Assembly: GCA_040751885.1 (NCBI GenBank)
Contig: JBFMFP010000002.1
Coordinates: forward strand, 1-50,746
From: Nanobdellota archaeon
GTDB taxonomy: Archaea > Nanobdellota > Nanobdellia > Woesearchaeales > GW2011-AR9
Direction: 5' to 3'
Length of the DNA: 50,746 bases
Of the stretch, positions 1 through 50,746 are shown piece by piece; the first letter of the stretch is position 1; each line of letters begins with the position of its first letter. The position numbers and the translations under genes were made by a program. Under the pieces are notes generated by a model that was not told the DNA's origin, searched no databases, and saw only the letters and a program-made list of their open reading frames with translations.

Positions 1-139
1 CTGAAACCTCGCGTTGCGTATACCCTCGTCGTAGAAACAGGATAATTTGTAATCGCTCTCGTATCTTCACATTTTTCTCGGCTTTGAGTTTTTGCTCGAT
101 TGTTGATTGTTGGTATTCTTTTATTAGTATGGTTGACAC
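1..139 (-). CDS. IS630-like transposase, N-terminal helix-turn-helix part (partial, continues past window start)
   Basis: Not in the ORF track because it is short inside the window. The minus-strand frame is open from 181 to 1. From GTG at 139 it reads VSTILIKEYQQSTIEQKLKAEKNVKIRERLQIILFLRRGYTQREVS. This has the same architecture as KPKLRLLAAIHRKKGKSIDDIA in the internal IS630 copy. The start codon is uncertain. Confidence 0.4.
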   Translation of the reverse strand, partial: MSTILIKEYQQSTIEQKLKAEKNVKIRERLQIILFLRRGYTQREVS

Positions 140-206
140 CTCTTTTTCCAGAAGAAAGTAGAAGTAATATATAAAGTTTGCTCAATTTATTAGATTACAC
201 ATTATA
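1..206 (-). mobile_element. Transposase-proximal end of a second IS630-family element, truncated by the window edge
   Basis: nt 150-206 align by hand at roughly three quarters identity with nt 38741-38798, the transposase-upstream end of the complete IS630 copy. Example: agaag-aaagtagaagtaatatataaa-gttt versus agaaggaaagtagaattagtatataaaagttt. Both end in ATTATA. An HTH-type ORF follows inward on the minus strand. Confidence 0.5.
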
Positions 207-240
207 GTTTCCTAAGTTATCCCGTCATACGGGGTGGTTT

Positions 241-1215
241 TTGAGCACGCCAGAATTCTACAAATTGATCTGTAATTTACAAAGTAAATCACCATTCAAA
301 GAATGGTGGAATTCTGAGCGTTTTAAACACGTTTTAATTTTTGTGATTGGTGCTATCCAGTTTTTTAAGTGCATAATATTTTTAAAGCATTTTAACAAAG
401 CAAATTTTATGCCTAATGGAAAAGTTATTATTTATTGGGACTATGAACTTCAGATTGGGGCCGATGTTTCTCAAATTGGATATAAAGACGGAATAGAAGA
501 TTATATTCAAACCGAATTTATTCTTAAATTTCTTAAAAAGGCTGATATAAAAACTTGCTTCGCCGTAGTAGGAAAAGCGGCAGAAAGAGGAGAACTACCT
601 TACCATGCCCCGGAACAAATTAGACAGATGATAGAAGAAGGACATGAGGTAGGCAGCCATACTTATAGCCATAGAAAAATTTCTCGATTGACTTATGAAG
701 AGCTGAGAGAGGAATTAGTTAAAAGTAAGGAAGCAATAGAAAAAATAACGAGAAAGTCTTGTACGGCTTTTGTGCCGCCTTGGGATAAACCGCAATATTT
801 TGGTAATCTAGCTTGGGATTTTTCTAACCAAAGGATTCTTCCAAAATTAAGCGGCTTAAGCCTCCAGCAAATTTGTCAAGAATTAAAAGAAATAGGGTAT
901 CGCACTTATCGAATATGCCCTTTATTGTCCCGGTTCACACAATTAAAATTATCTCATCCCTTTTTAAAAGAAGAAGTATTGTGCCTTCCTTGCCGTTTAA
1001 AGAACGGCTTTGGGATAGAAGCAAAAAAATTGGTGAAAAAAGCGATAGAAAAAAAAGGCTTGGCGGTGGTTTATGGACATCCGGGAGGACTGGCAAGGGA
1101 AGGAGAACAAAGTAAAGTTAATTTTATTGATTTTATCCATTATTTAGCAAAGGAAAGAGAAAATAATAGACTAGAAATAATTACTCCCAAAGAACTTCTT
1201 TTAGAAAAATATTAA
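241..1215 (+). CDS. Polysaccharide deacetylase, CE4/NodB-homology family
   Basis: Motif EEGHEVGSHTYSHRK plus a downstream FVPPWD segment. There is an N-terminal hydrophobic helix (HVLIFVIGAIQFFKCIIFL). TTG start at 241 is preceded by GGGGTGG. An alternative ATG lies at 409. Confidence 0.8.
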   Translation: MSTPEFYKLICNLQSKSPFKEWWNSERFKHVLIFVIGAIQFFKCIIFLKHFNKANFMPNGKVIIYWDYELQIGADVSQIGYKDGIEDYIQTEFILKFLKKADIKTCFAVVGKAAERGELPYHAPEQIRQMIEEGHEVGSHTYSHRKISRLTYEELREELVKSKEAIEKITRKSCTAFVPPWDKPQYFGNLAWDFSNQRILPKLSGLSLQQICQELKEIGYRTYRICPLLSRFTQLKLSHPFLKEEVLCLPCRLKNGFGIEAKKLVKKAIEKKGLAVVYGHPGGLAREGEQSKVNFIDFIHYLAKERENNRLEIITPKELLLEKY

Positions 1216-1219
1216 ATTT

Positions 1220-2311
1220 TTATCTGCGGGCTAAGGAGCAGTCAATACACTCAGCAGGGATTTGACCAGAAAGGAGTTGCTTTCTAAAAGCGCGGAATTC
1301 TTGATTATTCCAAATCTGAGTGAAATCAGTTTGGTTGACGTTGCCGAAACTTTTGATTCGAGCATCAGGAATCATACAACAAGGAGTAACATCCCCTTTA
1401 TTAGTAATGTAAGCGCCAGACCAAGGCAAAGGACATTGAATGTGATTATTGCCCTTCCGGTATAACAATCGATGAAAGAATCGGTTTAACACTTTTTTAG
1501 TCCAATACTTTAGTTTAGTTAATTTAGAAAGGCAAGCAAGACTAGAATAACGATCAGAAAAAGTTAAATTTATGTGATTTTTTTTAGCAATTTGTCTGGC
1601 TTCTAAAAGTTTCTCTTTGACTAGATCATTATTTAACCCTTTTTTGCTCTTATCCCAGATAGGATTAAACTCTTGAAGATGAACCTCCTCAACACCCAGT
1701 TCTTTTCCCAAGAGAACATAATCACCCAAATCATTGATATTTTCTTCCATAACCACCATAGAAATTGAAATTAAAGGCTTTTTACTACCTGACTCTTGTT
1801 TGGTTTTTACCAAAATCTTAACATTGTTAATAATCTCGGCAAAAGGTTTACCTCCTCGAATTTTCTCATAAGTTTCGGCTTTGGCACCGTCGATAGAAAA
1901 GTTGATCCGATTAACGCCCTTCTTGATAATCTCTTGGGTGGTTTCTTTGTTGATTAAAGAACCATTGGTGGTGATATCGATTATAATCGAAGGATCATTT
2001 TTTTTAACAAAATCAATCATCTTAAAGAGGTCTTTATTAAGAAAGGCTTCTCCTAAGCCATAAGGCTCAATCCTTCTAAGCCATTTAAACTGTTTAAAGA
2101 TATTAACAAAAGATCGATAATCTAACATCCCGGCGTTCTTAGGAAGACCAAAATTAGTCAAAGAGCATTGTTTACAACGAAAATTACAGACGCCAGAAGT
2201 TTCTAATTGTAACTTTATAGGCGAATGATAAGCACGAGGAAGAGGAACTAAATAACTAAGATCAGAAATCAGATGATTTGTTTTCTTTTTTAAATTTTTA
2301 ACAAAACTCAT
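1220..2311 (-). CDS. Radical SAM enzyme with C-terminal SPASM-type auxiliary cluster domain
   Basis: CxxxCxxC in SGVCNFRCKQCSL. Cys-rich tail CPLPWSGAYITNKGDVTPCC ... CIDCSLARR. Confidence 0.8.
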   Translation of the reverse strand: MSFVKNLKKKTNHLISDLSYLVPLPRAYHSPIKLQLETSGVCNFRCKQCSLTNFGLPKNAGMLDYRSFVNIFKQFKWLRRIEPYGLGEAFLNKDLFKMIDFVKKNDPSIIIDITTNGSLINKETTQEIIKKGVNRINFSIDGAKAETYEKIRGGKPFAEIINNVKILVKTKQESGSKKPLISISMVVMEENINDLGDYVLLGKELGVEEVHLQEFNPIWDKSKKGLNNDLVKEKLLEARQIAKKNHINLTFSDRYSSLACLSKLTKLKYWTKKVLNRFFHRLLYRKGNNHIQCPLPWSGAYITNKGDVTPCCMIPDARIKSFGNVNQTDFTQIWNNQEFRAFRKQLLSGQIPAECIDCSLARR

Positions 2312-2388
2312 AATAAAAGTTTTTTGATTTTTTAGAGAATTGTCTTACGTTCAGAAAATTTATAAACCTTTCGCTAATTCTAAATTTG

Positions 2389-3438
2389 ATGATCACTGAA
2401 TTAACAACGGATTCCCCTCAATGGAAAAACTTCTTGGAAAGTCATGATCACCTAATAATTCATAGGCCGGAATGGAAAGAATTTATAGAAAAAACTTTTT
2501 TAAAAATAAAAGTGGGTTATCTATCAATCCAAGAGGAAGATAAAATCAAATCAATTCTTCCCTTTTTTTTTCAGCCTTCAAATCTAATACTAAACTGGAT
2601 GTTAGGAAAAAATTCTCAGGAAAAAGCAATTTCATCATCATTTTATGAGTATGGTGGATTGGCGGGAAAAAAAATAAGTGGGGAAGAATGGAAAGAAATT
2701 TTTTTAGAATTAAGAAAAAAGTTTCCCCTAGCAAAATTTCTAGAAATCCGCGAAGGGCTAGATAATAGTTACCCGGACTATGCGGTAAAAAGAATCTTCC
2801 TTAAAAGATTTGTACTTCCTCTTAGCTCTGAAAAAGAAGTCTGGCAAAACATCCAGAAATCAAAGAGGAAAGCAATCAAGAAATCACTAAAAGAAGTTAC
2901 TGTTAAAGAGGTACCTTTCACAATGCTAAAGGAATTGTATTCTCTTTATATCAATAACATGAAGCGTTTTGGTAGTTTACCTTATCCTAAAAGATATTTT
3001 ATAAATTTCTATAAGTGTATAGTTAACAAGAATCTTGGGAAAGTAATGGGGGCTTTTTATAAAGAGAAGCTGATTGCAGTTTTAACTGGGGTTACAGTTT
3101 CTAAAAGGATTCATATTTTGATCAATGTTTCAGACAAATCGTTTTTGTCACTAAGACCAAATGACGCAGTCCATTGGTATTTTATAAAGTGGGGATGTGA
3201 TAAGGGTTATTCTTATTTTGATTTTGGAAGAACTGCAGAAGACCGAGGTCACTTTGAATACAAAGGCAAGTGGGGGGGAGAATTAAAAGATTTGAGTTAT
3301 TACTATTTCCCTTTGAAAGAAAGTGTCCCCAATTTTGACCAAAAAAATAATCCTCGCTGTTATTCTTTTACTATAAAATTTATGCCAAATATCATTTTAG
3401 AAAAAATTGGTTCATGGTTCAGGCAGTTTTTATACTAA
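2389..3438 (+). CDS. FemAB-like / Acetyltransf_6 (BioF2-like) GNAT-fold transferase, paralog 1 of 3
   Basis: About 350 aa, with the same length and architecture as 30757-31806 and 31837-32892. Shared features are the N-terminal ...W..F... region, the central basic RKAIKK-type segment, and the C-terminal YFDFGRT / LDFGG segment. The ATG at 2389 lies one codon inside the track ORF. Confidence 0.6.
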   Translation: MITELTTDSPQWKNFLESHDHLIIHRPEWKEFIEKTFLKIKVGYLSIQEEDKIKSILPFFFQPSNLILNWMLGKNSQEKAISSSFYEYGGLAGKKISGEEWKEIFLELRKKFPLAKFLEIREGLDNSYPDYAVKRIFLKRFVLPLSSEKEVWQNIQKSKRKAIKKSLKEVTVKEVPFTMLKELYSLYINNMKRFGSLPYPKRYFINFYKCIVNKNLGKVMGAFYKEKLIAVLTGVTVSKRIHILINVSDKSFLSLRPNDAVHWYFIKWGCDKGYSYFDFGRTAEDRGHFEYKGKWGGELKDLSYYYFPLKESVPNFDQKNNPRCYSFTIKFMPNIILEKIGSWFRQFLY

Positions 3439-3471
3439 AAAATACTTCTTCTTGATGCTAAGGCTGGATGC

Positions 3472-4992
3472 CTAATCTCCATATTTTTCTTTTCGCTTAA
3501 AAAATAAACCGATGATGTTTAACACTTCTCGCAGAGAGGAAATGCCAAATACAAAAAGAAGGGGAAGATAAATAAATAAAATTGAAAAGCCAAAAATTAT
3601 GGCCTTAAGATAGGGGGGGCAATTAATCATAAAAGAAATATTATTAATTAAATAGCCTAGGGCTAACATAAATAAACCAATGCTCCCCACGATCACTAAT
3701 TCTTTAAGCGGCAGATGATAGTCGATAAATCTCCGTAGGTAATAGCATAATAAAAGAAACAACAAAAAAGAACAGGTGATTGTAGAAACTATCGCACCCA
3801 GATACCCTTTCTCAAATGCACCAAAAAAAGGGATTAAAATTAAGTTCAAGATTAAGTTGAGTGCATTCACTAGTAGAGTTACTTTTGTCGCTTCTTTTGG
3901 TCTGCCGATTCCTATCAAAACAGAATAATTGACTATTGACAGACCAGAAAAAAAGAATCCTAGCCCTAGTAATTTTAATCCTAAAGAACCGGTTTCATAT
4001 TGGACACCAAATAAGCTCTTTAAAATCCATCCGGAAAAAGTAAAAATAATGGTATAAATCGGGACCAATAACAAAAATAAGTATTTATGTATCAACTTTA
4101 ATAAATGCAAAATCCGCTCGTTTTGACCGGAAACTGATAATTCAGAACTCATTGGTAACATTACCCGGCCAAAAGGGCGGGCTAGTACTAACAATAAATC
4201 CGCTGTGGGAAGAATAACATTATAAATAGCGACTTCAACTAATGGACGGAAGTAGACTAAAGTTAAGGTGTCAACGTAGGACATCAATACACCAAAAAAA
4301 TCTCGGATGGTTAATGGCAAGCTGAAGCGGAAAATCTCTTTTATCACGGCTTTGCTAAAAATTAGCGGGTGGCTAAAAAATTTAAAGTCTACTAAAAATA
4401 GGGTAAAGTTGATAACCGAAGAAAAAGTGGCCGCGAGAACATAAATCCAGCTGACTCTAAAAACATCTAAGCTGATTAAAAGAATACCAATCAAGACAAA
4501 TCCCCTTATGACCATCTCCCTCATTGCATACTTCCAAACTTTGTTCACCGCCAAAAAATAAGAAGTGAAAACTTGAGAGAGGCCATCCATCAGTATGTAA
4601 CAAATCATTACCAAAAAAATAGACTTTCCCAGAATGCTTTTGAAATAACTATTGATTAAACTATCTGGTATAAAAAATACGATTACTAAAACTATTAAAC
4701 TAGTCATCAAATTAAATAAAAAAGAAAAAAACATCACGAATTTAATAGAAGTAATTTCATTTTTAATTCTAAATTCCGGAACCAGTTTCTGAATCGAAGA
4801 GGGCAAGCCCAGGCTTTTGATCCATCCGACAATAAGGACAAAACTGTAAACCGCAAAAAAGAGGCCGAATTCCTCCGGAGTCAGTTTTCTAGCTAAAATT
4901 AAGCGGATGAGGTAGGCAAAGGCGGAGCTGATTAAACTTGTCCCAAAAATGATTCCCGCCCCTTTGAGCACTCTTTGAGTAAAATCAACCAC
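3472..4992 (-). CDS. Polysaccharide biosynthesis flippase, MOP/Wzx-like
   Basis: 506 aa and hydrophobic throughout, with roughly 12-14 predicted helices. The N-terminus (FTQRVLKGAGIIFGTSLIS) is typical of Wzx/RfbX-type proteins. GTG start. Confidence 0.7.
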   Translation of the reverse strand: MVDFTQRVLKGAGIIFGTSLISSAFAYLIRLILARKLTPEEFGLFFAVYSFVLIVGWIKSLGLPSSIQKLVPEFRIKNEITSIKFVMFFSFLFNLMTSLIVLVIVFFIPDSLINSYFKSILGKSIFLVMICYILMDGLSQVFTSYFLAVNKVWKYAMREMVIRGFVLIGILLISLDVFRVSWIYVLAATFSSVINFTLFLVDFKFFSHPLIFSKAVIKEIFRFSLPLTIRDFFGVLMSYVDTLTLVYFRPLVEVAIYNVILPTADLLLVLARPFGRVMLPMSSELSVSGQNERILHLLKLIHKYLFLLLVPIYTIIFTFSGWILKSLFGVQYETGSLGLKLLGLGFFFSGLSIVNYSVLIGIGRPKEATKVTLLVNALNLILNLILIPFFGAFEKGYLGAIVSTITCSFLLFLLLCYYLRRFIDYHLPLKELVIVGSIGLFMLALGYLINNISFMINCPPYLKAIIFGFSILFIYLPLLFVFGISSLREVLNIIGLFFKRKEKYGD

Positions 4993-5021
4993 AGATTAAG
5001 CTGACCTTAGCTGCTTATTAA

Positions 5022-5053
5022 TATTGTGGAAGAGAATTATTGTGGAAGAGAAT
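5022..5053. repeat. Perfect 16-bp tandem duplication (tattgtggaagagaat x2) between the AP-family gene stop and the flippase start
   Basis: Read directly: 5022-5037 is identical to 5038-5053. It lies 5 nt past the stop at 5059 and 30 nt upstream of the GTG at 4992. Confidence 0.9.
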
Positions 5054-5058
5054 AATAC

Positions 5059-5778
5059 TTATAAAGATAATATCAACGAAGCAAATTCAGTAATCCTTGG
5101 TGAACTTAACTCTTTAAAATTTGTGCTCCAAAAACCATATCCTGAGTGATCACCAAAATCACCAACCGGTTTCATCCCATGATCAGAAAGAATAATTGTT
5201 CTTATTCTTTCTCTTTGGTTAATAATTGTGGCAATCTCATCTAAATCTTTGTAAATTGCTTTCATAATTATATTATTGCCAAAGTTAAGATGCCCAATAA
5301 CATCAGCAACACAAAAATACCCTAAAATAAAGTCATAGTTCCTGTTCAAAGCTGACAGAAAAATTTCTTTAATTTCTCTATGATGGTTAAACGCATCTTG
5401 GTTGTACTCTTTTCTGATTTTTTCTTTTTCTTCTTTTGTTTTTGCTTCAAAAAATCTTTTAAGATCTTTCCTTGATTTCTCATGGACTTTTAAATTGTAA
5501 CTAAATCCAGGTAGATCTAAAATAAGAGGGTTTTTAAAATTGGAAAAGAAAGTTTCTTTTAAGTCCCATCTTTTGTTCCACATTTCTTTATTTCCTTCCT
5601 CTAAAACTTCTTTTTCCTTGTTTTTACCAGTCATAAATGAACTCCACAGAACTATAGTCCGAGGCTGGGAAAATTCGGAAATATCTGTTTTCCCATAAAA
5701 CTTTTGCTTTAATTTTTTACATCCAAATTTTTCTACCAAGTTGTACTCCAAAGCATCGATGGCTAGAATAATAATCAT
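5059..5778 (-). CDS. Minimal alkaline-phosphatase-superfamily protein (type I phosphodiesterase / nucleotide pyrophosphatase-like)
   Basis: Metal and nucleophile motifs are in the canonical order: [43 protein letters not shown]. The start overlaps the cysN stop by ATGA. Confidence 0.6.
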
Positions 5779-7019
5779 TTTCCTGTTTCAGTGATTATCC
5801 CACCCGCACAAGTATTTCCGTCTAGTTCAAAAACAAATCTTCCCAATCCCGGCACCTGGTTAAAGTTATCTACTACTATCAAATTACTGGTTTTTAGGAC
5901 TATTGTCCCCACTTCCAGTTCTCTCAAACAACCCATATCTTCTTCTATTTTTTCCAAGGTAGAAGAATTTATTTTTTGAATTATTCTTTCTACTTTACAT
6001 CTTATTTCCTGGGTCGCCAGCTTCATTGTTATTGGCTGGGATAAGTCAAAAGGGAGTTTAGCCATCCAGAATACATTTGCAGTTATTCTGTTAGTTACTC
6101 TCGGCTGATTGTGTTCATGACATATCACCATCCCCCGGTCCAGAAAAAAAGCATCTTCAGTTACTATTCCGGTAGATTCTCCCGCCTTGGCTTTAGTTAC
6201 CTGCTGTAAATATTTTTCTACCGATTTTACTCTAGTCTTTTTACCTTCGGGAAGAATTACAATTTTCTCCCCTTTTTTTATTATTCCAGATTCTACTCTT
6301 CCCACATTAATCCTCTTTTCATCAATTTTGTAAACATCCTGAACAGGAAATCTTAACGGGCGATCTTCTATATTTTTTTCTGGAATGAAAGAATCTAATG
6401 CTTCTAGAACAGTTATTCCCGAATACCAGCTCATATTCCCAGCTTTATAAATAATATTGTCTCCCTCTTTAGCGCTAATTGGGATCACATAACGTGGTCG
6501 GATATTAACGTTGGATAAAAATTTAAGCAATTCTCTTTTTATTTTATTGTATTCCTCTACTTGGTATCCAACAAGGTCCATTTTGTTTACTACAACTATT
6601 ACCTGTTTTATTCCTAAAAGACTTAACACATACGAATGCCTTTTCGTTTGTTCTTTTATCCCTTCCTTTGCATCAACAATAAGGATCGCCGCTTCTGCTT
6701 GGGATGCACCAGTTACCATATTCTTGATGAACTCTTTATGCCCGGGAGCATCAATAATAACATAATCCCTTTTTTTTGTCTTAAAGAAAGTTTGAGTTGT
6801 ATCAATGGTGATGTTTTGTTCTCTTTCTTCTTCCAGTGAATCCAGGATAAAAGCAAATTCGAGCTCTCTTCCCAACATGTCGCAGGTCTTTTTAACTTCA
6901 TCAATAAGCCCCTCAGGCAGGGAGTTGGTATCATAGAGTAGGCGGCCGATTAAAGTCGATTTGCCGTGATCCACATGACCAACAATTACAAAGTTAAGAT
7001 ATTCTTTTGCTTTTTCCAT
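5775..7019 (-). CDS. cysN: Sulfate adenylyltransferase subunit 1 (GTPase), no fused APS-kinase domain
   Basis: EF-Tu-like G domain with [15 protein letters not shown] and NKMD. It is 414 aa and lies next to cysD. Confidence 0.85.
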
Positions 7020-7122
7020 TTTTATTTAATCTTTTTTAATTTTTATTAATTACATTTTATTTAATTTATTTTTGTTAATTTTTTGTTTTAGTTTTTTATA
7101 ATTTTTAGTTATTAGCCCTTAT

Positions 7123-7968
7123 TTAGAAAGATATATTCAAAGTTATCAAGCCTTTAATTTTCAGGAGCGTCAGAGTTCCTAAGACAATCAACAATAAGGC
7201 TACAATTACTTTCAAGGCTTTTCGGTTTATTTTTTTTGTGGTCAAAGGCCCGATGATTCCCCCAAAGAGGGCTCCGGTTCCTAGAGGAAGGATAAGTTCC
7301 CAGCCAGGAAATCCTTTTATGATTAGATAAGTTATGAACCCGGCGATACAGATAGGGAATTCTGCGCCAGTCGTACACCCTATCGCTTTTTTGTGATCTT
7401 GTTCCAGAGTAACCTGGCCGCCAGTGACCAAGGGCCCAAATCCACCGCCGGAAATCCCTTTATTAAATGCAGAAACGATCCCTACAATGAACATCTTAGC
7501 AGTTGAATAGGTGAAAGTAAAGCCGAAACCGATTAAGAGGCCCATAATAAGTACAATAATCGCAATATACATAGAGAGTATATTTTTAGGGATGTTGCCT
7601 GCTACCAAGGCGGCAAATATCGTCGCAATAATGCCTAAAGAAGTGATGAAAAAAACAATTTTTAAATCTTCGCTGAAACCTCTCTTAAAAGCGTTTACCG
7701 GGCCGTACTCTTTTATTTTTTTGAAAATGAGAACCGGGTTGGTGGATTTTATGCTGAAACAAACATTACCATGCCGATGGTGATAAAAGGAAGCGCTTAG
7801 TCCGCCAATAGCTTGGGTGATTAAAATAGAAGGAACACTAATTAAAGGAGAAAAACCCATCATAATTAGTATTGGTGAAAGGATAGTCCCGTAACCCATC
7901 CCTAGACCAGCATCAATCCATTCGCATATAAAAGCAATTGCAATGATGAGTAAAAATATTTCTATCAT
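7123..7968 (-). CDS. TauE/SafE-family anion (sulfite/sulfate-type) permease
   Basis: 281 aa, Gly-rich, polytopic, with an internal-repeat architecture. It is wedged between cysD and cysN, with a 1-nt gap to the cysD stop. Confidence 0.7.
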   Translation of the reverse strand: MIEIFLLIIAIAFICEWIDAGLGMGYGTILSPILIMMGFSPLISVPSILITQAIGGLSASFYHHRHGNVCFSIKSTNPVLIFKKIKEYGPVNAFKRGFSEDLKIVFFITSLGIIATIFAALVAGNIPKNILSMYIAIIVLIMGLLIGFGFTFTYSTAKMFIVGIVSAFNKGISGGGFGPLVTGGQVTLEQDHKKAIGCTTGAEFPICIAGFITYLIIKGFPGWELILPLGTGALFGGIIGPLTTKKINRKALKVIVALLLIVLGTLTLLKIKGLITLNISF

Positions 7969-7969
7969 T

Positions 7970-8767
7970 TTACATATACCCCAGACTTCTTAATTTTTGC
8001 ATCATGTAAGTAGATTCTTTGTCTTGCGCTCTTCCGGTCCTTTCTGAAATATTAGTAATTTTTAATTCCTGAATCACTTCATCAACATTCTTGGCTTCAG
8101 ATTTTATCGGGCTGCAGCAGCATTTACAGCCAATGCTTCGGTATCGTAAGCCATTTTTAGCAAAATATAAATCAATAACTGGAATTTTTTCTCTTTTAAT
8201 GTATTCCCAAATGTCCAATTCCCCCCAATGCAACATTGGATGCACTCTGATATGCTCTTCGTAGGTTTGTTTGGATTTATATTGATCCCAAAGTTCCAGT
8301 GGCTGGTTTTTGTAATCCCATTTAAACTCCTGATTACGGGGGGAAAATACTCTTTCTTTTGCTCTTATTCCGTGTTCATCGCGCCGTATTCCCAGAAAGA
8401 TAGCTCTAAACTGGTATTTGTCAATGACTTGTCTTAAAGCTTCGGTCTTTAAAGCAGTACAGCAAGCCAGTTTACTCTTTGGTCCCATCCCTGCTTTGAT
8501 TGCCTCTTCATTTCTGGCTATAATTAACTTTAGTTCCCATTCTTTAGCCTTTTCATCTCTGTATTTTATCATTTCTGGGAATTTGTAGCTAGTATCAATG
8601 TGGATTACAGGAAAGGGGATTTTTCCATAGAAGGCTTTTCTCACTAACCATAAGAGAGAAGTCGAATCTTTACCGATGCTCCAGAGCATAGCCACGTTCT
8701 TAAATTGTTTGTATGCTTCTCTGACAATATAGATACTTTTGCTTTCTAATTCATCTAAATGATCCAT
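7970..8767 (-). CDS. cysD: Sulfate adenylyltransferase subunit 2 (PAPS-reductase/ATP-PPase fold)
   Basis: PP-loop SIGKDSTSLLWL, GIRRDEHGIRAKERVFS, HWGELDIWEYI, and the C-terminal ERTGRAQDKE...LGYM. Confidence 0.9.
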   Translation of the reverse strand: MDHLDELESKSIYIVREAYKQFKNVAMLWSIGKDSTSLLWLVRKAFYGKIPFPVIHIDTSYKFPEMIKYRDEKAKEWELKLIIARNEEAIKAGMGPKSKLACCTALKTEALRQVIDKYQFRAIFLGIRRDEHGIRAKERVFSPRNQEFKWDYKNQPLELWDQYKSKQTYEEHIRVHPMLHWGELDIWEYIKREKIPVIDLYFAKNGLRYRSIGCKCCCSPIKSEAKNVDEVIQELKITNISERTGRAQDKESTYMMQKLRSLGYM

Positions 8768-8774
8768 TTTGGTT

Positions 8775-9098
8775 TTATAAGTAACCTAGCTTTCTTAATT
8801 TCTTTTTGATTTTATCTTCATTTGGTTTCGTTAGAGTTTCCTCCTCCATTAAAATCATCCTCAAAATAAAAGCAATATACTCAGAAATAGATTTTATGTC
8901 TGTATGTTTTATTTTCTCTTTAATTTTTTTAGCTAAAATATTAGGGATAGAAACAATTGTTTTTTCCCTATCTAATTCTTTAAAAATAAAAACCATTTCT
9001 TTAAGTAAATCTTGGTAAGCTATGTCTCTTTGAGATGATAAAATTTTTAATTCCTTTCTTAAACTCTCCGAAATTTGAATAGTTGTCCGGTTCTCCAT
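8775..9098 (-). CDS. Tandem ribbon-helix-helix (CopG/Arc-like) DNA-binding protein
   Basis: There are two RHH-like units. The first is TTIQISESLRKELKILS... and the second is IVSIPNILAKKIKEKIKHTDIKSISEYIAFILRMIL. ATG at 9098; the track uses a GTG one codon upstream. Confidence 0.6.
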   Translation of the reverse strand: MENRTTIQISESLRKELKILSSQRDIAYQDLLKEMVFIFKELDREKTIVSIPNILAKKIKEKIKHTDIKSISEYIAFILRMILMEEETLTKPNEDKIKKKLRKLGYL

Positions 9099-9100
9099 CA

Positions 9101-9122
9101 CAATACATAGAATTATGTATTG
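9101..9122. promoter_or_regulatory. Perfect 9-bp-arm palindrome (CAATACATA-gaat-TATGTATTG), candidate operator
   Basis: Read directly. It ends 3 nt upstream of the RHH ATG and lies between that ATG and a TATTTATA box (minus strand, 9125-9132). Confidence 0.5.
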
Positions 9123-9148
9123 GGTATAAATACTTTATGGGCTTAGGT

Positions 9149-10690
9149 TTAACTAAAATAACCCAATCTCTCAAGCCTTTTTTTAATTTCTTCTTCATTA
9201 TTAAAAGTAAAAGGTTGATCCTTCCCTTCTTTAATTTTACTTCCTTCTTTAATCTTATCTTTAAAAATATCCATAACTATCGAATGAACATCTTGTATTT
9301 TAAAGGATTCCTTTTCTAAACTTTTCTTATTTGAAATCAAGATCCCCTTGATATGATGGTCACCAGGCCGGGGAAAATCTGGACCTATTTCTTGTATTAA
9401 TTTAGAGCTACCTACCACAGTAATAGGCCAGTAACTAAAATTTTCATCGTAAACAAGCAGGTCTGGCGCTTCATGAATTTGCTTACCCTGAAAAACTTCT
9501 TCTCTCTTTTTAACTGCGATTTTTGCTCCAACAATTTTTAAATTTTTAAGATTTTTTATTAGTCTGGCTCGAACCTTTTCATAGTCATGATCAGAAACAA
9601 TCCCTTTTTCTTCCGAACGATCATTGATATAGATAAATCCTTGACCAACAGCCGAGAAGGCTTTGGTCATCGAAAAATCTATTATGTCCTCTTCTACTGC
9701 TATCGACCAAGTTAAACCGCCTTCATTAATAAAGAATTTACCTAACCCTGAACCCCATAACCAACGATATACCAATCTCCTAATTTTTAACCTTTTCAAA
9801 AGTTTCTCTATTTTAGTTTCATCTATTTTTATTTTTAAAAAAAATTGAGAAAGAAAACTTCTTTTTTTTCTTTTTTTTAAGACTAGATAGCCTTTTTCCT
9901 CCAGCCAATGGTTAAGACAAATATTCCCTTTCAAACTCACTTGACCGTGGTCACTCACAATTAAAATGATTGCATCATCTATCTTTTGGGTAAATCTTCC
10001 GATTAAGGAGTCCAAATGTTCAAAATAAGTATAAACTTTTTCTTTATATTTATTTTCTTTATATAAAGGACTGTTCTCGTCAAAATATTTTATTAAATAA
10101 TGTTGGAGTATGTCTGTATTATTTTCGACTACCATGCAAATTTCTGGCTGGTATTTAAAATAAAGTTTTTCTAAAATCTTAAATCGTAAAGAAGTTAAGT
10201 TAGTGGCTCGCTGGATTAGATCATCTTCATTATTCCAAGCAAGAGCGAATTCAAAATTTTTTAATTCTTCTTTAAGTTCATCTTTCAACTCTGGGGGGTA
10301 AATGAATTCTTTTGCTCCAGATGGAGTAAACATACAGGACATCATAAAACCTCCTTTTACCGGTTTTACGGGGTAAGTACCCGGTATATTTAAGAGACCG
10401 ACCTTTAAATTTAATTTTTCCCAAAAGGGAGTGCAATTAGTTACAGTTTTAACCCTTGAGGTATAACCTTCTTTTGCAAATAAAGAAAAAGAGCCTATCT
10501 CGCCAGGGTTTTGTCCACTAACCATACATGGCCAAGCCGGTATAGTTACGGGTAATAATACACTTTCCAATGACTTTAAAAAACCCCCCTGAATAATTTT
10601 CTTTATATAAGGGATTCTATTTTCTTTATCTAACTTTTCAATGAGATCAGGACCTACTCCGTCTAAACCGATTATAATTAACTTTGCCAT
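9149..10690 (-). CDS. Alkaline-phosphatase-superfamily protein (type I phosphodiesterase / nucleotide pyrophosphatase-like), long paralog
   Basis: Motifs IIIGLDGVG, VTIPAWPCMVSGQNPGE, TDILQH, VSDHGQ and RPGDHH. The C-terminal tail is KKRLERLGYFS. Confidence 0.7.
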   Translation of the reverse strand: MAKLIIIGLDGVGPDLIEKLDKENRIPYIKKIIQGGFLKSLESVLLPVTIPAWPCMVSGQNPGEIGSFSLFAKEGYTSRVKTVTNCTPFWEKLNLKVGLLNIPGTYPVKPVKGGFMMSCMFTPSGAKEFIYPPELKDELKEELKNFEFALAWNNEDDLIQRATNLTSLRFKILEKLYFKYQPEICMVVENNTDILQHYLIKYFDENSPLYKENKYKEKVYTYFEHLDSLIGRFTQKIDDAIILIVSDHGQVSLKGNICLNHWLEEKGYLVLKKRKKRSFLSQFFLKIKIDETKIEKLLKRLKIRRLVYRWLWGSGLGKFFINEGGLTWSIAVEEDIIDFSMTKAFSAVGQGFIYINDRSEEKGIVSDHDYEKVRARLIKNLKNLKIVGAKIAVKKREEVFQGKQIHEAPDLLVYDENFSYWPITVVGSSKLIQEIGPDFPRPGDHHIKGILISNKKSLEKESFKIQDVHSIVMDIFKDKIKEGSKIKEGKDQPFTFNNEEEIKKRLERLGYFS

Positions 10691-10842
10691 AAATTTTTAG
10701 TTTAGTTGTCTGTTATAAAACTTATTAAACTAAGAATAATAAAAAAATCTCAATCAGTAACGAGTTAAAGTAACGAAATAAAAAATGATAATGAATCCAG
10801 TTTCAAAACCTATTTAAATTAATTAAAAAGAAGCCTATAACT

Positions 10843-12240
10843 ATGGAATCGTCGAATGGTCTTTATATAACCGGGGCATCTGGAGGAGACCGGTTTTTCT
10901 ATAGGGTGGCAGAAGCCTTAAAGAAGGATATGAATATAAACCCTTTTTATATTGCCACTATTGAACGTAATGAAGAATATTTACTTAGTCGAGGAGTACC
11001 AAAAAAAAATATTATTGGGATATATTACACTAAAGAACATTTTACCGCTCCGACTGATTTAAACTTTCTCCATCAGAAGGAAGAAGAATATGGTTTTAGG
11101 TTTTGGGATTTTTGGGAAGTGACGGCTATGCGAAAAAAGAAGCGGGACAAAATTCAAAAAGAAAAGATACTCTTCTGGTTTGAATACTTAGTCTGTAAAT
11201 TTGAAGAAATTGTAGAAAAAATTAAACCCAAATATTTTTTTGTTTATGGCCCGGCAGGATTTCATATCCTTATAATGTATGCAATCGCTAAAAAAAAGGG
11301 AATTAAAATCCTTGACTTCACTGCTTCACCAATCCATCGCCGATTTACTTTAATGGATAGTCTAAATTGTTCTTGGCCTTTAATTGAGAAAGAATATAAA
11401 AAAATTTTAAAAAATGGTTTCTCTAAGGAAGAAAAAAGTGCTGCCTGGCGGTTTATTCAAAACTATCGGAATTCGCCAATAGTTCCTACTTGTAGAAGAA
11501 AATACAACGAACCTTTCCCTAAAAAAGTTAAAAGATATATTTATTACGCCAGATATATTATAAAAAAACGAGAACTTCCGATAATTACTAATCGTTTGCT
11601 TTGGCCGGCTAAAAAATTAATGTTTAATTCTATAAATTTCTTTGAAAAACCTATAAAAAATGAAAAATATGTTTTGTTTAATTTACACTTTCAGCCAGAG
11701 ATATCTACCTCATTATATGGAAAATGGTTTGCTGATCAGCCCTATGTTATTGAGCAGATTTCCAAGTCTCTTCCTTTAAACTATATGCTTTATGTCAAAG
11801 AACATCCTTTTGGCTATGGCAATAGAAAATTAAATTTTTATAAAAGAATTAGAAGATTACGTAACGTAAGATTAATAGATCCAACTGAAAATAATTTTCA
11901 ATTAATCAAACATGCCTCATTGATCATCACTATTACGGGTACTTCCGGTTGGGAAGGCCTCATTTTTGGCAAGAGAGTTATCACTTTTGGTAATACTTAC
12001 TATAATCTTTGCAAGGAAGTTAAACACCTCAGAGCCTCAGAGGACCTTCCCCAGACAATAAAAGAATCGTTAGATAAAAAAGTAGACGAAAAAGAAATTA
12101 TAAAATTTGTTGCCGCCATGTTCCGAGGGACCTTTCCGGGTTTAGCTTGGCTTCCTGGTGATTGTGCCGAGCAGTCAACCGAAAAGAAAAATGTCCTTTT
12201 GATTGCTGAAGGAGTAAAAAAGTATATATTAAAAGAATAG
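10843..12240 (+). CDS. Capsule polysaccharide biosynthesis protein, KpsS/KpsC (Capsule_synth)-like glycosyltransferase
   Basis: Motifs NLHFQPEISTS, VKEHPF and ITITGTSGWEGLIFGKRVITFG resemble the CMP-sugar-dependent KpsS/KpsC/LpsZ family. Confidence 0.55.
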   Translation: MESSNGLYITGASGGDRFFYRVAEALKKDMNINPFYIATIERNEEYLLSRGVPKKNIIGIYYTKEHFTAPTDLNFLHQKEEEYGFRFWDFWEVTAMRKKKRDKIQKEKILFWFEYLVCKFEEIVEKIKPKYFFVYGPAGFHILIMYAIAKKKGIKILDFTASPIHRRFTLMDSLNCSWPLIEKEYKKILKNGFSKEEKSAAWRFIQNYRNSPIVPTCRRKYNEPFPKKVKRYIYYARYIIKKRELPIITNRLLWPAKKLMFNSINFFEKPIKNEKYVLFNLHFQPEISTSLYGKWFADQPYVIEQISKSLPLNYMLYVKEHPFGYGNRKLNFYKRIRRLRNVRLIDPTENNFQLIKHASLIITITGTSGWEGLIFGKRVITFGNTYYNLCKEVKHLRASEDLPQTIKESLDKKVDEKEIIKFVAAMFRGTFPGLAWLPGDCAEQSTEKKNVLLIAEGVKKYILKE

Positions 12241-12266
12241 AAAAATTATGAAAGAAAAAGGTTTAA

Positions 12267-12365
12267 ATGACTTCATGCATCATTTGTAATAAACTCAATC
12301 CAGAATTTTGGGCTAAAAAAGAAAAGTATAATGCGGTACGCTGCTTGAATTGTGGTTTGGTCTGA
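12267..12365 (+). CDS. 32-aa CxxC...CxxC zinc-ribbon mini-ORF, possibly the orphaned N-terminus of a methyltransferase-type gene
   Basis: Hand translation gives MTSCIICNKLNPEFWAKKEKYNAVRCLNCGLV*. It is below the ORF-track size cutoff. Confidence 0.25.
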   Translation: MTSCIICNKLNPEFWAKKEKYNAVRCLNCGLV

Positions 12366-12396
12366 TGATGACTGTGTTGTATAAGAAGTGTTAAAA

Positions 12397-13002
12397 ATGG
12401 CCATGCCTGATTTTTCTGAGGAAATCAAAAAATATAAAGGAACATCTTTACAAGGAACTACTCTTCGTCTTGTCCCTTTTACCACAAAATATCTTTATTT
12501 ACCACAATATTTAGAATGGCTCCGTGATCCCGAAGTTGTCCGTTATATTTATCGCCCGGCTTATTTAATGCAGCCGGTTTCTTTCTCCGAAGTTAAAGAA
12601 TATGTAGAAAGTGCGATAAATAGCACCACTTTACTCTTTATGACTATAGAAACCCTTCCTGAAAAGAAATTTATCGGCACTTTCAAAATCGGGCCAATTG
12701 ACTGGTGGGCTAAGAATGTTAATCTAGGGATTATGATTGGCGATAAATCCTATTGGGGAAAAGGCCTGGCCCAAGAAGCTTTTTCTTTGGCTATCAAATT
12801 TTGCTTTGAAGAGATGAAAATGCATAAAGTATGGGGCGGTTGCATGGGAGCAAATATTGGCATGCAGAGAGTCTTTGAAAAATTAGGATTTAAAAAGGAA
12901 GGCTGCTTCAGGGATAGTGATTTCCAAGAAGGGCAATACTTCAACCATTTATATTATGGGCTATTAAAAAATGAGTATCACCAGCTAGAAGATAAAAAAT
13001 GA
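12397..13002 (+). CDS. GNAT N-acetyltransferase (RimJ/RimL / PseH-like)
   Basis: About 200 aa, with the acetyl-CoA loop YWGKGLAQEA. It sits in a nonulosonate gene context. Confidence 0.75.
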   Translation: MAMPDFSEEIKKYKGTSLQGTTLRLVPFTTKYLYLPQYLEWLRDPEVVRYIYRPAYLMQPVSFSEVKEYVESAINSTTLLFMTIETLPEKKFIGTFKIGPIDWWAKNVNLGIMIGDKSYWGKGLAQEAFSLAIKFCFEEMKMHKVWGGCMGANIGMQRVFEKLGFKKEGCFRDSDFQEGQYFNHLYYGLLKNEYHQLEDKK

Positions 13003-13006
13003 GGAT

Positions 13007-14233
13007 TTATTTTCTTTTGTCTATTAAACAGATAGTTTCCCTCAGAATATCGACCTGTCTTTCCGCTTCTCCCAAATCCACATAATTCGTCTTAAACTGC
13101 ATCAGCTTCGGCTGAATCCTCTCTGCTACCGGACACAGCCCTGGACCATAATTCTTATGCTCCCCTTTATAGATTTCCGAATCGACGGGAAAACCTCCCC
13201 CCAAAAACTTCCTTTCCTGAAACACTGGCTCATTGTAAGTCAACCGCCAAGCACCATAAAGGAAGTCGCCTCCCAGCTCATAAAATTTTTTCCGGAAATC
13301 CTGCCAGCTACAGCCCGCTTTTTCCGCGTCAAAGTTACAGACAAAGGTCCAATAAGAATGCTCATAACCAAGCGGCGTATATTGGGGTACTAGCCAGGAA
13401 CAACCTTTAACTGCTTCTAAAAACATTGCTCCAATTTTCTTTCTTTTCTCTACCAGCTCATCCATCCTTTCCGTTTGTTCTAGTGCCACTGCTCCCTGCA
13501 AATCCGACATCCGGTAATTCCAGCCTAGGAAATCATGGCGGATAGAAGTAGGATCACCACGATCTTTTTTTGACATTATTCCGCCGCTCTTGCTGGTCAG
13601 CGTATGATAGCCAACAACAGAAAAGCGGCGAATCATTGTTGCATAGTTCTCATCATTCGTAACCACAATACCACCATCCCCACAAGTTAAATGCTTGGAA
13701 GCCTGAAAGCTAAAACTTGCTGCATGGCCTATCGTTCCAGCCAATCTTCCTTTGTAAGTCGCTAAGAAACACTCAGCACTGTCTTCAATTACGGTTAAAT
13801 TGTGTTTCCTGGCGATTTCCATAATCGCATCCATATCCGCCATTAAGCCGTATAAGTGTACCGGAATAATTGCTTTTGTTAACGGAGTAATCCGCTGCTC
13901 AATACTCTTCGGATCAATATTAAATGTTTTTTCATCAATATCAGCAAAAACTGGAACAGCCCCTTGGTGTAGAACACAGAGAGATGTAGCCGCTGCAGTT
14001 AATGGCGGAACAATTACCTCATCCCCCGGCTTAACCCCAGCCGCCGCCAAGCAGGAATGCATCGTGGCTGTGCCATTGCAATGGGCAACAGCATACTTCA
14101 TCCCCAGACGCTTGGCAAAAGCCTGCTCAAACCTGCCCACCATTCCTGGACCAGAAGAATTGCCAAACCCATAATCAACTACCTCTTTCAGGTATTCCAA
14201 AGCTTTTGGTGAAATTCTTTCGGGATGTGCCAT
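13007..14233 (-). CDS. DegT/DnrJ/EryC1-family PLP sugar aminotransferase
   Basis: Motifs VIEDSAE and the catalytic Lys segment FQASKHLTCGDGG. G+C is visibly higher than in the flanks. Confidence 0.85.
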   Translation of the reverse strand: MAHPERISPKALEYLKEVVDYGFGNSSGPGMVGRFEQAFAKRLGMKYAVAHCNGTATMHSCLAAAGVKPGDEVIVPPLTAAATSLCVLHQGAVPVFADIDEKTFNIDPKSIEQRITPLTKAIIPVHLYGLMADMDAIMEIARKHNLTVIEDSAECFLATYKGRLAGTIGHAASFSFQASKHLTCGDGGIVVTNDENYATMIRRFSVVGYHTLTSKSGGIMSKKDRGDPTSIRHDFLGWNYRMSDLQGAVALEQTERMDELVEKRKKIGAMFLEAVKGCSWLVPQYTPLGYEHSYWTFVCNFDAEKAGCSWQDFRKKFYELGGDFLYGAWRLTYNEPVFQERKFLGGGFPVDSEIYKGEHKNYGPGLCPVAERIQPKLMQFKTNYVDLGEAERQVDILRETICLIDKRK

Positions 14234-14253
14234 ACTTCACCACCACCTTCTTT

Positions 14254-15786
14254 CTACCATGCTGTCCAACCACCATCAACAACCAAATTTGCCCCAGTCA
14301 TATAACTAGAAGCGTCTGAACAGAGAAATAATATTGCACCTCTGTATTCATCTTTCTTAGCCATTCTTCCTAGGGGTGTTCTAGCGCTATATCGTTCAAT
14401 AAATTCTGCACTCTGATTGCTTTCCACTCCTCCCGGGCTAAGACAGTTTACTCTAATACCTTTTTTTGCAAAATAAGTTGCCAAGTGCTTTGTTAAACTA
14501 ATTGCCCCGCCCTTACTTGCAGAATACACCGCAGAGGGAAAGGCCCGGTTTTCTGTACCGCCTTCATAGATGCTTAAATCATTCCCAACAATTCCATAAG
14601 TGGAGCCAATATTAACAATAATGCCTCCCCCTTGTTTAGACATTTCGCTCCCAATAATTTTAGAGCATATAAAAACCCCACGTAAATTGACAGACATGAC
14701 ATATTCCCAATCTTCAACAGGATATTCCTCAAAAGGCTTATCATAACATTTTGGCCTTGCCACTGCGTTATTAATTAAAATATCAACCTTCCCAAACTTG
14801 CTTTTCACTTTTTCCAGCATCAGCTTAACAGAACCTTCATCAGAAATATCCACCTCTACCCCTAATGATTCGATATTATTTCTCTTAGTTATCTTTTGGG
14901 CTAGTTTATCGCATGCTTCTTGGTTAATATCAGCAATAACTACATGTGCTCCGGCGTCAGAAAGAATTTCTGCATACTGTGCACCAAGCAATCCAACTGC
15001 CCCGGTTATGATCGCTACCTTCCCTTTCAAGCTAAATAATTCTTCTATTACCGACTTTGTTTTGGGTATCTGAGCGCCTCCCTCCCCTCCCATCTTGCTC
15101 ACTGATATTTTTACCAAATCTAAATCAACCGGCCCATCAACATCAACAGCCCTTTCCTGAGGGGTGATAGTAGCAAAACTATTTTCTGAAAACCAGCTTT
15201 TATGTTTTTTTAGGTAATCCCATCTTGCAACAAAGACCAAGCCATCAAGAAAATAATAAGTTGGCAGATCTTGGCGATTTTTTTTAGCGATATCAGGATT
15301 AATAAAATCTTTCATTGAACGATCCTCAGGGATGGTATTCATCCAAAAAGGCGGTGTTCTCACTTCCGCTACCGAGATAACAGTGTCCGCTTCTTTTTCC
15401 ACCAATTTTTCAACGGCTTTATCAACATCCTCAGCCGTCCTCAGGGGAGACGTCGGCTCTAATTTTAAAACAATATCAAACCTACTCCAGTTTTTATCCA
15501 CCCAATCTATCATATGCTGGCAGGCGTCCATCTCGACAGCCCTGTCTGTAGCCAACTCTGCCGGTCTTAAAAAAGGTGCTTCCGCTCCCCATTGCCGAGC
15601 AATTTCTGCGTACTTCGCCGAATCCGTTGAGACAATTATTTTATCTACATATTTGCTTTCTTTTGCTGCTAAAATCGAATAGGCAATTAATGGCTTCCCA
15701 CAGACATCTGCTATATTTTTGTCTTTAATGCTCTTGGAGCCGCTGCGGGCCGGGATGTAAGCTAAAACCTTTTTTCCGCTTATCAT
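14254..15786 (-). CDS. Fusion: acylneuraminate (CMP-nonulosonate) cytidylyltransferase + short-chain dehydrogenase/reductase
   Basis: The N-terminus AYIPARSGSKSIKDKN matches the NeuA/PtmB/KdsB fold. The C-terminal half has the SDR motifs ITGAVGLLG, NNAV and YSASKGG. Confidence 0.85.
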   Translation of the reverse strand: MISGKKVLAYIPARSGSKSIKDKNIADVCGKPLIAYSILAAKESKYVDKIIVSTDSAKYAEIARQWGAEAPFLRPAELATDRAVEMDACQHMIDWVDKNWSRFDIVLKLEPTSPLRTAEDVDKAVEKLVEKEADTVISVAEVRTPPFWMNTIPEDRSMKDFINPDIAKKNRQDLPTYYFLDGLVFVARWDYLKKHKSWFSENSFATITPQERAVDVDGPVDLDLVKISVSKMGGEGGAQIPKTKSVIEELFSLKGKVAIITGAVGLLGAQYAEILSDAGAHVVIADINQEACDKLAQKITKRNNIESLGVEVDISDEGSVKLMLEKVKSKFGKVDILINNAVARPKCYDKPFEEYPVEDWEYVMSVNLRGVFICSKIIGSEMSKQGGGIIVNIGSTYGIVGNDLSIYEGGTENRAFPSAVYSASKGGAISLTKHLATYFAKKGIRVNCLSPGGVESNQSAEFIERYSARTPLGRMAKKDEYRGAILFLCSDASSYMTGANLVVDGGWTAW

Positions 15787-15787
15787 T

Positions 15788-16873
15788 CTAAACCAGATCC
15801 TCCTTTCTAATCAAATCATCCGCCTTTAAGTCACCCTTAAGAGTCCTTCCAATAATAAACCGGACATCTTTAGGCTCTATCCCGATCCCCGGTCTTTTAA
15901 AATCAATATCTTCCTCTTTGATTATCTCGCCGGCTTTCATATTTTTTTTAACTACAATACTCCTTCTAAATAAATGCCTTTTATCAAGCTCCTCTTGCGG
16001 TAAAACTCTTTTATGGCTGCCTAAAGCCCGCCAGATCTTTTTTGATTCTTCAACCATTAGCTTTAGCTCTTCGGGAGTGGCGGAAACTTTATGGTCCCAG
16101 CCGGGCAGATTTTTATCTAAAGTAAAATGTTTTTCAATCAGGCAAGCTCCTTTAGCTACTGCGGCTAGAGGGACAGTCCAGCCAAGAGTGTGATCTGACC
16201 AACCGACTGGGTAATCAAAATTTTGGCGTAGAAAATCTAGATTATTCAAGTTAATATTCTCATCTTTTGGTGGGTATGTTGAAACACAGTGAAGCAAGAT
16301 TAGTTCCTCGTTTCCCGCCTTGGTGATTGTTCCAACTGCCTCAATAATCTCTGTGAAAGAAGCCATCCCGGTGGAAAGGACAATTGGTTTGCCTTTCCTA
16401 GCAATATATTCCAAGAAAGGGTAATTATTAGCATCCATAGAAGCCACTTTAATAAAATCAATATTTAATTCCTCAACCAAAAAGTCAACTGCTCCCTTGT
16501 CTAAGGGTGTACAGCAAAACATTATCTGCTTCTCATCGCAGTATTTTTTCATCTCTCTTAACAGTTCACGGGAAGCCATATACTCCTGCATCTGTCTTTT
16601 CAGGTCCGGATGGACTATGGTAAAAAATCGTTTTAAAGCTGGCGATTCATCTATTAATTGTTGTCTTCGGTAATCTGTCTCATAACAAGCTTCAGAAAAA
16701 AGAGTAGTATCAAAAGCTTGAAATTTAACGGCATCAGCCCCACATTCTACCGCTTTGTCAATTAGTTGTTTGGCTAGATCTAACTGGCCATTATGATTGG
16801 AACCAATCTCGGCAACAATAAAAGGTTCGCCAAAATTCTTGATTTCTTTATTGCCTATTTTTATGATTCCCAT
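15788..16873 (-). CDS. Nonulosonate synthase, NeuB/PseI/LegI family, with C-terminal SAF domain
   Basis: Motifs IVAEIGSNHNG, KFQ and SDHTLG. The C-terminal tail of about 60 aa is SAF-like. Confidence 0.9.
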   Translation of the reverse strand: MGIIKIGNKEIKNFGEPFIVAEIGSNHNGQLDLAKQLIDKAVECGADAVKFQAFDTTLFSEACYETDYRRQQLIDESPALKRFFTIVHPDLKRQMQEYMASRELLREMKKYCDEKQIMFCCTPLDKGAVDFLVEELNIDFIKVASMDANNYPFLEYIARKGKPIVLSTGMASFTEIIEAVGTITKAGNEELILLHCVSTYPPKDENINLNNLDFLRQNFDYPVGWSDHTLGWTVPLAAVAKGACLIEKHFTLDKNLPGWDHKVSATPEELKLMVEESKKIWRALGSHKRVLPQEELDKRHLFRRSIVVKKNMKAGEIIKEEDIDFKRPGIGIEPKDVRFIIGRTLKGDLKADDLIRKEDLV

Positions 16874-16878
16874 TCTTA

Positions 16879-17895
16879 TTATTTATTCACTTTCTCATTT
16901 AAATAGTTTATTAAAAATTGTTTAGAGCGTTTCGTTTCCGCAATAAATTCTGTGAGATCCTTTCTCCGGATTTCTAAAACCAGAGGGATTTCTTTTTCTT
17001 TAGGCAAAATTTCAAACAAATCTGTTAAAAAAAGATAATCCAAACGATCTTTTATTCCTTTTTTATCAAAACCTAAAGGCAGATGTTCCCCTTCCAAAGG
17101 CAATTTAGTTTCTGGATTAAACCGAAGATTAAAACAATCTGAGCCACATAAATGGATTTGTTCAATTTTATCCTTAAATTTATTTAAAAAAAAAGTTAAA
17201 TAAATCTGGGCCTCTTTCTCAAGAGCAGGAAAATTATTTTTAATATAAGAAGTAATTTTTTCTTCAAAAGAATTCGCTTTTTTCTCGGAAAATTGGGACA
17301 AAAACTCTTTCTCCCCCCTAAGATGATTGATAAATTTATTAAAATAAAAAGTCAAATAAAGATGTTCTATATCAGCGGTTATTTTTAATTTTCCCTGCAA
17401 AATGGAATCTAATTCCAAAAAATCTTCCGCGGAGGTCAGCAAAGCTCTCCTTTGATAAAAAAGATTATGCCAAAGAGCATCAGTCTCAAAAGAGAAGCTA
17501 ATCCCCCCATTAAATAAAGACTTAATTCTCATAGCCAACAAATTTAAAGCTTCTTCCCGACTTTGTTTAAATGGATTATAAGTTGCTCCATGAATAATTG
17601 CTCTTTTTGCCTCCACAGTTTTCGCCAACCGGATTGTTCCTTTTAAACTTTTTAGGGACTCTTCTCCTATCTCACCGGGTTCACTTAAATCGAAAGAATA
17701 AATTTTTCCCCCGACTTTTACTCGGGCAGGATTGTGGATAGAACTTATTTTGATATAATCCGGCAAGTCCATTAATTTCTGGTTTATCTCTTCCTTATCA
17801 AACAGTCCTAGATATAGTTCATAAGACGGAAAATCATTCTTCCCAAATAAAAAAAGATGGCCAAGATCACTTTTTCCAGCAATTATCAACGACAT
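16879..17895 (-). CDS. Hypothetical protein, probably a xylose-isomerase-like TIM barrel (sugar phosphate isomerase/epimerase family)
   Basis: Segments AIIHGATYNP, FSFETD, ADIEHLY and IHLCGSD...GEHLPLGFDKKGI resemble the AP_endonuc_2 pattern. ATG at 17895; the track ORF extends to a TTG at 17967. Confidence 0.4.
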   Translation of the reverse strand: MSLIIAGKSDLGHLFLFGKNDFPSYELYLGLFDKEEINQKLMDLPDYIKISSIHNPARVKVGGKIYSFDLSEPGEIGEESLKSLKGTIRLAKTVEAKRAIIHGATYNPFKQSREEALNLLAMRIKSLFNGGISFSFETDALWHNLFYQRRALLTSAEDFLELDSILQGKLKITADIEHLYLTFYFNKFINHLRGEKEFLSQFSEKKANSFEEKITSYIKNNFPALEKEAQIYLTFFLNKFKDKIEQIHLCGSDCFNLRFNPETKLPLEGEHLPLGFDKKGIKDRLDYLFLTDLFEILPKEKEIPLVLEIRRKDLTEFIAETKRSKQFLINYLNEKVNK

Positions 17896-17998
17896 AATTA
17901 TTCTAACAAAAGACCGTTTAAAAGACTTATGAAAAAAGAGATGCGATTCCAGAACCCTAATTAACAACCTTTAAAAATACTTTTGTCACAAAATTAGC

Positions 17999-19531
17999 AT
18001 GGAGAAGCAAGAGAGGTTTGAAGACTGGCAGCCTCCCGTGATAGAGCACGGTAAACTAACTCAATGGAACTGGATGGTTCAGCATCCGGAAAACCTTAAA
18101 CTAGGAAAAAGAGTGGATATCGGTGCCTTCACCTATATTAATGCAAAACATGGGGTAGAAATTGGAGATGACGTCCAGATCGGCAGCCATTGCTCTATTT
18201 ATTCCCTTTCTACCATTGATGATAAGCAAGGCAAAATTGTTATTAAAAAAGGAGCGAAGATTGGCAGCCATAGTACAATCATGCCTGATATATCTATTGG
18301 CGAAAATGCTATTATTGGTGCGCATTCCTTCGTCAACCAAGATATCCCTAGTAATGTTGTTGCCTACGGCATCCCCGCCAAAGTAACTGGAATAGAAAAA
18401 CAAGAGCTGAAATCCCCTAGCATACCTTTGGCCCAACCCCATATTGCCGAAGATGACATTGAAAATGTAACTGCTGTTTTAAAATCTGGTGTCCTTAGCT
18501 TGGGTCCAAAAATCCGAGAATTCGAACAGAAATTTGCTAAAACTATCGGTACAAAATATGCTGTTGGTGTAAATTCCGGCACATCTGGATTGCATCTCTG
18601 TATCCGCGCCCTCGGCCTTAAAGAAGGTGACGAAGTAATTACTTCCCCTTTTTCATTTATTGCTTCAGCTAATTGTATTCTCTACGAGAGAGCCACCCCT
18701 GTTTTTGTAGACGTAGAAGAAGACACCTTCAACATCGACCCTGATAAAATAGAAGCAGCCATTACCCCCAAAACCAAAGCTCTCCTTGTACCCCATATCT
18801 TTGGGCAAAGCTGTGACATGACCAAAATTATGAAAATTGCTAAAAAACATCACCTTAAGGTTATTGAAGATGCTTGCGAATCCATTAACGCTACCCATCA
18901 TGGCAGAAAGGTTGGAACTTTCGGAGATGTAGCAGTTTTTGCTTTCTATCCAAATAAACAGATGACAACCGGGGAAGGCGGGATGATTGTAACTGATAAC
19001 AAAGAAATCTATGAATATTGCAAAAGCGCTTCCAATCAAGGCAGAAGCAATGATCTGCAGTGGCTGACTCATGATAAACTGGGTTACAATTATCGATTAG
19101 ATGAGATGAGCGCTGCTTTAGGTATAGCTCAATTAAACAAAATTGATTTTTTAATAAAAAAAAGACAGGAAGTCGCCTCAAAATACATTGAGGAACTTTC
19201 AGAAATAGAAGATATTATTTTACCAAAAATAAAACCAGAAAACATTTCCACCTGGTTTGTCTTTCCCCTTAGAGTAAAGGAAAAAATAAGAGATAAGCTA
19301 ATCCAAAAACTGAACGAAAAAGGAATCCAAAGCAAAGCTTATTTTTTTCCCTGCATCCATCTCCAACCCTTTTATAAAGAGAAATTTGGCTACCAAAAAG
19401 GAACCTTTCCTATCGCTGAAAAACTAAGCAAAGAAACACTCATTATCCCTTTTTATCCCGCTCTGACAAATGAACAGATAAAAGAAGTTAAAGAAAAAAT
19501 AAAAGAAAGTTTAGCCGAACTAAAAGGATGA
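17999..19531 (+). CDS. Fusion: left-handed beta-helix (hexapeptide) acyltransferase + DegT-family aminotransferase
   Basis: Residues about 30-130 carry hexapeptide repeats (IGDDVQIGSHCSI, IGSHSTI, IGENAIIGAHSFV). The remainder is DegT-like, with VIEDACESINA and YPNKQMTTGEGG. Confidence 0.85.
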   Translation: MEKQERFEDWQPPVIEHGKLTQWNWMVQHPENLKLGKRVDIGAFTYINAKHGVEIGDDVQIGSHCSIYSLSTIDDKQGKIVIKKGAKIGSHSTIMPDISIGENAIIGAHSFVNQDIPSNVVAYGIPAKVTGIEKQELKSPSIPLAQPHIAEDDIENVTAVLKSGVLSLGPKIREFEQKFAKTIGTKYAVGVNSGTSGLHLCIRALGLKEGDEVITSPFSFIASANCILYERATPVFVDVEEDTFNIDPDKIEAAITPKTKALLVPHIFGQSCDMTKIMKIAKKHHLKVIEDACESINATHHGRKVGTFGDVAVFAFYPNKQMTTGEGGMIVTDNKEIYEYCKSASNQGRSNDLQWLTHDKLGYNYRLDEMSAALGIAQLNKIDFLIKKRQEVASKYIEELSEIEDIILPKIKPENISTWFVFPLRVKEKIRDKLIQKLNEKGIQSKAYFFPCIHLQPFYKEKFGYQKGTFPIAEKLSKETLIIPFYPALTNEQIKEVKEKIKESLAELKG

Positions 19532-20586
19532 AACTAGAACAAATTTATAACAGCCTAATATCAAAAGGGAATACTTTAAAAGATACCTTCTATAAAAAAG
19601 ACATTCTTATTACCGGCGGATGTGGTTCCATTGGTAGTGAAATAGTCAAACAATTAATAAAATACAATCCTAAACGAATCAAAGTTTTTGATAATAATGA
19701 ATCAGGCTTATTCTATCTTCAACAGAGATTAAATTCCCCTTTAATTAGAACCCTTGTTGGTGATATCAGAGATAGAGAAAGGTTACGAATGGCAGTCAGA
19801 GGCACCGATATTATTTTCCATGCTGCTGCTTTAAAACATGTTCCTTTATGTGAATACAATCCATTTGAAGCAGTTTATACCAACGTTATTGGAACCCAAA
19901 ACCTTGTTGGAGTTGCTCGGGATGAACAAGTTGACAAATTTATTACTATCAGCACCGATAAAGCGGTTAATCCGATTAACACCATGGGAGCCACTAAATT
20001 ACTTTCAGAAAAATTAGTCATGACCGCGGATATCGGGGATTGGTGTAAGACCAAATTTTCCTGTGTCAGATTTGGCAATGTTTTGGATTCTATTGCTTCC
20101 GTAATACCTATATTTAAAAGACAAATAAAGCGGGGCGGTCCCGTAACCATTACTTCAAAAGAAATGGTCAGATTTTTTATGTCTATGCCGGAAGCAGTAA
20201 ATTTGGTACTAAAGACTGCATCTCTAGCAAAAGGGAGAGATATTTTTATCCTTAAAATGGATAAAATCAAAATTATTGATCTTGCTGAAGTTATGATTGA
20301 GAAAATTGCCCCCCAATATGGGCACAAACCTGAAGATATTAAAATAAAAACAATTGGGATCCGGCCAGGTGAAAAACTAGATGAACAATTGATCACCGAA
20401 GAGGAAAAAGAATTTCTTATGGATTTGGGAGAATTGTATATCTTGAAAAAACCTAGAATACCCCACTTTCGGACAAGTCTTGTTATTAAAACAAAAGATA
20501 TAAAAGAAAGACTAGATATAAACAATGGAAGATTGTTGTCAAAAGATGAAATCGGAATTCTCTTGAAGAAATTTAATCTATGTTAA
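19528..20586 (+). CDS. UDP-GlcNAc 4,6-dehydratase-type protein (CapD/FlaA1/PseB family)
   Basis: Motifs ITGGCGSIGSE, HAAALKHVP and STDKAVNPINTMGATK. ATGA overlap with the upstream gene. Confidence 0.8.
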   Translation: MKLEQIYNSLISKGNTLKDTFYKKDILITGGCGSIGSEIVKQLIKYNPKRIKVFDNNESGLFYLQQRLNSPLIRTLVGDIRDRERLRMAVRGTDIIFHAAALKHVPLCEYNPFEAVYTNVIGTQNLVGVARDEQVDKFITISTDKAVNPINTMGATKLLSEKLVMTADIGDWCKTKFSCVRFGNVLDSIASVIPIFKRQIKRGGPVTITSKEMVRFFMSMPEAVNLVLKTASLAKGRDIFILKMDKIKIIDLAEVMIEKIAPQYGHKPEDIKIKTIGIRPGEKLDEQLITEEEKEFLMDLGELYILKKPRIPHFRTSLVIKTKDIKERLDINNGRLLSKDEIGILLKKFNLC

Positions 20587-20656
20587 ATTTCTTCCTTCAG
20601 CAACATCATGAAAACGACATAGAAGACATCGATTATTTCAAAGAATTATAAAAACG

Positions 20657-22333
20657 TCAACAAGTATAAATTTCTCCAATTAAAATCTTTTTTGAATAAA
20701 ACTGCCTTTTAAACTTACATAATTTAACAACTTCCCAGGCCGGGCTTTTTTCCGGCAGCGGCGGCCAGTGCAGTAATAATATCGTCCCCCTTACTTTTTT
20801 AATTCTTTTTTCTACCTTAGTTATGTCCGAACCGATTTCATTGTCACCAAATCCATCAGTGATTTTATTTCGCCAAAGATAATTATGCTCGAAATACCAC
20901 TGTATGCCCTGGTCATTGGTATAAATTGGATAGCTCAATTTATTTTCTCTAACATAATCAATCATCTCCCATTTCACTTTACTGACGTCAACTCCCGTCG
21001 GATGAAAAATATACTCTGAAACTAAAAAAACATTAAAAGCCAAAGAAACCGATAAAAATCCAACAAAAAACCAGCTGCTGAGGTTTGTCTTTCGTTTGCT
21101 AAAAACTAAGTACAAAAACAAGCACCCCAAACCAATCAAAAAACTCCAGAATATGGTTGCAAAATTAACTCCGAAAGTCGGCCCGGAAGCGGAGGTATAG
21201 CTAAAAAGAAAATTTAAATTTAAATTTTTCAGCTCATTAAAATAAAGCTCAGGAAAACGGGCCACATATTTTACTGGCAAGGAGTTCACAAAAAACAAAA
21301 ACAATGTGAACGCTCCCAAAACCAAAGAGCTAAAAAATAAATGTTTTTTCTTTAAATCAATTTTAGAAACATAAATGCCTCCCAAAACAGCCAAGGCAGG
21401 GATGGTATGCATAAAATAGCGATCCATAGAACCGTAGGTAATCCCGAAAGTATAAAATAAAATAGTAATAGTAATCCATAGTAATAATAATAAATTTTTC
21501 TTTGGCTTCTTAAACAAGGAGAGTAAATAAAATCCAAATAATAGAAGAGTTGACCACATAAGACACACCATAACTCCTAATAAACTAAAATAACCGGGGT
21601 GGTAACGGCTTAAACTAATTTGCACCGTATTTGTTCCCGAAGTCACGCCTACAAAATCCAGCCAATTAGGTGAAGCGATTATCGCTAACAATATATAACC
21701 ACAAAAAAGAATAAACCCTGCTAAATAAATCAGAAACAAGTCTTTAAATGATTGTTTAAAATTCCATTTTCTTCTAATCAAAGAATACAAATCCAAAACT
21801 AAAATTAAATAAACTGCATTATACTTACAAACAACTGCTATCCCTAACCCAATTCCAGCCAAAATCTGCCAGAAAAAACCTGCCCCCTTGCTTTTTGCTT
21901 TTTCATATTCCAAATAAGAAAAAAACATCAGCAGAACACAAAACATTACCAAATTCCCTTCCACATCAAATTGCAAGGAAGCTAGCGTTGGATAAAAAGC
22001 CACTAACATCAAAAATGCCGCCCAAAAAGCTGCCTTCTTACCCCAATTCCTCCAAGCAAAAATATAAACAAAAATTGTATTGATTATTCCGAATAGCCAC
22101 GGCACGATTCTGAATACCCAGGTTTCCAAACCGAACAAAGCAATGAATGGTTTATATACCAGATTCAGGGGTTGGGGCGAATAATAATCCTGATTAAATC
22201 CAAATTCATCCATCACTGTTAGAGAGTAAGCAAAATTGCTTTCATCATCATAAATTGCCTCATTAATGTTAAACAGGCGGATACCAAACATAACTATTCC
22301 AAAAACAAGTAAAAAAATAATTTTTCTATCCAT
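20657..22333 (-). CDS. GT-C fold glycosyltransferase (ArnT/PMT, GT39/GT83-like)
   Basis: 558 aa and polytopic. The first-loop acidic motif is AIYDDESNFAYS. There is a C-terminal soluble domain. Confidence 0.7.
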   Translation of the reverse strand: MDRKIIFLLVFGIVMFGIRLFNINEAIYDDESNFAYSLTVMDEFGFNQDYYSPQPLNLVYKPFIALFGLETWVFRIVPWLFGIINTIFVYIFAWRNWGKKAAFWAAFLMLVAFYPTLASLQFDVEGNLVMFCVLLMFFSYLEYEKAKSKGAGFFWQILAGIGLGIAVVCKYNAVYLILVLDLYSLIRRKWNFKQSFKDLFLIYLAGFILFCGYILLAIIASPNWLDFVGVTSGTNTVQISLSRYHPGYFSLLGVMVCLMWSTLLLFGFYLLSLFKKPKKNLLLLLWITITILFYTFGITYGSMDRYFMHTIPALAVLGGIYVSKIDLKKKHLFFSSLVLGAFTLFLFFVNSLPVKYVARFPELYFNELKNLNLNFLFSYTSASGPTFGVNFATIFWSFLIGLGCLFLYLVFSKRKTNLSSWFFVGFLSVSLAFNVFLVSEYIFHPTGVDVSKVKWEMIDYVRENKLSYPIYTNDQGIQWYFEHNYLWRNKITDGFGDNEIGSDITKVEKRIKKVRGTILLLHWPPLPEKSPAWEVVKLCKFKRQFYSKKILIGEIYTC

Positions 22334-22357
22334 TTAAATTTTTTTCTTTAATTTTTT

Positions 22358-23332
22358 TTAAAACAATTTATTGTTCATAACATCTAAAGCAATCTTTAAT
22401 GCATCTAAACCAACTTTTCCTGTAACTAAAGGCTGCTGTCTGGTTAAAACAGAATTAATAAAAGATCTTAACTCTAAATTAAGCGGTTCAGAATTATCTA
22501 TATCAATATTAATACGATTAGGAGTTCCGAAGTGTAGCACATAATCACCATATTCATCAACAATTTCCTTTGTATAATTACTCTCATAAACAACTAATTC
22601 TTGAGTAATGTAATTTAGCTCCGCATAGCCCTTACTTCCAGTAACACTCAAATTTCTTATTTTCAAAGGAGTAATCCAATTTACTTGGATAAATCCTGAT
22701 TTTTTACCATACTTCATAAAAATTTCTGCATAATCTTCCCTCTTTTCTATCATTGCTTTCCCTAAATTACTATAAATCTCATTAGGAGTAGACTCATAAA
22801 TATAATTTATAATATCTATGTCATGAACAGCCAAATCTACTACAACATTAGCATCCCTAATTTGTACAGGAACTGTTCCAACACGACGAGCAATGACAGA
22901 AGAAACCTCTCCTAATTTACCTTGCCCAACTATCTCTTTTAATTTTTGTACAGCCGGATTAAACCTCTCTATATGGCCTATTTGCAAAATTAAATCTTTT
23001 TCTTTAGCTTCTTTAATTATGTCTTCAGCATCAGTTATCCTATCAGCAATCGGCTTTTCTATTAAAACATCGATCTTTCTTTTCATGCATTCCAAAGCCA
23101 CTTCTTTATGAAAGCTTGTCGGTACAACAATACTAACTGCTTTAATATCTTCATTCTCAAGCATTTCTTGGTAATTGGTATAAGCCCGACAGGAAAACTT
23201 TGCTGCAGTTGTCTTAGCCAGCTCTTCATTTAAATCACAAACAGCAACTAAATGAGCATTGGGAATAATAGAATAATTTCTAGCATGATGCTTGCCCATA
23301 TTTCCTAACCCTATGACTGCTACGTTAATCAT
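22358..23332 (-). CDS. Gfo/Idh/MocA-family NAD-dependent sugar oxidoreductase (WbpB/WlbA-like)
   Basis: Rossmann N-terminus VAVIGLGNMGKHH and an EKP motif (LIEKPIA). ATG at 23332 overlaps the upstream stop by 8 nt. Confidence 0.85.
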   Translation of the reverse strand: MINVAVIGLGNMGKHHARNYSIIPNAHLVAVCDLNEELAKTTAAKFSCRAYTNYQEMLENEDIKAVSIVVPTSFHKEVALECMKRKIDVLIEKPIADRITDAEDIIKEAKEKDLILQIGHIERFNPAVQKLKEIVGQGKLGEVSSVIARRVGTVPVQIRDANVVVDLAVHDIDIINYIYESTPNEIYSNLGKAMIEKREDYAEIFMKYGKKSGFIQVNWITPLKIRNLSVTGSKGYAELNYITQELVVYESNYTKEIVDEYGDYVLHFGTPNRINIDIDNSEPLNLELRSFINSVLTRQQPLVTGKVGLDALKIALDVMNNKLF

Positions 23333-25532
23333 TGCAGTATTTCTGTCCCTCAAAAGCTTTGACTATCAAGTTTAAATCTTCCTCAGTTAAAGAAGGATGC
23401 ACTGGTAAAGAAAGCACTTCTTTAGCTAATTTCTCCGCCACCGGAAACCCATGTTTATTATATCTCTTATATGCCCTTTGCTTATGAACCGGAAGCGGGT
23501 AAAAAACTGAGTTGTTTACCCCTTTTTCTGATAAAAAATTAATCAGTTCTTCTCTGGTCTTCCTAAATTCCGGGGTAATCCTAACCGTGTACTGATGAAA
23601 AACATTCCCACCTGATATTTCCGGTAGAATTAATCCTTTTATTAAGCCCAATTTTTCATTCAAAAATCTGGCATTTCTCTTTCTCTCTTCATTAAAGCTA
23701 TTCAACTTTTTTAACTGCTCCAGCCCGATGGCTGCTGCGATATCCGTCATTCGGTAATTGTATCCTAAAAAATCATGAAAATATTTTTTTTCCGAGCCAT
23801 GATTAATGATTTTTCTTATCTTAGCTGCTACTTTATCATCATTTGTTGTAATCATTCCTCCTTCCCCCGTAGTCATATTTTTTGTGGGATAAAAAGAGAA
23901 GCATCCGGTGCCGAAAGAACCTACTTTCTTTCCTTGGAATTCGGCGCCATGGGCCTGGCAATTATGTAGAGTCGCATTTAGTACAGAATAAGAATTGTCT
24001 TCTTCAACTTCAAGATTATAAACCTTTCCTGTGTAATGTTCGGTCATGATATTTATGATAGGGGTGTATACAAAATCCAAATCTTGCTTTCCAAAAGTAT
24101 GCCTTGTTTTTTCTTTTGATTTAACCCTTAATTTTTTATAAAGTAATTTTCTTTCGTTTCCAGTTAAGTATAAATGCCAAGAATCGGAAGGGGTAATTTC
24201 TTTGCCTCTTATTTTTACCTTCCCCCCTTTGGTGAAACCGAAAGAAGGAATGCAGCCTAATGAAATAAGCAATAAATATACCTGCCTTGCCAATTCAATG
24301 GAGGTTGTACCAAAATTTAATTTTTCTTTCCTCAGTTGTGCATCGCCCAAAAATAAACCTTCTAAAATTTTTAATACATATTTTTCTTTCAGGCCTAACC
24401 AGGCCTCAGGTAATTTTTTATTTTTAGCTCCTCTCCCAAACAGCACTTCAAATTCTCTAGCAATCTGGTTGCCGTTAATTCTTAATTGCAGCCCTTCATT
24501 TCGTTTATCAATTGTTTTAGTAACCTTTCTGTTAAAAATTTCTTGAGCACAGTTTTCGATAAAAGTTATTAAGTCAGCCTCTTTCTGCCCTAGTGAAAAT
24601 ATTAATCCTCTTTTGTTTACATTACCTTCTGCTAAAAATAAACCAGCTAATTTAAAGAAATCCTCATTTGTCTTTACTGCTTCAAATTTATTTTTAATAT
24701 TATTTGGATGTTTAATAAATTTAAATTCTTCAAGTTGGCAGGAGGGGAATTTTGGTTTTGAGAAGACTAATAAATCATCTGTTCTTAAATCCCGGGCTGA
24801 CACCCAACCTGGTTTTTCTGAGTTTTTATTAAGAACTAATAATGCGTGGTTCTTCGTAAGCTTTAACCCAAGCCGGTTATAGTAATATTTCAGATTTATT
24901 ATTTCTTCGTTAATATCCCTGACAAAAATTTTTGTTACTTTCTTTAATCTTCCTTTATTTGTCCAAACTAAATCCCCTTCTTTAACATCTTCTATATTTT
25001 TAAAACTATCAGAACAGAAGATTTTAGTGCCGGGAACTAAACAAGCATCTTCGATAATGACTAAATTATGTTTTTGGGCAATCTCCTGAATTTTGTCCAT
25101 TTTTGCCGGATTTCCGTACAAATGAACTGGCAAGACTGCTTTAGTTCTTGGTGTTATTGCCGCTTTGATTTTACTAGGATCTATGTTAAATGTATCTTCT
25201 TCAATGTCAACGAAAACGGGTTTTGCTCCGGCCATCACTATCGCATTTGCTGTAGCAATAAAGGTAAAAGGTGTTGTAATAACCTCATCTTCCGTAATAA
25301 CTTTATCTTCTTCACCTTTTCCCTGGCTACCTATCCCGTGCGCCAATAAGGCTGTATGCAAAGCAGTGGTACCGTTGGAAGTGGCTATAGCATGCTTTAC
25401 GCTGATATAACTAGCGAAGGCTTTCTCAAATTCTTCTACTTTCTTTCCCCGGGCTAACTGTCCCGACTCCAAAACTTCCAGAACCGCTTTTTTTTCTTCT
25501 TCTCCTAGGAGGGGTTTAGCTATGGGAATCAT
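23325..25532 (-). CDS. DegT-family (WbpE/WlbC-like) sugar aminotransferase interrupted by an intein
   Basis: The exteins (aa 1-163 and 525-735) join to IIEDA|CQAHGAEFQGKKVGSFG...FYPTKNMTTGEGG, which gives a 374-aa enzyme. Confidence 0.9.
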   Translation of the reverse strand: MIPIAKPLLGEEEKKAVLEVLESGQLARGKKVEEFEKAFASYISVKHAIATSNGTTALHTALLAHGIGSQGKGEEDKVITEDEVITTPFTFIATANAIVMAGAKPVFVDIEEDTFNIDPSKIKAAITPRTKAVLPVHLYGNPAKMDKIQEIAQKHNLVIIEDACLVPGTKIFCSDSFKNIEDVKEGDLVWTNKGRLKKVTKIFVRDINEEIINLKYYYNRLGLKLTKNHALLVLNKNSEKPGWVSARDLRTDDLLVFSKPKFPSCQLEEFKFIKHPNNIKNKFEAVKTNEDFFKLAGLFLAEGNVNKRGLIFSLGQKEADLITFIENCAQEIFNRKVTKTIDKRNEGLQLRINGNQIAREFEVLFGRGAKNKKLPEAWLGLKEKYVLKILEGLFLGDAQLRKEKLNFGTTSIELARQVYLLLISLGCIPSFGFTKGGKVKIRGKEITPSDSWHLYLTGNERKLLYKKLRVKSKEKTRHTFGKQDLDFVYTPIINIMTEHYTGKVYNLEVEEDNSYSVLNATLHNCQAHGAEFQGKKVGSFGTGCFSFYPTKNMTTGEGGMITTNDDKVAAKIRKIINHGSEKKYFHDFLGYNYRMTDIAAAIGLEQLKKLNSFNEERKRNARFLNEKLGLIKGLILPEISGGNVFHQYTVRITPEFRKTREELINFLSEKGVNNSVFYPLPVHKQRAYKRYNKHGFPVAEKLAKEVLSLPVHPSLTEEDLNLIVKAFEGQKYCND
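23961..25043 (-). other. Class-1 intein with LAGLIDADG homing endonuclease domain (361 aa, residues 164-524)
   Basis: Block A is CLVPGTKIF and block B is LKLTKNHALLV. The two dodecapeptide motifs are KLAGLFLAEGN and ILEGLFLGDAQ. Block F is GKVYNLEVEEDNSY and block G is VLNATLHN, followed by a +1 Cys. I checked the boundary codons on the nucleotide sequence: aca at 25041-25043 and att at 23961-23963. Confidence 0.88.
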
Positions 25533-25573
25533 TCAAACTGAAAGCAGAATTTTGGTTTATAAAGTTTGTTTAA

Positions 25574-26125
25574 CTAAGATTTATCCCCGCAAATTTGGCA
25601 CATTTCTCCTCCTTCCTTCCCCCCCTCCAGTTTTCTCCCGCATTTGCAAACATATCCTTGTAAACGAGCAGGATTACCATAAACCAAGCCAAAATCAGGA
25701 ACATCTTTGGTAACAACTGAACCAGCTCCAACCAGAGCGAACCTTCCAATCGTAATATTAGGCAGAACAACTACCCTTGCACCAAGGGAAGCACCTTCTT
25801 TAATTAAAATCTTCCCCTCCACCCAATTTTTATCTTGTTTAAGACTGCCGTCAGGATTAACTGCCCGGGGAAACTTATCATTTGCTAAAACGCAATGTGG
25901 TCCGATAAAAACACTCTCTTCCAAAACCGCGCCATGGTAAAGGGAAGAACTATTTTGGATTTTGCAATTAGCCCCAATTACTACATTTTTATCGATGTAA
26001 ACATTCTTGGCTAGAATACAATTATCCCCGACTATTGCTCCTTCCCGGACCTGGGCCTGATGCCAGATTTTGACATTTACTCCAACTCTAGCGAGAGGAG
26101 AAACATCGGCAGTTGGGTGGATCAT
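25574..26125 (-). CDS. Hexapeptide-repeat N-acetyltransferase (WbpD/WlbB-like) with C-terminal zinc-ribbon tail
   Basis: LbH repeats run through most of the 183 aa. The tail is CKCGRKLEGGKEGGEMCQICG. ATGA overlap with the upstream gene. Confidence 0.8.
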   Translation of the reverse strand: MIHPTADVSPLARVGVNVKIWHQAQVREGAIVGDNCILAKNVYIDKNVVIGANCKIQNSSSLYHGAVLEESVFIGPHCVLANDKFPRAVNPDGSLKQDKNWVEGKILIKEGASLGARVVVLPNITIGRFALVGAGSVVTKDVPDFGLVYGNPARLQGYVCKCGRKLEGGKEGGEMCQICGDKS

Positions 26126-27093
26126 TCAAAAACCTCTGGGTGTTGTTTATACCATTCAGCTGTCCTTCTTAGCCCTTCTTCAAAGTTTACTTTTGGCCCC
26201 CAGTTAATTAATTGCCTAGCTAAAGAAATATCTGCCACATGTCGGCGCACGTCTCCTGGACGGGCTTCCCGATAAACAAAAGGCTTCCGATAATTTAACA
26301 GTTCAGCGATTTTCTTTATCAAAGCATTAACTGTAATCTCCTTTCCGCTGGCTATATTGATTACCTTCCCTAGGGTAACCCGGTTATTATTAATCATTAT
26401 TGTTGCTTCAGCCGTATCTGTAACATAAAGGAAATCCCGCGTTTGCTCTCCATCACCATCAATGAAAACATCTTCACCTTTGAGCATTCTGCCGATGACC
26501 AAAGGAATAATTCCAGCATATTTTTTGGCATTTTGTCTTGGGCCATATTGATTAAAAGGCCTAACAACAGAAACCTCACAGCCAAAGGTATGATGATAGG
26601 ATAAAGCGATATGATCAGTAGCCGCTTTTGAAGCTGCATAAGGAGTTTCCGGATCCAAAGGATGATTTTCGTTCATCGGAACTTGTTTTGCACCTCCCAC
26701 CGCTTCTGAAGAAGAAAACTGAATTAAAGTTTTAAATTTATCTTCCCGCAAAAGTTTGCAGATATTCAAGGTCATCTCAATATTCTTCCTTATAGTCCAT
26801 TCCGGCCTGACCAAAGAAGTCGGTAAAGGAATCACCGCTAAATTAAAAACAACATCAATTTTGTTATCAACAATACAGTCTTTGATATCTTCATAATCTG
26901 AAACATCGCAGCCAATAATTTTTAATTCCGGAAAATTTCGCTGGGCCTCGGCAAGATTTTCTGGTTTGCCTAAAAAAAAGTTAGAAGCTACTGTTATTTT
27001 TTCCGGTTCTTCTTTAATCAAGCGGTCGACTAGATGCGAGCCGATAAAACCGGCCCCTCCAGTAACAAGAATTGATTTATTTTTTAGGCTCAT
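26122..27093 (-). CDS. NAD-dependent NDP-sugar epimerase/dehydratase (extended SDR)
   Basis: Motifs VTGGAGFIGSH and the catalytic YAASKAA. Confidence 0.85.
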   Translation of the reverse strand: MSLKNKSILVTGGAGFIGSHLVDRLIKEEPEKITVASNFFLGKPENLAEAQRNFPELKIIGCDVSDYEDIKDCIVDNKIDVVFNLAVIPLPTSLVRPEWTIRKNIEMTLNICKLLREDKFKTLIQFSSSEAVGGAKQVPMNENHPLDPETPYAASKAATDHIALSYHHTFGCEVSVVRPFNQYGPRQNAKKYAGIIPLVIGRMLKGEDVFIDGDGEQTRDFLYVTDTAEATIMINNNRVTLGKVINIASGKEITVNALIKKIAELLNYRKPFVYREARPGDVRRHVADISLARQLINWGPKVNFEEGLRRTAEWYKQHPEVFE

Positions 27094-28165
27094 TTTTGAT
27101 TATCTCAACAATTTTTTTAGCAATGTTAATATTTAAATTTAATTGAATATTCTTCATTTGCAGCAATTTGCCGGTATTATTAATCAACTCTATAGCGTCA
27201 TTTACTATTTTTTCTCTCCCAGTTCCAACAATTAAATTTTTACCGATATCCGTGAGGTAAGTCCACTCTGTTTCATTTCTTAAAATCAAACAAGGCTTAT
27301 TTAAAGCTGCAGCTTCTTCCTGAATACCGCCAGAATCGCTCATCACAAATAAACAGTTATCTAATAGATTTAAGAAATCCAAATATCCTTGCGGTTCAAT
27401 TAATTTTATTTTGAACGGATGCAGGTTATGTTCGGCCAATATTTTTCTGGTTCTGGGATGTACGGGAAACACTACCTGTATATGCCCAGCGATTTCTTCA
27501 GCGGCTTTGACCATTCCTTTTAAAACTTCAAAATTATCTGTGTTTTCAGCGCGGTGAATAGTCAATAGAATAAACCTGTTTTTTTCCAAACATTCTTCCT
27601 TGAGAATAAATGATTTTTCTCTGGCATAAGCAACATTTCTGAGGGAAGCCTCAATTGCCATACTCCCGGCTACATGGATTCTTTCCTCCGGCAATCCTTC
27701 TCGTAACAGATTTTTGCGGGCTTTTTCATCGGGAGCTATCAGCAGATCTGCACAATGGTCACAGACAATCCGGTTAATCTCCTCAGACATCTCCTTATTA
27801 AAAGAGCGACATCCCGCTTCCAGATGGATGAGTGGGAGATGTAATTTTGCTGCCACCAAAGCTCCCGCTAGAGGGGTATTTGGATCAGCAAATACAACTA
27901 CCCAATCCGGTTTTTCTCGTAAAAGAATTTTCTCAGTTTTAACCATCATCTTTGCTGTTTGTATTGCTTGACTATCAGAACCTACCCTCAATAAATAATC
28001 CGGTTCCCTTAACCATAATTCCTCAAAGAAAACTTTATCCATATTATAATCATAATGCTGGCCTGTATGTATCAGAATATGCTCAAATTCTTGGTCTAAT
28101 AAGGGGATTAAAGGGGATAATTTTATTATCTCCGGTCTCGTGCCTAGAATTGTACAAATTTTCAT
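27077..28165 (-). CDS. UDP-N-acetylglucosamine 2-epimerase family (WecB/WbpI/NeuC-type; hydrolysing or not cannot be told)
   Basis: Motifs GTRPEIIKL, HTGQHYD, HLEAG and DSGGIQEEA. Confidence 0.9.
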   Translation of the reverse strand: MKICTILGTRPEIIKLSPLIPLLDQEFEHILIHTGQHYDYNMDKVFFEELWLREPDYLLRVGSDSQAIQTAKMMVKTEKILLREKPDWVVVFADPNTPLAGALVAAKLHLPLIHLEAGCRSFNKEMSEEINRIVCDHCADLLIAPDEKARKNLLREGLPEERIHVAGSMAIEASLRNVAYAREKSFILKEECLEKNRFILLTIHRAENTDNFEVLKGMVKAAEEIAGHIQVVFPVHPRTRKILAEHNLHPFKIKLIEPQGYLDFLNLLDNCLFVMSDSGGIQEEAAALNKPCLILRNETEWTYLTDIGKNLIVGTGREKIVNDAIELINNTGKLLQMKNIQLNLNINIAKKIVEIIKNEPKK

Positions 28166-28176
28166 TTTTAAAGAAA

Positions 28177-28896
28177 CTATTTCTTCTTTTTAAATAATTT
28201 AAGAAACAAGAGACCGGAGGCAAAAAGAAAATGGCTCTTAATTACTTTGAGCATCCTTATCTTTGAATCGCCAAAAGCTCTTGTGTTGAGCGTGGTGGGA
28301 TACTCCCTGACTTTATATCCTTTATTGAGGGCTAAAATCAGTATTTCAGCGGTGGCTAAAAAATCATCCGACTTAAAGGCAACGTTTTGGATTACTTCCT
28401 TTTTGTAGGCGCGGAAAAGAGCAGTAAAAGTGTATATCCTGGAACCGGTCAAGAGACAATAGATTCCCGTTATGGATTTGCTGAGAAATAAGCGATGTTT
28501 CGGAATGTTATTGTTTCCCAGAGGATGATATGGTGAAGCCGTGACCATATCTGTGTCCTCGTCAAGCACCTTTAACATTTTGGGGATATTCTTGGGGTCA
28601 TAAGTGCAGTCGCTGTCCATGGTAACAATAATGTCTCCCGTCGCTTGGGCAAAACCCGTCCGCATCGCCGCTCCAAGGTTTTTATTAATCTCATGCGGAA
28701 CAATTTTCACATAGCTTTTCTTCCCAAAATAATGGTTGAGCAGCTCTAACGTTCTGTCTTTACTTCCGTCATCAACAAAAATTAGCTCTAATTCCCAGTC
28801 TTTAGACAAACTTTCCAGGACGGGATTTAGCTGGGAGTGGAGGTTTTCAATTCCTTTTTCCTCGTTATAGCAGGGAACAATTAAAGAGAGTTTCAT
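28177..28896 (-). CDS. GT2 polyprenyl-phosphate sugar synthase-like glycosyltransferase (DPM1/GtrB/ArnC-like)
   Basis: Motifs SLIVPCYNEE, FVDDGSKD and TMDSDC. The C-terminal end is hydrophobic. Confidence 0.8.
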   Translation of the reverse strand: MKLSLIVPCYNEEKGIENLHSQLNPVLESLSKDWELELIFVDDGSKDRTLELLNHYFGKKSYVKIVPHEINKNLGAAMRTGFAQATGDIIVTMDSDCTYDPKNIPKMLKVLDEDTDMVTASPYHPLGNNNIPKHRLFLSKSITGIYCLLTGSRIYTFTALFRAYKKEVIQNVAFKSDDFLATAEILILALNKGYKVREYPTTLNTRAFGDSKIRMLKVIKSHFLFASGLLFLKLFKKKK

Positions 28897-28957
28897 AAAA
28901 ACAAAATTAATTGCTTTTATTTATAAATTTTAAGAAAAATAAAGTGTTGGAAATAAA

Positions 28958-29284
28958 TCAAATATATATTACAAAAATCCCCAAAAATATTAAGCAAATT
29001 CCGATTATCTTGAATTTGCTGATCTTCTCTTTTAAGAACACTTTTGCCAAAATGATTGCCCAAAGGTAGCTAATCGAAGCTATAAGATAAATGAAAGTTA
29101 AAGGGGCCTGTTTTAAAGCGTAGATATAAAATAAAAAAGAAACTCCAGCTAAAGTTACAGCCCAAATCAGCTTCTTATTCCGAAAATTTACTTTAAATGC
29201 CGCTCCAAGTTTAAACATTAAAGTGGAAAAAGCACCAAATACTGAAGAGATGAAGATAAAAATTAAAGCTAAAATTATATTCAT
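28958..29284 (-). CDS. Small 4-helix SMR/EamA-half membrane protein (ArnE/ArnF/GtrA-role candidate), subunit B
   Basis: 108 aa with four hydrophobic helices. It overlaps its partner gene by 4 nt. Confidence 0.55.
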   Translation of the reverse strand: MNIILALIFIFISSVFGAFSTLMFKLGAAFKVNFRNKKLIWAVTLAGVSFLFYIYALKQAPLTFIYLIASISYLWAIILAKVFLKEKISKFKIIGICLIFLGIFVIYI

Positions 29285-29634
29285 TTTTTGCTACCTCTGC
29301 TGATAATAATCACGCCTAAAGTAATCAAGCTTAATCCCACCCACTTCTGAGCAAGAATGATTTCCCCTAAAAAATAAACAGAAAGCAAAGTAACAAGAAC
29401 ATAACTGGAAGCCATCACTGGGTAAACCACTGAAAGTTCTCCCATTCGAAAAGCGTAAATATACACCAAAGAGCCAAGAACATAAAGTGCAGCTCCAATA
29501 AGTAAAGGATAATTGTTTATTTGGCTGAGAGAAAGACTAAACTTCGTGCTTCCTAACTTGAGCAGTATCTGGGCTATAGAAACAATTAAAGCACAAAGTA
29601 AAGCCAAAAAAACTGCTTTTGTATTATTTTCCAT
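29281..29634 (-). CDS. Small 4-helix SMR/EamA-half membrane protein (ArnE/ArnF/GtrA-role candidate), subunit A
   Basis: 117 aa with four hydrophobic helices. It forms an overlapping pair with 28958-29284. Confidence 0.55.
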   Translation of the reverse strand: MENNTKAVFLALLCALIVSIAQILLKLGSTKFSLSLSQINNYPLLIGAALYVLGSLVYIYAFRMGELSVVYPVMASSYVLVTLLSVYFLGEIILAQKWVGLSLITLGVIIISRGSKK

Positions 29635-29681
29635 TTATACCAACCTCTTAATTAACTTAATACATATCCAATAGAGCAAGC

Positions 29682-30686
29682 TTATAAATTTTTGTGATAA
29701 GCATTCCAAAAAGAGTCCAATTTTCTTCTCGTGAATTGTGGAGAATTGGGCACAAAAGCTATTCTCTCAGAAATTGCTGAACCGCTCCAAGGAGGCGAAA
29801 ACAAAAAATTGTTCTTTAAAGCTTTGTTCCTCTCCACTCCGGAAGGAAAAATAAATGACAAATAATTAAAACTCGATTCCGCGTCTTTGACGACTATTTG
29901 AGCAACTATTTTTTTATTTAAATAAAAAAAGTTCCTCTTTCTTTTTTGAATATTATCTTTTAAACAATTAATCTGTCTCAAAGCAAAATAAGCTTCTAAT
30001 CGGCTGCATTCAAAGCTTTGGTCCAAAGAGTTGGTTAATTTTAAATCTTCTTTCTTCTTCACCAAGTAAATCATTACCTTTGAAATAAAAAAAGCCCTCG
30101 TTTCATACAGCGAAGCAAACAGCCTCTTTATATAAACTAACGAGGAAGGCCGGCTTTGAAAAGAATCACGCAAATCTCTAATCGCTTGAACATCTTGATT
30201 GGTAATCACAGCCCCTCCTCCAAAATTTACCATCTGCTTGGTAAAGCTGTAAACGGCATAATCCCCAAAAGTTCCGGCCAATTTTCCCCCGTAGCTTGCT
30301 CCCAAAGCATGGGCAATGTCCTCAATCAGGATTAAATTGTACTTCTCACAAAGCTGCTTTATTTCTGAAATTCCGCTGGGATTCCCGTAGGTGTGGACAA
30401 AAATAATGGCTTTAGTGTTCTTATGGATGTTCTTTTCCACTAATTTGTAATCAAGATTAAAAGTTTTCTCGTTGACGTCCACTAAAACCGGCCTTGCTCC
30501 TGCTCTTCTCGCCGCCCCAATTACACTTTCACAGATAAATGACTGGACAATAACTTCATCGGTTTCTTTAAGCTTTAGGCTCAGAAGCAGCGTATAAAGT
30601 GCATTCCGGCAGGAACCGAACAGAACCGCGTTCTTCAATCCTAAAAAAGAAGACAATTCTTTTTCCAGTTTCTGCTTGATATTCAT
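29682..30686 (-). CDS. DegT-family aminotransferase, short form (ArnB-role candidate)
   Basis: Motifs LIEDIAHALGASYGG and the catalytic Lys segment YSFTKQMV. Confidence 0.75.
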   Translation of the reverse strand: MNIKQKLEKELSSFLGLKNAVLFGSCRNALYTLLLSLKLKETDEVIVQSFICESVIGAARRAGARPVLVDVNEKTFNLDYKLVEKNIHKNTKAIIFVHTYGNPSGISEIKQLCEKYNLILIEDIAHALGASYGGKLAGTFGDYAVYSFTKQMVNFGGGAVITNQDVQAIRDLRDSFQSRPSSLVYIKRLFASLYETRAFFISKVMIYLVKKKEDLKLTNSLDQSFECSRLEAYFALRQINCLKDNIQKRKRNFFYLNKKIVAQIVVKDAESSFNYLSFIFPSGVERNKALKNNFLFSPPWSGSAISERIAFVPNSPQFTRRKLDSFWNAYHKNL

Positions 30687-30756
30687 TTTATGGCGAGTTT
30701 CCCTTAAAATTAAGGATTTTTGTTATATTTTGTGCTTTTTTCCTCCTCAAACATTT

Positions 30757-31806
30757 CTACTTAAACTGCCTAATCACCAAAGGGCTAATGATTCGAATAA
30801 CCCCCTTGGGCAGCAAACTCCAGGCTTTTCCGTAAAATTTGTATAGGCTAAATGACTTTTCCAGCGAGGGAATATTTTTTTCTTTTTGAGCATAAAAATA
30901 ATAAGGTATTTCTCTTTTCTCTTTGCACCATCTCTCCTTGAAAGCATAGAGGTTGCCTTCATTGAGCTCTTTGGTGGTTCCGCCAAAATCAAGCACCTTA
31001 TAACCCTTTTGAATTCCGAATTTAATAACTTCCCACAGCAAAACATAATAAGGGCATAAGTGGGCATATTTGTAATCTGCCCCGGCAAAGCCATATTCTA
31101 TTTCTTTCCGATGCAAAAAGAAAAAGGCCGAAGCTATCGGCTTTTCTTTCAGATAAGTAACGCCCACCAAACAATTGCATGTTTCCAAAGCCTCCTTAAA
31201 TAGGCCATAAGGCCAGGCTGGAACCCCTCTTTTTTTCTTAGTGTTTAAATAGATTTTATAAAAGTCATTTAATAGCTTTTCTTCTTTATCTAATTTTACC
31301 TTCAAATTATTTTTTTGGGCTTTTTTAATGTCATAACGCACCCGCTTGTCCAAGGATTTAAACGTTTCTTCTTCCGTAGTCTTAAATGGGAGCAGAAAAT
31401 CTGTGATCAGCGACTGTCTCACCATTCCCTCAGCTAATTCCTGCTCCAGTTCCTTTTTCTGCCTGATTTCCAGAAATCCCGCCGTGGAAGAAAGCTCTTT
31501 TGCTTTTTCCAATAATCTTTTTTTGCATTCCACATCTTTTCCCACTACGCCACCAAAAGGAAAAAAAGGGATGGAGACCATTCTTTTTCCTTCGATAAAA
31601 CTTGTTGCCTCAAACAATGGAAGGGCACCGACGATTTTTTCTCTCTCCTTGGCGATTAAATATACCGACTTAAACTTAAAATGCTTTTCTACCAATTCTT
31701 TAACCTCTAAACTATGTTCATAAAGAGCGTCTTCATTTTCCTTTACAAATTGCCTATACTGCTCATAATCCTTTTCTTCCAGAAGGGAAATCAGGTATTT
31801 TTCCAT
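30757..31806 (-). CDS. FemAB-like / Acetyltransf_6 transferase, paralog 3
   Basis: 349 aa and collinear with 31837-32892. Compare FEHTLLWKE with YEHSLEVKE, the KGVLPLF/GALPLF segments, the RKFRGVPGYPYSYF/KKKRGVPAWPYGLF segments, and the shared C-terminal ...SP(K/L)VIRQF. Confidence 0.6.
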   Translation of the reverse strand: MEKYLISLLEEKDYEQYRQFVKENEDALYEHSLEVKELVEKHFKFKSVYLIAKEREKIVGALPLFEATSFIEGKRMVSIPFFPFGGVVGKDVECKKRLLEKAKELSSTAGFLEIRQKKELEQELAEGMVRQSLITDFLLPFKTTEEETFKSLDKRVRYDIKKAQKNNLKVKLDKEEKLLNDFYKIYLNTKKKRGVPAWPYGLFKEALETCNCLVGVTYLKEKPIASAFFFLHRKEIEYGFAGADYKYAHLCPYYVLLWEVIKFGIQKGYKVLDFGGTTKELNEGNLYAFKERWCKEKREIPYYFYAQKEKNIPSLEKSFSLYKFYGKAWSLLPKGVIRIISPLVIRQFK

Positions 31807-31836
31807 ATTATTTTTCCATTTTATTGTTTTCAGTTC

Positions 31837-32892
31837 TCAGACAAATTGCCTGATAACTTTTGGGCTTAATAATTTTACTGCCCTGAGTGGCAGCCGTTTC
31901 CAGACTGCGCTGGCTGCTTTAAACATCGCCGCATTGTCTGCCGCAGGCGGGCCTTTAGACTGGCAGAGGTAAAAATAATGGGGAATTTCCCTGATTTTGT
32001 CAGCCCATTTTTTCTTAAATTCATACAAGCCGCCTTCGTTTGTATTCAATGTAGCTCCTCCCAAATTAAACTGCTCATATCCATTTAAACAGGCTTCCTT
32101 AATGGCTTCCCAAAGGATCAGGTGATAAGGCTGCAACTTGAGCATTTTTCTGTCCTGCACTGCTCCGGCGAAGGCATAACGCATCTCTTTTTTATAAAAA
32201 ATCAAAAATATGGAAGCCAGCGGATTCTCCCCGTACATGGCGAGATAAATTTTTGCTTTGTCTCCAAACTTATTGATGATCTCTGCAAAATAAGAATAAG
32301 GATATCCGGGCACTCCCCGGAATTTTCTGGTCAAAACAAACAAGTCATAAAATTCATTAAGCTCCTTTGCCGAATTTCCTACTCTCCAGGTTAACCCGCT
32401 TTGCCGGGCGGTTTTAATTCCCCAGCGCACACTCCCTTTAGGCAGTTTTTTCCAAACTCTCTCCGGGCTGTCGGACAATTGCAGGGAAAAATTAAAAACC
32501 TCTTTCCTTAATTTAAACTCCCTGAAACTTGCTCTTTCTTCTTTTTCCCGAATCTCCAAAAAACCAGCTTTTTCCCTCCGGGCCAAATCCCGGGCAAAAA
32601 GAATTAATTTTTCTCTTATCTCCTCACTATCAGCCAATGTCCCCGTATGGACAGCATAGGGGGTTGAGACAATCCTTTTGCCGAAGATGCTTTTGGCCAG
32701 GAACAAAGGCAGAACCCCTTTAATTGTACCCCCTCCTTCCTCAAAAACAACATATAAAGGCTTAAAGCCAAAGTTTTCTTCCAGTATTTCTTTCCAGAGG
32801 AGAGTATGTTCAAAAGCAGAACCGGGGTGATTATCTACATAATCCTGATATTTTTTTTCATCCGCCTGAGCGAGAAGAGAACAATTTTCCAT
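31837..32892 (-). CDS. FemAB-like / Acetyltransf_6 transferase, paralog 2
   Basis: See 30757-31806. This is an adjacent tandem paralog. Confidence 0.6.
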   Translation of the reverse strand: MENCSLLAQADEKKYQDYVDNHPGSAFEHTLLWKEILEENFGFKPLYVVFEEGGGTIKGVLPLFLAKSIFGKRIVSTPYAVHTGTLADSEEIREKLILFARDLARREKAGFLEIREKEERASFREFKLRKEVFNFSLQLSDSPERVWKKLPKGSVRWGIKTARQSGLTWRVGNSAKELNEFYDLFVLTRKFRGVPGYPYSYFAEIINKFGDKAKIYLAMYGENPLASIFLIFYKKEMRYAFAGAVQDRKMLKLQPYHLILWEAIKEACLNGYEQFNLGGATLNTNEGGLYEFKKKWADKIREIPHYFYLCQSKGPPAADNAAMFKAASAVWKRLPLRAVKLLSPKVIRQFV

Positions 32893-32906
32893 TTTTTAAA
32901 CCATTT

Positions 32907-33803
32907 TTAAATCACTTCTGCAAAATCTTGGGTAGTGACTATTTCATAATCATGGGATATTTTTCCGATAATTTTTTCGCAAAGAGGGAAACGTTTTTGA
33001 AAACTTATTTTGCTTAAGTGACCTAACCTTGAGTCAGTCAAATCGTCGGAGAGATCAGCCGCATGAAAGGCATAATTCAGGTAAGGGCTGAACTGGCTAT
33101 TCATCTGGTAAGCAAAGTTAAAATATGAACGGCCAAACTTAGCGGCAAAAGTGGGATGAAAAGGAACCCTTAACCAGGGCATCACCGAACAGGGAACTTC
33201 CCTAAGCTGCATCTCTCCTTCTTTAACTATTTTATCAGGGGAAGGATGGTAAGGCCGGTGTGGCGCAAATACCCAGCTATGTCCTGGCCCATAGGTTCTT
33301 TTCTCACCTCCGGAAAAGAGGCGATTTATTCTCAAAATAAGGGGATAAAAGGGAGTAGGAATTATTGAGGAATCGTAAAGATATCCCCTCTCTTCCAGAA
33401 TTTTCAAAATTTCTCCGTCCAAGTCAAAACCGGGAGCCTTAAAACCGAGTGGCCTCTTTCCCGTAATTTTACGGATGACTTCTTCTCCCTTACTGATTTC
33501 CCAAAGTTTTTCCCCCGAAGAAAGTTTTCTAAAGCCAAACCGGTGAGAATAACTGTGATTGGCAATTTCATGACCGGCTTTGCTTATTTCACGAATCAGC
33601 CCAATTTTATTTTTGCATTCGCCATCTTTGCCAACCAAAAAAAAAGTTGCTCTTATGTTATACTTGGCAAATAAATCCAGGAAACGCGGGATAGAGCTTT
33701 CAAAGACCACGTCAGGGTAAATCTCTGACTTGTAGCCATAATATTCCAAGTTCGTCCAGAGCCCATCCATATCCACCTGTATTGTGCCCGTTTTCTTCTT
33801 CAT
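32907..33803 (-). CDS. Polysaccharide deacetylase, CE4/NodB family (ArnD-role candidate)
   Basis: Motifs TFFLVGKD and AGHEIANHSYSH. Confidence 0.8.
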   Translation of the reverse strand: MKKKTGTIQVDMDGLWTNLEYYGYKSEIYPDVVFESSIPRFLDLFAKYNIRATFFLVGKDGECKNKIGLIREISKAGHEIANHSYSHRFGFRKLSSGEKLWEISKGEEVIRKITGKRPLGFKAPGFDLDGEILKILEERGYLYDSSIIPTPFYPLILRINRLFSGGEKRTYGPGHSWVFAPHRPYHPSPDKIVKEGEMQLREVPCSVMPWLRVPFHPTFAAKFGRSYFNFAYQMNSQFSPYLNYAFHAADLSDDLTDSRLGHLSKISFQKRFPLCEKIIGKISHDYEIVTTQDFAEVI

Positions 33804-33806
33804 GAT

Positions 33807-35483
33807 TTAATCTGTTCCCTTGCTTATTTCTTTGTCTTTTTTAAAAATAAAAATTACTGGCATTTTCTGAGGGTTCCCATCGACAAGAACATCTCTTTCC
33901 ACAACTTTAACCAGTTTAAAACCCAAACTTCCGAAATAATCTAGACTCTGTTGAGTAATTGGCCAGTACCATTTAGGTTGGTAATACTCCCATACATCAA
34001 CCTCAAGATAAACATCGCTTTCCCGGGATAAATTTTTAACATCCTCTTCAAAATTCTTCTGGCTGACATTGTCATAATTTTCAGTGTAACGATAAGGGCT
34101 GCGTAAATTCCAGATGCTTCCTCCTAAATCCAAGTCTTGAGGAGGGCCGCCAAATTCCCGTTCGGCAAATAAACGGATAGAGCGGTATTCCCCGGCAAAG
34201 ATGGGATCCTTTTCCGGCACGTTTTCCTTCAGCCAAGTTCCTGCTTCCTCATAGCCAAGATAGCTGAAAGACTTGTTGTAGATCAGAGGGTCCCCCACCT
34301 GGTAATAATTCCAGCTAATCAGCAGAACTGCTCCTATGACTACAAAGTATTTTACCGCTTTATGGGTAAACAAAGAGATATAGGAACCCAGTTCATCCAA
34401 AGCGAAAGCGGCTAAGATAACCGCAACCGAAAGCAAAGGAAGCATATAGCGGTCTTGAGTGTTGTCAACATTGATTTCAAAGAACAGCCAATAAAATAAA
34501 AAGAGGATAATTCCAAAATAATATTCTTTTTTCTTATAGAAAATAACAAATAAAGCTCCCAAAACAACAAAAGGGATTAAATACCAGGAAAAGATCCATT
34601 CCAGCATCCCTAATGCTTCAAAGCCAAAAGGCATCCCTCTTCTCGCTAAAAACAGATTGAAAATGCGGTCTAGGCCCCTGATTTTGAATAAAAGTTTAGC
34701 CACAAAATGGGCTACCAAAACAGATCCTACCGGTATCAGCCAGGAAACTAAAACTGCCTTGTTTTTGATCATTTCTTTTCTTTTAAACAGTAGATAGTAA
34801 ATCACCAATGCAAAGACGTACAAAGAAGATTGGGCTTTAGTGAACATAGCAGCCAAGAACATTATTCCTGAAGTAATACCCCATAAAATCTTATTGGTAT
34901 GTTCTAACTTTATCATACAATACAGGAGTATAATGGTGGTTACTAACAACGGTGAATCAGCTAAAGGCCGAATGCTGTAAAACCAAAAAAGATGATTAAA
35001 TGTTAGCAGAGCTGTGGCTATTAGCCCAGTAAATTTGTTTTTTAATTCTGTTCCCAGGAGATACATGAAGATTACACCAGCCAGGGCATAGAGCATAGCA
35101 ACGATTTTCCCGGAGAGAAGAATGTTTTTAGTAAACAAATAAAAAAGAGCAGTAAGTGTTTGAATTGGGGCATAATCGCCAAGCAAATAACCCCAACTAA
35201 AAAATAAAGAGGGGGCCTTTGTTACTTTGATGGCAAGCCACAAATGCACAGCCGCATCATTCCAAAGGCTTTCCTGGCTAATATATTTCAAACGAATTAG
35301 GAAAGCGAGGAAAAGGATAAGGAGAAAAACAAGGTTGTATTTGTCACTTAAAAAGGAAAGAGTTTTTTTCTTAAGGTTTTCTGTAAAAGAGAGCTTTTGG
35401 GCGGGGGAAACATCTTTAGTTGAAATGATGCCATTTTCTGTTGCCTTTTCAGAAGAGGGAATTTGATTTGTCTTTTCTTCCAT
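33807..35483 (-). CDS. GT-C fold glycosyltransferase (ArnT/PMT-like)
   Basis: Polytopic, with the first-loop motif ESLWNDAAVH and a C-terminal soluble domain. ATG at 35483 is preceded by GGGGTGG. The track ORF extends to a TTG at 35549. Confidence 0.7.
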   Translation of the reverse strand: MEEKTNQIPSSEKATENGIISTKDVSPAQKLSFTENLKKKTLSFLSDKYNLVFLLILFLAFLIRLKYISQESLWNDAAVHLWLAIKVTKAPSLFFSWGYLLGDYAPIQTLTALFYLFTKNILLSGKIVAMLYALAGVIFMYLLGTELKNKFTGLIATALLTFNHLFWFYSIRPLADSPLLVTTIILLYCMIKLEHTNKILWGITSGIMFLAAMFTKAQSSLYVFALVIYYLLFKRKEMIKNKAVLVSWLIPVGSVLVAHFVAKLLFKIRGLDRIFNLFLARRGMPFGFEALGMLEWIFSWYLIPFVVLGALFVIFYKKKEYYFGIILFLFYWLFFEINVDNTQDRYMLPLLSVAVILAAFALDELGSYISLFTHKAVKYFVVIGAVLLISWNYYQVGDPLIYNKSFSYLGYEEAGTWLKENVPEKDPIFAGEYRSIRLFAEREFGGPPQDLDLGGSIWNLRSPYRYTENYDNVSQKNFEEDVKNLSRESDVYLEVDVWEYYQPKWYWPITQQSLDYFGSLGFKLVKVVERDVLVDGNPQKMPVIFIFKKDKEISKGTD

Positions 35484-35515
35484 TAAACCACCCCAATAAC
35501 TGTTTCTTTCCAAAT

Positions 35516-35525
35516 CTTTATAAAG
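35516..35525. promoter_or_regulatory. Palindromic TATA-like element CTTTATAAAG centred between divergent start codons
   Basis: It lies about 38 nt from the minus-strand ATG at 35483 and about 40 nt from the plus-strand ATG at 35561. Confidence 0.25.
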
Positions 35526-35560
35526 CTTATCAAACCCCGGTGCTATCAATTAATAATACA

Positions 35561-37402
35561 ATGAAATTTGAAAAGATAAGTTGGAAGATCATATTAATAT
35601 TTCTATTCTTTTCAATTATATTTTCTTCCTATTACCTTTATTTCTTGGTAAAACAGCCAAATACACAATTATTTACAGTTTCAGAAAGGGAAGGAAAATT
35701 TTATGGGCATCCTGGCCCTGATGAATTATTTGCATACGGACTAAAAATAAGCGCATTTAGCCAACATTTATTTAAAGGTAACGATCCTTATATCAAGGAA
35801 TACACTGCCGGGAAGGCATATATATTGGAATTATTTCCCTTGGTGTTTTTTGGTTTGCTATTAAAAATATCGACTCTTAATTTTATGTATCTTTTCTCAT
35901 TGATCAGTTTAACATTTATAAAATTTTTACTACTATTCTACATATTTTCAAGCATAACTAAGAACCGCTATTTTAACATCATGTCGCCAATAATAGTGGT
36001 AGCTTACCCCCTCTTTTTTCTTTATCCTTTTTATTTTTTATATCACGGCATTAAAATAGGTTTTTTTTCCAAAGAACTTATAATTACAATGGGGCAGGAA
36101 CTAACCCCTTATTTTTACTCATTTAGATTATACCATGGTCTGTTCTCCTGGACTCTCTTTATAGGCTCGTTTATTATTATTTATTATCTGGTGTTTAAAG
36201 AGATTAATCTTAAAAAAAGAATAGTATTTACTTTTCTTCTGGCTTTAAACTTTTATACTTACTTTTATCAGTGGATAATAATTGGGGGGGCATTTTTATT
36301 CCTGCAGATATTAACCATTAAAAAAAAATACAAGCCAAGACTATTCTCATTTGTACTGTATGTCATTTTTGGGATTCCTGCTTTAATAATTATCACCAAA
36401 AAGGGATTACTATCTTCTAACCCTGAAAGGTTTATGTTAGAATTTGGTTTATTAAAGGACAATTTAACACTAAGCATTTATTTTTTATTTTTCTTCTTAG
36501 CCTCATTAATCCTTTTTACTTATCTAAACAAAAAAGAGCACCCAAAGTTAACTATTTTTCATTATTCAAAGCTATTACTGCAAAACCATTATTTCTTGAT
36601 AACCCTTAGTTTGTTTATTAGTTCTTTAATTTTGATGAATATTAACCTGGTCATTCCTTTCCCTCAAGCACCCTTCCATTTTAATAAATTTAATGATTTA
36701 TTACTGGCGCTCATAGTTTTAATTCAACTGGCTCTTTTAGTTGAAATGGCGCCATCTAAGAATGAAAGAAAGATCAGAAGATTCATCCCCTTTATTTTAT
36801 TAATGATTCTTCTGGTAATAAGCGTAGTGCCCAATCTTGCTTTAACCCAGTACCATCCCATCCCCCCTTTTGAAGAAAGCAGAAGAGAATTGTACAGTTA
36901 CTTAAAAACAGAAAACATCACGGAAAAAATAATAATGACAGTGGATATTGATGAGAATAGCTTGCTTGTTTTATACACGAATAACTATGTAATAATTGGT
37001 AATGCCTTTTCTTCGGAAGTCGGCATTGCTGAAAACTTAGAAAGATATGGATTTATAATAAATACTTTAAATTTAAATAAAAGCCTAGTTATAAATGATT
37101 TGATCACGGAAAAGAAAACCGGGGTTTGGAGCGCCTATCACTATTTAGTTCATGGAACATTTTTTAGAAGAAATAACCAAACTTTAAAAATGGAAAATAT
37201 ATTGACCCAACAAGATACAAAGACCATAATCAAAATAATCAATGAACCTAAGAGAAGATACTCTTTTGACTACGTCCTGGCGGGCCCATTAGAAAAGAAA
37301 TATGGTTTTAAAGGGTTGAATACAAAAGACTATCAACTAATTTTTAAAAACAAGAGGTATGAACTTTACCGGCATTGTTCAAAGTTTTCGGCAGGCTCTT
37401 AA
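35561..37402 (+). CDS. Large polytopic membrane protein of unknown function, with GT-C-like architecture
   Basis: About 613 aa counted from ATG 35561. An acidic motif (GPDELFAY) follows helix 1. More than 10 helices follow, then a soluble tail of about 170 aa. The track start at 35441 would overlap the divergent gene. Confidence 0.5.
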   Translation: MKFEKISWKIILIFLFFSIIFSSYYLYFLVKQPNTQLFTVSEREGKFYGHPGPDELFAYGLKISAFSQHLFKGNDPYIKEYTAGKAYILELFPLVFFGLLLKISTLNFMYLFSLISLTFIKFLLLFYIFSSITKNRYFNIMSPIIVVAYPLFFLYPFYFLYHGIKIGFFSKELIITMGQELTPYFYSFRLYHGLFSWTLFIGSFIIIYYLVFKEINLKKRIVFTFLLALNFYTYFYQWIIIGGAFLFLQILTIKKKYKPRLFSFVLYVIFGIPALIIITKKGLLSSNPERFMLEFGLLKDNLTLSIYFLFFFLASLILFTYLNKKEHPKLTIFHYSKLLLQNHYFLITLSLFISSLILMNINLVIPFPQAPFHFNKFNDLLLALIVLIQLALLVEMAPSKNERKIRRFIPFILLMILLVISVVPNLALTQYHPIPPFEESRRELYSYLKTENITEKIIMTVDIDENSLLVLYTNNYVIIGNAFSSEVGIAENLERYGFIINTLNLNKSLVINDLITEKKTGVWSAYHYLVHGTFFRRNNQTLKMENILTQQDTKTIIKIINEPKRRYSFDYVLAGPLEKKYGFKGLNTKDYQLIFKNKRYELYRHCSKFSAGS

Positions 37403-37443
37403 AAGCATATTTATGGATGGTAGTGTTAGTAAATGACTGATAG

Positions 37444-37686
37444 AAAGGCTTTTATTCTCTAAGAGCGTTCCAGCTTGCGGGGAACGCATCGCGTGTACGG
37501 CGTTGCTGTATCAATGGTATTGCGGTGGTTGGAAAAAAAATCCTGCTTCCAATCTGTTATACAATGCCGCCAAGTCGTAGGAACGATATTGTAGAATATG
37601 GTGAAATGTGGTCTTTTGTGCACGATAAACAGAATAAACAATGGTCATGGCTTGCTGTTCTAAGAAAAACAGGACACGCGATAGCG
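37444..37686 (+). pseudogene. IS1-family transposase (InsB-like) internal fragment
   Basis: Hand translation ends ...NDIVEYGEMWSFVHDKQNKQWSWLAVLRKTGHAIA. This matches the IS1 InsB segment DE.W.(F/Y)V..K...(R/Q)W.(W/F)...D...(K/R)... and is cut off by the IS630 end at 37687. Confidence 0.5.
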
Positions 37687-38798
37687 TATTATAGTTAATC
37701 TCTTAAATATTCAAACATTTTTGGCATAGCTTTAGTGTTGTCAAAAGTTCTTCTTAAGCGGTACTTTGCTGCATCAAGTGATGGGATTACCCTATTTGCC
37801 AGTGCATTCCTTCCCGGCTTCCAGCATTGTTCTGTGGGATTTTCTTCCGGAGAATACTTTGGGAAGTGTTCAATCTTGACTGTCTTTCCGTGTGCTTTGA
37901 GGTAGGCTCTTACTTTTGCTCCGTCATGTGCCCTTGCACCGTCGACAAAAAGCAAGAACTTTCCCCATCTCTTTCTGAGTTTTTCCAGAAACTCAATAAA
38001 CTGCTTTTGTCTTTTCCTCTTTCTGAAAAAATAAACAAAGCTCTTTGCACTTCGTGCACCAAATACATTTGTACACTCATTTTTATGGTTTATTTTGACG
38101 ACAGGATGGCTTCCTCGCCGAGCCCATCCCCTCATGACAGGAGGAATTAAACCAAATGTGGCCTCATCCTGCGTGCCTACAACAAACCCTTTTCTCTGAT
38201 AATATCTTGCCTTTTGTCTTGCTTTTTTTTAAAAAAGCAGTATTTCTTCTTCACTTGGCTTTCTATAGTGCTGTTTTCTAGGCCGTTGCATAGAGAATCC
38301 GAGAGAAACCAATAACCTCCACACATGCTGATGAACAAATTCAATATGATACTTCTTTTTGAGCAAATCTTTGAGCTCTTTTGTCGTCCATAAACCTGTG
38401 CGATTGTGTGGAGGACCATGTTCAAGATCTTTGACAAGATTTTTTCTTTGGGAGATGGTAAGGGTTGCCGGTCGGCCCGACTGTTTAATGCTATCTTTTG
38501 CCTGGATGCCTCGTCGTGAAAAATTTCTTAGCCAACCATGAACAGTGTTACGGGAGATGTTAACCTGATGCGCAATGTCATCAATACTTTTGCCCTTTTT
38601 CCTATGGATTGCAGCTAAAAGCCGTAATTTCGGCTTTGCTTTTGCTTCTTGTTTATACATTTCCTGAAGTTGCTTCAGAGTTGTGTTCGGTAAAAAACTA
38701 TCACCTTTGGGAAGATTCCACATTGTAAATCACCTCATCAAGAAGGAAAGTAGAATTAGTATATAAAAGTTTTGAAATTAATGAGATGTGCTATTATA
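37687..38798 (-). mobile_element. Complete IS630-family insertion sequence (about 1112 bp)
   Basis: The imperfect terminal inverted repeats are tattatagttaatctcttaaatattcaaac (left) and tataatagcacatctcattaatttcaaaac (reverse complement of the right end). They match at 21 of 30 positions ungapped. A single transposase reading frame fills the element. Confidence 0.75.
37695..38723 (-). pseudogene. IS630 DDE transposase, one frame of 343 codons interrupted by a single in-frame TAA
   Basis: The track ORFs 38229-38723 (HTH part) and 37695-38135 (FVDGARAHDG, YSPEENPTEQCW) are in the same frame. The stretch between them has no stop and reads ...EEILLF*KKARQKARYYQRKGFVVGTQDEATFGLIPPVMRGW... Confidence 0.8.
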
Positions 38799-39018
38799 TT
38801 CAGCGAGCTTAGCTTCATCTCTCCATGTCTTACCTCGACCGCTAAATGCCTCTCTAGGATTGGATTCATATTCCCGCTTCCAGCGATTAATCAACTGTGG
38901 CTGGAGGTTATATTCCCTGCATATAGAATTCCCTGCATATAGAAGCAGCAGGTTTTGTTTCAAGTTCCTGAAGAATGGACTGCTTAAATTCCTTAGTAAA
39001 CGTTCTCTTTTTTCCCAT
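38799..39018 (-). pseudogene. IS3-type orfA (HTH transposase subunit), frame-broken by a 16-bp duplication and 3'-truncated
   Basis: From ATG 39018 (GAGGTG upstream) it reads MGKKRTFTKEFKQSILQELETKPAASICRE, then goes out of frame. Removing one repeat copy restores ...ICREYNLQPQLINRWKREYESNPREAFSGRGKTWRDEAKLAE. Confidence 0.6.
38913..38944. repeat. Perfect 16-bp tandem duplication (ttccctgcatatagaa x2) inside the IS3 orfA
   Basis: Read directly: 38913-38928 is identical to 38929-38944. Confidence 0.9.
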
Positions 39019-39164
39019 GTTTGACACCTCATTTATAGTTCTTTTCTTATGCTTTTAGAACTTTTCTAGGTGTCCAACTTTAGGGGTTCACTCCATGATA
39101 CACTACCATTTACAGAACCTTTTTTGATAAACCTTATAAGTACTTTTATGATTTTTAAAGTAAA

Positions 39165-40214
39165 ATGGCCTTTGCAGGCGTCTTATACGGAGTAGGGGAT
39201 ATTCGATACGAAGAAGTTAAAATCTCGGAGATAAATGAAAGAGAGGTCCTCATAGCGGTAAAATGTGCAGGAATTTGTGGCTCAGATATCCCGCGAATTA
39301 AAACTAAGGGAACCTACAGCTTCCCCACCATTCCTGGACATGAGCTGGCAGGGGTTGTTTCTGAAATTGGTAGCAATGTCACAAACGTAGCTATTAATGA
39401 CAGAGTTACAGTGTATCCATTACTATCTTGTGGCCAGTGCATTTATTGCAAAGAAGGAAAAGATAACCTCTGTGATAATTATAATTACCTGGGTTCCAGA
39501 TGTGATGGCGGTTTTGCCGAATTTATTAAATGCCCGGCAGAAAATGTTTTAAAAATACCTGATAATATTTCCTTTGAGGAAGCAGCGTTGGTCGAACCAA
39601 TGGCGGTAGCCTTGAGGGGAGTCAAGAGAGGGAAAATTAAACTAGGGGATACTGTCGTAGTCTTTGGTCTCGGACCGATCGGTCTTTTTGCGGCAAAATG
39701 GGCTAAGATAAACAGTGCAAGCACGGTGGTCGGCGTAGATAGGAATAACTACAAACTAAAGCTAGCTAAGGAGATGGGTGGGGTTGATTACGCAATTAAT
39801 CTGGAAAACAAGCATTGTGATAGTATAGTGGAAAAGGTGATTGAATCAGAAGCAGCAGATATTGTCTTAGAATGCAGCGGCGCAAATGTTTTTCAAGAAC
39901 TGGCTGTTGGTGTGGTTAAGAAATCCGGACTAATTTCCATGGTGGGGAATCCAAAGGGGGATGTTTTATTTAAAGAAAAAAATTTCCAAAAGATATTAAG
40001 GAAAGAAATCATTCTTGTTGGAAGTTGGAACTCATTAATTGTATCAGAAGAAAATGAATGGCGTGAAACTTTGGAAAATCTTGCTTCAGGGAAAATAAGA
40101 GCATCTCCGGTAATCAGCCATCGATTCAAACTTTCTGAAATTAAGGAAGTATTTGATTATCTGCATGAGAAAAAATATAAAAATTATTGCAAAGGGGTAT
40201 TTTTAATGGAATGA
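39165..40214 (+). CDS. Zn-dependent MDR dehydrogenase, polyol-phosphate type (GatD/TarJ-like)
   Basis: Motifs GICGSDIPR, GHELAGVV, the structural-Zn segment CGQCIYCKEGKDNLC, and LGSRCDGGFAEFI. From memory, E. coli GatD has IGSRRDGGFAEYI. Confidence 0.8.
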   Translation: MAFAGVLYGVGDIRYEEVKISEINEREVLIAVKCAGICGSDIPRIKTKGTYSFPTIPGHELAGVVSEIGSNVTNVAINDRVTVYPLLSCGQCIYCKEGKDNLCDNYNYLGSRCDGGFAEFIKCPAENVLKIPDNISFEEAALVEPMAVALRGVKRGKIKLGDTVVVFGLGPIGLFAAKWAKINSASTVVGVDRNNYKLKLAKEMGGVDYAINLENKHCDSIVEKVIESEAADIVLECSGANVFQELAVGVVKKSGLISMVGNPKGDVLFKEKNFQKILRKEIILVGSWNSLIVSEENEWRETLENLASGKIRASPVISHRFKLSEIKEVFDYLHEKKYKNYCKGVFLME

Positions 40215-40278
40215 ATTAAATACTAATTAATTGTACAAAATAAAATTGATGACGAATTGACGTTTGGAGGAGGAAAAA

Positions 40279-41328
40279 ATGTTAGAAATGATGAATGCGG
40301 CGGTAATGCACAACCTCAATGACTTGAGGCTGGAAAAGATAGAAAAGCCAAAAGTCAAAGCTGGAACAATTCTTTTGAGGGTTCATTCCTGTGCTCTCTG
40401 CGGCTCAGATTTGCGCATTCTTAGATCCGGCAATTCCCGCGTGAGATATCCAGCGGTAATTGGACATGAGATAGCTGGAGAGATTATTGCTGTTGGTGGT
40501 GATGTAAAGAACTTTTCTCCGGGAGAAAGGATTGCCTTAGGCGCAGATGTGCCCTGCGGAATTTGCAATTTCTGCACAAAGGGGATGGGCAATTGCTGTG
40601 ATGAAAACTATGCCCTGGGATATCAGTTTCCAGGTGGCTTTGCAGAATACTGCCTTTTAGAGCCGATGATAGTTAATTATGGTCCAATCGTTAAAGTTCC
40701 AGATGCTGTAAGTTATGACGAGGCAGCATTGATGGAACCATTAGCCTGTGTTCTTAACGGCTTTGAGTTAGTGCAGATGAAAAGGGGAAAAAGTGTCCTG
40801 CTTATCGGGGGAGGTCCAATGGGGTGTTTGGGGATAATGGCTGCTAAAGCCTTAGGAGCATCAAAAGTGATTTTAGCAGAAATAGATGACGACCGTCTTG
40901 ATTTAGCAAGAAGTTTTGGCGCTGATTTTTATATCAATCCCAAGAGAAACGATCTTAAAGAGAGAATAAGCGAAATAACAGAGAAGACAGGGGTAGATGT
41001 GGTATTTACAATGTGTCCTTCCGTAGAAGCTCATGAGCAGGCAATTGAATTAGTCGCAAAGAGGGGATATGTTAATTTATTTGGTGGTCTGCCCAAAGAA
41101 GCCAGGAAAGCCCAAATTTCTTCCAATAGTATCCATTACAAAGAATGTTTTGTCACTGGTTCTCATGGCTCTACACCTCGCCATAATGCTTTGGCTATGC
41201 AGTTGATTGTTTCTGGTAAAGTTAATGTTAAAAGCCTGATTACTCATCGATTCCCTTTAAGCCAAATTTACCAAGGCCTTGCTGTCATGAAGGAAATGAC
41301 TGGCTTAAAAGTTATTATTAACCCTTAA
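40279..41328 (+). CDS. Zn-dependent MDR dehydrogenase (sorbitol/threonine dehydrogenase-like)
   Basis: Motifs CALCGSDLRI, GHEIAGEI and CGICNFCTKGMGNCC. There is a strong GGAGGAGG SD 6 nt before the ATG at 40279. Confidence 0.85.
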   Translation: MLEMMNAAVMHNLNDLRLEKIEKPKVKAGTILLRVHSCALCGSDLRILRSGNSRVRYPAVIGHEIAGEIIAVGGDVKNFSPGERIALGADVPCGICNFCTKGMGNCCDENYALGYQFPGGFAEYCLLEPMIVNYGPIVKVPDAVSYDEAALMEPLACVLNGFELVQMKRGKSVLLIGGGPMGCLGIMAAKALGASKVILAEIDDDRLDLARSFGADFYINPKRNDLKERISEITEKTGVDVVFTMCPSVEAHEQAIELVAKRGYVNLFGGLPKEARKAQISSNSIHYKECFVTGSHGSTPRHNALAMQLIVSGKVNVKSLITHRFPLSQIYQGLAVMKEMTGLKVIINP

Positions 41329-41338
41329 AGTAACTAAA

Positions 41339-42244
41339 ATGAAACTAAAACTTGGCATTAATACGGGCTTTGCTCTCAACCGTTTTCCTCTACCTGAAGA
41401 GTGGATTAAACTTATTGGTGAAGATCTCGGCTTAAGATATGTCCAGCTCACCGCTGATTTAATCAACCTTTATCTTGATGAGACAATTCTTGACGACTAT
41501 GCCAAAAGAATCAATTCTCAATGCCAAAGATATGGTGTCCAGATCGATAGTATCATGACCGGTGCTTTTACCCGCGTTAATCATTTTTCCCATCCTGATC
41601 CACAAGTAAGAAGATATTGGGTTAATTGGTTTAAGAAATTTATTGATTTTGGGGTGGCTGTTGGGGCAACAAATGCTTCTAGTCATTTTGGGATTATGTC
41701 TTATTTTGATGTCAAAAATCCAGTAAAGAGGGAGATGCGATTGAAACAAACAGTTGAAGCTTGGAAAGAAATCGCTGTTTATGCACATAACAAAGAAATG
41801 AAGTATCTATCTTGGGAGCCCATGTCTATTGCTCGGGAATACGGTGAGACCATAGAAAAAACTAAAAGAATCCAGACTCTTCTTAAAGACAGCGCTATTC
41901 CCATCAAACTCTGTTTAGATGTCGATCACGGTGATATATCTTCCCCCCATGCCCAAGATTCTGATCCTTATGCCTGGCTTAAAGAGTTTGCTAAAGAAGC
42001 ATCTTTGATTCATTTGAAGCAAAGTTTAGAAGATAAATCGGGACATCATCCTTTTACGCCTGAATATAATAAAAAAGGTTGCATCTACCCAGAAAAAGTA
42101 ATTCGAGCTTTAGAGCAAGGCGGCGCTTCAGAAACTCTCCTTTTGTTAGAGCTTTCTTTCCGGGAGCGGGAACCTTTTGAAAGCCGGGTGCTGGATGATT
42201 TAAGAACCTCGGTGGAATATTGGCGAAAATTTATCAAAGAATAA
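41339..42244 (+). CDS. Sugar phosphate isomerase/epimerase, xylose-isomerase-like TIM barrel
   Basis: Pattern LGINTGF..., SHFG, WEPMS, LCLDVDHGD and IHLKQS. Confidence 0.7.
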   Translation: MKLKLGINTGFALNRFPLPEEWIKLIGEDLGLRYVQLTADLINLYLDETILDDYAKRINSQCQRYGVQIDSIMTGAFTRVNHFSHPDPQVRRYWVNWFKKFIDFGVAVGATNASSHFGIMSYFDVKNPVKREMRLKQTVEAWKEIAVYAHNKEMKYLSWEPMSIAREYGETIEKTKRIQTLLKDSAIPIKLCLDVDHGDISSPHAQDSDPYAWLKEFAKEASLIHLKQSLEDKSGHHPFTPEYNKKGCIYPEKVIRALEQGGASETLLLLELSFREREPFESRVLDDLRTSVEYWRKFIKE

Positions 42245-42259
42245 GTCCGAAAATTATAA

Positions 42260-43702
42260 TTAAAATATCCTGCTTAATTCTTTTAATTCTTTTTTCTGGA
42301 GAAGGATTTTTTTTATCATACTTTTAAGGTTAAGATAAACCTTAGAAAAGATCATCGGCGGGCTGATAAGTTTAAGCATATAAGGGATGTTAATTGGGTT
42401 GCTTAAAGCTAAAAACAAATATTCTTTAAAAACAAAAGCCGGAAAATTAAAATCTTTTAGTTCTTGGGGAGTATAAGCTCTCTCCCCGCTAGAATAATCT
42501 TTTGGGAGCAGCCCCTTAGGAATTTCTCCTGTCTGCAATAATTCTTCGTAAATGGGCGTTCCCGGCAAAGGCTGGAAGTTATTTAAAAAGAAAAAATTGA
42601 AATGGCTTTTTCTAATCAGTTTTGAGGTTTCTTTAAGGTCTTCTTTGGTTTCGCCGGGGTAACCAATGATGAAACACCCATTTACTTTTAATCCTGCTCT
42701 TCTGATCTCTTTTACTTTTTCTGGAATTGTTGATGGATCGAGATATTTGCCCATCTTGGCCAAAGTTTTTACAGAACCGCTTTCTGGGGCAATAAAAAGA
42801 GTTTCCCATCCAGCCTTTTTCATTAGCCGAAGCAATTCTAGATCTGTGCGTTGGAAACGAATACCATTTGGTGTTCCGAAATGCAAGTCTTTTAAATTAA
42901 GGTCAATCATTGCTTTACAAAAATTTTTAGCATAATCAATATCAAATGTAAAATTATCATCAATAATATTAATCTGTTTAATTCCTTTTTGATAATAAAG
43001 ATACTTCACCCAATCAATGATATAATTAATAGAATGTTTCCGGACAAGTTTTCCGTTTTGCAATGAAGCGGAGCAAAACTGGCAACAGTAAGGGCAGCCC
43101 CGGGTTATCCAGATAGGAGCATTTTTTTTATGGAACGTATTATAACGATAGTCTTTTTTAAGATATAACTCTAAGTTCATAGCATCATAGTCTGGAAATT
43201 TTATTTTATCTAGGTTTGATTCCCTTTCCATTTCATTTTTGATCAATTCTCCGGCTTTATTTCGAAAGTATAAACCTTTAATTTTACTCCAGTCCGGCTC
43301 TTTTTTTTCCAATTCCTTTAAGAACAAAGGGAAGGAGAGTTCTGCCTCCCCCCGAAAGACAAAGTCCACTGCTTTGTTTTCTAAAGCCGGTTCTGGATAG
43401 GAAGTAACATGAGCTCCTCCAATTACGGTTATTGTCTTCTTGTCAAAATTTTTTATCTCCTGTAGGATGTTTATTGCTTCATTATAGGTTGGTGACCAGC
43501 AGGAAACTCCAACTACTTCTGGTTTAAACCCTTCAATTATTTTCCGAAATTCTAGTGAGTTAGCCGAGATGTTTTTTAAAGCACAATCGATGAGCTTAAC
43601 TTTATATCTTTTCGGATCTAAATTGCTTTTAAGGTAGCCTAAAGAAAGGGGCATAACATACTTTGGATCAAAACCCCTGGGCCAAATCAAGGCAATTCTC
43701 AT
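42260..43702 (-). CDS. B12-binding-domain radical SAM enzyme (class B, methylase-type)
   Basis: The N-terminal cobalamin-binding-like domain has VVGVSCWSP...VIGGAHVT. The radical SAM cluster is TRGCPYCCQFCS. Confidence 0.85.
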   Translation of the reverse strand: MRIALIWPRGFDPKYVMPLSLGYLKSNLDPKRYKVKLIDCALKNISANSLEFRKIIEGFKPEVVGVSCWSPTYNEAINILQEIKNFDKKTITVIGGAHVTSYPEPALENKAVDFVFRGEAELSFPLFLKELEKKEPDWSKIKGLYFRNKAGELIKNEMERESNLDKIKFPDYDAMNLELYLKKDYRYNTFHKKNAPIWITRGCPYCCQFCSASLQNGKLVRKHSINYIIDWVKYLYYQKGIKQINIIDDNFTFDIDYAKNFCKAMIDLNLKDLHFGTPNGIRFQRTDLELLRLMKKAGWETLFIAPESGSVKTLAKMGKYLDPSTIPEKVKEIRRAGLKVNGCFIIGYPGETKEDLKETSKLIRKSHFNFFFLNNFQPLPGTPIYEELLQTGEIPKGLLPKDYSSGERAYTPQELKDFNFPAFVFKEYLFLALSNPINIPYMLKLISPPMIFSKVYLNLKSMIKKILLQKKELKELSRIF

Positions 43703-43747
43703 ATCAAGAAAAATTCACCCCTCCTTTAAAATTTTATTGTTTTAAGT

Positions 43748-44545
43748 TCATATTTTACCAAGAACCACCCTTCTTTGCAAGGCAAATACCTTCGGCATTA
43801 AGGAAACCAGCAACCCATCTATCTTATCGATTCCTTTTAAAAGAAAAAAAGGCGGGTCTATTGTTTTTGCTTTAGCTGTCACACCTCCAGAAAGAGGTAA
43901 AATAAGAAATTCTGAGAACTTTTGTTCTTTTATCTTAAATTCAGGAATATTTTTTTCAAATTTTTCTTGATTATCAAAAAGCAGGTTAGGAATCGCATTG
44001 TTACCTGACCAAGGGTCTGCCGGCTCATTCATCGGTTCCTTCGGATTAAACGGGTCTTTCTTAAACGACCAGCCTTCATGCCTCAAAAGGCGCAGCATAA
44101 CTCGACACATCAAAGAACAGTTAATTTCTTGTATCAGCAGTTTTCCTCCTGGTTTAAGAATTCTGGACATTTCTACAAAAAATTTCCTCGGAAATGCTAG
44201 ATGATGAATCATATTGCTGCAGAAAACCACATCAAAAGAACAACCAGGAAAATTTGTTTTCAAAGCATCTACAACGTGATCTACCCAAGGGTGTTTTTCC
44301 ACGTCGGAGAGAATCAAGTTAAAGTCTTTTCTGAGAAACTCCTTGGAGATACCCATCCCACAGCCCACTTCCAGAACTTTATCTCCTTTTTTGATGTGCT
44401 TATTCATCCAACTATATCTTTTTTTCAAGAGAAAAACTAAATTATTTGGTTTTTTCCTGTAAAAATATTCTCTGGCGGCAGCTACATCACCAACATTTTT
44501 TAATTTGTTTTCCTTCCCTTTAACTGAATATTCTTGAAGAAACAT
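43748..44545 (-). CDS. Class I SAM-dependent methyltransferase
   Basis: Motif I is VLEVGCGMG. The downstream acidic loop is LSDV, followed by FDVVFCSNMIHH. Confidence 0.8.
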   Translation of the reverse strand: MFLQEYSVKGKENKLKNVGDVAAAREYFYRKKPNNLVFLLKKRYSWMNKHIKKGDKVLEVGCGMGISKEFLRKDFNLILSDVEKHPWVDHVVDALKTNFPGCSFDVVFCSNMIHHLAFPRKFFVEMSRILKPGGKLLIQEINCSLMCRVMLRLLRHEGWSFKKDPFNPKEPMNEPADPWSGNNAIPNLLFDNQEKFEKNIPEFKIKEQKFSEFLILPLSGGVTAKAKTIDPPFFLLKGIDKIDGLLVSLMPKVFALQRRVVLGKI

Positions 44546-44546
44546 T

Positions 44547-45329
44547 TTAAATATTGTTTTTTTGGAAAATAATCTTGAAGGCTTTTTCTTCTCCGAAGAA
44601 TCTTAAAGCGAGGATATAGCGGATAAACTTCCCTACAGTTTTTAGCTTAGAAAGATGGCTAAACGCCCATTTTGATTCCCCGTATCTTCTATCAACATAA
44701 TCTACAGGCATATGGATCACTTTAAACTTTTCCTTTTTTGCTTTATAAAAGAAATAAAAATCAAGATTAAAATCTAGAGGAATGTAATTTAATTTTTCCA
44801 GAAATCGGCGGGGAAAAACCTTAGGTTGGGCATTTATTTCATAGAAATTTTTAAAGAATAACACAGAAGTTATGATTTGAAAGCAAGTAGTTAATAATTG
44901 AGGAATAATTTTTCTTTCTCTTCTCTTCCCTTTGACAAAACAGTTCTCTGGCTTTTCTTCTTTAGATATAATCTCATAGCCTCGAATTACATCAAGAGGA
45001 TCACACTGCATATCCGCGTGGGAATAGGCTAAGATTTCCCCCCGGCAGTGTTTCAGGCCGGCGACAATACCGTTTCCATAGCCTGCGTTTCTTGGGATAA
45101 GAATAGTCTTAGCAAAGATATATCTCGGTTTTTTCAACTCTTCTTCAAGAATCTGCTGGGAGTTGTCTGTGGAGCCATTATTCACTATAATTAACTCTGC
45201 ATTAAGGTTACTGATAACTTCTGCGTATCCTTGGAGAATCAGAGGGATATTTTTGTTCTCATTATAAGCTGGAATGACGATGGACAGTTTAGGCTTCACT
45301 TTTGTTTCTGGGGGGGTCGTTTTTTTCAT
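44547..45329 (-). CDS. GT2 family glycosyltransferase
   Basis: Motifs SIVIPAYNE, IIVNNGSTDNS and HADMQCD. Confidence 0.8.
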   Translation of the reverse strand: MKKTTPPETKVKPKLSIVIPAYNENKNIPLILQGYAEVISNLNAELIIVNNGSTDNSQQILEEELKKPRYIFAKTILIPRNAGYGNGIVAGLKHCRGEILAYSHADMQCDPLDVIRGYEIISKEEKPENCFVKGKRRERKIIPQLLTTCFQIITSVLFFKNFYEINAQPKVFPRRFLEKLNYIPLDFNLDFYFFYKAKKEKFKVIHMPVDYVDRRYGESKWAFSHLSKLKTVGKFIRYILALRFFGEEKAFKIIFQKNNI

Positions 45330-46153
45330 GATTCAAAATACCTCTTCCAGAATAAATACTGCTCTTTATTCTGGGTTTTTTCATCAAATTGCTGCTTGTT
45401 TTTAAAAAACTTCTCCCAGCATTCATATTCTTTCAGCTCTTCAGGAGTGCCCCAGCAAATCCACTGGTCAACATCAAAGATAACTGAACGCTTATTCATT
45501 TTTTTAAGAAAAATGGGCACAGTATCAATGTAAAATTCATTGTTGATACGATAGTTTTCTTTAATCATCAGGCTAACGGCGTCAAAAAAATCTTGGGCCC
45601 TCTTAAAAGTGAAGGAGGCAACAACCGCATGATCGTAATAAGGGTCATCAGAAATAGGTTTTTTTACTGACATGTCTGCAATTGTTAAGCCGTCTTCATT
45701 TAATTTAACCCAGCCATAGGCTTGCGGCTTCTGCCGCATTTTTTCCATGTGTGTAAAGGTCCAAACAATACAGTCAACACCGGAATCCTGGCAAAGTTTC
45801 TTATATTCTTCTTGGTCATAACTACAACTATTATCACAGGCAGCAATGAATAATGGCTCATTAGGCAAAAGATAGCCCTGGGCAAGAAGGCAGGTATTAG
45901 CCTGTCCTAAGGTAGTTTTATTTACAGCAATAATAATTGCTTCAGGAACTTCTTTTTTAATCGCTTCATCAATATTATGTTTTTTTATATGCTCCTGCCG
46001 GACGATGAAAATCCATTTGTCACTGGATGGCATACTGCGGATAGCTTGAACGATCATCGGTGCTCCAGAAACAGGGATTAAAGGCTTGGGCAGAGGATAA
46101 ATTTCTTTAGGAAAACGTGATCCTACTCCTGCCAAGGGGATAACATTAGCCAT
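45326..46153 (-). CDS. Sugar-phosphate nucleotidyltransferase-like protein (single domain)
   Basis: It has the signature IPLAGVGSRF...PKPLIPV. It is paralogous to both halves of 46157-47746, sharing the tail ICWGTPEELKEYECW. Confidence 0.65.
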   Translation of the reverse strand: MANVIPLAGVGSRFPKEIYPLPKPLIPVSGAPMIVQAIRSMPSSDKWIFIVRQEHIKKHNIDEAIKKEVPEAIIIAVNKTTLGQANTCLLAQGYLLPNEPLFIAACDNSCSYDQEEYKKLCQDSGVDCIVWTFTHMEKMRQKPQAYGWVKLNEDGLTIADMSVKKPISDDPYYDHAVVASFTFKRAQDFFDAVSLMIKENYRINNEFYIDTVPIFLKKMNKRSVIFDVDQWICWGTPEELKEYECWEKFFKNKQQFDEKTQNKEQYLFWKRYFES

Positions 46154-46156
46154 AAT

Positions 46157-47746
46157 TTAATGCACCATCTTACTATAAGGATGATAAGGTAGACTATCAA
46201 AATAATCCTGCCAGTAAACGAATTCTTGGTAATCCAAAGGCGAATTTAAAGAGATAAATTTATCCACTTCGAAGACGACTACATTTTTTCCTTTTTCAAT
46301 TAATTTATTAATAGCCGTAGTAAAGTAACTTTTTTTCTCTTTTAGTTCTAGAAGCATTTCTTTAATTGATTCAAAAAGATCAGAAGCTTGGCGGTAAATG
46401 ACTGTCCCCGTTACTGCATGGTCCCGATAAGGGTGAGGAGAAATTTGTTCTTTTTCGGAAATAAATAAAGCTTTATTGTTGTCAACCAGCACATAAGCAT
46501 ACTTATAAGGGTTGCGCAAAACACATTCATGATGGGTGAAAGTAAGGATGATAACATCTACTTTTTCATTCTCAAAAAGATGGCTAAGTTTTCTTTCGTC
46601 GTATCTTAAGATATAATTGTTACCTGAAATACACACCGGGGATTTTTTTTCTACTTCGTTTTCGGCATAAAGAATTGTCTCTGCATTCCCGCCCGTTTTA
46701 GCAGGGAGATAAATAATTTTTCCTCCATGGAAGATTTGTTTAAGCAAGGAGTCTACTTTAAATTCCTCTTTGTGCTTTTCTAGGTAAAGAAAAATATTAT
46801 TAATTCCTTTAGGATGAGAATTAACAGTGAGTGAAATCAACGGCTGGTTCATAACTGGAATCAAGAAGTCTGGGAGGTTCATCCCTAGGCTGATAAATGT
46901 TCTTTCATCCCCAGCCAGAGGAAAAATATTAGTTGTTTTTATGTTGACATTATTAAATCCCACCACCTGTCCTGAGCAGGAGAAAAAAAATTCTGACCAG
47001 AATTTGTAAATTTCATAATCCCGAGGAGTTCCCCAACAAATAAATTTATTAACTTCGTAATTGAGAATTTTTAATCCATCCCGTAACATTAGAATGAAGG
47101 GTAAAGTTAAGTAAGCTTCTCCTTTCACATTAAAACCAGTTTCTATCACTCTTTTGGCGTATTCTTTTAATAAAGCACCTTTTTTGAAATAATAAGTTCC
47201 CGTTGAGCTGAAATCTTCCATCCGATTTTCCGAAAAAGACTCTTTTTCTCTAAGTTCTGTAACATAATTGTTCTCATCAATTTTCATATAAGCATAATAG
47301 GTGTCTCCCAAAGAAGCAGGATGAAAGCCGCGGAAAGAAGGAATAGCTCCATCACAACGTTTAGTGCGGACTGTATGTAAAAAATTTTTATAATCCCATT
47401 TTTGGGTAAAATCACAATAGTTGACTATAACTTCTTCGTCATCATTAATCAGATCAAACGCTTCGGCACAGGAATAAACGGGGCCATATCTAATTTTTTC
47501 AAAACTCACGGCAATTATCTTTCCGTTTGGGGAAATGCCTTGAAGCACCTGTCTCAGATTTGTTTTCTCCAAATCCGTTTCATTGCAGATAAAGATAAAT
47601 TCATCTTCCGGAGAGAAGAGGTTTACCACATGCTCAATCATTGGTTTTCCGTCGATTTCTATCAAAGGTTTGGGGGTATTAAAATAGACCTCATTATAAC
47701 GTTTCCCTTTACCAGCCATAGGAATGATGACTTTCATCTTGCCCAC
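46157..47746 (-). CDS. Tandem double nucleotidyltransferase-like protein
   Basis: The first domain has IPMAGKGKRY...PKPLIEI and ends FICWGTPRDYEIYKFW. The second domain has a degenerate FPLAGDERTF and ends FISLNSPLDYQEFVYW. Confidence 0.65.
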   Translation of the reverse strand: MGKMKVIIPMAGKGKRYNEVYFNTPKPLIEIDGKPMIEHVVNLFSPEDEFIFICNETDLEKTNLRQVLQGISPNGKIIAVSFEKIRYGPVYSCAEAFDLINDDEEVIVNYCDFTQKWDYKNFLHTVRTKRCDGAIPSFRGFHPASLGDTYYAYMKIDENNYVTELREKESFSENRMEDFSSTGTYYFKKGALLKEYAKRVIETGFNVKGEAYLTLPFILMLRDGLKILNYEVNKFICWGTPRDYEIYKFWSEFFFSCSGQVVGFNNVNIKTTNIFPLAGDERTFISLGMNLPDFLIPVMNQPLISLTVNSHPKGINNIFLYLEKHKEEFKVDSLLKQIFHGGKIIYLPAKTGGNAETILYAENEVEKKSPVCISGNNYILRYDERKLSHLFENEKVDVIILTFTHHECVLRNPYKYAYVLVDNNKALFISEKEQISPHPYRDHAVTGTVIYRQASDLFESIKEMLLELKEKKSYFTTAINKLIEKGKNVVVFEVDKFISLNSPLDYQEFVYWQDYFDSLPYHPYSKMVH

Positions 47747-48306
47747 ATCTCAATTTTATCAGTTAATACTGCGTCCACATGATTGTGTTTCAGGATTTCT
47801 TTGGTTTTTTCAATTTCATCCCTTTTTAATAATTCCGGGGAAACAATACAAATTTTGAAATACTTTTTTAATATTTTAAAAGCATTTTTCTCCAAAGGTA
47901 AGCGGGTTAAGTTATCCACAAAGACCCAATCCACCTTCCTCTTAAGATTAAGACAGGTTTCAATCGACTCGAATTCTGAAAAACGCACCGCGATTTTACT
48001 TATTCCTTGGTTAATTAGCTTAAAAATGGATGGAGGAGTCACCCCCAATAAAAAATACTTTTTTATTTTATATTTCTCGGCTAGATTAATTACTGCCCTT
48101 TCAATCCCCTCACATTTTATGTCAAAAATGATAAATGAATGATGGTAATGCTTAAGAAATTCTTCAAAATTCTCTCCTTCTAAAAAAGGCTCGTGATTTA
48201 AGATTAAACGGTCTGCATAAACTCTAATATCTACTTCTACCCCGTAATCCTGCGGTGTGTTCTCTAAGTCTTTGATTGAATTGACCCGGTGGTTGATTAT
48301 TAACAT
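47734..48306 (-). CDS. Minimal GDPD / PI-PLC-like phosphodiesterase TIM barrel
   Basis: Motifs INHRVN, LENTPQ, VEVDIRV and LNHEP are in the order of the GDPD catalytic His/Glu/Asp residues. It is only 190 aa. Confidence 0.5.
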   Translation of the reverse strand: MLIINHRVNSIKDLENTPQDYGVEVDIRVYADRLILNHEPFLEGENFEEFLKHYHHSFIIFDIKCEGIERAVINLAEKYKIKKYFLLGVTPPSIFKLINQGISKIAVRFSEFESIETCLNLKRKVDWVFVDNLTRLPLEKNAFKILKKYFKICIVSPELLKRDEIEKTKEILKHNHVDAVLTDKIEMWAR

Positions 48307-48309
48307 TTC

Positions 48310-48978
48310 CTAATTTGTCTGGATTTTATCTCTTTGCCTTAAGATTTCTAAATTGTTATTGAAGCCTTCACTATTAAATAAGCCTGATGTTCCCCCCACG
48401 AATATTTCCACTCCCCGTTCATGAAGTAGCTTTAATATTTCCGGGTTGATAGAGCCGTCAGCAATAATCTTTACAGCTATTCTCTTCTTTCTAGCATACC
48501 GTTGGAAGTGGTCAATCTTATATAAAATGGAATTTTCAAATTTTTGGGAAGTATACCCCGGTTTAACTGTCATAAACATTAAGTATTTAATTTCTGCCAA
48601 ATAAGGAGAAATTTTTTCCCAAGATGTTTCCGGGTTAATCGCTAGGCCGGCTTCCATCCCTTCTCTTTTGATCAGGTCAATTACATAATAAGGGTCATCT
48701 TCTGATTCAATATGGAAACAGACAATATTAATCCCCGCCTCTTTCAGGCGTTTGATGTATTTAGAGGGATGTCTGACCATCAAGTGAGCGTCAAACTTTT
48801 TATGCGTCAGGGCTCTGAGTTCCTTGATCAAGTCTATATTCAAAGCAATATTTTCCACAAATTCACCATCCATTATATCAAAATGAAACATGTCAATTCC
48901 GGCTTTCAGCAAGGCATGGAAATCTCTATATAAATAAAGTTGACTGGCACACATTAAGGAAGCGGTTATTTGTATCAT
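48310..48978 (-). CDS. rpe: Ribulose-phosphate 3-epimerase family
   Basis: Motifs HFDIMDGEFVEN, DAHLMV, MTVKPGYTSQKF and IADGSIN. Confidence 0.8.
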   Translation of the reverse strand: MIQITASLMCASQLYLYRDFHALLKAGIDMFHFDIMDGEFVENIALNIDLIKELRALTHKKFDAHLMVRHPSKYIKRLKEAGINIVCFHIESEDDPYYVIDLIKREGMEAGLAINPETSWEKISPYLAEIKYLMFMTVKPGYTSQKFENSILYKIDHFQRYARKKRIAVKIIADGSINPEILKLLHERGVEIFVGGTSGLFNSEGFNNNLEILRQRDKIQTN

Positions 48979-50609
48979 GACTTTAATTGTTTTTTAAAGG
49001 ATGGGCTATTTAAGTATATATTTTTTTCCCCCCTGTTCTCAGGCAATAGGTAAACAATGTATTCTTCATTTTCAAAAAATTTAGGCAAGTTCAATTCTTT
49101 CGGCTTTTTAAACAAAGCATACTTAAAAGAATATTTATCACTCAGTCGAAAGAGATCACTTTCTTTCAAAGAGTTATAACCCTCTTCTGCTTTTCCAAAT
49201 TCTCCGATGTCCGGCTTTTTGATCTGATTATTGCTAATATCCACAAACCGCCCATACCATTGAATTAAAGCTTTATCTGTGTAAGGGTAACGTTTATCAA
49301 CTACTACAGCTCTTTCTAAATCTATTCGAAGGCGATCTTCAAATGGTGGGATCAGAAAGATTTCTTCCGCTTTAGTATTACCTCTCACATAAGAGACCAT
49401 CTCTTTATAATTCTTATCTTCGTTAAAATAATGGGAAAACTGGAAGAAAAACCCAATGATAAGTAAAAATAATATTGCTAAGCAAATCTTGTTTCTTTTT
49501 ATGAAAAGTAAATTGACGGCGATTAAGTAAAATAGGACCGGCAAAATAATATAAGCTAGCCAAGTATGTGTGGTTTTGGGCAAGACTGGCCTTAAGCTTG
49601 GATAGAAAAAGAAAAGGCCAGCAGAGAGAGCTAAGAAAACAAGAATTAAAAGACTGATGGCCATTCTTTTTCTTTTTTCTAGTTCGGCAAAAACATTCAT
49701 TTTTAAACGGGAGAGCATAAACTCTCGGGCTAGGAAAACCAAAGCTAGCGCGGCTAATAAATGAATGGATATTAAAACAAGCGGGAAAAGCATAAAGAAA
49801 ATCTTTTCTAGCTTACTCTTTGCTTTTACAATCTTATCATAAATATAATTGCCAATAAAAAGATGCCCTAACAACATAACCAATATCGTGCTTCTGAATA
49901 GCTGCATTTTAGTTATAGTTGTGATTGGGATTACCTCTACAAAGATCGTCCCCATAAGACAAAGAAAGAAGACAGCGTAAACAAAATGCTTGATCTTTTC
50001 TTTGAGTCCAAAACTTATCTCTGTTTTTTTGAAGGCAATAAAAAATATTATCAAAAATAGAAAAAAAGAGAAATAGCGGAAAAAGCCGAATTCTGAAGGC
50101 ATGAGATGGCCCGCATGCAGAAATTTCCCGTAAATATAATAAACATATTTGGAATAGTGAGTATTTATAATGGAAAAATCGGTACCGGCAAGAGGGATAA
50201 TGGTTAAGCCGGAAATAAAAATAAAAAGGCCGGATTTAAGTAAATCCTTTATTTTTTCCTTACCGAACAGCGGTTTAGTCAGGAGAATATCTACAACAAA
50301 GATAAAAAAGATAATGCCCCCTACCAAGAACTGGAACATAGAAGAAAGGCCGGCGAATAAAAATGCCCAGCCTTTTTTCCTTCGCAAATAGAAATTTAAA
50401 GCGATGATTGCAAATAACCAACCTGTCGTAGCCGGCACCAAAACTAATTTTGTAAGATCTGTACCGTCTAATGAAATACTAATGGCTATCGCACTTAAAC
50501 AGGAAATAAAAAAAGCTTTTTTTTCTTCTTTAAAGAAAAACTGGCCTAGGTAAAAGACACCGAGATAAACGCCGCTGTAGATAAGAATGTAAAGCAGGAA
50601 TAAAGTCAA
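48975..50609 (-). CDS. Large polytopic membrane protein of unknown function with a C-terminal soluble domain
   Basis: 544 aa. The first approximately 400 aa are hydrophobic helices, followed by a soluble tail of about 130 aa. TTG start. It is the first gene of the minus-strand operon ending at 42260. Confidence 0.5.
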   Translation of the reverse strand: MTLFLLYILIYSGVYLGVFYLGQFFFKEEKKAFFISCLSAIAISISLDGTDLTKLVLVPATTGWLFAIIALNFYLRRKKGWAFLFAGLSSMFQFLVGGIIFFIFVVDILLTKPLFGKEKIKDLLKSGLFIFISGLTIIPLAGTDFSIINTHYSKYVYYIYGKFLHAGHLMPSEFGFFRYFSFFLFLIIFFIAFKKTEISFGLKEKIKHFVYAVFFLCLMGTIFVEVIPITTITKMQLFRSTILVMLLGHLFIGNYIYDKIVKAKSKLEKIFFMLFPLVLISIHLLAALALVFLAREFMLSRLKMNVFAELEKRKRMAISLLILVFLALSAGLFFFYPSLRPVLPKTTHTWLAYIILPVLFYLIAVNLLFIKRNKICLAILFLLIIGFFFQFSHYFNEDKNYKEMVSYVRGNTKAEEIFLIPPFEDRLRIDLERAVVVDKRYPYTDKALIQWYGRFVDISNNQIKKPDIGEFGKAEEGYNSLKESDLFRLSDKYSFKYALFKKPKELNLPKFFENEEYIVYLLPENRGEKNIYLNSPSFKKQLKS

Positions 50610-50718
50610 GTTTAAATTATTAATTACCTGAATTTTGTGTAAATCTTAGTCACTACAGATTCTCTTCTATTTCTTAGACGGATTTACCTGAAATTTGCGA
50701 AAAATTTATATACTTGTA

Positions 50719-50734
50719 GTGTTTATATAAACAC
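50719..50734. promoter_or_regulatory. Perfect 16-bp palindrome GTGTTTATATAAACAC containing a TTTATATA box
   Basis: Read directly. It lies about 110-125 nt upstream of the start at 50609. Confidence 0.3.
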
Positions 50735-50746
50735 CACAATGGTTTT

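What the first reader, a model, noticed from the sequence alone, without database searches (positions are those of the whole stretch)
28177..35483. Arn/Gtr-type lipid-linked aminosugar delivery module with two embedded FemAB-like transferases
These genes are co-directional and tightly packed, with all gaps 70 nt or less:
- GT-C transferase (33807-35483)
- CE4 deacetylase (32907-33803)
- two tandem FemAB/Acetyltransf_6-like paralogs (31837-32892 and 30757-31806)
- DegT aminotransferase (29682-30686)
- two overlapping 4-helix SMR-like proteins (29281-29634 and 28958-29284)
- a DPM1/ArnC/GtrB-like GT2 (28177-28896)

Established knowledge: in the enterobacterial arn pathway five components deliver a free-amine sugar to an extracytoplasmic acceptor. 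They are ArnB (DegT family), ArnC (GT2, makes undecaprenyl-P-sugar), ArnD (CE4 enzyme acting on the lipid-linked sugar), ArnE/ArnF (SMR-like heterodimer flippase) and ArnT (GT-C). Gtr systems use the same GT2 + small flippase + GT-C logic.

Each of these roles has a counterpart here. ArnA is absent, and two Fem-like enzymes sit between the deacetylase and the aminotransferase. Fem-family enzymes (FemX/A/B) acylate a free amine with an amino acid taken from aminoacyl-tRNA.

Inference: the CE4 enzyme unmasks the amine of a polyprenyl-P-linked aminosugar. The two Fem paralogs then add one or two amino acids before flipping and GT-C transfer. The result would be a peptide-decorated sugar installed outside the membrane. 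I know of no characterised three-component modification system with embedded Fem-like enzymes.
Basis: partly seen in the sequence, partly recalled or inferred. Interest (0 to 1): 0.72.

Follow-up and report, generated by a model that had tools for sequence, protein, structure and literature searches.

The report
Archaeal lipid-sugar pathway with Fem enzymes
A tightly packed, widely conserved operon in tiny uncultivated (DPANN) archaea combines the three parts of a lipid-carrier sugar-delivery system with a de-acetylase and two Fem-type enzymes, which probably hang amino acids taken from charged tRNA onto a surface sugar. I found no paper describing such a pathway.

Summary
All eight ORFs exist at the stated coordinates on the minus strand and carry the stated domains.

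**Corrections**
- The host is a DPANN archaeon (Woesearchaeota/Nanoarchaeia type), so the carrier is probably dolichyl phosphate.
- The co-directional cluster runs on to 20657. It adds the archaeal UDP-GlcNAc3NAc genes (3-dehydrogenase, intein-bearing aminotransferase, acetyltransferase, 2-epimerase), an SDR and a second GT-C.
- These downstream genes fill the 'missing' ArnA/ArnB roles.
- The 334-aa DegT-like protein is a separate short clade, sometimes fused to the first EamA subunit. It is not an obvious ArnB.

**Conservation**
- The full gene order recurs in nine distinct DPANN gene arrangements, and in part in three more. Fem1 identity there falls to 36%.
- One-Fem variants and five of six distant Fem relatives (27-30% identity) still pair CE4, GT2, Fem and a PMT_2 GT-C. 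Most also carry an MprF-type flippase domain or DUF2304.

**Fem enzymes**
- Fem1 models confidently as a tandem GNAT. Its best structural matches are FemX, FemA and Sba18/Sbb17.
- The catalytic Lys is invariant.

The aminoacyl-tRNA donor, the order of steps and the acceptor remain inferred. Verdict: new variant of a known kind, undescribed in the literature searched, interest about 0.68.

The parts
33807..35483 (-). GT-C glycosyltransferase (GTC_A), PMT_2/ArnT-like. It has at least 8 TM helices and a C-terminal soluble domain of about 170 aa. Predicted to transfer the finished sugar from the lipid carrier to an extracytoplasmic acceptor.
   Evidence: Pfam PMT_2, 45.3 bits against a cutoff of 26.1. 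TM scan. Invariant E71-S72-x-W74-N75-D76...H80 just after TM1 in 11 orthologs. No PDB sequence match.
32907..33803 (-). CE4 metal-dependent de-N-acetylase, cytoplasmic (no TM helix or signal sequence). Predicted to unmask one acetamido group of the sugar.
   Evidence: Pfam Polysacc_deac_1, 71.6 bits. Best NCBIfam hit is TIGR03006, the XrtA-system deacetylase, below cutoff. ArnD scores only 23.6 bits. D11, D13, H83, H87 and H247 are invariant in 16 orthologs.
31837..32892 (-). Fem1, a FemX-like tandem-GNAT transferase and the core Fem of the module. Predicted to use aminoacyl-tRNA to N-aminoacylate the unmasked sugar amine.
   Evidence: Pfam FemAB, 72 bits. AF2 model pLDDT 95.7. Foldseek top hits are FemX_Wv (E 6.5e-20, TM 0.73-0.76), FemA, Sba18/Sbb17 and MprF synthase domains. 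K293 (= FemX K305) is invariant in 40 homologs. Single-Fem loci carry this type.
30757..31806 (-). Fem2, a second FemX-like transferase that forms a separate orthogroup. Predicted to add a second residue, either onto the first amino acid or onto a second amine.
   Evidence: Pfam FemAB, 72 bits. 37-38% identical to Fem1 and keeps the F-K motif (AFKERW). Clean Fem1/Fem2 orthogroups across loci.
29682..30686 (-). sDegT, a short DegT-family PLP enzyme of a DPANN-specific clade. Its role is unresolved. It is predicted to work beside the flippase on the lipid-linked intermediate.
   Evidence: The DegT profile matches only positions 27-192 of 360. The PLP Lys and the EDxAHALG motif are kept, about 30 N-terminal residues are missing, and there is a ~32-aa insertion. 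AF2 pLDDT 91.8 with a sugar-aminotransferase fold. The clade is sharply bounded. Fusions to EamA1: P0119, P0123/L009 and P0140.
29281..29634 (-). EamA1, a 4-TM half-size EamA/ArnE-ArnF-like protein and candidate flippase subunit.
   Evidence: Pfam EamA, 39.9 bits. ArnE and ArnF hits are below cutoff. 4 TM helices. Overlaps EamA2 by 4 nt.
28958..29284 (-). EamA2, the second 4-TM half-size EamA/SMR-like protein and candidate flippase partner.
   Evidence: Pfam EamA, 44.4 bits, plus a weak SMR hit. 4 TM helices. Always paired with EamA1 in the two-Fem loci.
28177..28896 (-). GT2 polyprenyl/dolichyl-phosphate sugar synthase (DPM1/ArnC/GtrB/PpgS-like).
   Evidence: Pfam Glycos_transf_2, 112 bits. 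Best PDB matches are P. furiosus DPMS 5mlz (94 bits), ArnC (80 bits) and GtrB (51 bits). D43-G-S-x-D47 and D94-x-D96 are invariant.
27077..28165 (-). WecB-family non-hydrolysing UDP-HexNAc 2-epimerase (WbpI-like). Nucleotide-sugar supply.
   Evidence: TIGR00236, 332 bits against a cutoff of 210. Conserved next to the GT2 in nearly all loci. Fused to the SDR in L005 and L006.
26122..27093 (-). SDR epimerase/dehydratase. An optional member, absent from several loci.
   Evidence: Pfam Epimerase and GDP_Man_Dehyd. LegB-like and RmlB-like hits are below cutoff. Presence and absence across loci.
25574..26125 (-). Hexapeptide-repeat N-acetyltransferase (WbpD/MMP0350-like). Masks the newly made amine.
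   Evidence: Pfam Hexapep, 80 bits. NeuD/PglB/VioB subfamily, 95 bits, below cutoff.
23325..25532 (-). Canonical DegT sugar aminotransferase (WbpE/MMP0351-like), interrupted by an intein carrying a LAGLIDADG endonuclease.
   Evidence: DegT, 428 bits in two stretches, plus Intein_splicing, LAGLIDADG_3 and Hint_2. Orthologs in L001 and L003 are intein-free.
22358..23353 (-). GFO/IDH/MocA oxidoreductase, closest to archaeal UDP-GlcNAc 3-dehydrogenase.
   Evidence: NF040723, 346.7 bits against a cutoff of 450. Pfam GFO_IDH_MocA.
20657..22333 (-). Second GT-C (GTC_B, PMT/PMT_2) at the end of the co-directional cluster.
   Evidence: PMT_2, 46.7 bits, and PMT, 33.2 bits. About 10 TM helices. Found at the same position in L003, L012, L014, L015 and the P0003 locus.

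Best explanation
This is a 14-gene operon (about 20657-35483, minus strand) of a DPANN archaeon. It encodes a three-component, lipid-carrier-mediated surface glycosylation pathway with an added aminoacylation stage.

**Proposed steps** (only the family and fold assignments are shown. Every enzymatic step and the order are inferred)
1. Sugar supply. GFO (UDP-GlcNAc 3-dehydrogenase type), the intein-bearing DegT, the hexapeptide acetyltransferase and the WecB-type epimerase (with or without the SDR) make a UDP-2,3-diacetamido-2,3-dideoxyhexose. This is the Methanococcus MMP0352/0351/0350-type route. It is formally equivalent to the ArnA/ArnB 'oxidise, aminate, N-mask' steps.
2. Loading. The DPMS/ArnC-like GT2 loads the sugar onto dolichyl (polyprenyl) phosphate at the cytoplasmic face.
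3. Unmasking. The cytoplasmic CE4 enzyme removes one N-acetyl group, the ArnD-like step.
4. Aminoacylation. Fem1 transfers an amino acid from aminoacyl-tRNA onto the freed amine. Fem2 is a distinct, conserved orthogroup present only in the larger version of the module. It adds a second residue, either to the first amino acid or to a second amine.
5. Unresolved PLP step. The short DegT-like enzyme acts at or beside the flippase. Its chemistry is unknown: it could be a further transamination of the sugar or a reaction on the free alpha-amine of the new residue.
6. Export and transfer. The EamA1/EamA2 pair flips the product. GTC_A transfers it to an extracytoplasmic acceptor, most likely a surface or S-layer protein or its glycan.
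For: **Family and fold assignments**
- GT2: best PDB matches are dolichyl-P-mannose synthase, ArnC and GtrB. The DxD and DGSxD motifs are invariant.
- GT-C: PMT_2 above threshold, with an invariant acidic/His motif after TM1.
- Flippase candidates: two 4-TM EamA halves with ArnE/ArnF-like hits.
- CE4: the Asp/His/His residues are invariant.
- CE4, Fem1, Fem2 and sDegT have no TM helices, so they are cytoplasmic, where aminoacyl-tRNA is available.

**Fem1 looks like an aminoacyl-tRNA-dependent transferase**
- The model has pLDDT 95.7.
- The top structural matches are all aminoacyl-tRNA-dependent: FemX_Wv (TM about 0.75), FemA, FemX_Sa, MprF synthase domains, and Sba18/Sbb17.
- The acetyl-CoA tandem GNATs VipF and Eis reach only TM about 0.4. 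Two other tandem GNATs (MAB_4324, the clavulanic-acid pathway protein) reach 0.52-0.54.
- The FemX catalytic Lys305 equivalent (K293) is invariant and F292 nearly so in 40 homologs. The role of Lys305 is described in PMC12945691.
- Orf11 aminoacylates an amino sugar with Gly-tRNA (PMC12945691). Sba18 and Sbb17 were crystallised with the amino-sugar acceptor streptothrisamine (PDB titles).

**Conservation of the combination**
- The order GT-C, CE4, Fem1, Fem2, sDegT, EamA1, EamA2, GT2, WecB, (SDR), Hexa, DegT, GFO, (GT-C) recurs in full in nine distinct DPANN gene arrangements and in part in three more, at 36-63% Fem1 identity.
- One-Fem variants keep CE4, Fem1, GT2 and a divergent PMT_2. Some carry an MprF-type LPG_synthase_TM in place of the EamA pair.
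- Five of six contexts of 27-30%-identical Fem relatives again hold CE4, GT2, Fem and PMT_2. Four of the five have LPG_synthase_TM or DUF2304.

**Gene fusions**
- sDegT::EamA1 in at least two lineages.
- DUF3473 (the CE4 C-terminal domain)::Fem.
- WecB::SDR.

**Sugar supply**
- GFO scores 347 bits to the archaeal UDP-GlcNAc 3-dehydrogenase model.
Against: - No biochemical evidence exists for any step.
- The Fem donor cannot be determined from sequence. The family (Acetyltransf_6) also contains CelD/BcsL-type proteins of unknown donor.
- FemX_Wv R211, which I recall (unchecked) as a contact to the UDP-MurNAc diphosphate, aligns with an invariant Tyr here. This says nothing positive about a lipid acceptor.
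- The order 'load, then deacetylate, then aminoacylate' rests only on analogy with ArnC/ArnD and on the GT2-CE4-Fem adjacency.
- The role of sDegT is unexplained. Its insertion did not stand out as amphipathic.
- All NCBIfam equivalog scores are below cutoff, so no component is an ortholog of a characterised enzyme.
- No UDP-GlcNAc 6-dehydrogenase is in the window, so the exact sugar is unknown.
- One related locus (L007) places CE4 and Fem in a Wzx-type cluster without a GT-C within 10 kb.
Confidence: 0.55

Rival explanations
1. Same components, different order. CE4 and the Fem enzymes act on the soluble UDP-sugar, as FemX of Weissella acts on UDP-MurNAc-pentapeptide. The GT2 then loads the already aminoacylated sugar onto the lipid carrier for flipping and GT-C transfer.
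For: - FemX_Wv, the best structural match, uses a nucleotide-linked acceptor.
- CE4, Fem1 and Fem2 are soluble proteins without membrane segments.
- In L007, CE4 and Fem sit among nucleotide-sugar enzymes (UDP-sugar dehydrogenase, GFO, DegT, Hexapep, WecB) in a Wzx-type cluster.
Against: - The invariant partner of CE4 and Fem in all other contexts is the small DPMS/PpgS-like GT2 rather than any nucleotide-sugar enzyme.
- In the Arn pathway the CE4 step follows lipid loading (established knowledge).
- The FemX residue that I recall (unchecked) as contacting the UDP diphosphate (R211) is replaced by an invariant Tyr.
- The sDegT::EamA fusions point to chemistry at the membrane.
Confidence: 0.2
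2. The Fem-like proteins are not aminoacyl-tRNA-dependent. They are tandem-GNAT N-acyltransferases that use acetyl/acyl-CoA or another activated acyl donor, and they re-acylate the deacetylated amine with a different acyl group. The product is an unusual N-acyl sugar, not a peptide-decorated one.
For: - The proteins also match Acetyltransf_6, a GNAT family whose CelD/BcsL members have no proven donor.
- Some sources annotate homologs as GNAT N-acetyltransferases.
- The donor cannot be read from sequence.
Against: - The eleven best structural matches are all aminoacyl-tRNA-dependent enzymes.
- The CoA-dependent GNATs VipF and Eis align at TM about 0.4, against 0.73-0.76 for FemX. The best other tandem GNATs reach 0.52-0.54.
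- The Lys that is catalytic in FemX and DhpH-C is invariant.
- From my reading of the alignment (not a formal motif search), the equivalent segment is the Fem-type 'YAFAGA' (FemX 'YMYAGS'), not the usual GNAT acetyl-CoA loop (Q/R-x-x-G-x-G/A).
Confidence: 0.15
3. The genes are neighbours in a large glycosylation island, but CE4 and Fem serve another product. This could be the AglB-dependent N-glycan or a Wzx-exported polymer, with no functional link to the GT2 / EamA / GT-C route.
For: - The window is a dense glycan-biosynthesis island. It holds nonulosonic-acid genes, a Wzx-like flippase, further GT2s, and a second CE4 with a third Fem-like gene.
- L001 has STT3/AglB, Alg13/14 and a Wzx-like gene just upstream.
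Against: - The specific combination survives extensive rearrangement. The flippase type changes and the GT-C moves to the other strand. There is an 8-kb insertion in L013, and distant lineages carry compact operons (five genes in L024, four in L023). The surrounding island genes vary all the while.
- Spacing within the module is operon-like.
Confidence: 0.08

Closest known systems
Arn (L-Ara4N) lipid A modification pathway: ArnA/B/C/D/E/F/T
   Same: It follows the same logic, step for step.
- Oxidise and aminate a UDP-sugar.
- Mask the amine with an acyl group.
- Load the sugar onto a polyprenyl phosphate with a GT2.
- Unmask it with a CE4 enzyme on the cytoplasmic side.
- Flip it with a pair of 4-TM EamA/SMR-like proteins.
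- Transfer it with a GT-C.

The window's GT2, EamA pair and DegT proteins all give their weak but specific hits to ArnC, ArnE/F and ArnB models.
   Different: - No component reaches an Arn equivalog cutoff.
- There is no ArnA.
- The sugar is a hexosamine-derived 2,3-diamino sugar, masked with acetyl rather than formyl.
- The host is archaeal, so it has no lipid A.
- Two Fem-type enzymes and an extra short PLP enzyme sit between the unmasking and flipping genes.
Mycobacterial/corynebacterial GalN decoration of arabinogalactan: PpgS (Rv3631), Rv3632 and Rv3779
   Same: - A small GT2 makes polyprenyl-P-HexNAc.
- The sugar is deacetylated and flipped, and a GT-C installs the free-amine sugar (PMC9671496).
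- The window's GT2 hits the PpgS model.
- Distant Fem relatives sit next to a GT2 plus DUF2304 pair. From memory, unchecked, Rv3632 may be of the same DUF2304 kind.
   Different: - In mycobacteria the deacetylase and flippase are still unidentified (PMC9671496).
- No Fem-type enzyme is involved there.
- The product there is a bare amine, not an aminoacylated one.
FemX/FemA/FemB and MurM/N; natural-product relatives Orf11/Sba18/Sbb17
   Same: - The same tandem-GNAT fold and the same catalytic Lys.
- Fem paralogs act sequentially to build short peptides.
- Orf11 aminoacylates an amino-sugar amine with Gly-tRNA (PMC12945691). Sba18 and Sbb17 are described in their PDB titles as aminoacyl-tRNA-dependent peptide synthases and were crystallised with the amino-sugar acceptor streptothrisamine.
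   Different: - Only 13-19% identity to these in the structural alignments.
- No coiled-coil insertion of the FemA type.
- The host has no murein (established knowledge).
- The genomic partners are a lipid-sugar synthase, a flippase and a GT-C, not Mur enzymes or an antibiotic cluster.
TIGR03019 / TIGR03006: 'PEP-CTERM/XrtA-system-associated' FemAB and polysaccharide deacetylase pair
   Same: These are the best-scoring NCBIfam models for both Fem proteins and for the CE4. That a FemAB-like gene pairs with a CE4 gene in polysaccharide loci is already implied by these models' names.
   Different: - Scores are below the equivalog cutoffs: 188 and 167 against 260, and 69 against 276.
- No PEP-CTERM/XrtA genes were seen in any context examined.
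- The contexts seen here are GT2 / flippase / GT-C systems instead.
- As far as I know and could find, no function has been shown for that family.
C. difficile HexSDF (glycolipid synthase, CE4 deacetylase, MprF-like flippase)
   Same: The operon couples a glycosyltransferase, a CE4 deacetylase and a stand-alone MprF-type flippase domain to expose an amino sugar on the outer leaflet (PMC10128005). The one-Fem variants of the present module use the same LPG_synthase_TM-type protein.
   Different: - The end product there is a diradylglycerol glycolipid, not a carrier-linked donor.
- There is no GT-C and no Fem enzyme.
Archaeal Dol-P-sugar / flippase / GT-C step of N-glycan completion (Haloferax AglD/AglJ, AglR, AglS)
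   Same: It shows that archaea use Dol-P-hexose synthases of the GT2 family plus an outward-facing GT-C to add sugars outside the membrane (my own knowledge). The window's GT2 hits AglJ and the haloarchaeal Dol-P-hexose transferase models.
   Different: That system has no deacetylase, PLP enzyme or Fem enzyme. Its flippase candidate is Wzx-like, not an EamA pair.

Membership tests
Three-component polyprenyl-phosphate-sugar glycosylation systems (GT2 synthase + flippase + GT-C) | A GT2 of the DPM1/ArnC/GtrB type that makes a polyprenyl-monophosphate sugar | tested here: met
   Best PDB sequence matches are P. furiosus DPMS (94 bits), ArnC (80 bits) and GtrB (51 bits). The DxD and DGSxD motifs are invariant in 15 orthologs. 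Activity itself was not tested.
Three-component polyprenyl-phosphate-sugar glycosylation systems (GT2 synthase + flippase + GT-C) | A small multi-TM flippase candidate encoded alongside | tested here: met
   Two overlapping 4-TM EamA halves with ArnE/ArnF-like hits. Relatives substitute LPG_synthase_TM or DUF2304. Flipping was not tested.
Three-component polyprenyl-phosphate-sugar glycosylation systems (GT2 synthase + flippase + GT-C) | A GT-C fold transferase with an acidic motif in the first outer loop | tested here: met
   PMT_2, 45.3 bits against a cutoff of 26.1. At least 8 TM helices. E71/D76/H80 are invariant after TM1. No structure was predicted and there is no PDB sequence match.
Three-component polyprenyl-phosphate-sugar glycosylation systems (GT2 synthase + flippase + GT-C) | The components are conserved together across genomes | tested here: met
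   14 species-level genomes, several metagenome contigs and five of six distant contexts.
Arn (Ara4N) pathway | ArnA bifunctional decarboxylase/formyltransferase present | tested here: not met
   There is no formyltransferase. The SDR scores 66.7 bits against an ArnA cutoff of 777.
Arn (Ara4N) pathway | ArnB, ArnC, ArnD, ArnE and ArnF orthologs (equivalog scores) | tested here: not met
   Score against cutoff: ArnB 104 vs 631. ArnC 92 vs 529. ArnD 23.6 vs 382. ArnE 33.6 vs 92. ArnF 27.6 vs 99.
FemABX aminoacyl-tRNA-dependent transferases | FemAB family sequence signature | tested here: met
   PF02388 scores 72.2 and 72.0 bits against a cutoff of 24. The FemX equivalog NF047883 scores only 55 and 45 against 500, so these are family members and not FemX orthologs.
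FemABX aminoacyl-tRNA-dependent transferases | Tandem-GNAT fold superimposable on FemX | tested here: met
   AF2 pLDDT 95.7. Foldseek against FemX_Wv gives E 6.5e-20 and TM 0.73-0.76.
FemABX aminoacyl-tRNA-dependent transferases | Catalytic Lys (FemX_Wv K305) with the preceding aromatic residue (F304) | tested here: met
   HMMER alignment to 1ne9/4ii9. K293 is invariant and F292 is at least 90% conserved in 40 homologs. Fem2 has AFKERW.
FemABX aminoacyl-tRNA-dependent transferases | Uses aminoacyl-tRNA as donor | not testable with these tools
   Needs an in vitro assay with charged tRNA and an RNase control.
FemABX aminoacyl-tRNA-dependent transferases | The acceptor is a peptidoglycan precursor | tested here: inconclusive
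   The closest homologs are all from DPANN archaea, which lack murein (established knowledge). No Mur genes are in the window. The whole genome was not available.
TIGR03019 PEP-CTERM-associated FemAB / TIGR03006 XrtA-system deacetylase | Score above the equivalog cutoff | tested here: not met
   188 and 167 bits against 260. The CE4 scores 69 against 276.
CE4 metal-dependent de-N-acetylases | NodB-homology domain with the Asp / His-x3-His metal site and a catalytic Asp/His | tested here: met
   PF01522, 71.6 bits. D11, D13, H83, H87 and H247 are invariant in 16 orthologs. Assigning these residues to roles is by analogy only.
DegT/DnrJ/EryC1 sugar aminotransferases (for the 334-aa protein) | Full-length fold-type-I architecture with the PLP Lys | tested here: inconclusive
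   The PLP Lys and the Asp motif are present. The fold matches QdtB, WbpE and ArnB at TM 0.75-0.79. However, about 30 N-terminal residues are missing, the C-terminal half escapes the Pfam profile, and there is a clade-specific 2-helix insertion.

The most novel reading that the evidence does not exclude
Fem-type enzymes aminoacylate a dolichyl/polyprenyl-phosphate-linked amino sugar from charged tRNA, and the product is then flipped and installed by a GT-C. This would be a previously unrecognised, widely distributed class of three-component glycosylation system that puts amino-acid- or dipeptide-bearing sugars on cell surfaces. It would extend tRNA-dependent envelope chemistry to Archaea. It would also give a function to the large family currently labelled 'PEP-CTERM-associated FemAB' and its partner deacetylase.
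Probability: 0.4. Interest if true: 0.82.

Novelty: new variant of a known kind. Interest (0 to 1): 0.68.

Why it matters
**New chemistry**
- Outside translation, tRNA-dependent aminoacyl transfer is known for bacterial peptidoglycan bridges, membrane lipids (MprF), protein N-termini and a few antibiotics.
- A version acting on a carrier-lipid-linked sugar, and in archaea, would be a new substrate class and a new domain of life for Fem-type enzymes.

**Biology of the hosts**
- DPANN archaea live attached to host cells, so their surface chemistry is central to their biology. It is almost unknown.

**Wider reach**
- The same core (GT2, CE4, Fem, flippase, GT-C) appears in distant lineages.
- The Fem family has 320 clusters (at 50% identity) with E ≤ 1e-30.
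- One experiment could therefore re-annotate many genes.
- The mycobacterial GalN pathway still lacks its deacetylase and flippase. This module may suggest what kind of genes to look for there.

**Testability**
- The prediction is direct: a mass shift on a lipid-linked sugar, and RNase-sensitive transfer in vitro.

Tried and rejected
- **Source look-up.** An exact-sequence look-up of the window's Fem1 found no record. The source was instead inferred from homologs.
- **tRNA and RNA families.** The scans found nothing in the window. No dedicated tRNA accompanies the Fem genes.
- **First GTDB scan.** It was repeated with the 18 closest sequences.
- **GT-C against PDB.** A PDB sequence search for the GT-C gave nothing, even at E = 1.
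- **sDegT insertion as a membrane anchor.** A helical hydrophobic-moment scan did not rank the insertion among the top segments, so I make no such claim.
- **sDegT as the ArnB equivalent.** I rejected this as the default. A canonical DegT with its GFO partner lies downstream. The SDR that could supply a keto group for sDegT is absent from several loci that keep sDegT.
- **Upstream 653-aa membrane protein (35441-37402).** It has no Pfam hit and no homolog in any related locus, so I left it out of the module.
- **Literature.** Searches for FemAB with PEP-CTERM/deacetylase, with DPANN/archaea, with flippase/glycosyltransferase, and for DPANN surface glycosylation found no description of this system. 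One search was badly chosen and uninformative.
- **Organism names.** The cluster-member look-up gave no organism names for the distant relatives, so their taxonomy stays unknown.

Full report
**1. The observation**

Profile searches confirm each domain call:
- 33807-35483: PMT_2-type GT-C. The longest ORF starts at a TTG at 35549, and 35483 is the first ATG.
- 32907-33803: CE4 / Polysacc_deac_1.
- 31837-32892 and 30757-31806: FemAB plus Acetyltransf_6. The two are 37-38% identical to each other.
- 29682-30686: DegT family.
- 29281-29634 and 28958-29284: half-size EamA proteins of about four TM helices each. They overlap by 4 nt and give weak ArnE/ArnF hits.
- 28177-28896: GT2. Its best matches among solved structures are Pyrococcus dolichyl-phosphate mannose synthase, ArnC and GtrB.

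Gaps between neighbours run from -4 to 70 nt.

**2.

*Host.* The closest Fem1 homologs (40-63% identity) come from Woesearchaeota/Nanoarchaeia-type DPANN archaea. All 14 hits in species-representative genomes are MAGs. They are titled Woesearchaeota, Nanoarchaeia/Nanoarchaeota or unclassified archaeon, and six carry a 'Methanosarcinales' title that I take to be a placeholder. The window also carries an intein with a LAGLIDADG endonuclease. The carrier lipid is therefore more likely dolichyl phosphate than undecaprenyl phosphate. The acceptor cannot be lipid A or murein.

*Extent.* The co-directional, tightly spaced cluster does not stop at 28177. It continues through:
- a WecB-type 2-epimerase (27077-28165; TIGR00236, 332 bits, above cutoff);
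- an SDR (26122-27093);
- a hexapeptide acetyltransferase (25574-26125);
- a canonical DegT aminotransferase split by the intein (23325-25532);
- a GFO/IDH/MocA oxidoreductase, whose best model is the archaeal UDP-GlcNAc 3-dehydrogenase (22358-23353; 347 bits);
- a second PMT-type GT-C (20657-22333).

From my own knowledge, the dehydrogenase / aminotransferase / acetyltransferase trio is the Methanococcus MMP0352/0351/0350 route to UDP-2,3-diacetamido-2,3-dideoxyglucose. It is also the WbpB/E/D logic.

These genes therefore fill the 'oxidise, aminate, N-mask' roles that ArnA and ArnB play in the Arn pathway. The remark that 'ArnA is absent' is true of the protein but not of the function.

**3. 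Is the combination conserved?**

Yes, strongly. I used the window's proteins as phmmer queries against ORFs of all fetched loci. The full order is GT-C, CE4, Fem1, Fem2, short DegT, EamA1, EamA2, GT2, WecB, (SDR), acetyltransferase, DegT, GFO, (GT-C).
- It recurs in full in nine distinct arrangements: L001/L011, L003/L004, L005/L020, L006/L022, L010, L014, L015, L019 and the window.
- It recurs in part in L009, L012 and L013. Fem1 identity falls to 36% across these loci.
- Fem1 and Fem2 form clean orthogroups. Each first gene scores about twice as high with Fem1, and each second gene about twice as high with Fem2. The duplication is therefore old and both copies are maintained.

A smaller version exists in L016, L017/L018, L021 and the locus of P0003.
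- It has CE4, a single Fem of the Fem1 type, GT2 and the sugar-supply genes.
- A PMT_2 GT-C lies next to CE4: on the opposite strand in L016, L017 and L021, and co-directional in the P0003 locus.
- In L017 and the P0003 locus a stand-alone MprF-type flippase domain (LPG_synthase_TM) replaces the EamA pair.

The association also reaches beyond this clade. Five of six contexts of Fem relatives at only 27-30% identity again contain CE4 (here with DUF3473), a small GT2, Fem and PMT_2. Four of the five have LPG_synthase_TM or DUF2304.
- L024 has a compact five-gene operon, Fem, GT2, DUF2304, CE4, PMT_2.
- L023 has Fem, GT2, DUF2304, CE4. Its PMT_2 and LPG_synthase_TM lie about 0.8-3.4 kb upstream on the opposite strand.
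- In both, a 2,500-3,000-aa surface protein follows.

The sixth context (L007) puts CE4 and Fem inside a Wzx-type cluster with the diacetamido-uronic genes.

Fusions add support:
- short DegT::EamA1 in at least two lineages with unrelated linkers;
- a DUF3473::Fem fusion;
- WecB::SDR fusions.

**4. Are the Fem-like proteins really Fem-like?**

The AlphaFold2 model of Fem1 is confident (pLDDT 95.7). Its best PDB matches are all aminoacyl-tRNA-dependent enzymes:
- Weissella FemX (E 6.5e-20, TM 0.73-0.76);
- S. aureus FemA and FemX;
- Sba18/Sbb17, crystallised with the amino-sugar acceptor streptothrisamine;
- the MprF aminoacyl-PG synthase domains.

The acetyl-CoA tandem GNATs VipF and Eis reach only TM about 0.4. 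Two other tandem GNATs (MAB_4324, the clavulanic-acid pathway protein) reach 0.52-0.54.

The HMMER alignment to FemX places FemX F304-K305 on Fem1 F292-K293. K293 is invariant and F292 nearly so in 40 homologs spanning 26-63% identity. Fem2 has AFKERW. Lys305 is the one reactive active-site residue of FemX. The equivalent Lys is essential in DhpH-C (review PMC12945691).

The same review documents Orf11, a Fem-like enzyme that glycylates an amino sugar from Gly-tRNA. Fem chemistry on a sugar amine therefore has precedent.

This is similarity evidence. The donor is not proven.

**5. The other parts**
- CE4 keeps D11, D13, H83, H87 and H247 in all 16 orthologs.
- The GT2 keeps DGSxD and DxD.
- The GT-C keeps an E-S-x-W-N-D...H motif directly after TM1.
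- CE4, Fem1, Fem2 and the short DegT have no TM segment. This fits work on the cytoplasmic face, where charged tRNA is available.

The short DegT is the least understood part.
- It retains the PLP lysine and the Asp motif.
- It models confidently as a sugar aminotransferase fold.
- It lacks about 30 N-terminal residues and has a clade-specific two-helix insertion.
- It belongs to a sharply bounded clade. E-values jump from 1e-69 to 1e-34, and coverage falls from 79-100% to 48-78% of the query.

Because a canonical DegT with its GFO partner is present, I do not think the short DegT is the ArnB equivalent. Its recurrent fusion to the flippase subunit suggests it works at the membrane.

**6. Mechanism**

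1. Synthesis of UDP-diacetamido sugar.
2. Loading onto Dol-P by the GT2.
3. CE4 de-N-acetylation.
4. Fem1, then Fem2, aminoacylation from aminoacyl-tRNA.
5. An unresolved PLP step.
6. EamA-mediated flipping.
7. GT-C transfer to a surface acceptor.

What is shown: the family and fold assignments, conserved catalytic residues, and conserved co-occurrence. What is inferred: every enzymatic step, the order, the donor, the sugar and the acceptor.

Rivals:
- The same enzymes act on the UDP-sugar before loading (0.2).
- A non-tRNA acyl donor (0.15).
- Mere neighbourhood within a glycan island (0.08).

**7. Comparison with what is known**

It works like the Arn pathway but is not a member of it. Every Arn equivalog model falls far below its cutoff and ArnA is missing. 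Other analogues:
- The mycobacterial PpgS/Rv3632/Rv3779 GalN system, whose deacetylase and flippase are still unidentified (PMC9671496).
- C. difficile HexSDF (PMC10128005).
- Haloarchaeal AglJ/AglR/AglS.

The Fem proteins and CE4 score best with the 'PEP-CTERM/XrtA-associated' FemAB and deacetylase models, but below cutoff. None of the contexts examined showed PEP-CTERM machinery.

Five literature searches on this question found no description of Fem-type enzymes inside a GT2 / flippase / GT-C system, or of this module in DPANN archaea.

**8. Verdict**

The module is real and conserved, and I found no description of it. It is a new variant of a known kind of system. The key chemical claim is plausible but unproven.

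Interest is 0.68. It would rank higher if the aminoacyl-tRNA dependence and the lipid-linked acceptor were shown.

Noticed in passing
window 23325-25532 (-): The canonical DegT sugar aminotransferase is interrupted by an intein with a LAGLIDADG homing endonuclease (Intein_splicing, LAGLIDADG_3, Hint_2). Orthologs in L001 and L003 are intein-free. The L012 ortholog (17182-19236, 2055 nt) is long enough that it may also carry one.
   Followed up: partly
window 241-1215 (+), 1220-2311 (-), 2386-3438 (+), 3472-4992 (-): A second CE4 gene and a third Fem-like gene (Acetyltransf_6; TIGR03019, 103 bits) sit at the left end of the window. The Fem-like gene keeps the Lys293 equivalent, in a Y-K context. 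They flank a radical-SAM/SPASM gene and a Wzx-like flippase. The CE4 + Fem pairing thus occurs twice in one 50-kb island, the second time apparently in a Wzx-type setting.
   Followed up: partly
L005 14668-15333 (-) (= L020; GCA_018670085.1): A cyclodipeptide synthase gene (PF16715) lies inside the module, between EamA2 and the GT2. It encodes another enzyme class that uses aminoacyl-tRNA.
   Followed up: no
L009 3384-4796; proteins P0119, P0123, P0140: The short DegT-like protein is fused in frame to the first EamA subunit (470-514 aa). This occurs in at least two lineages with unrelated linkers.
   Followed up: partly
L005 17441-19588; L006 16218-18461: The WecB-type 2-epimerase and the SDR are fused into one 715-747-aa protein in some relatives. 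This implies that the two act consecutively on the nucleotide sugar.
   Followed up: no
L023 11132-17038; L024 12566-17056: In two distant relatives the compact Fem, GT2, DUF2304, CE4 cluster is followed directly by a giant surface protein. PMT_2 is adjacent in L024 and upstream on the opposite strand in L023. The surface protein is 3,063 aa in L023 and 2,515 aa in L024 and has GDSL-lipase, fn3, Big_1 and invasin-type domains. It is a candidate acceptor.
   Followed up: no
L013 11041-19179: An insertion of about 8 kb separates Fem1 from Fem2 in one Woesearchaeota genome. I did not examine its contents.
   Followed up: no
window 37695-38135 (-) and 38229-38723 (-): Two adjacent ORFs carry the DDE_3 and HTH parts of an IS630-type transposase. 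This looks like a split or frameshifted transposase just upstream of the cluster.
   Followed up: no
window 13007-20586: A nonulosonic-acid (legionaminic/pseudaminic-type) gene set: NeuB, a cytidylyltransferase::SDR fusion, a PseB-like dehydratase, and a hexapeptide-acetyltransferase::DegT fusion (17999-19531).
   Followed up: no
window 5775-8767 (-): A PAPS_reduct-domain gene (CysD-like), an EF-Tu-like GTPase (CysN-like) and a TauE exporter lie next to two Phosphodiest-family genes. This hints at sulfate activation for glycan sulfation.
   Followed up: no
window 42260-47746 (-); also L001, L005, L006, L016, L026: B12-binding radical-SAM genes, often next to a methyltransferase, recur close to the Fem module in several relatives. 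They may add a further modification of the same glycan.
   Followed up: no
window 35441-37402 (+): A divergently transcribed 653-aa protein with about 11 TM helices has no Pfam match and no homolog in any related locus.
   Followed up: partly
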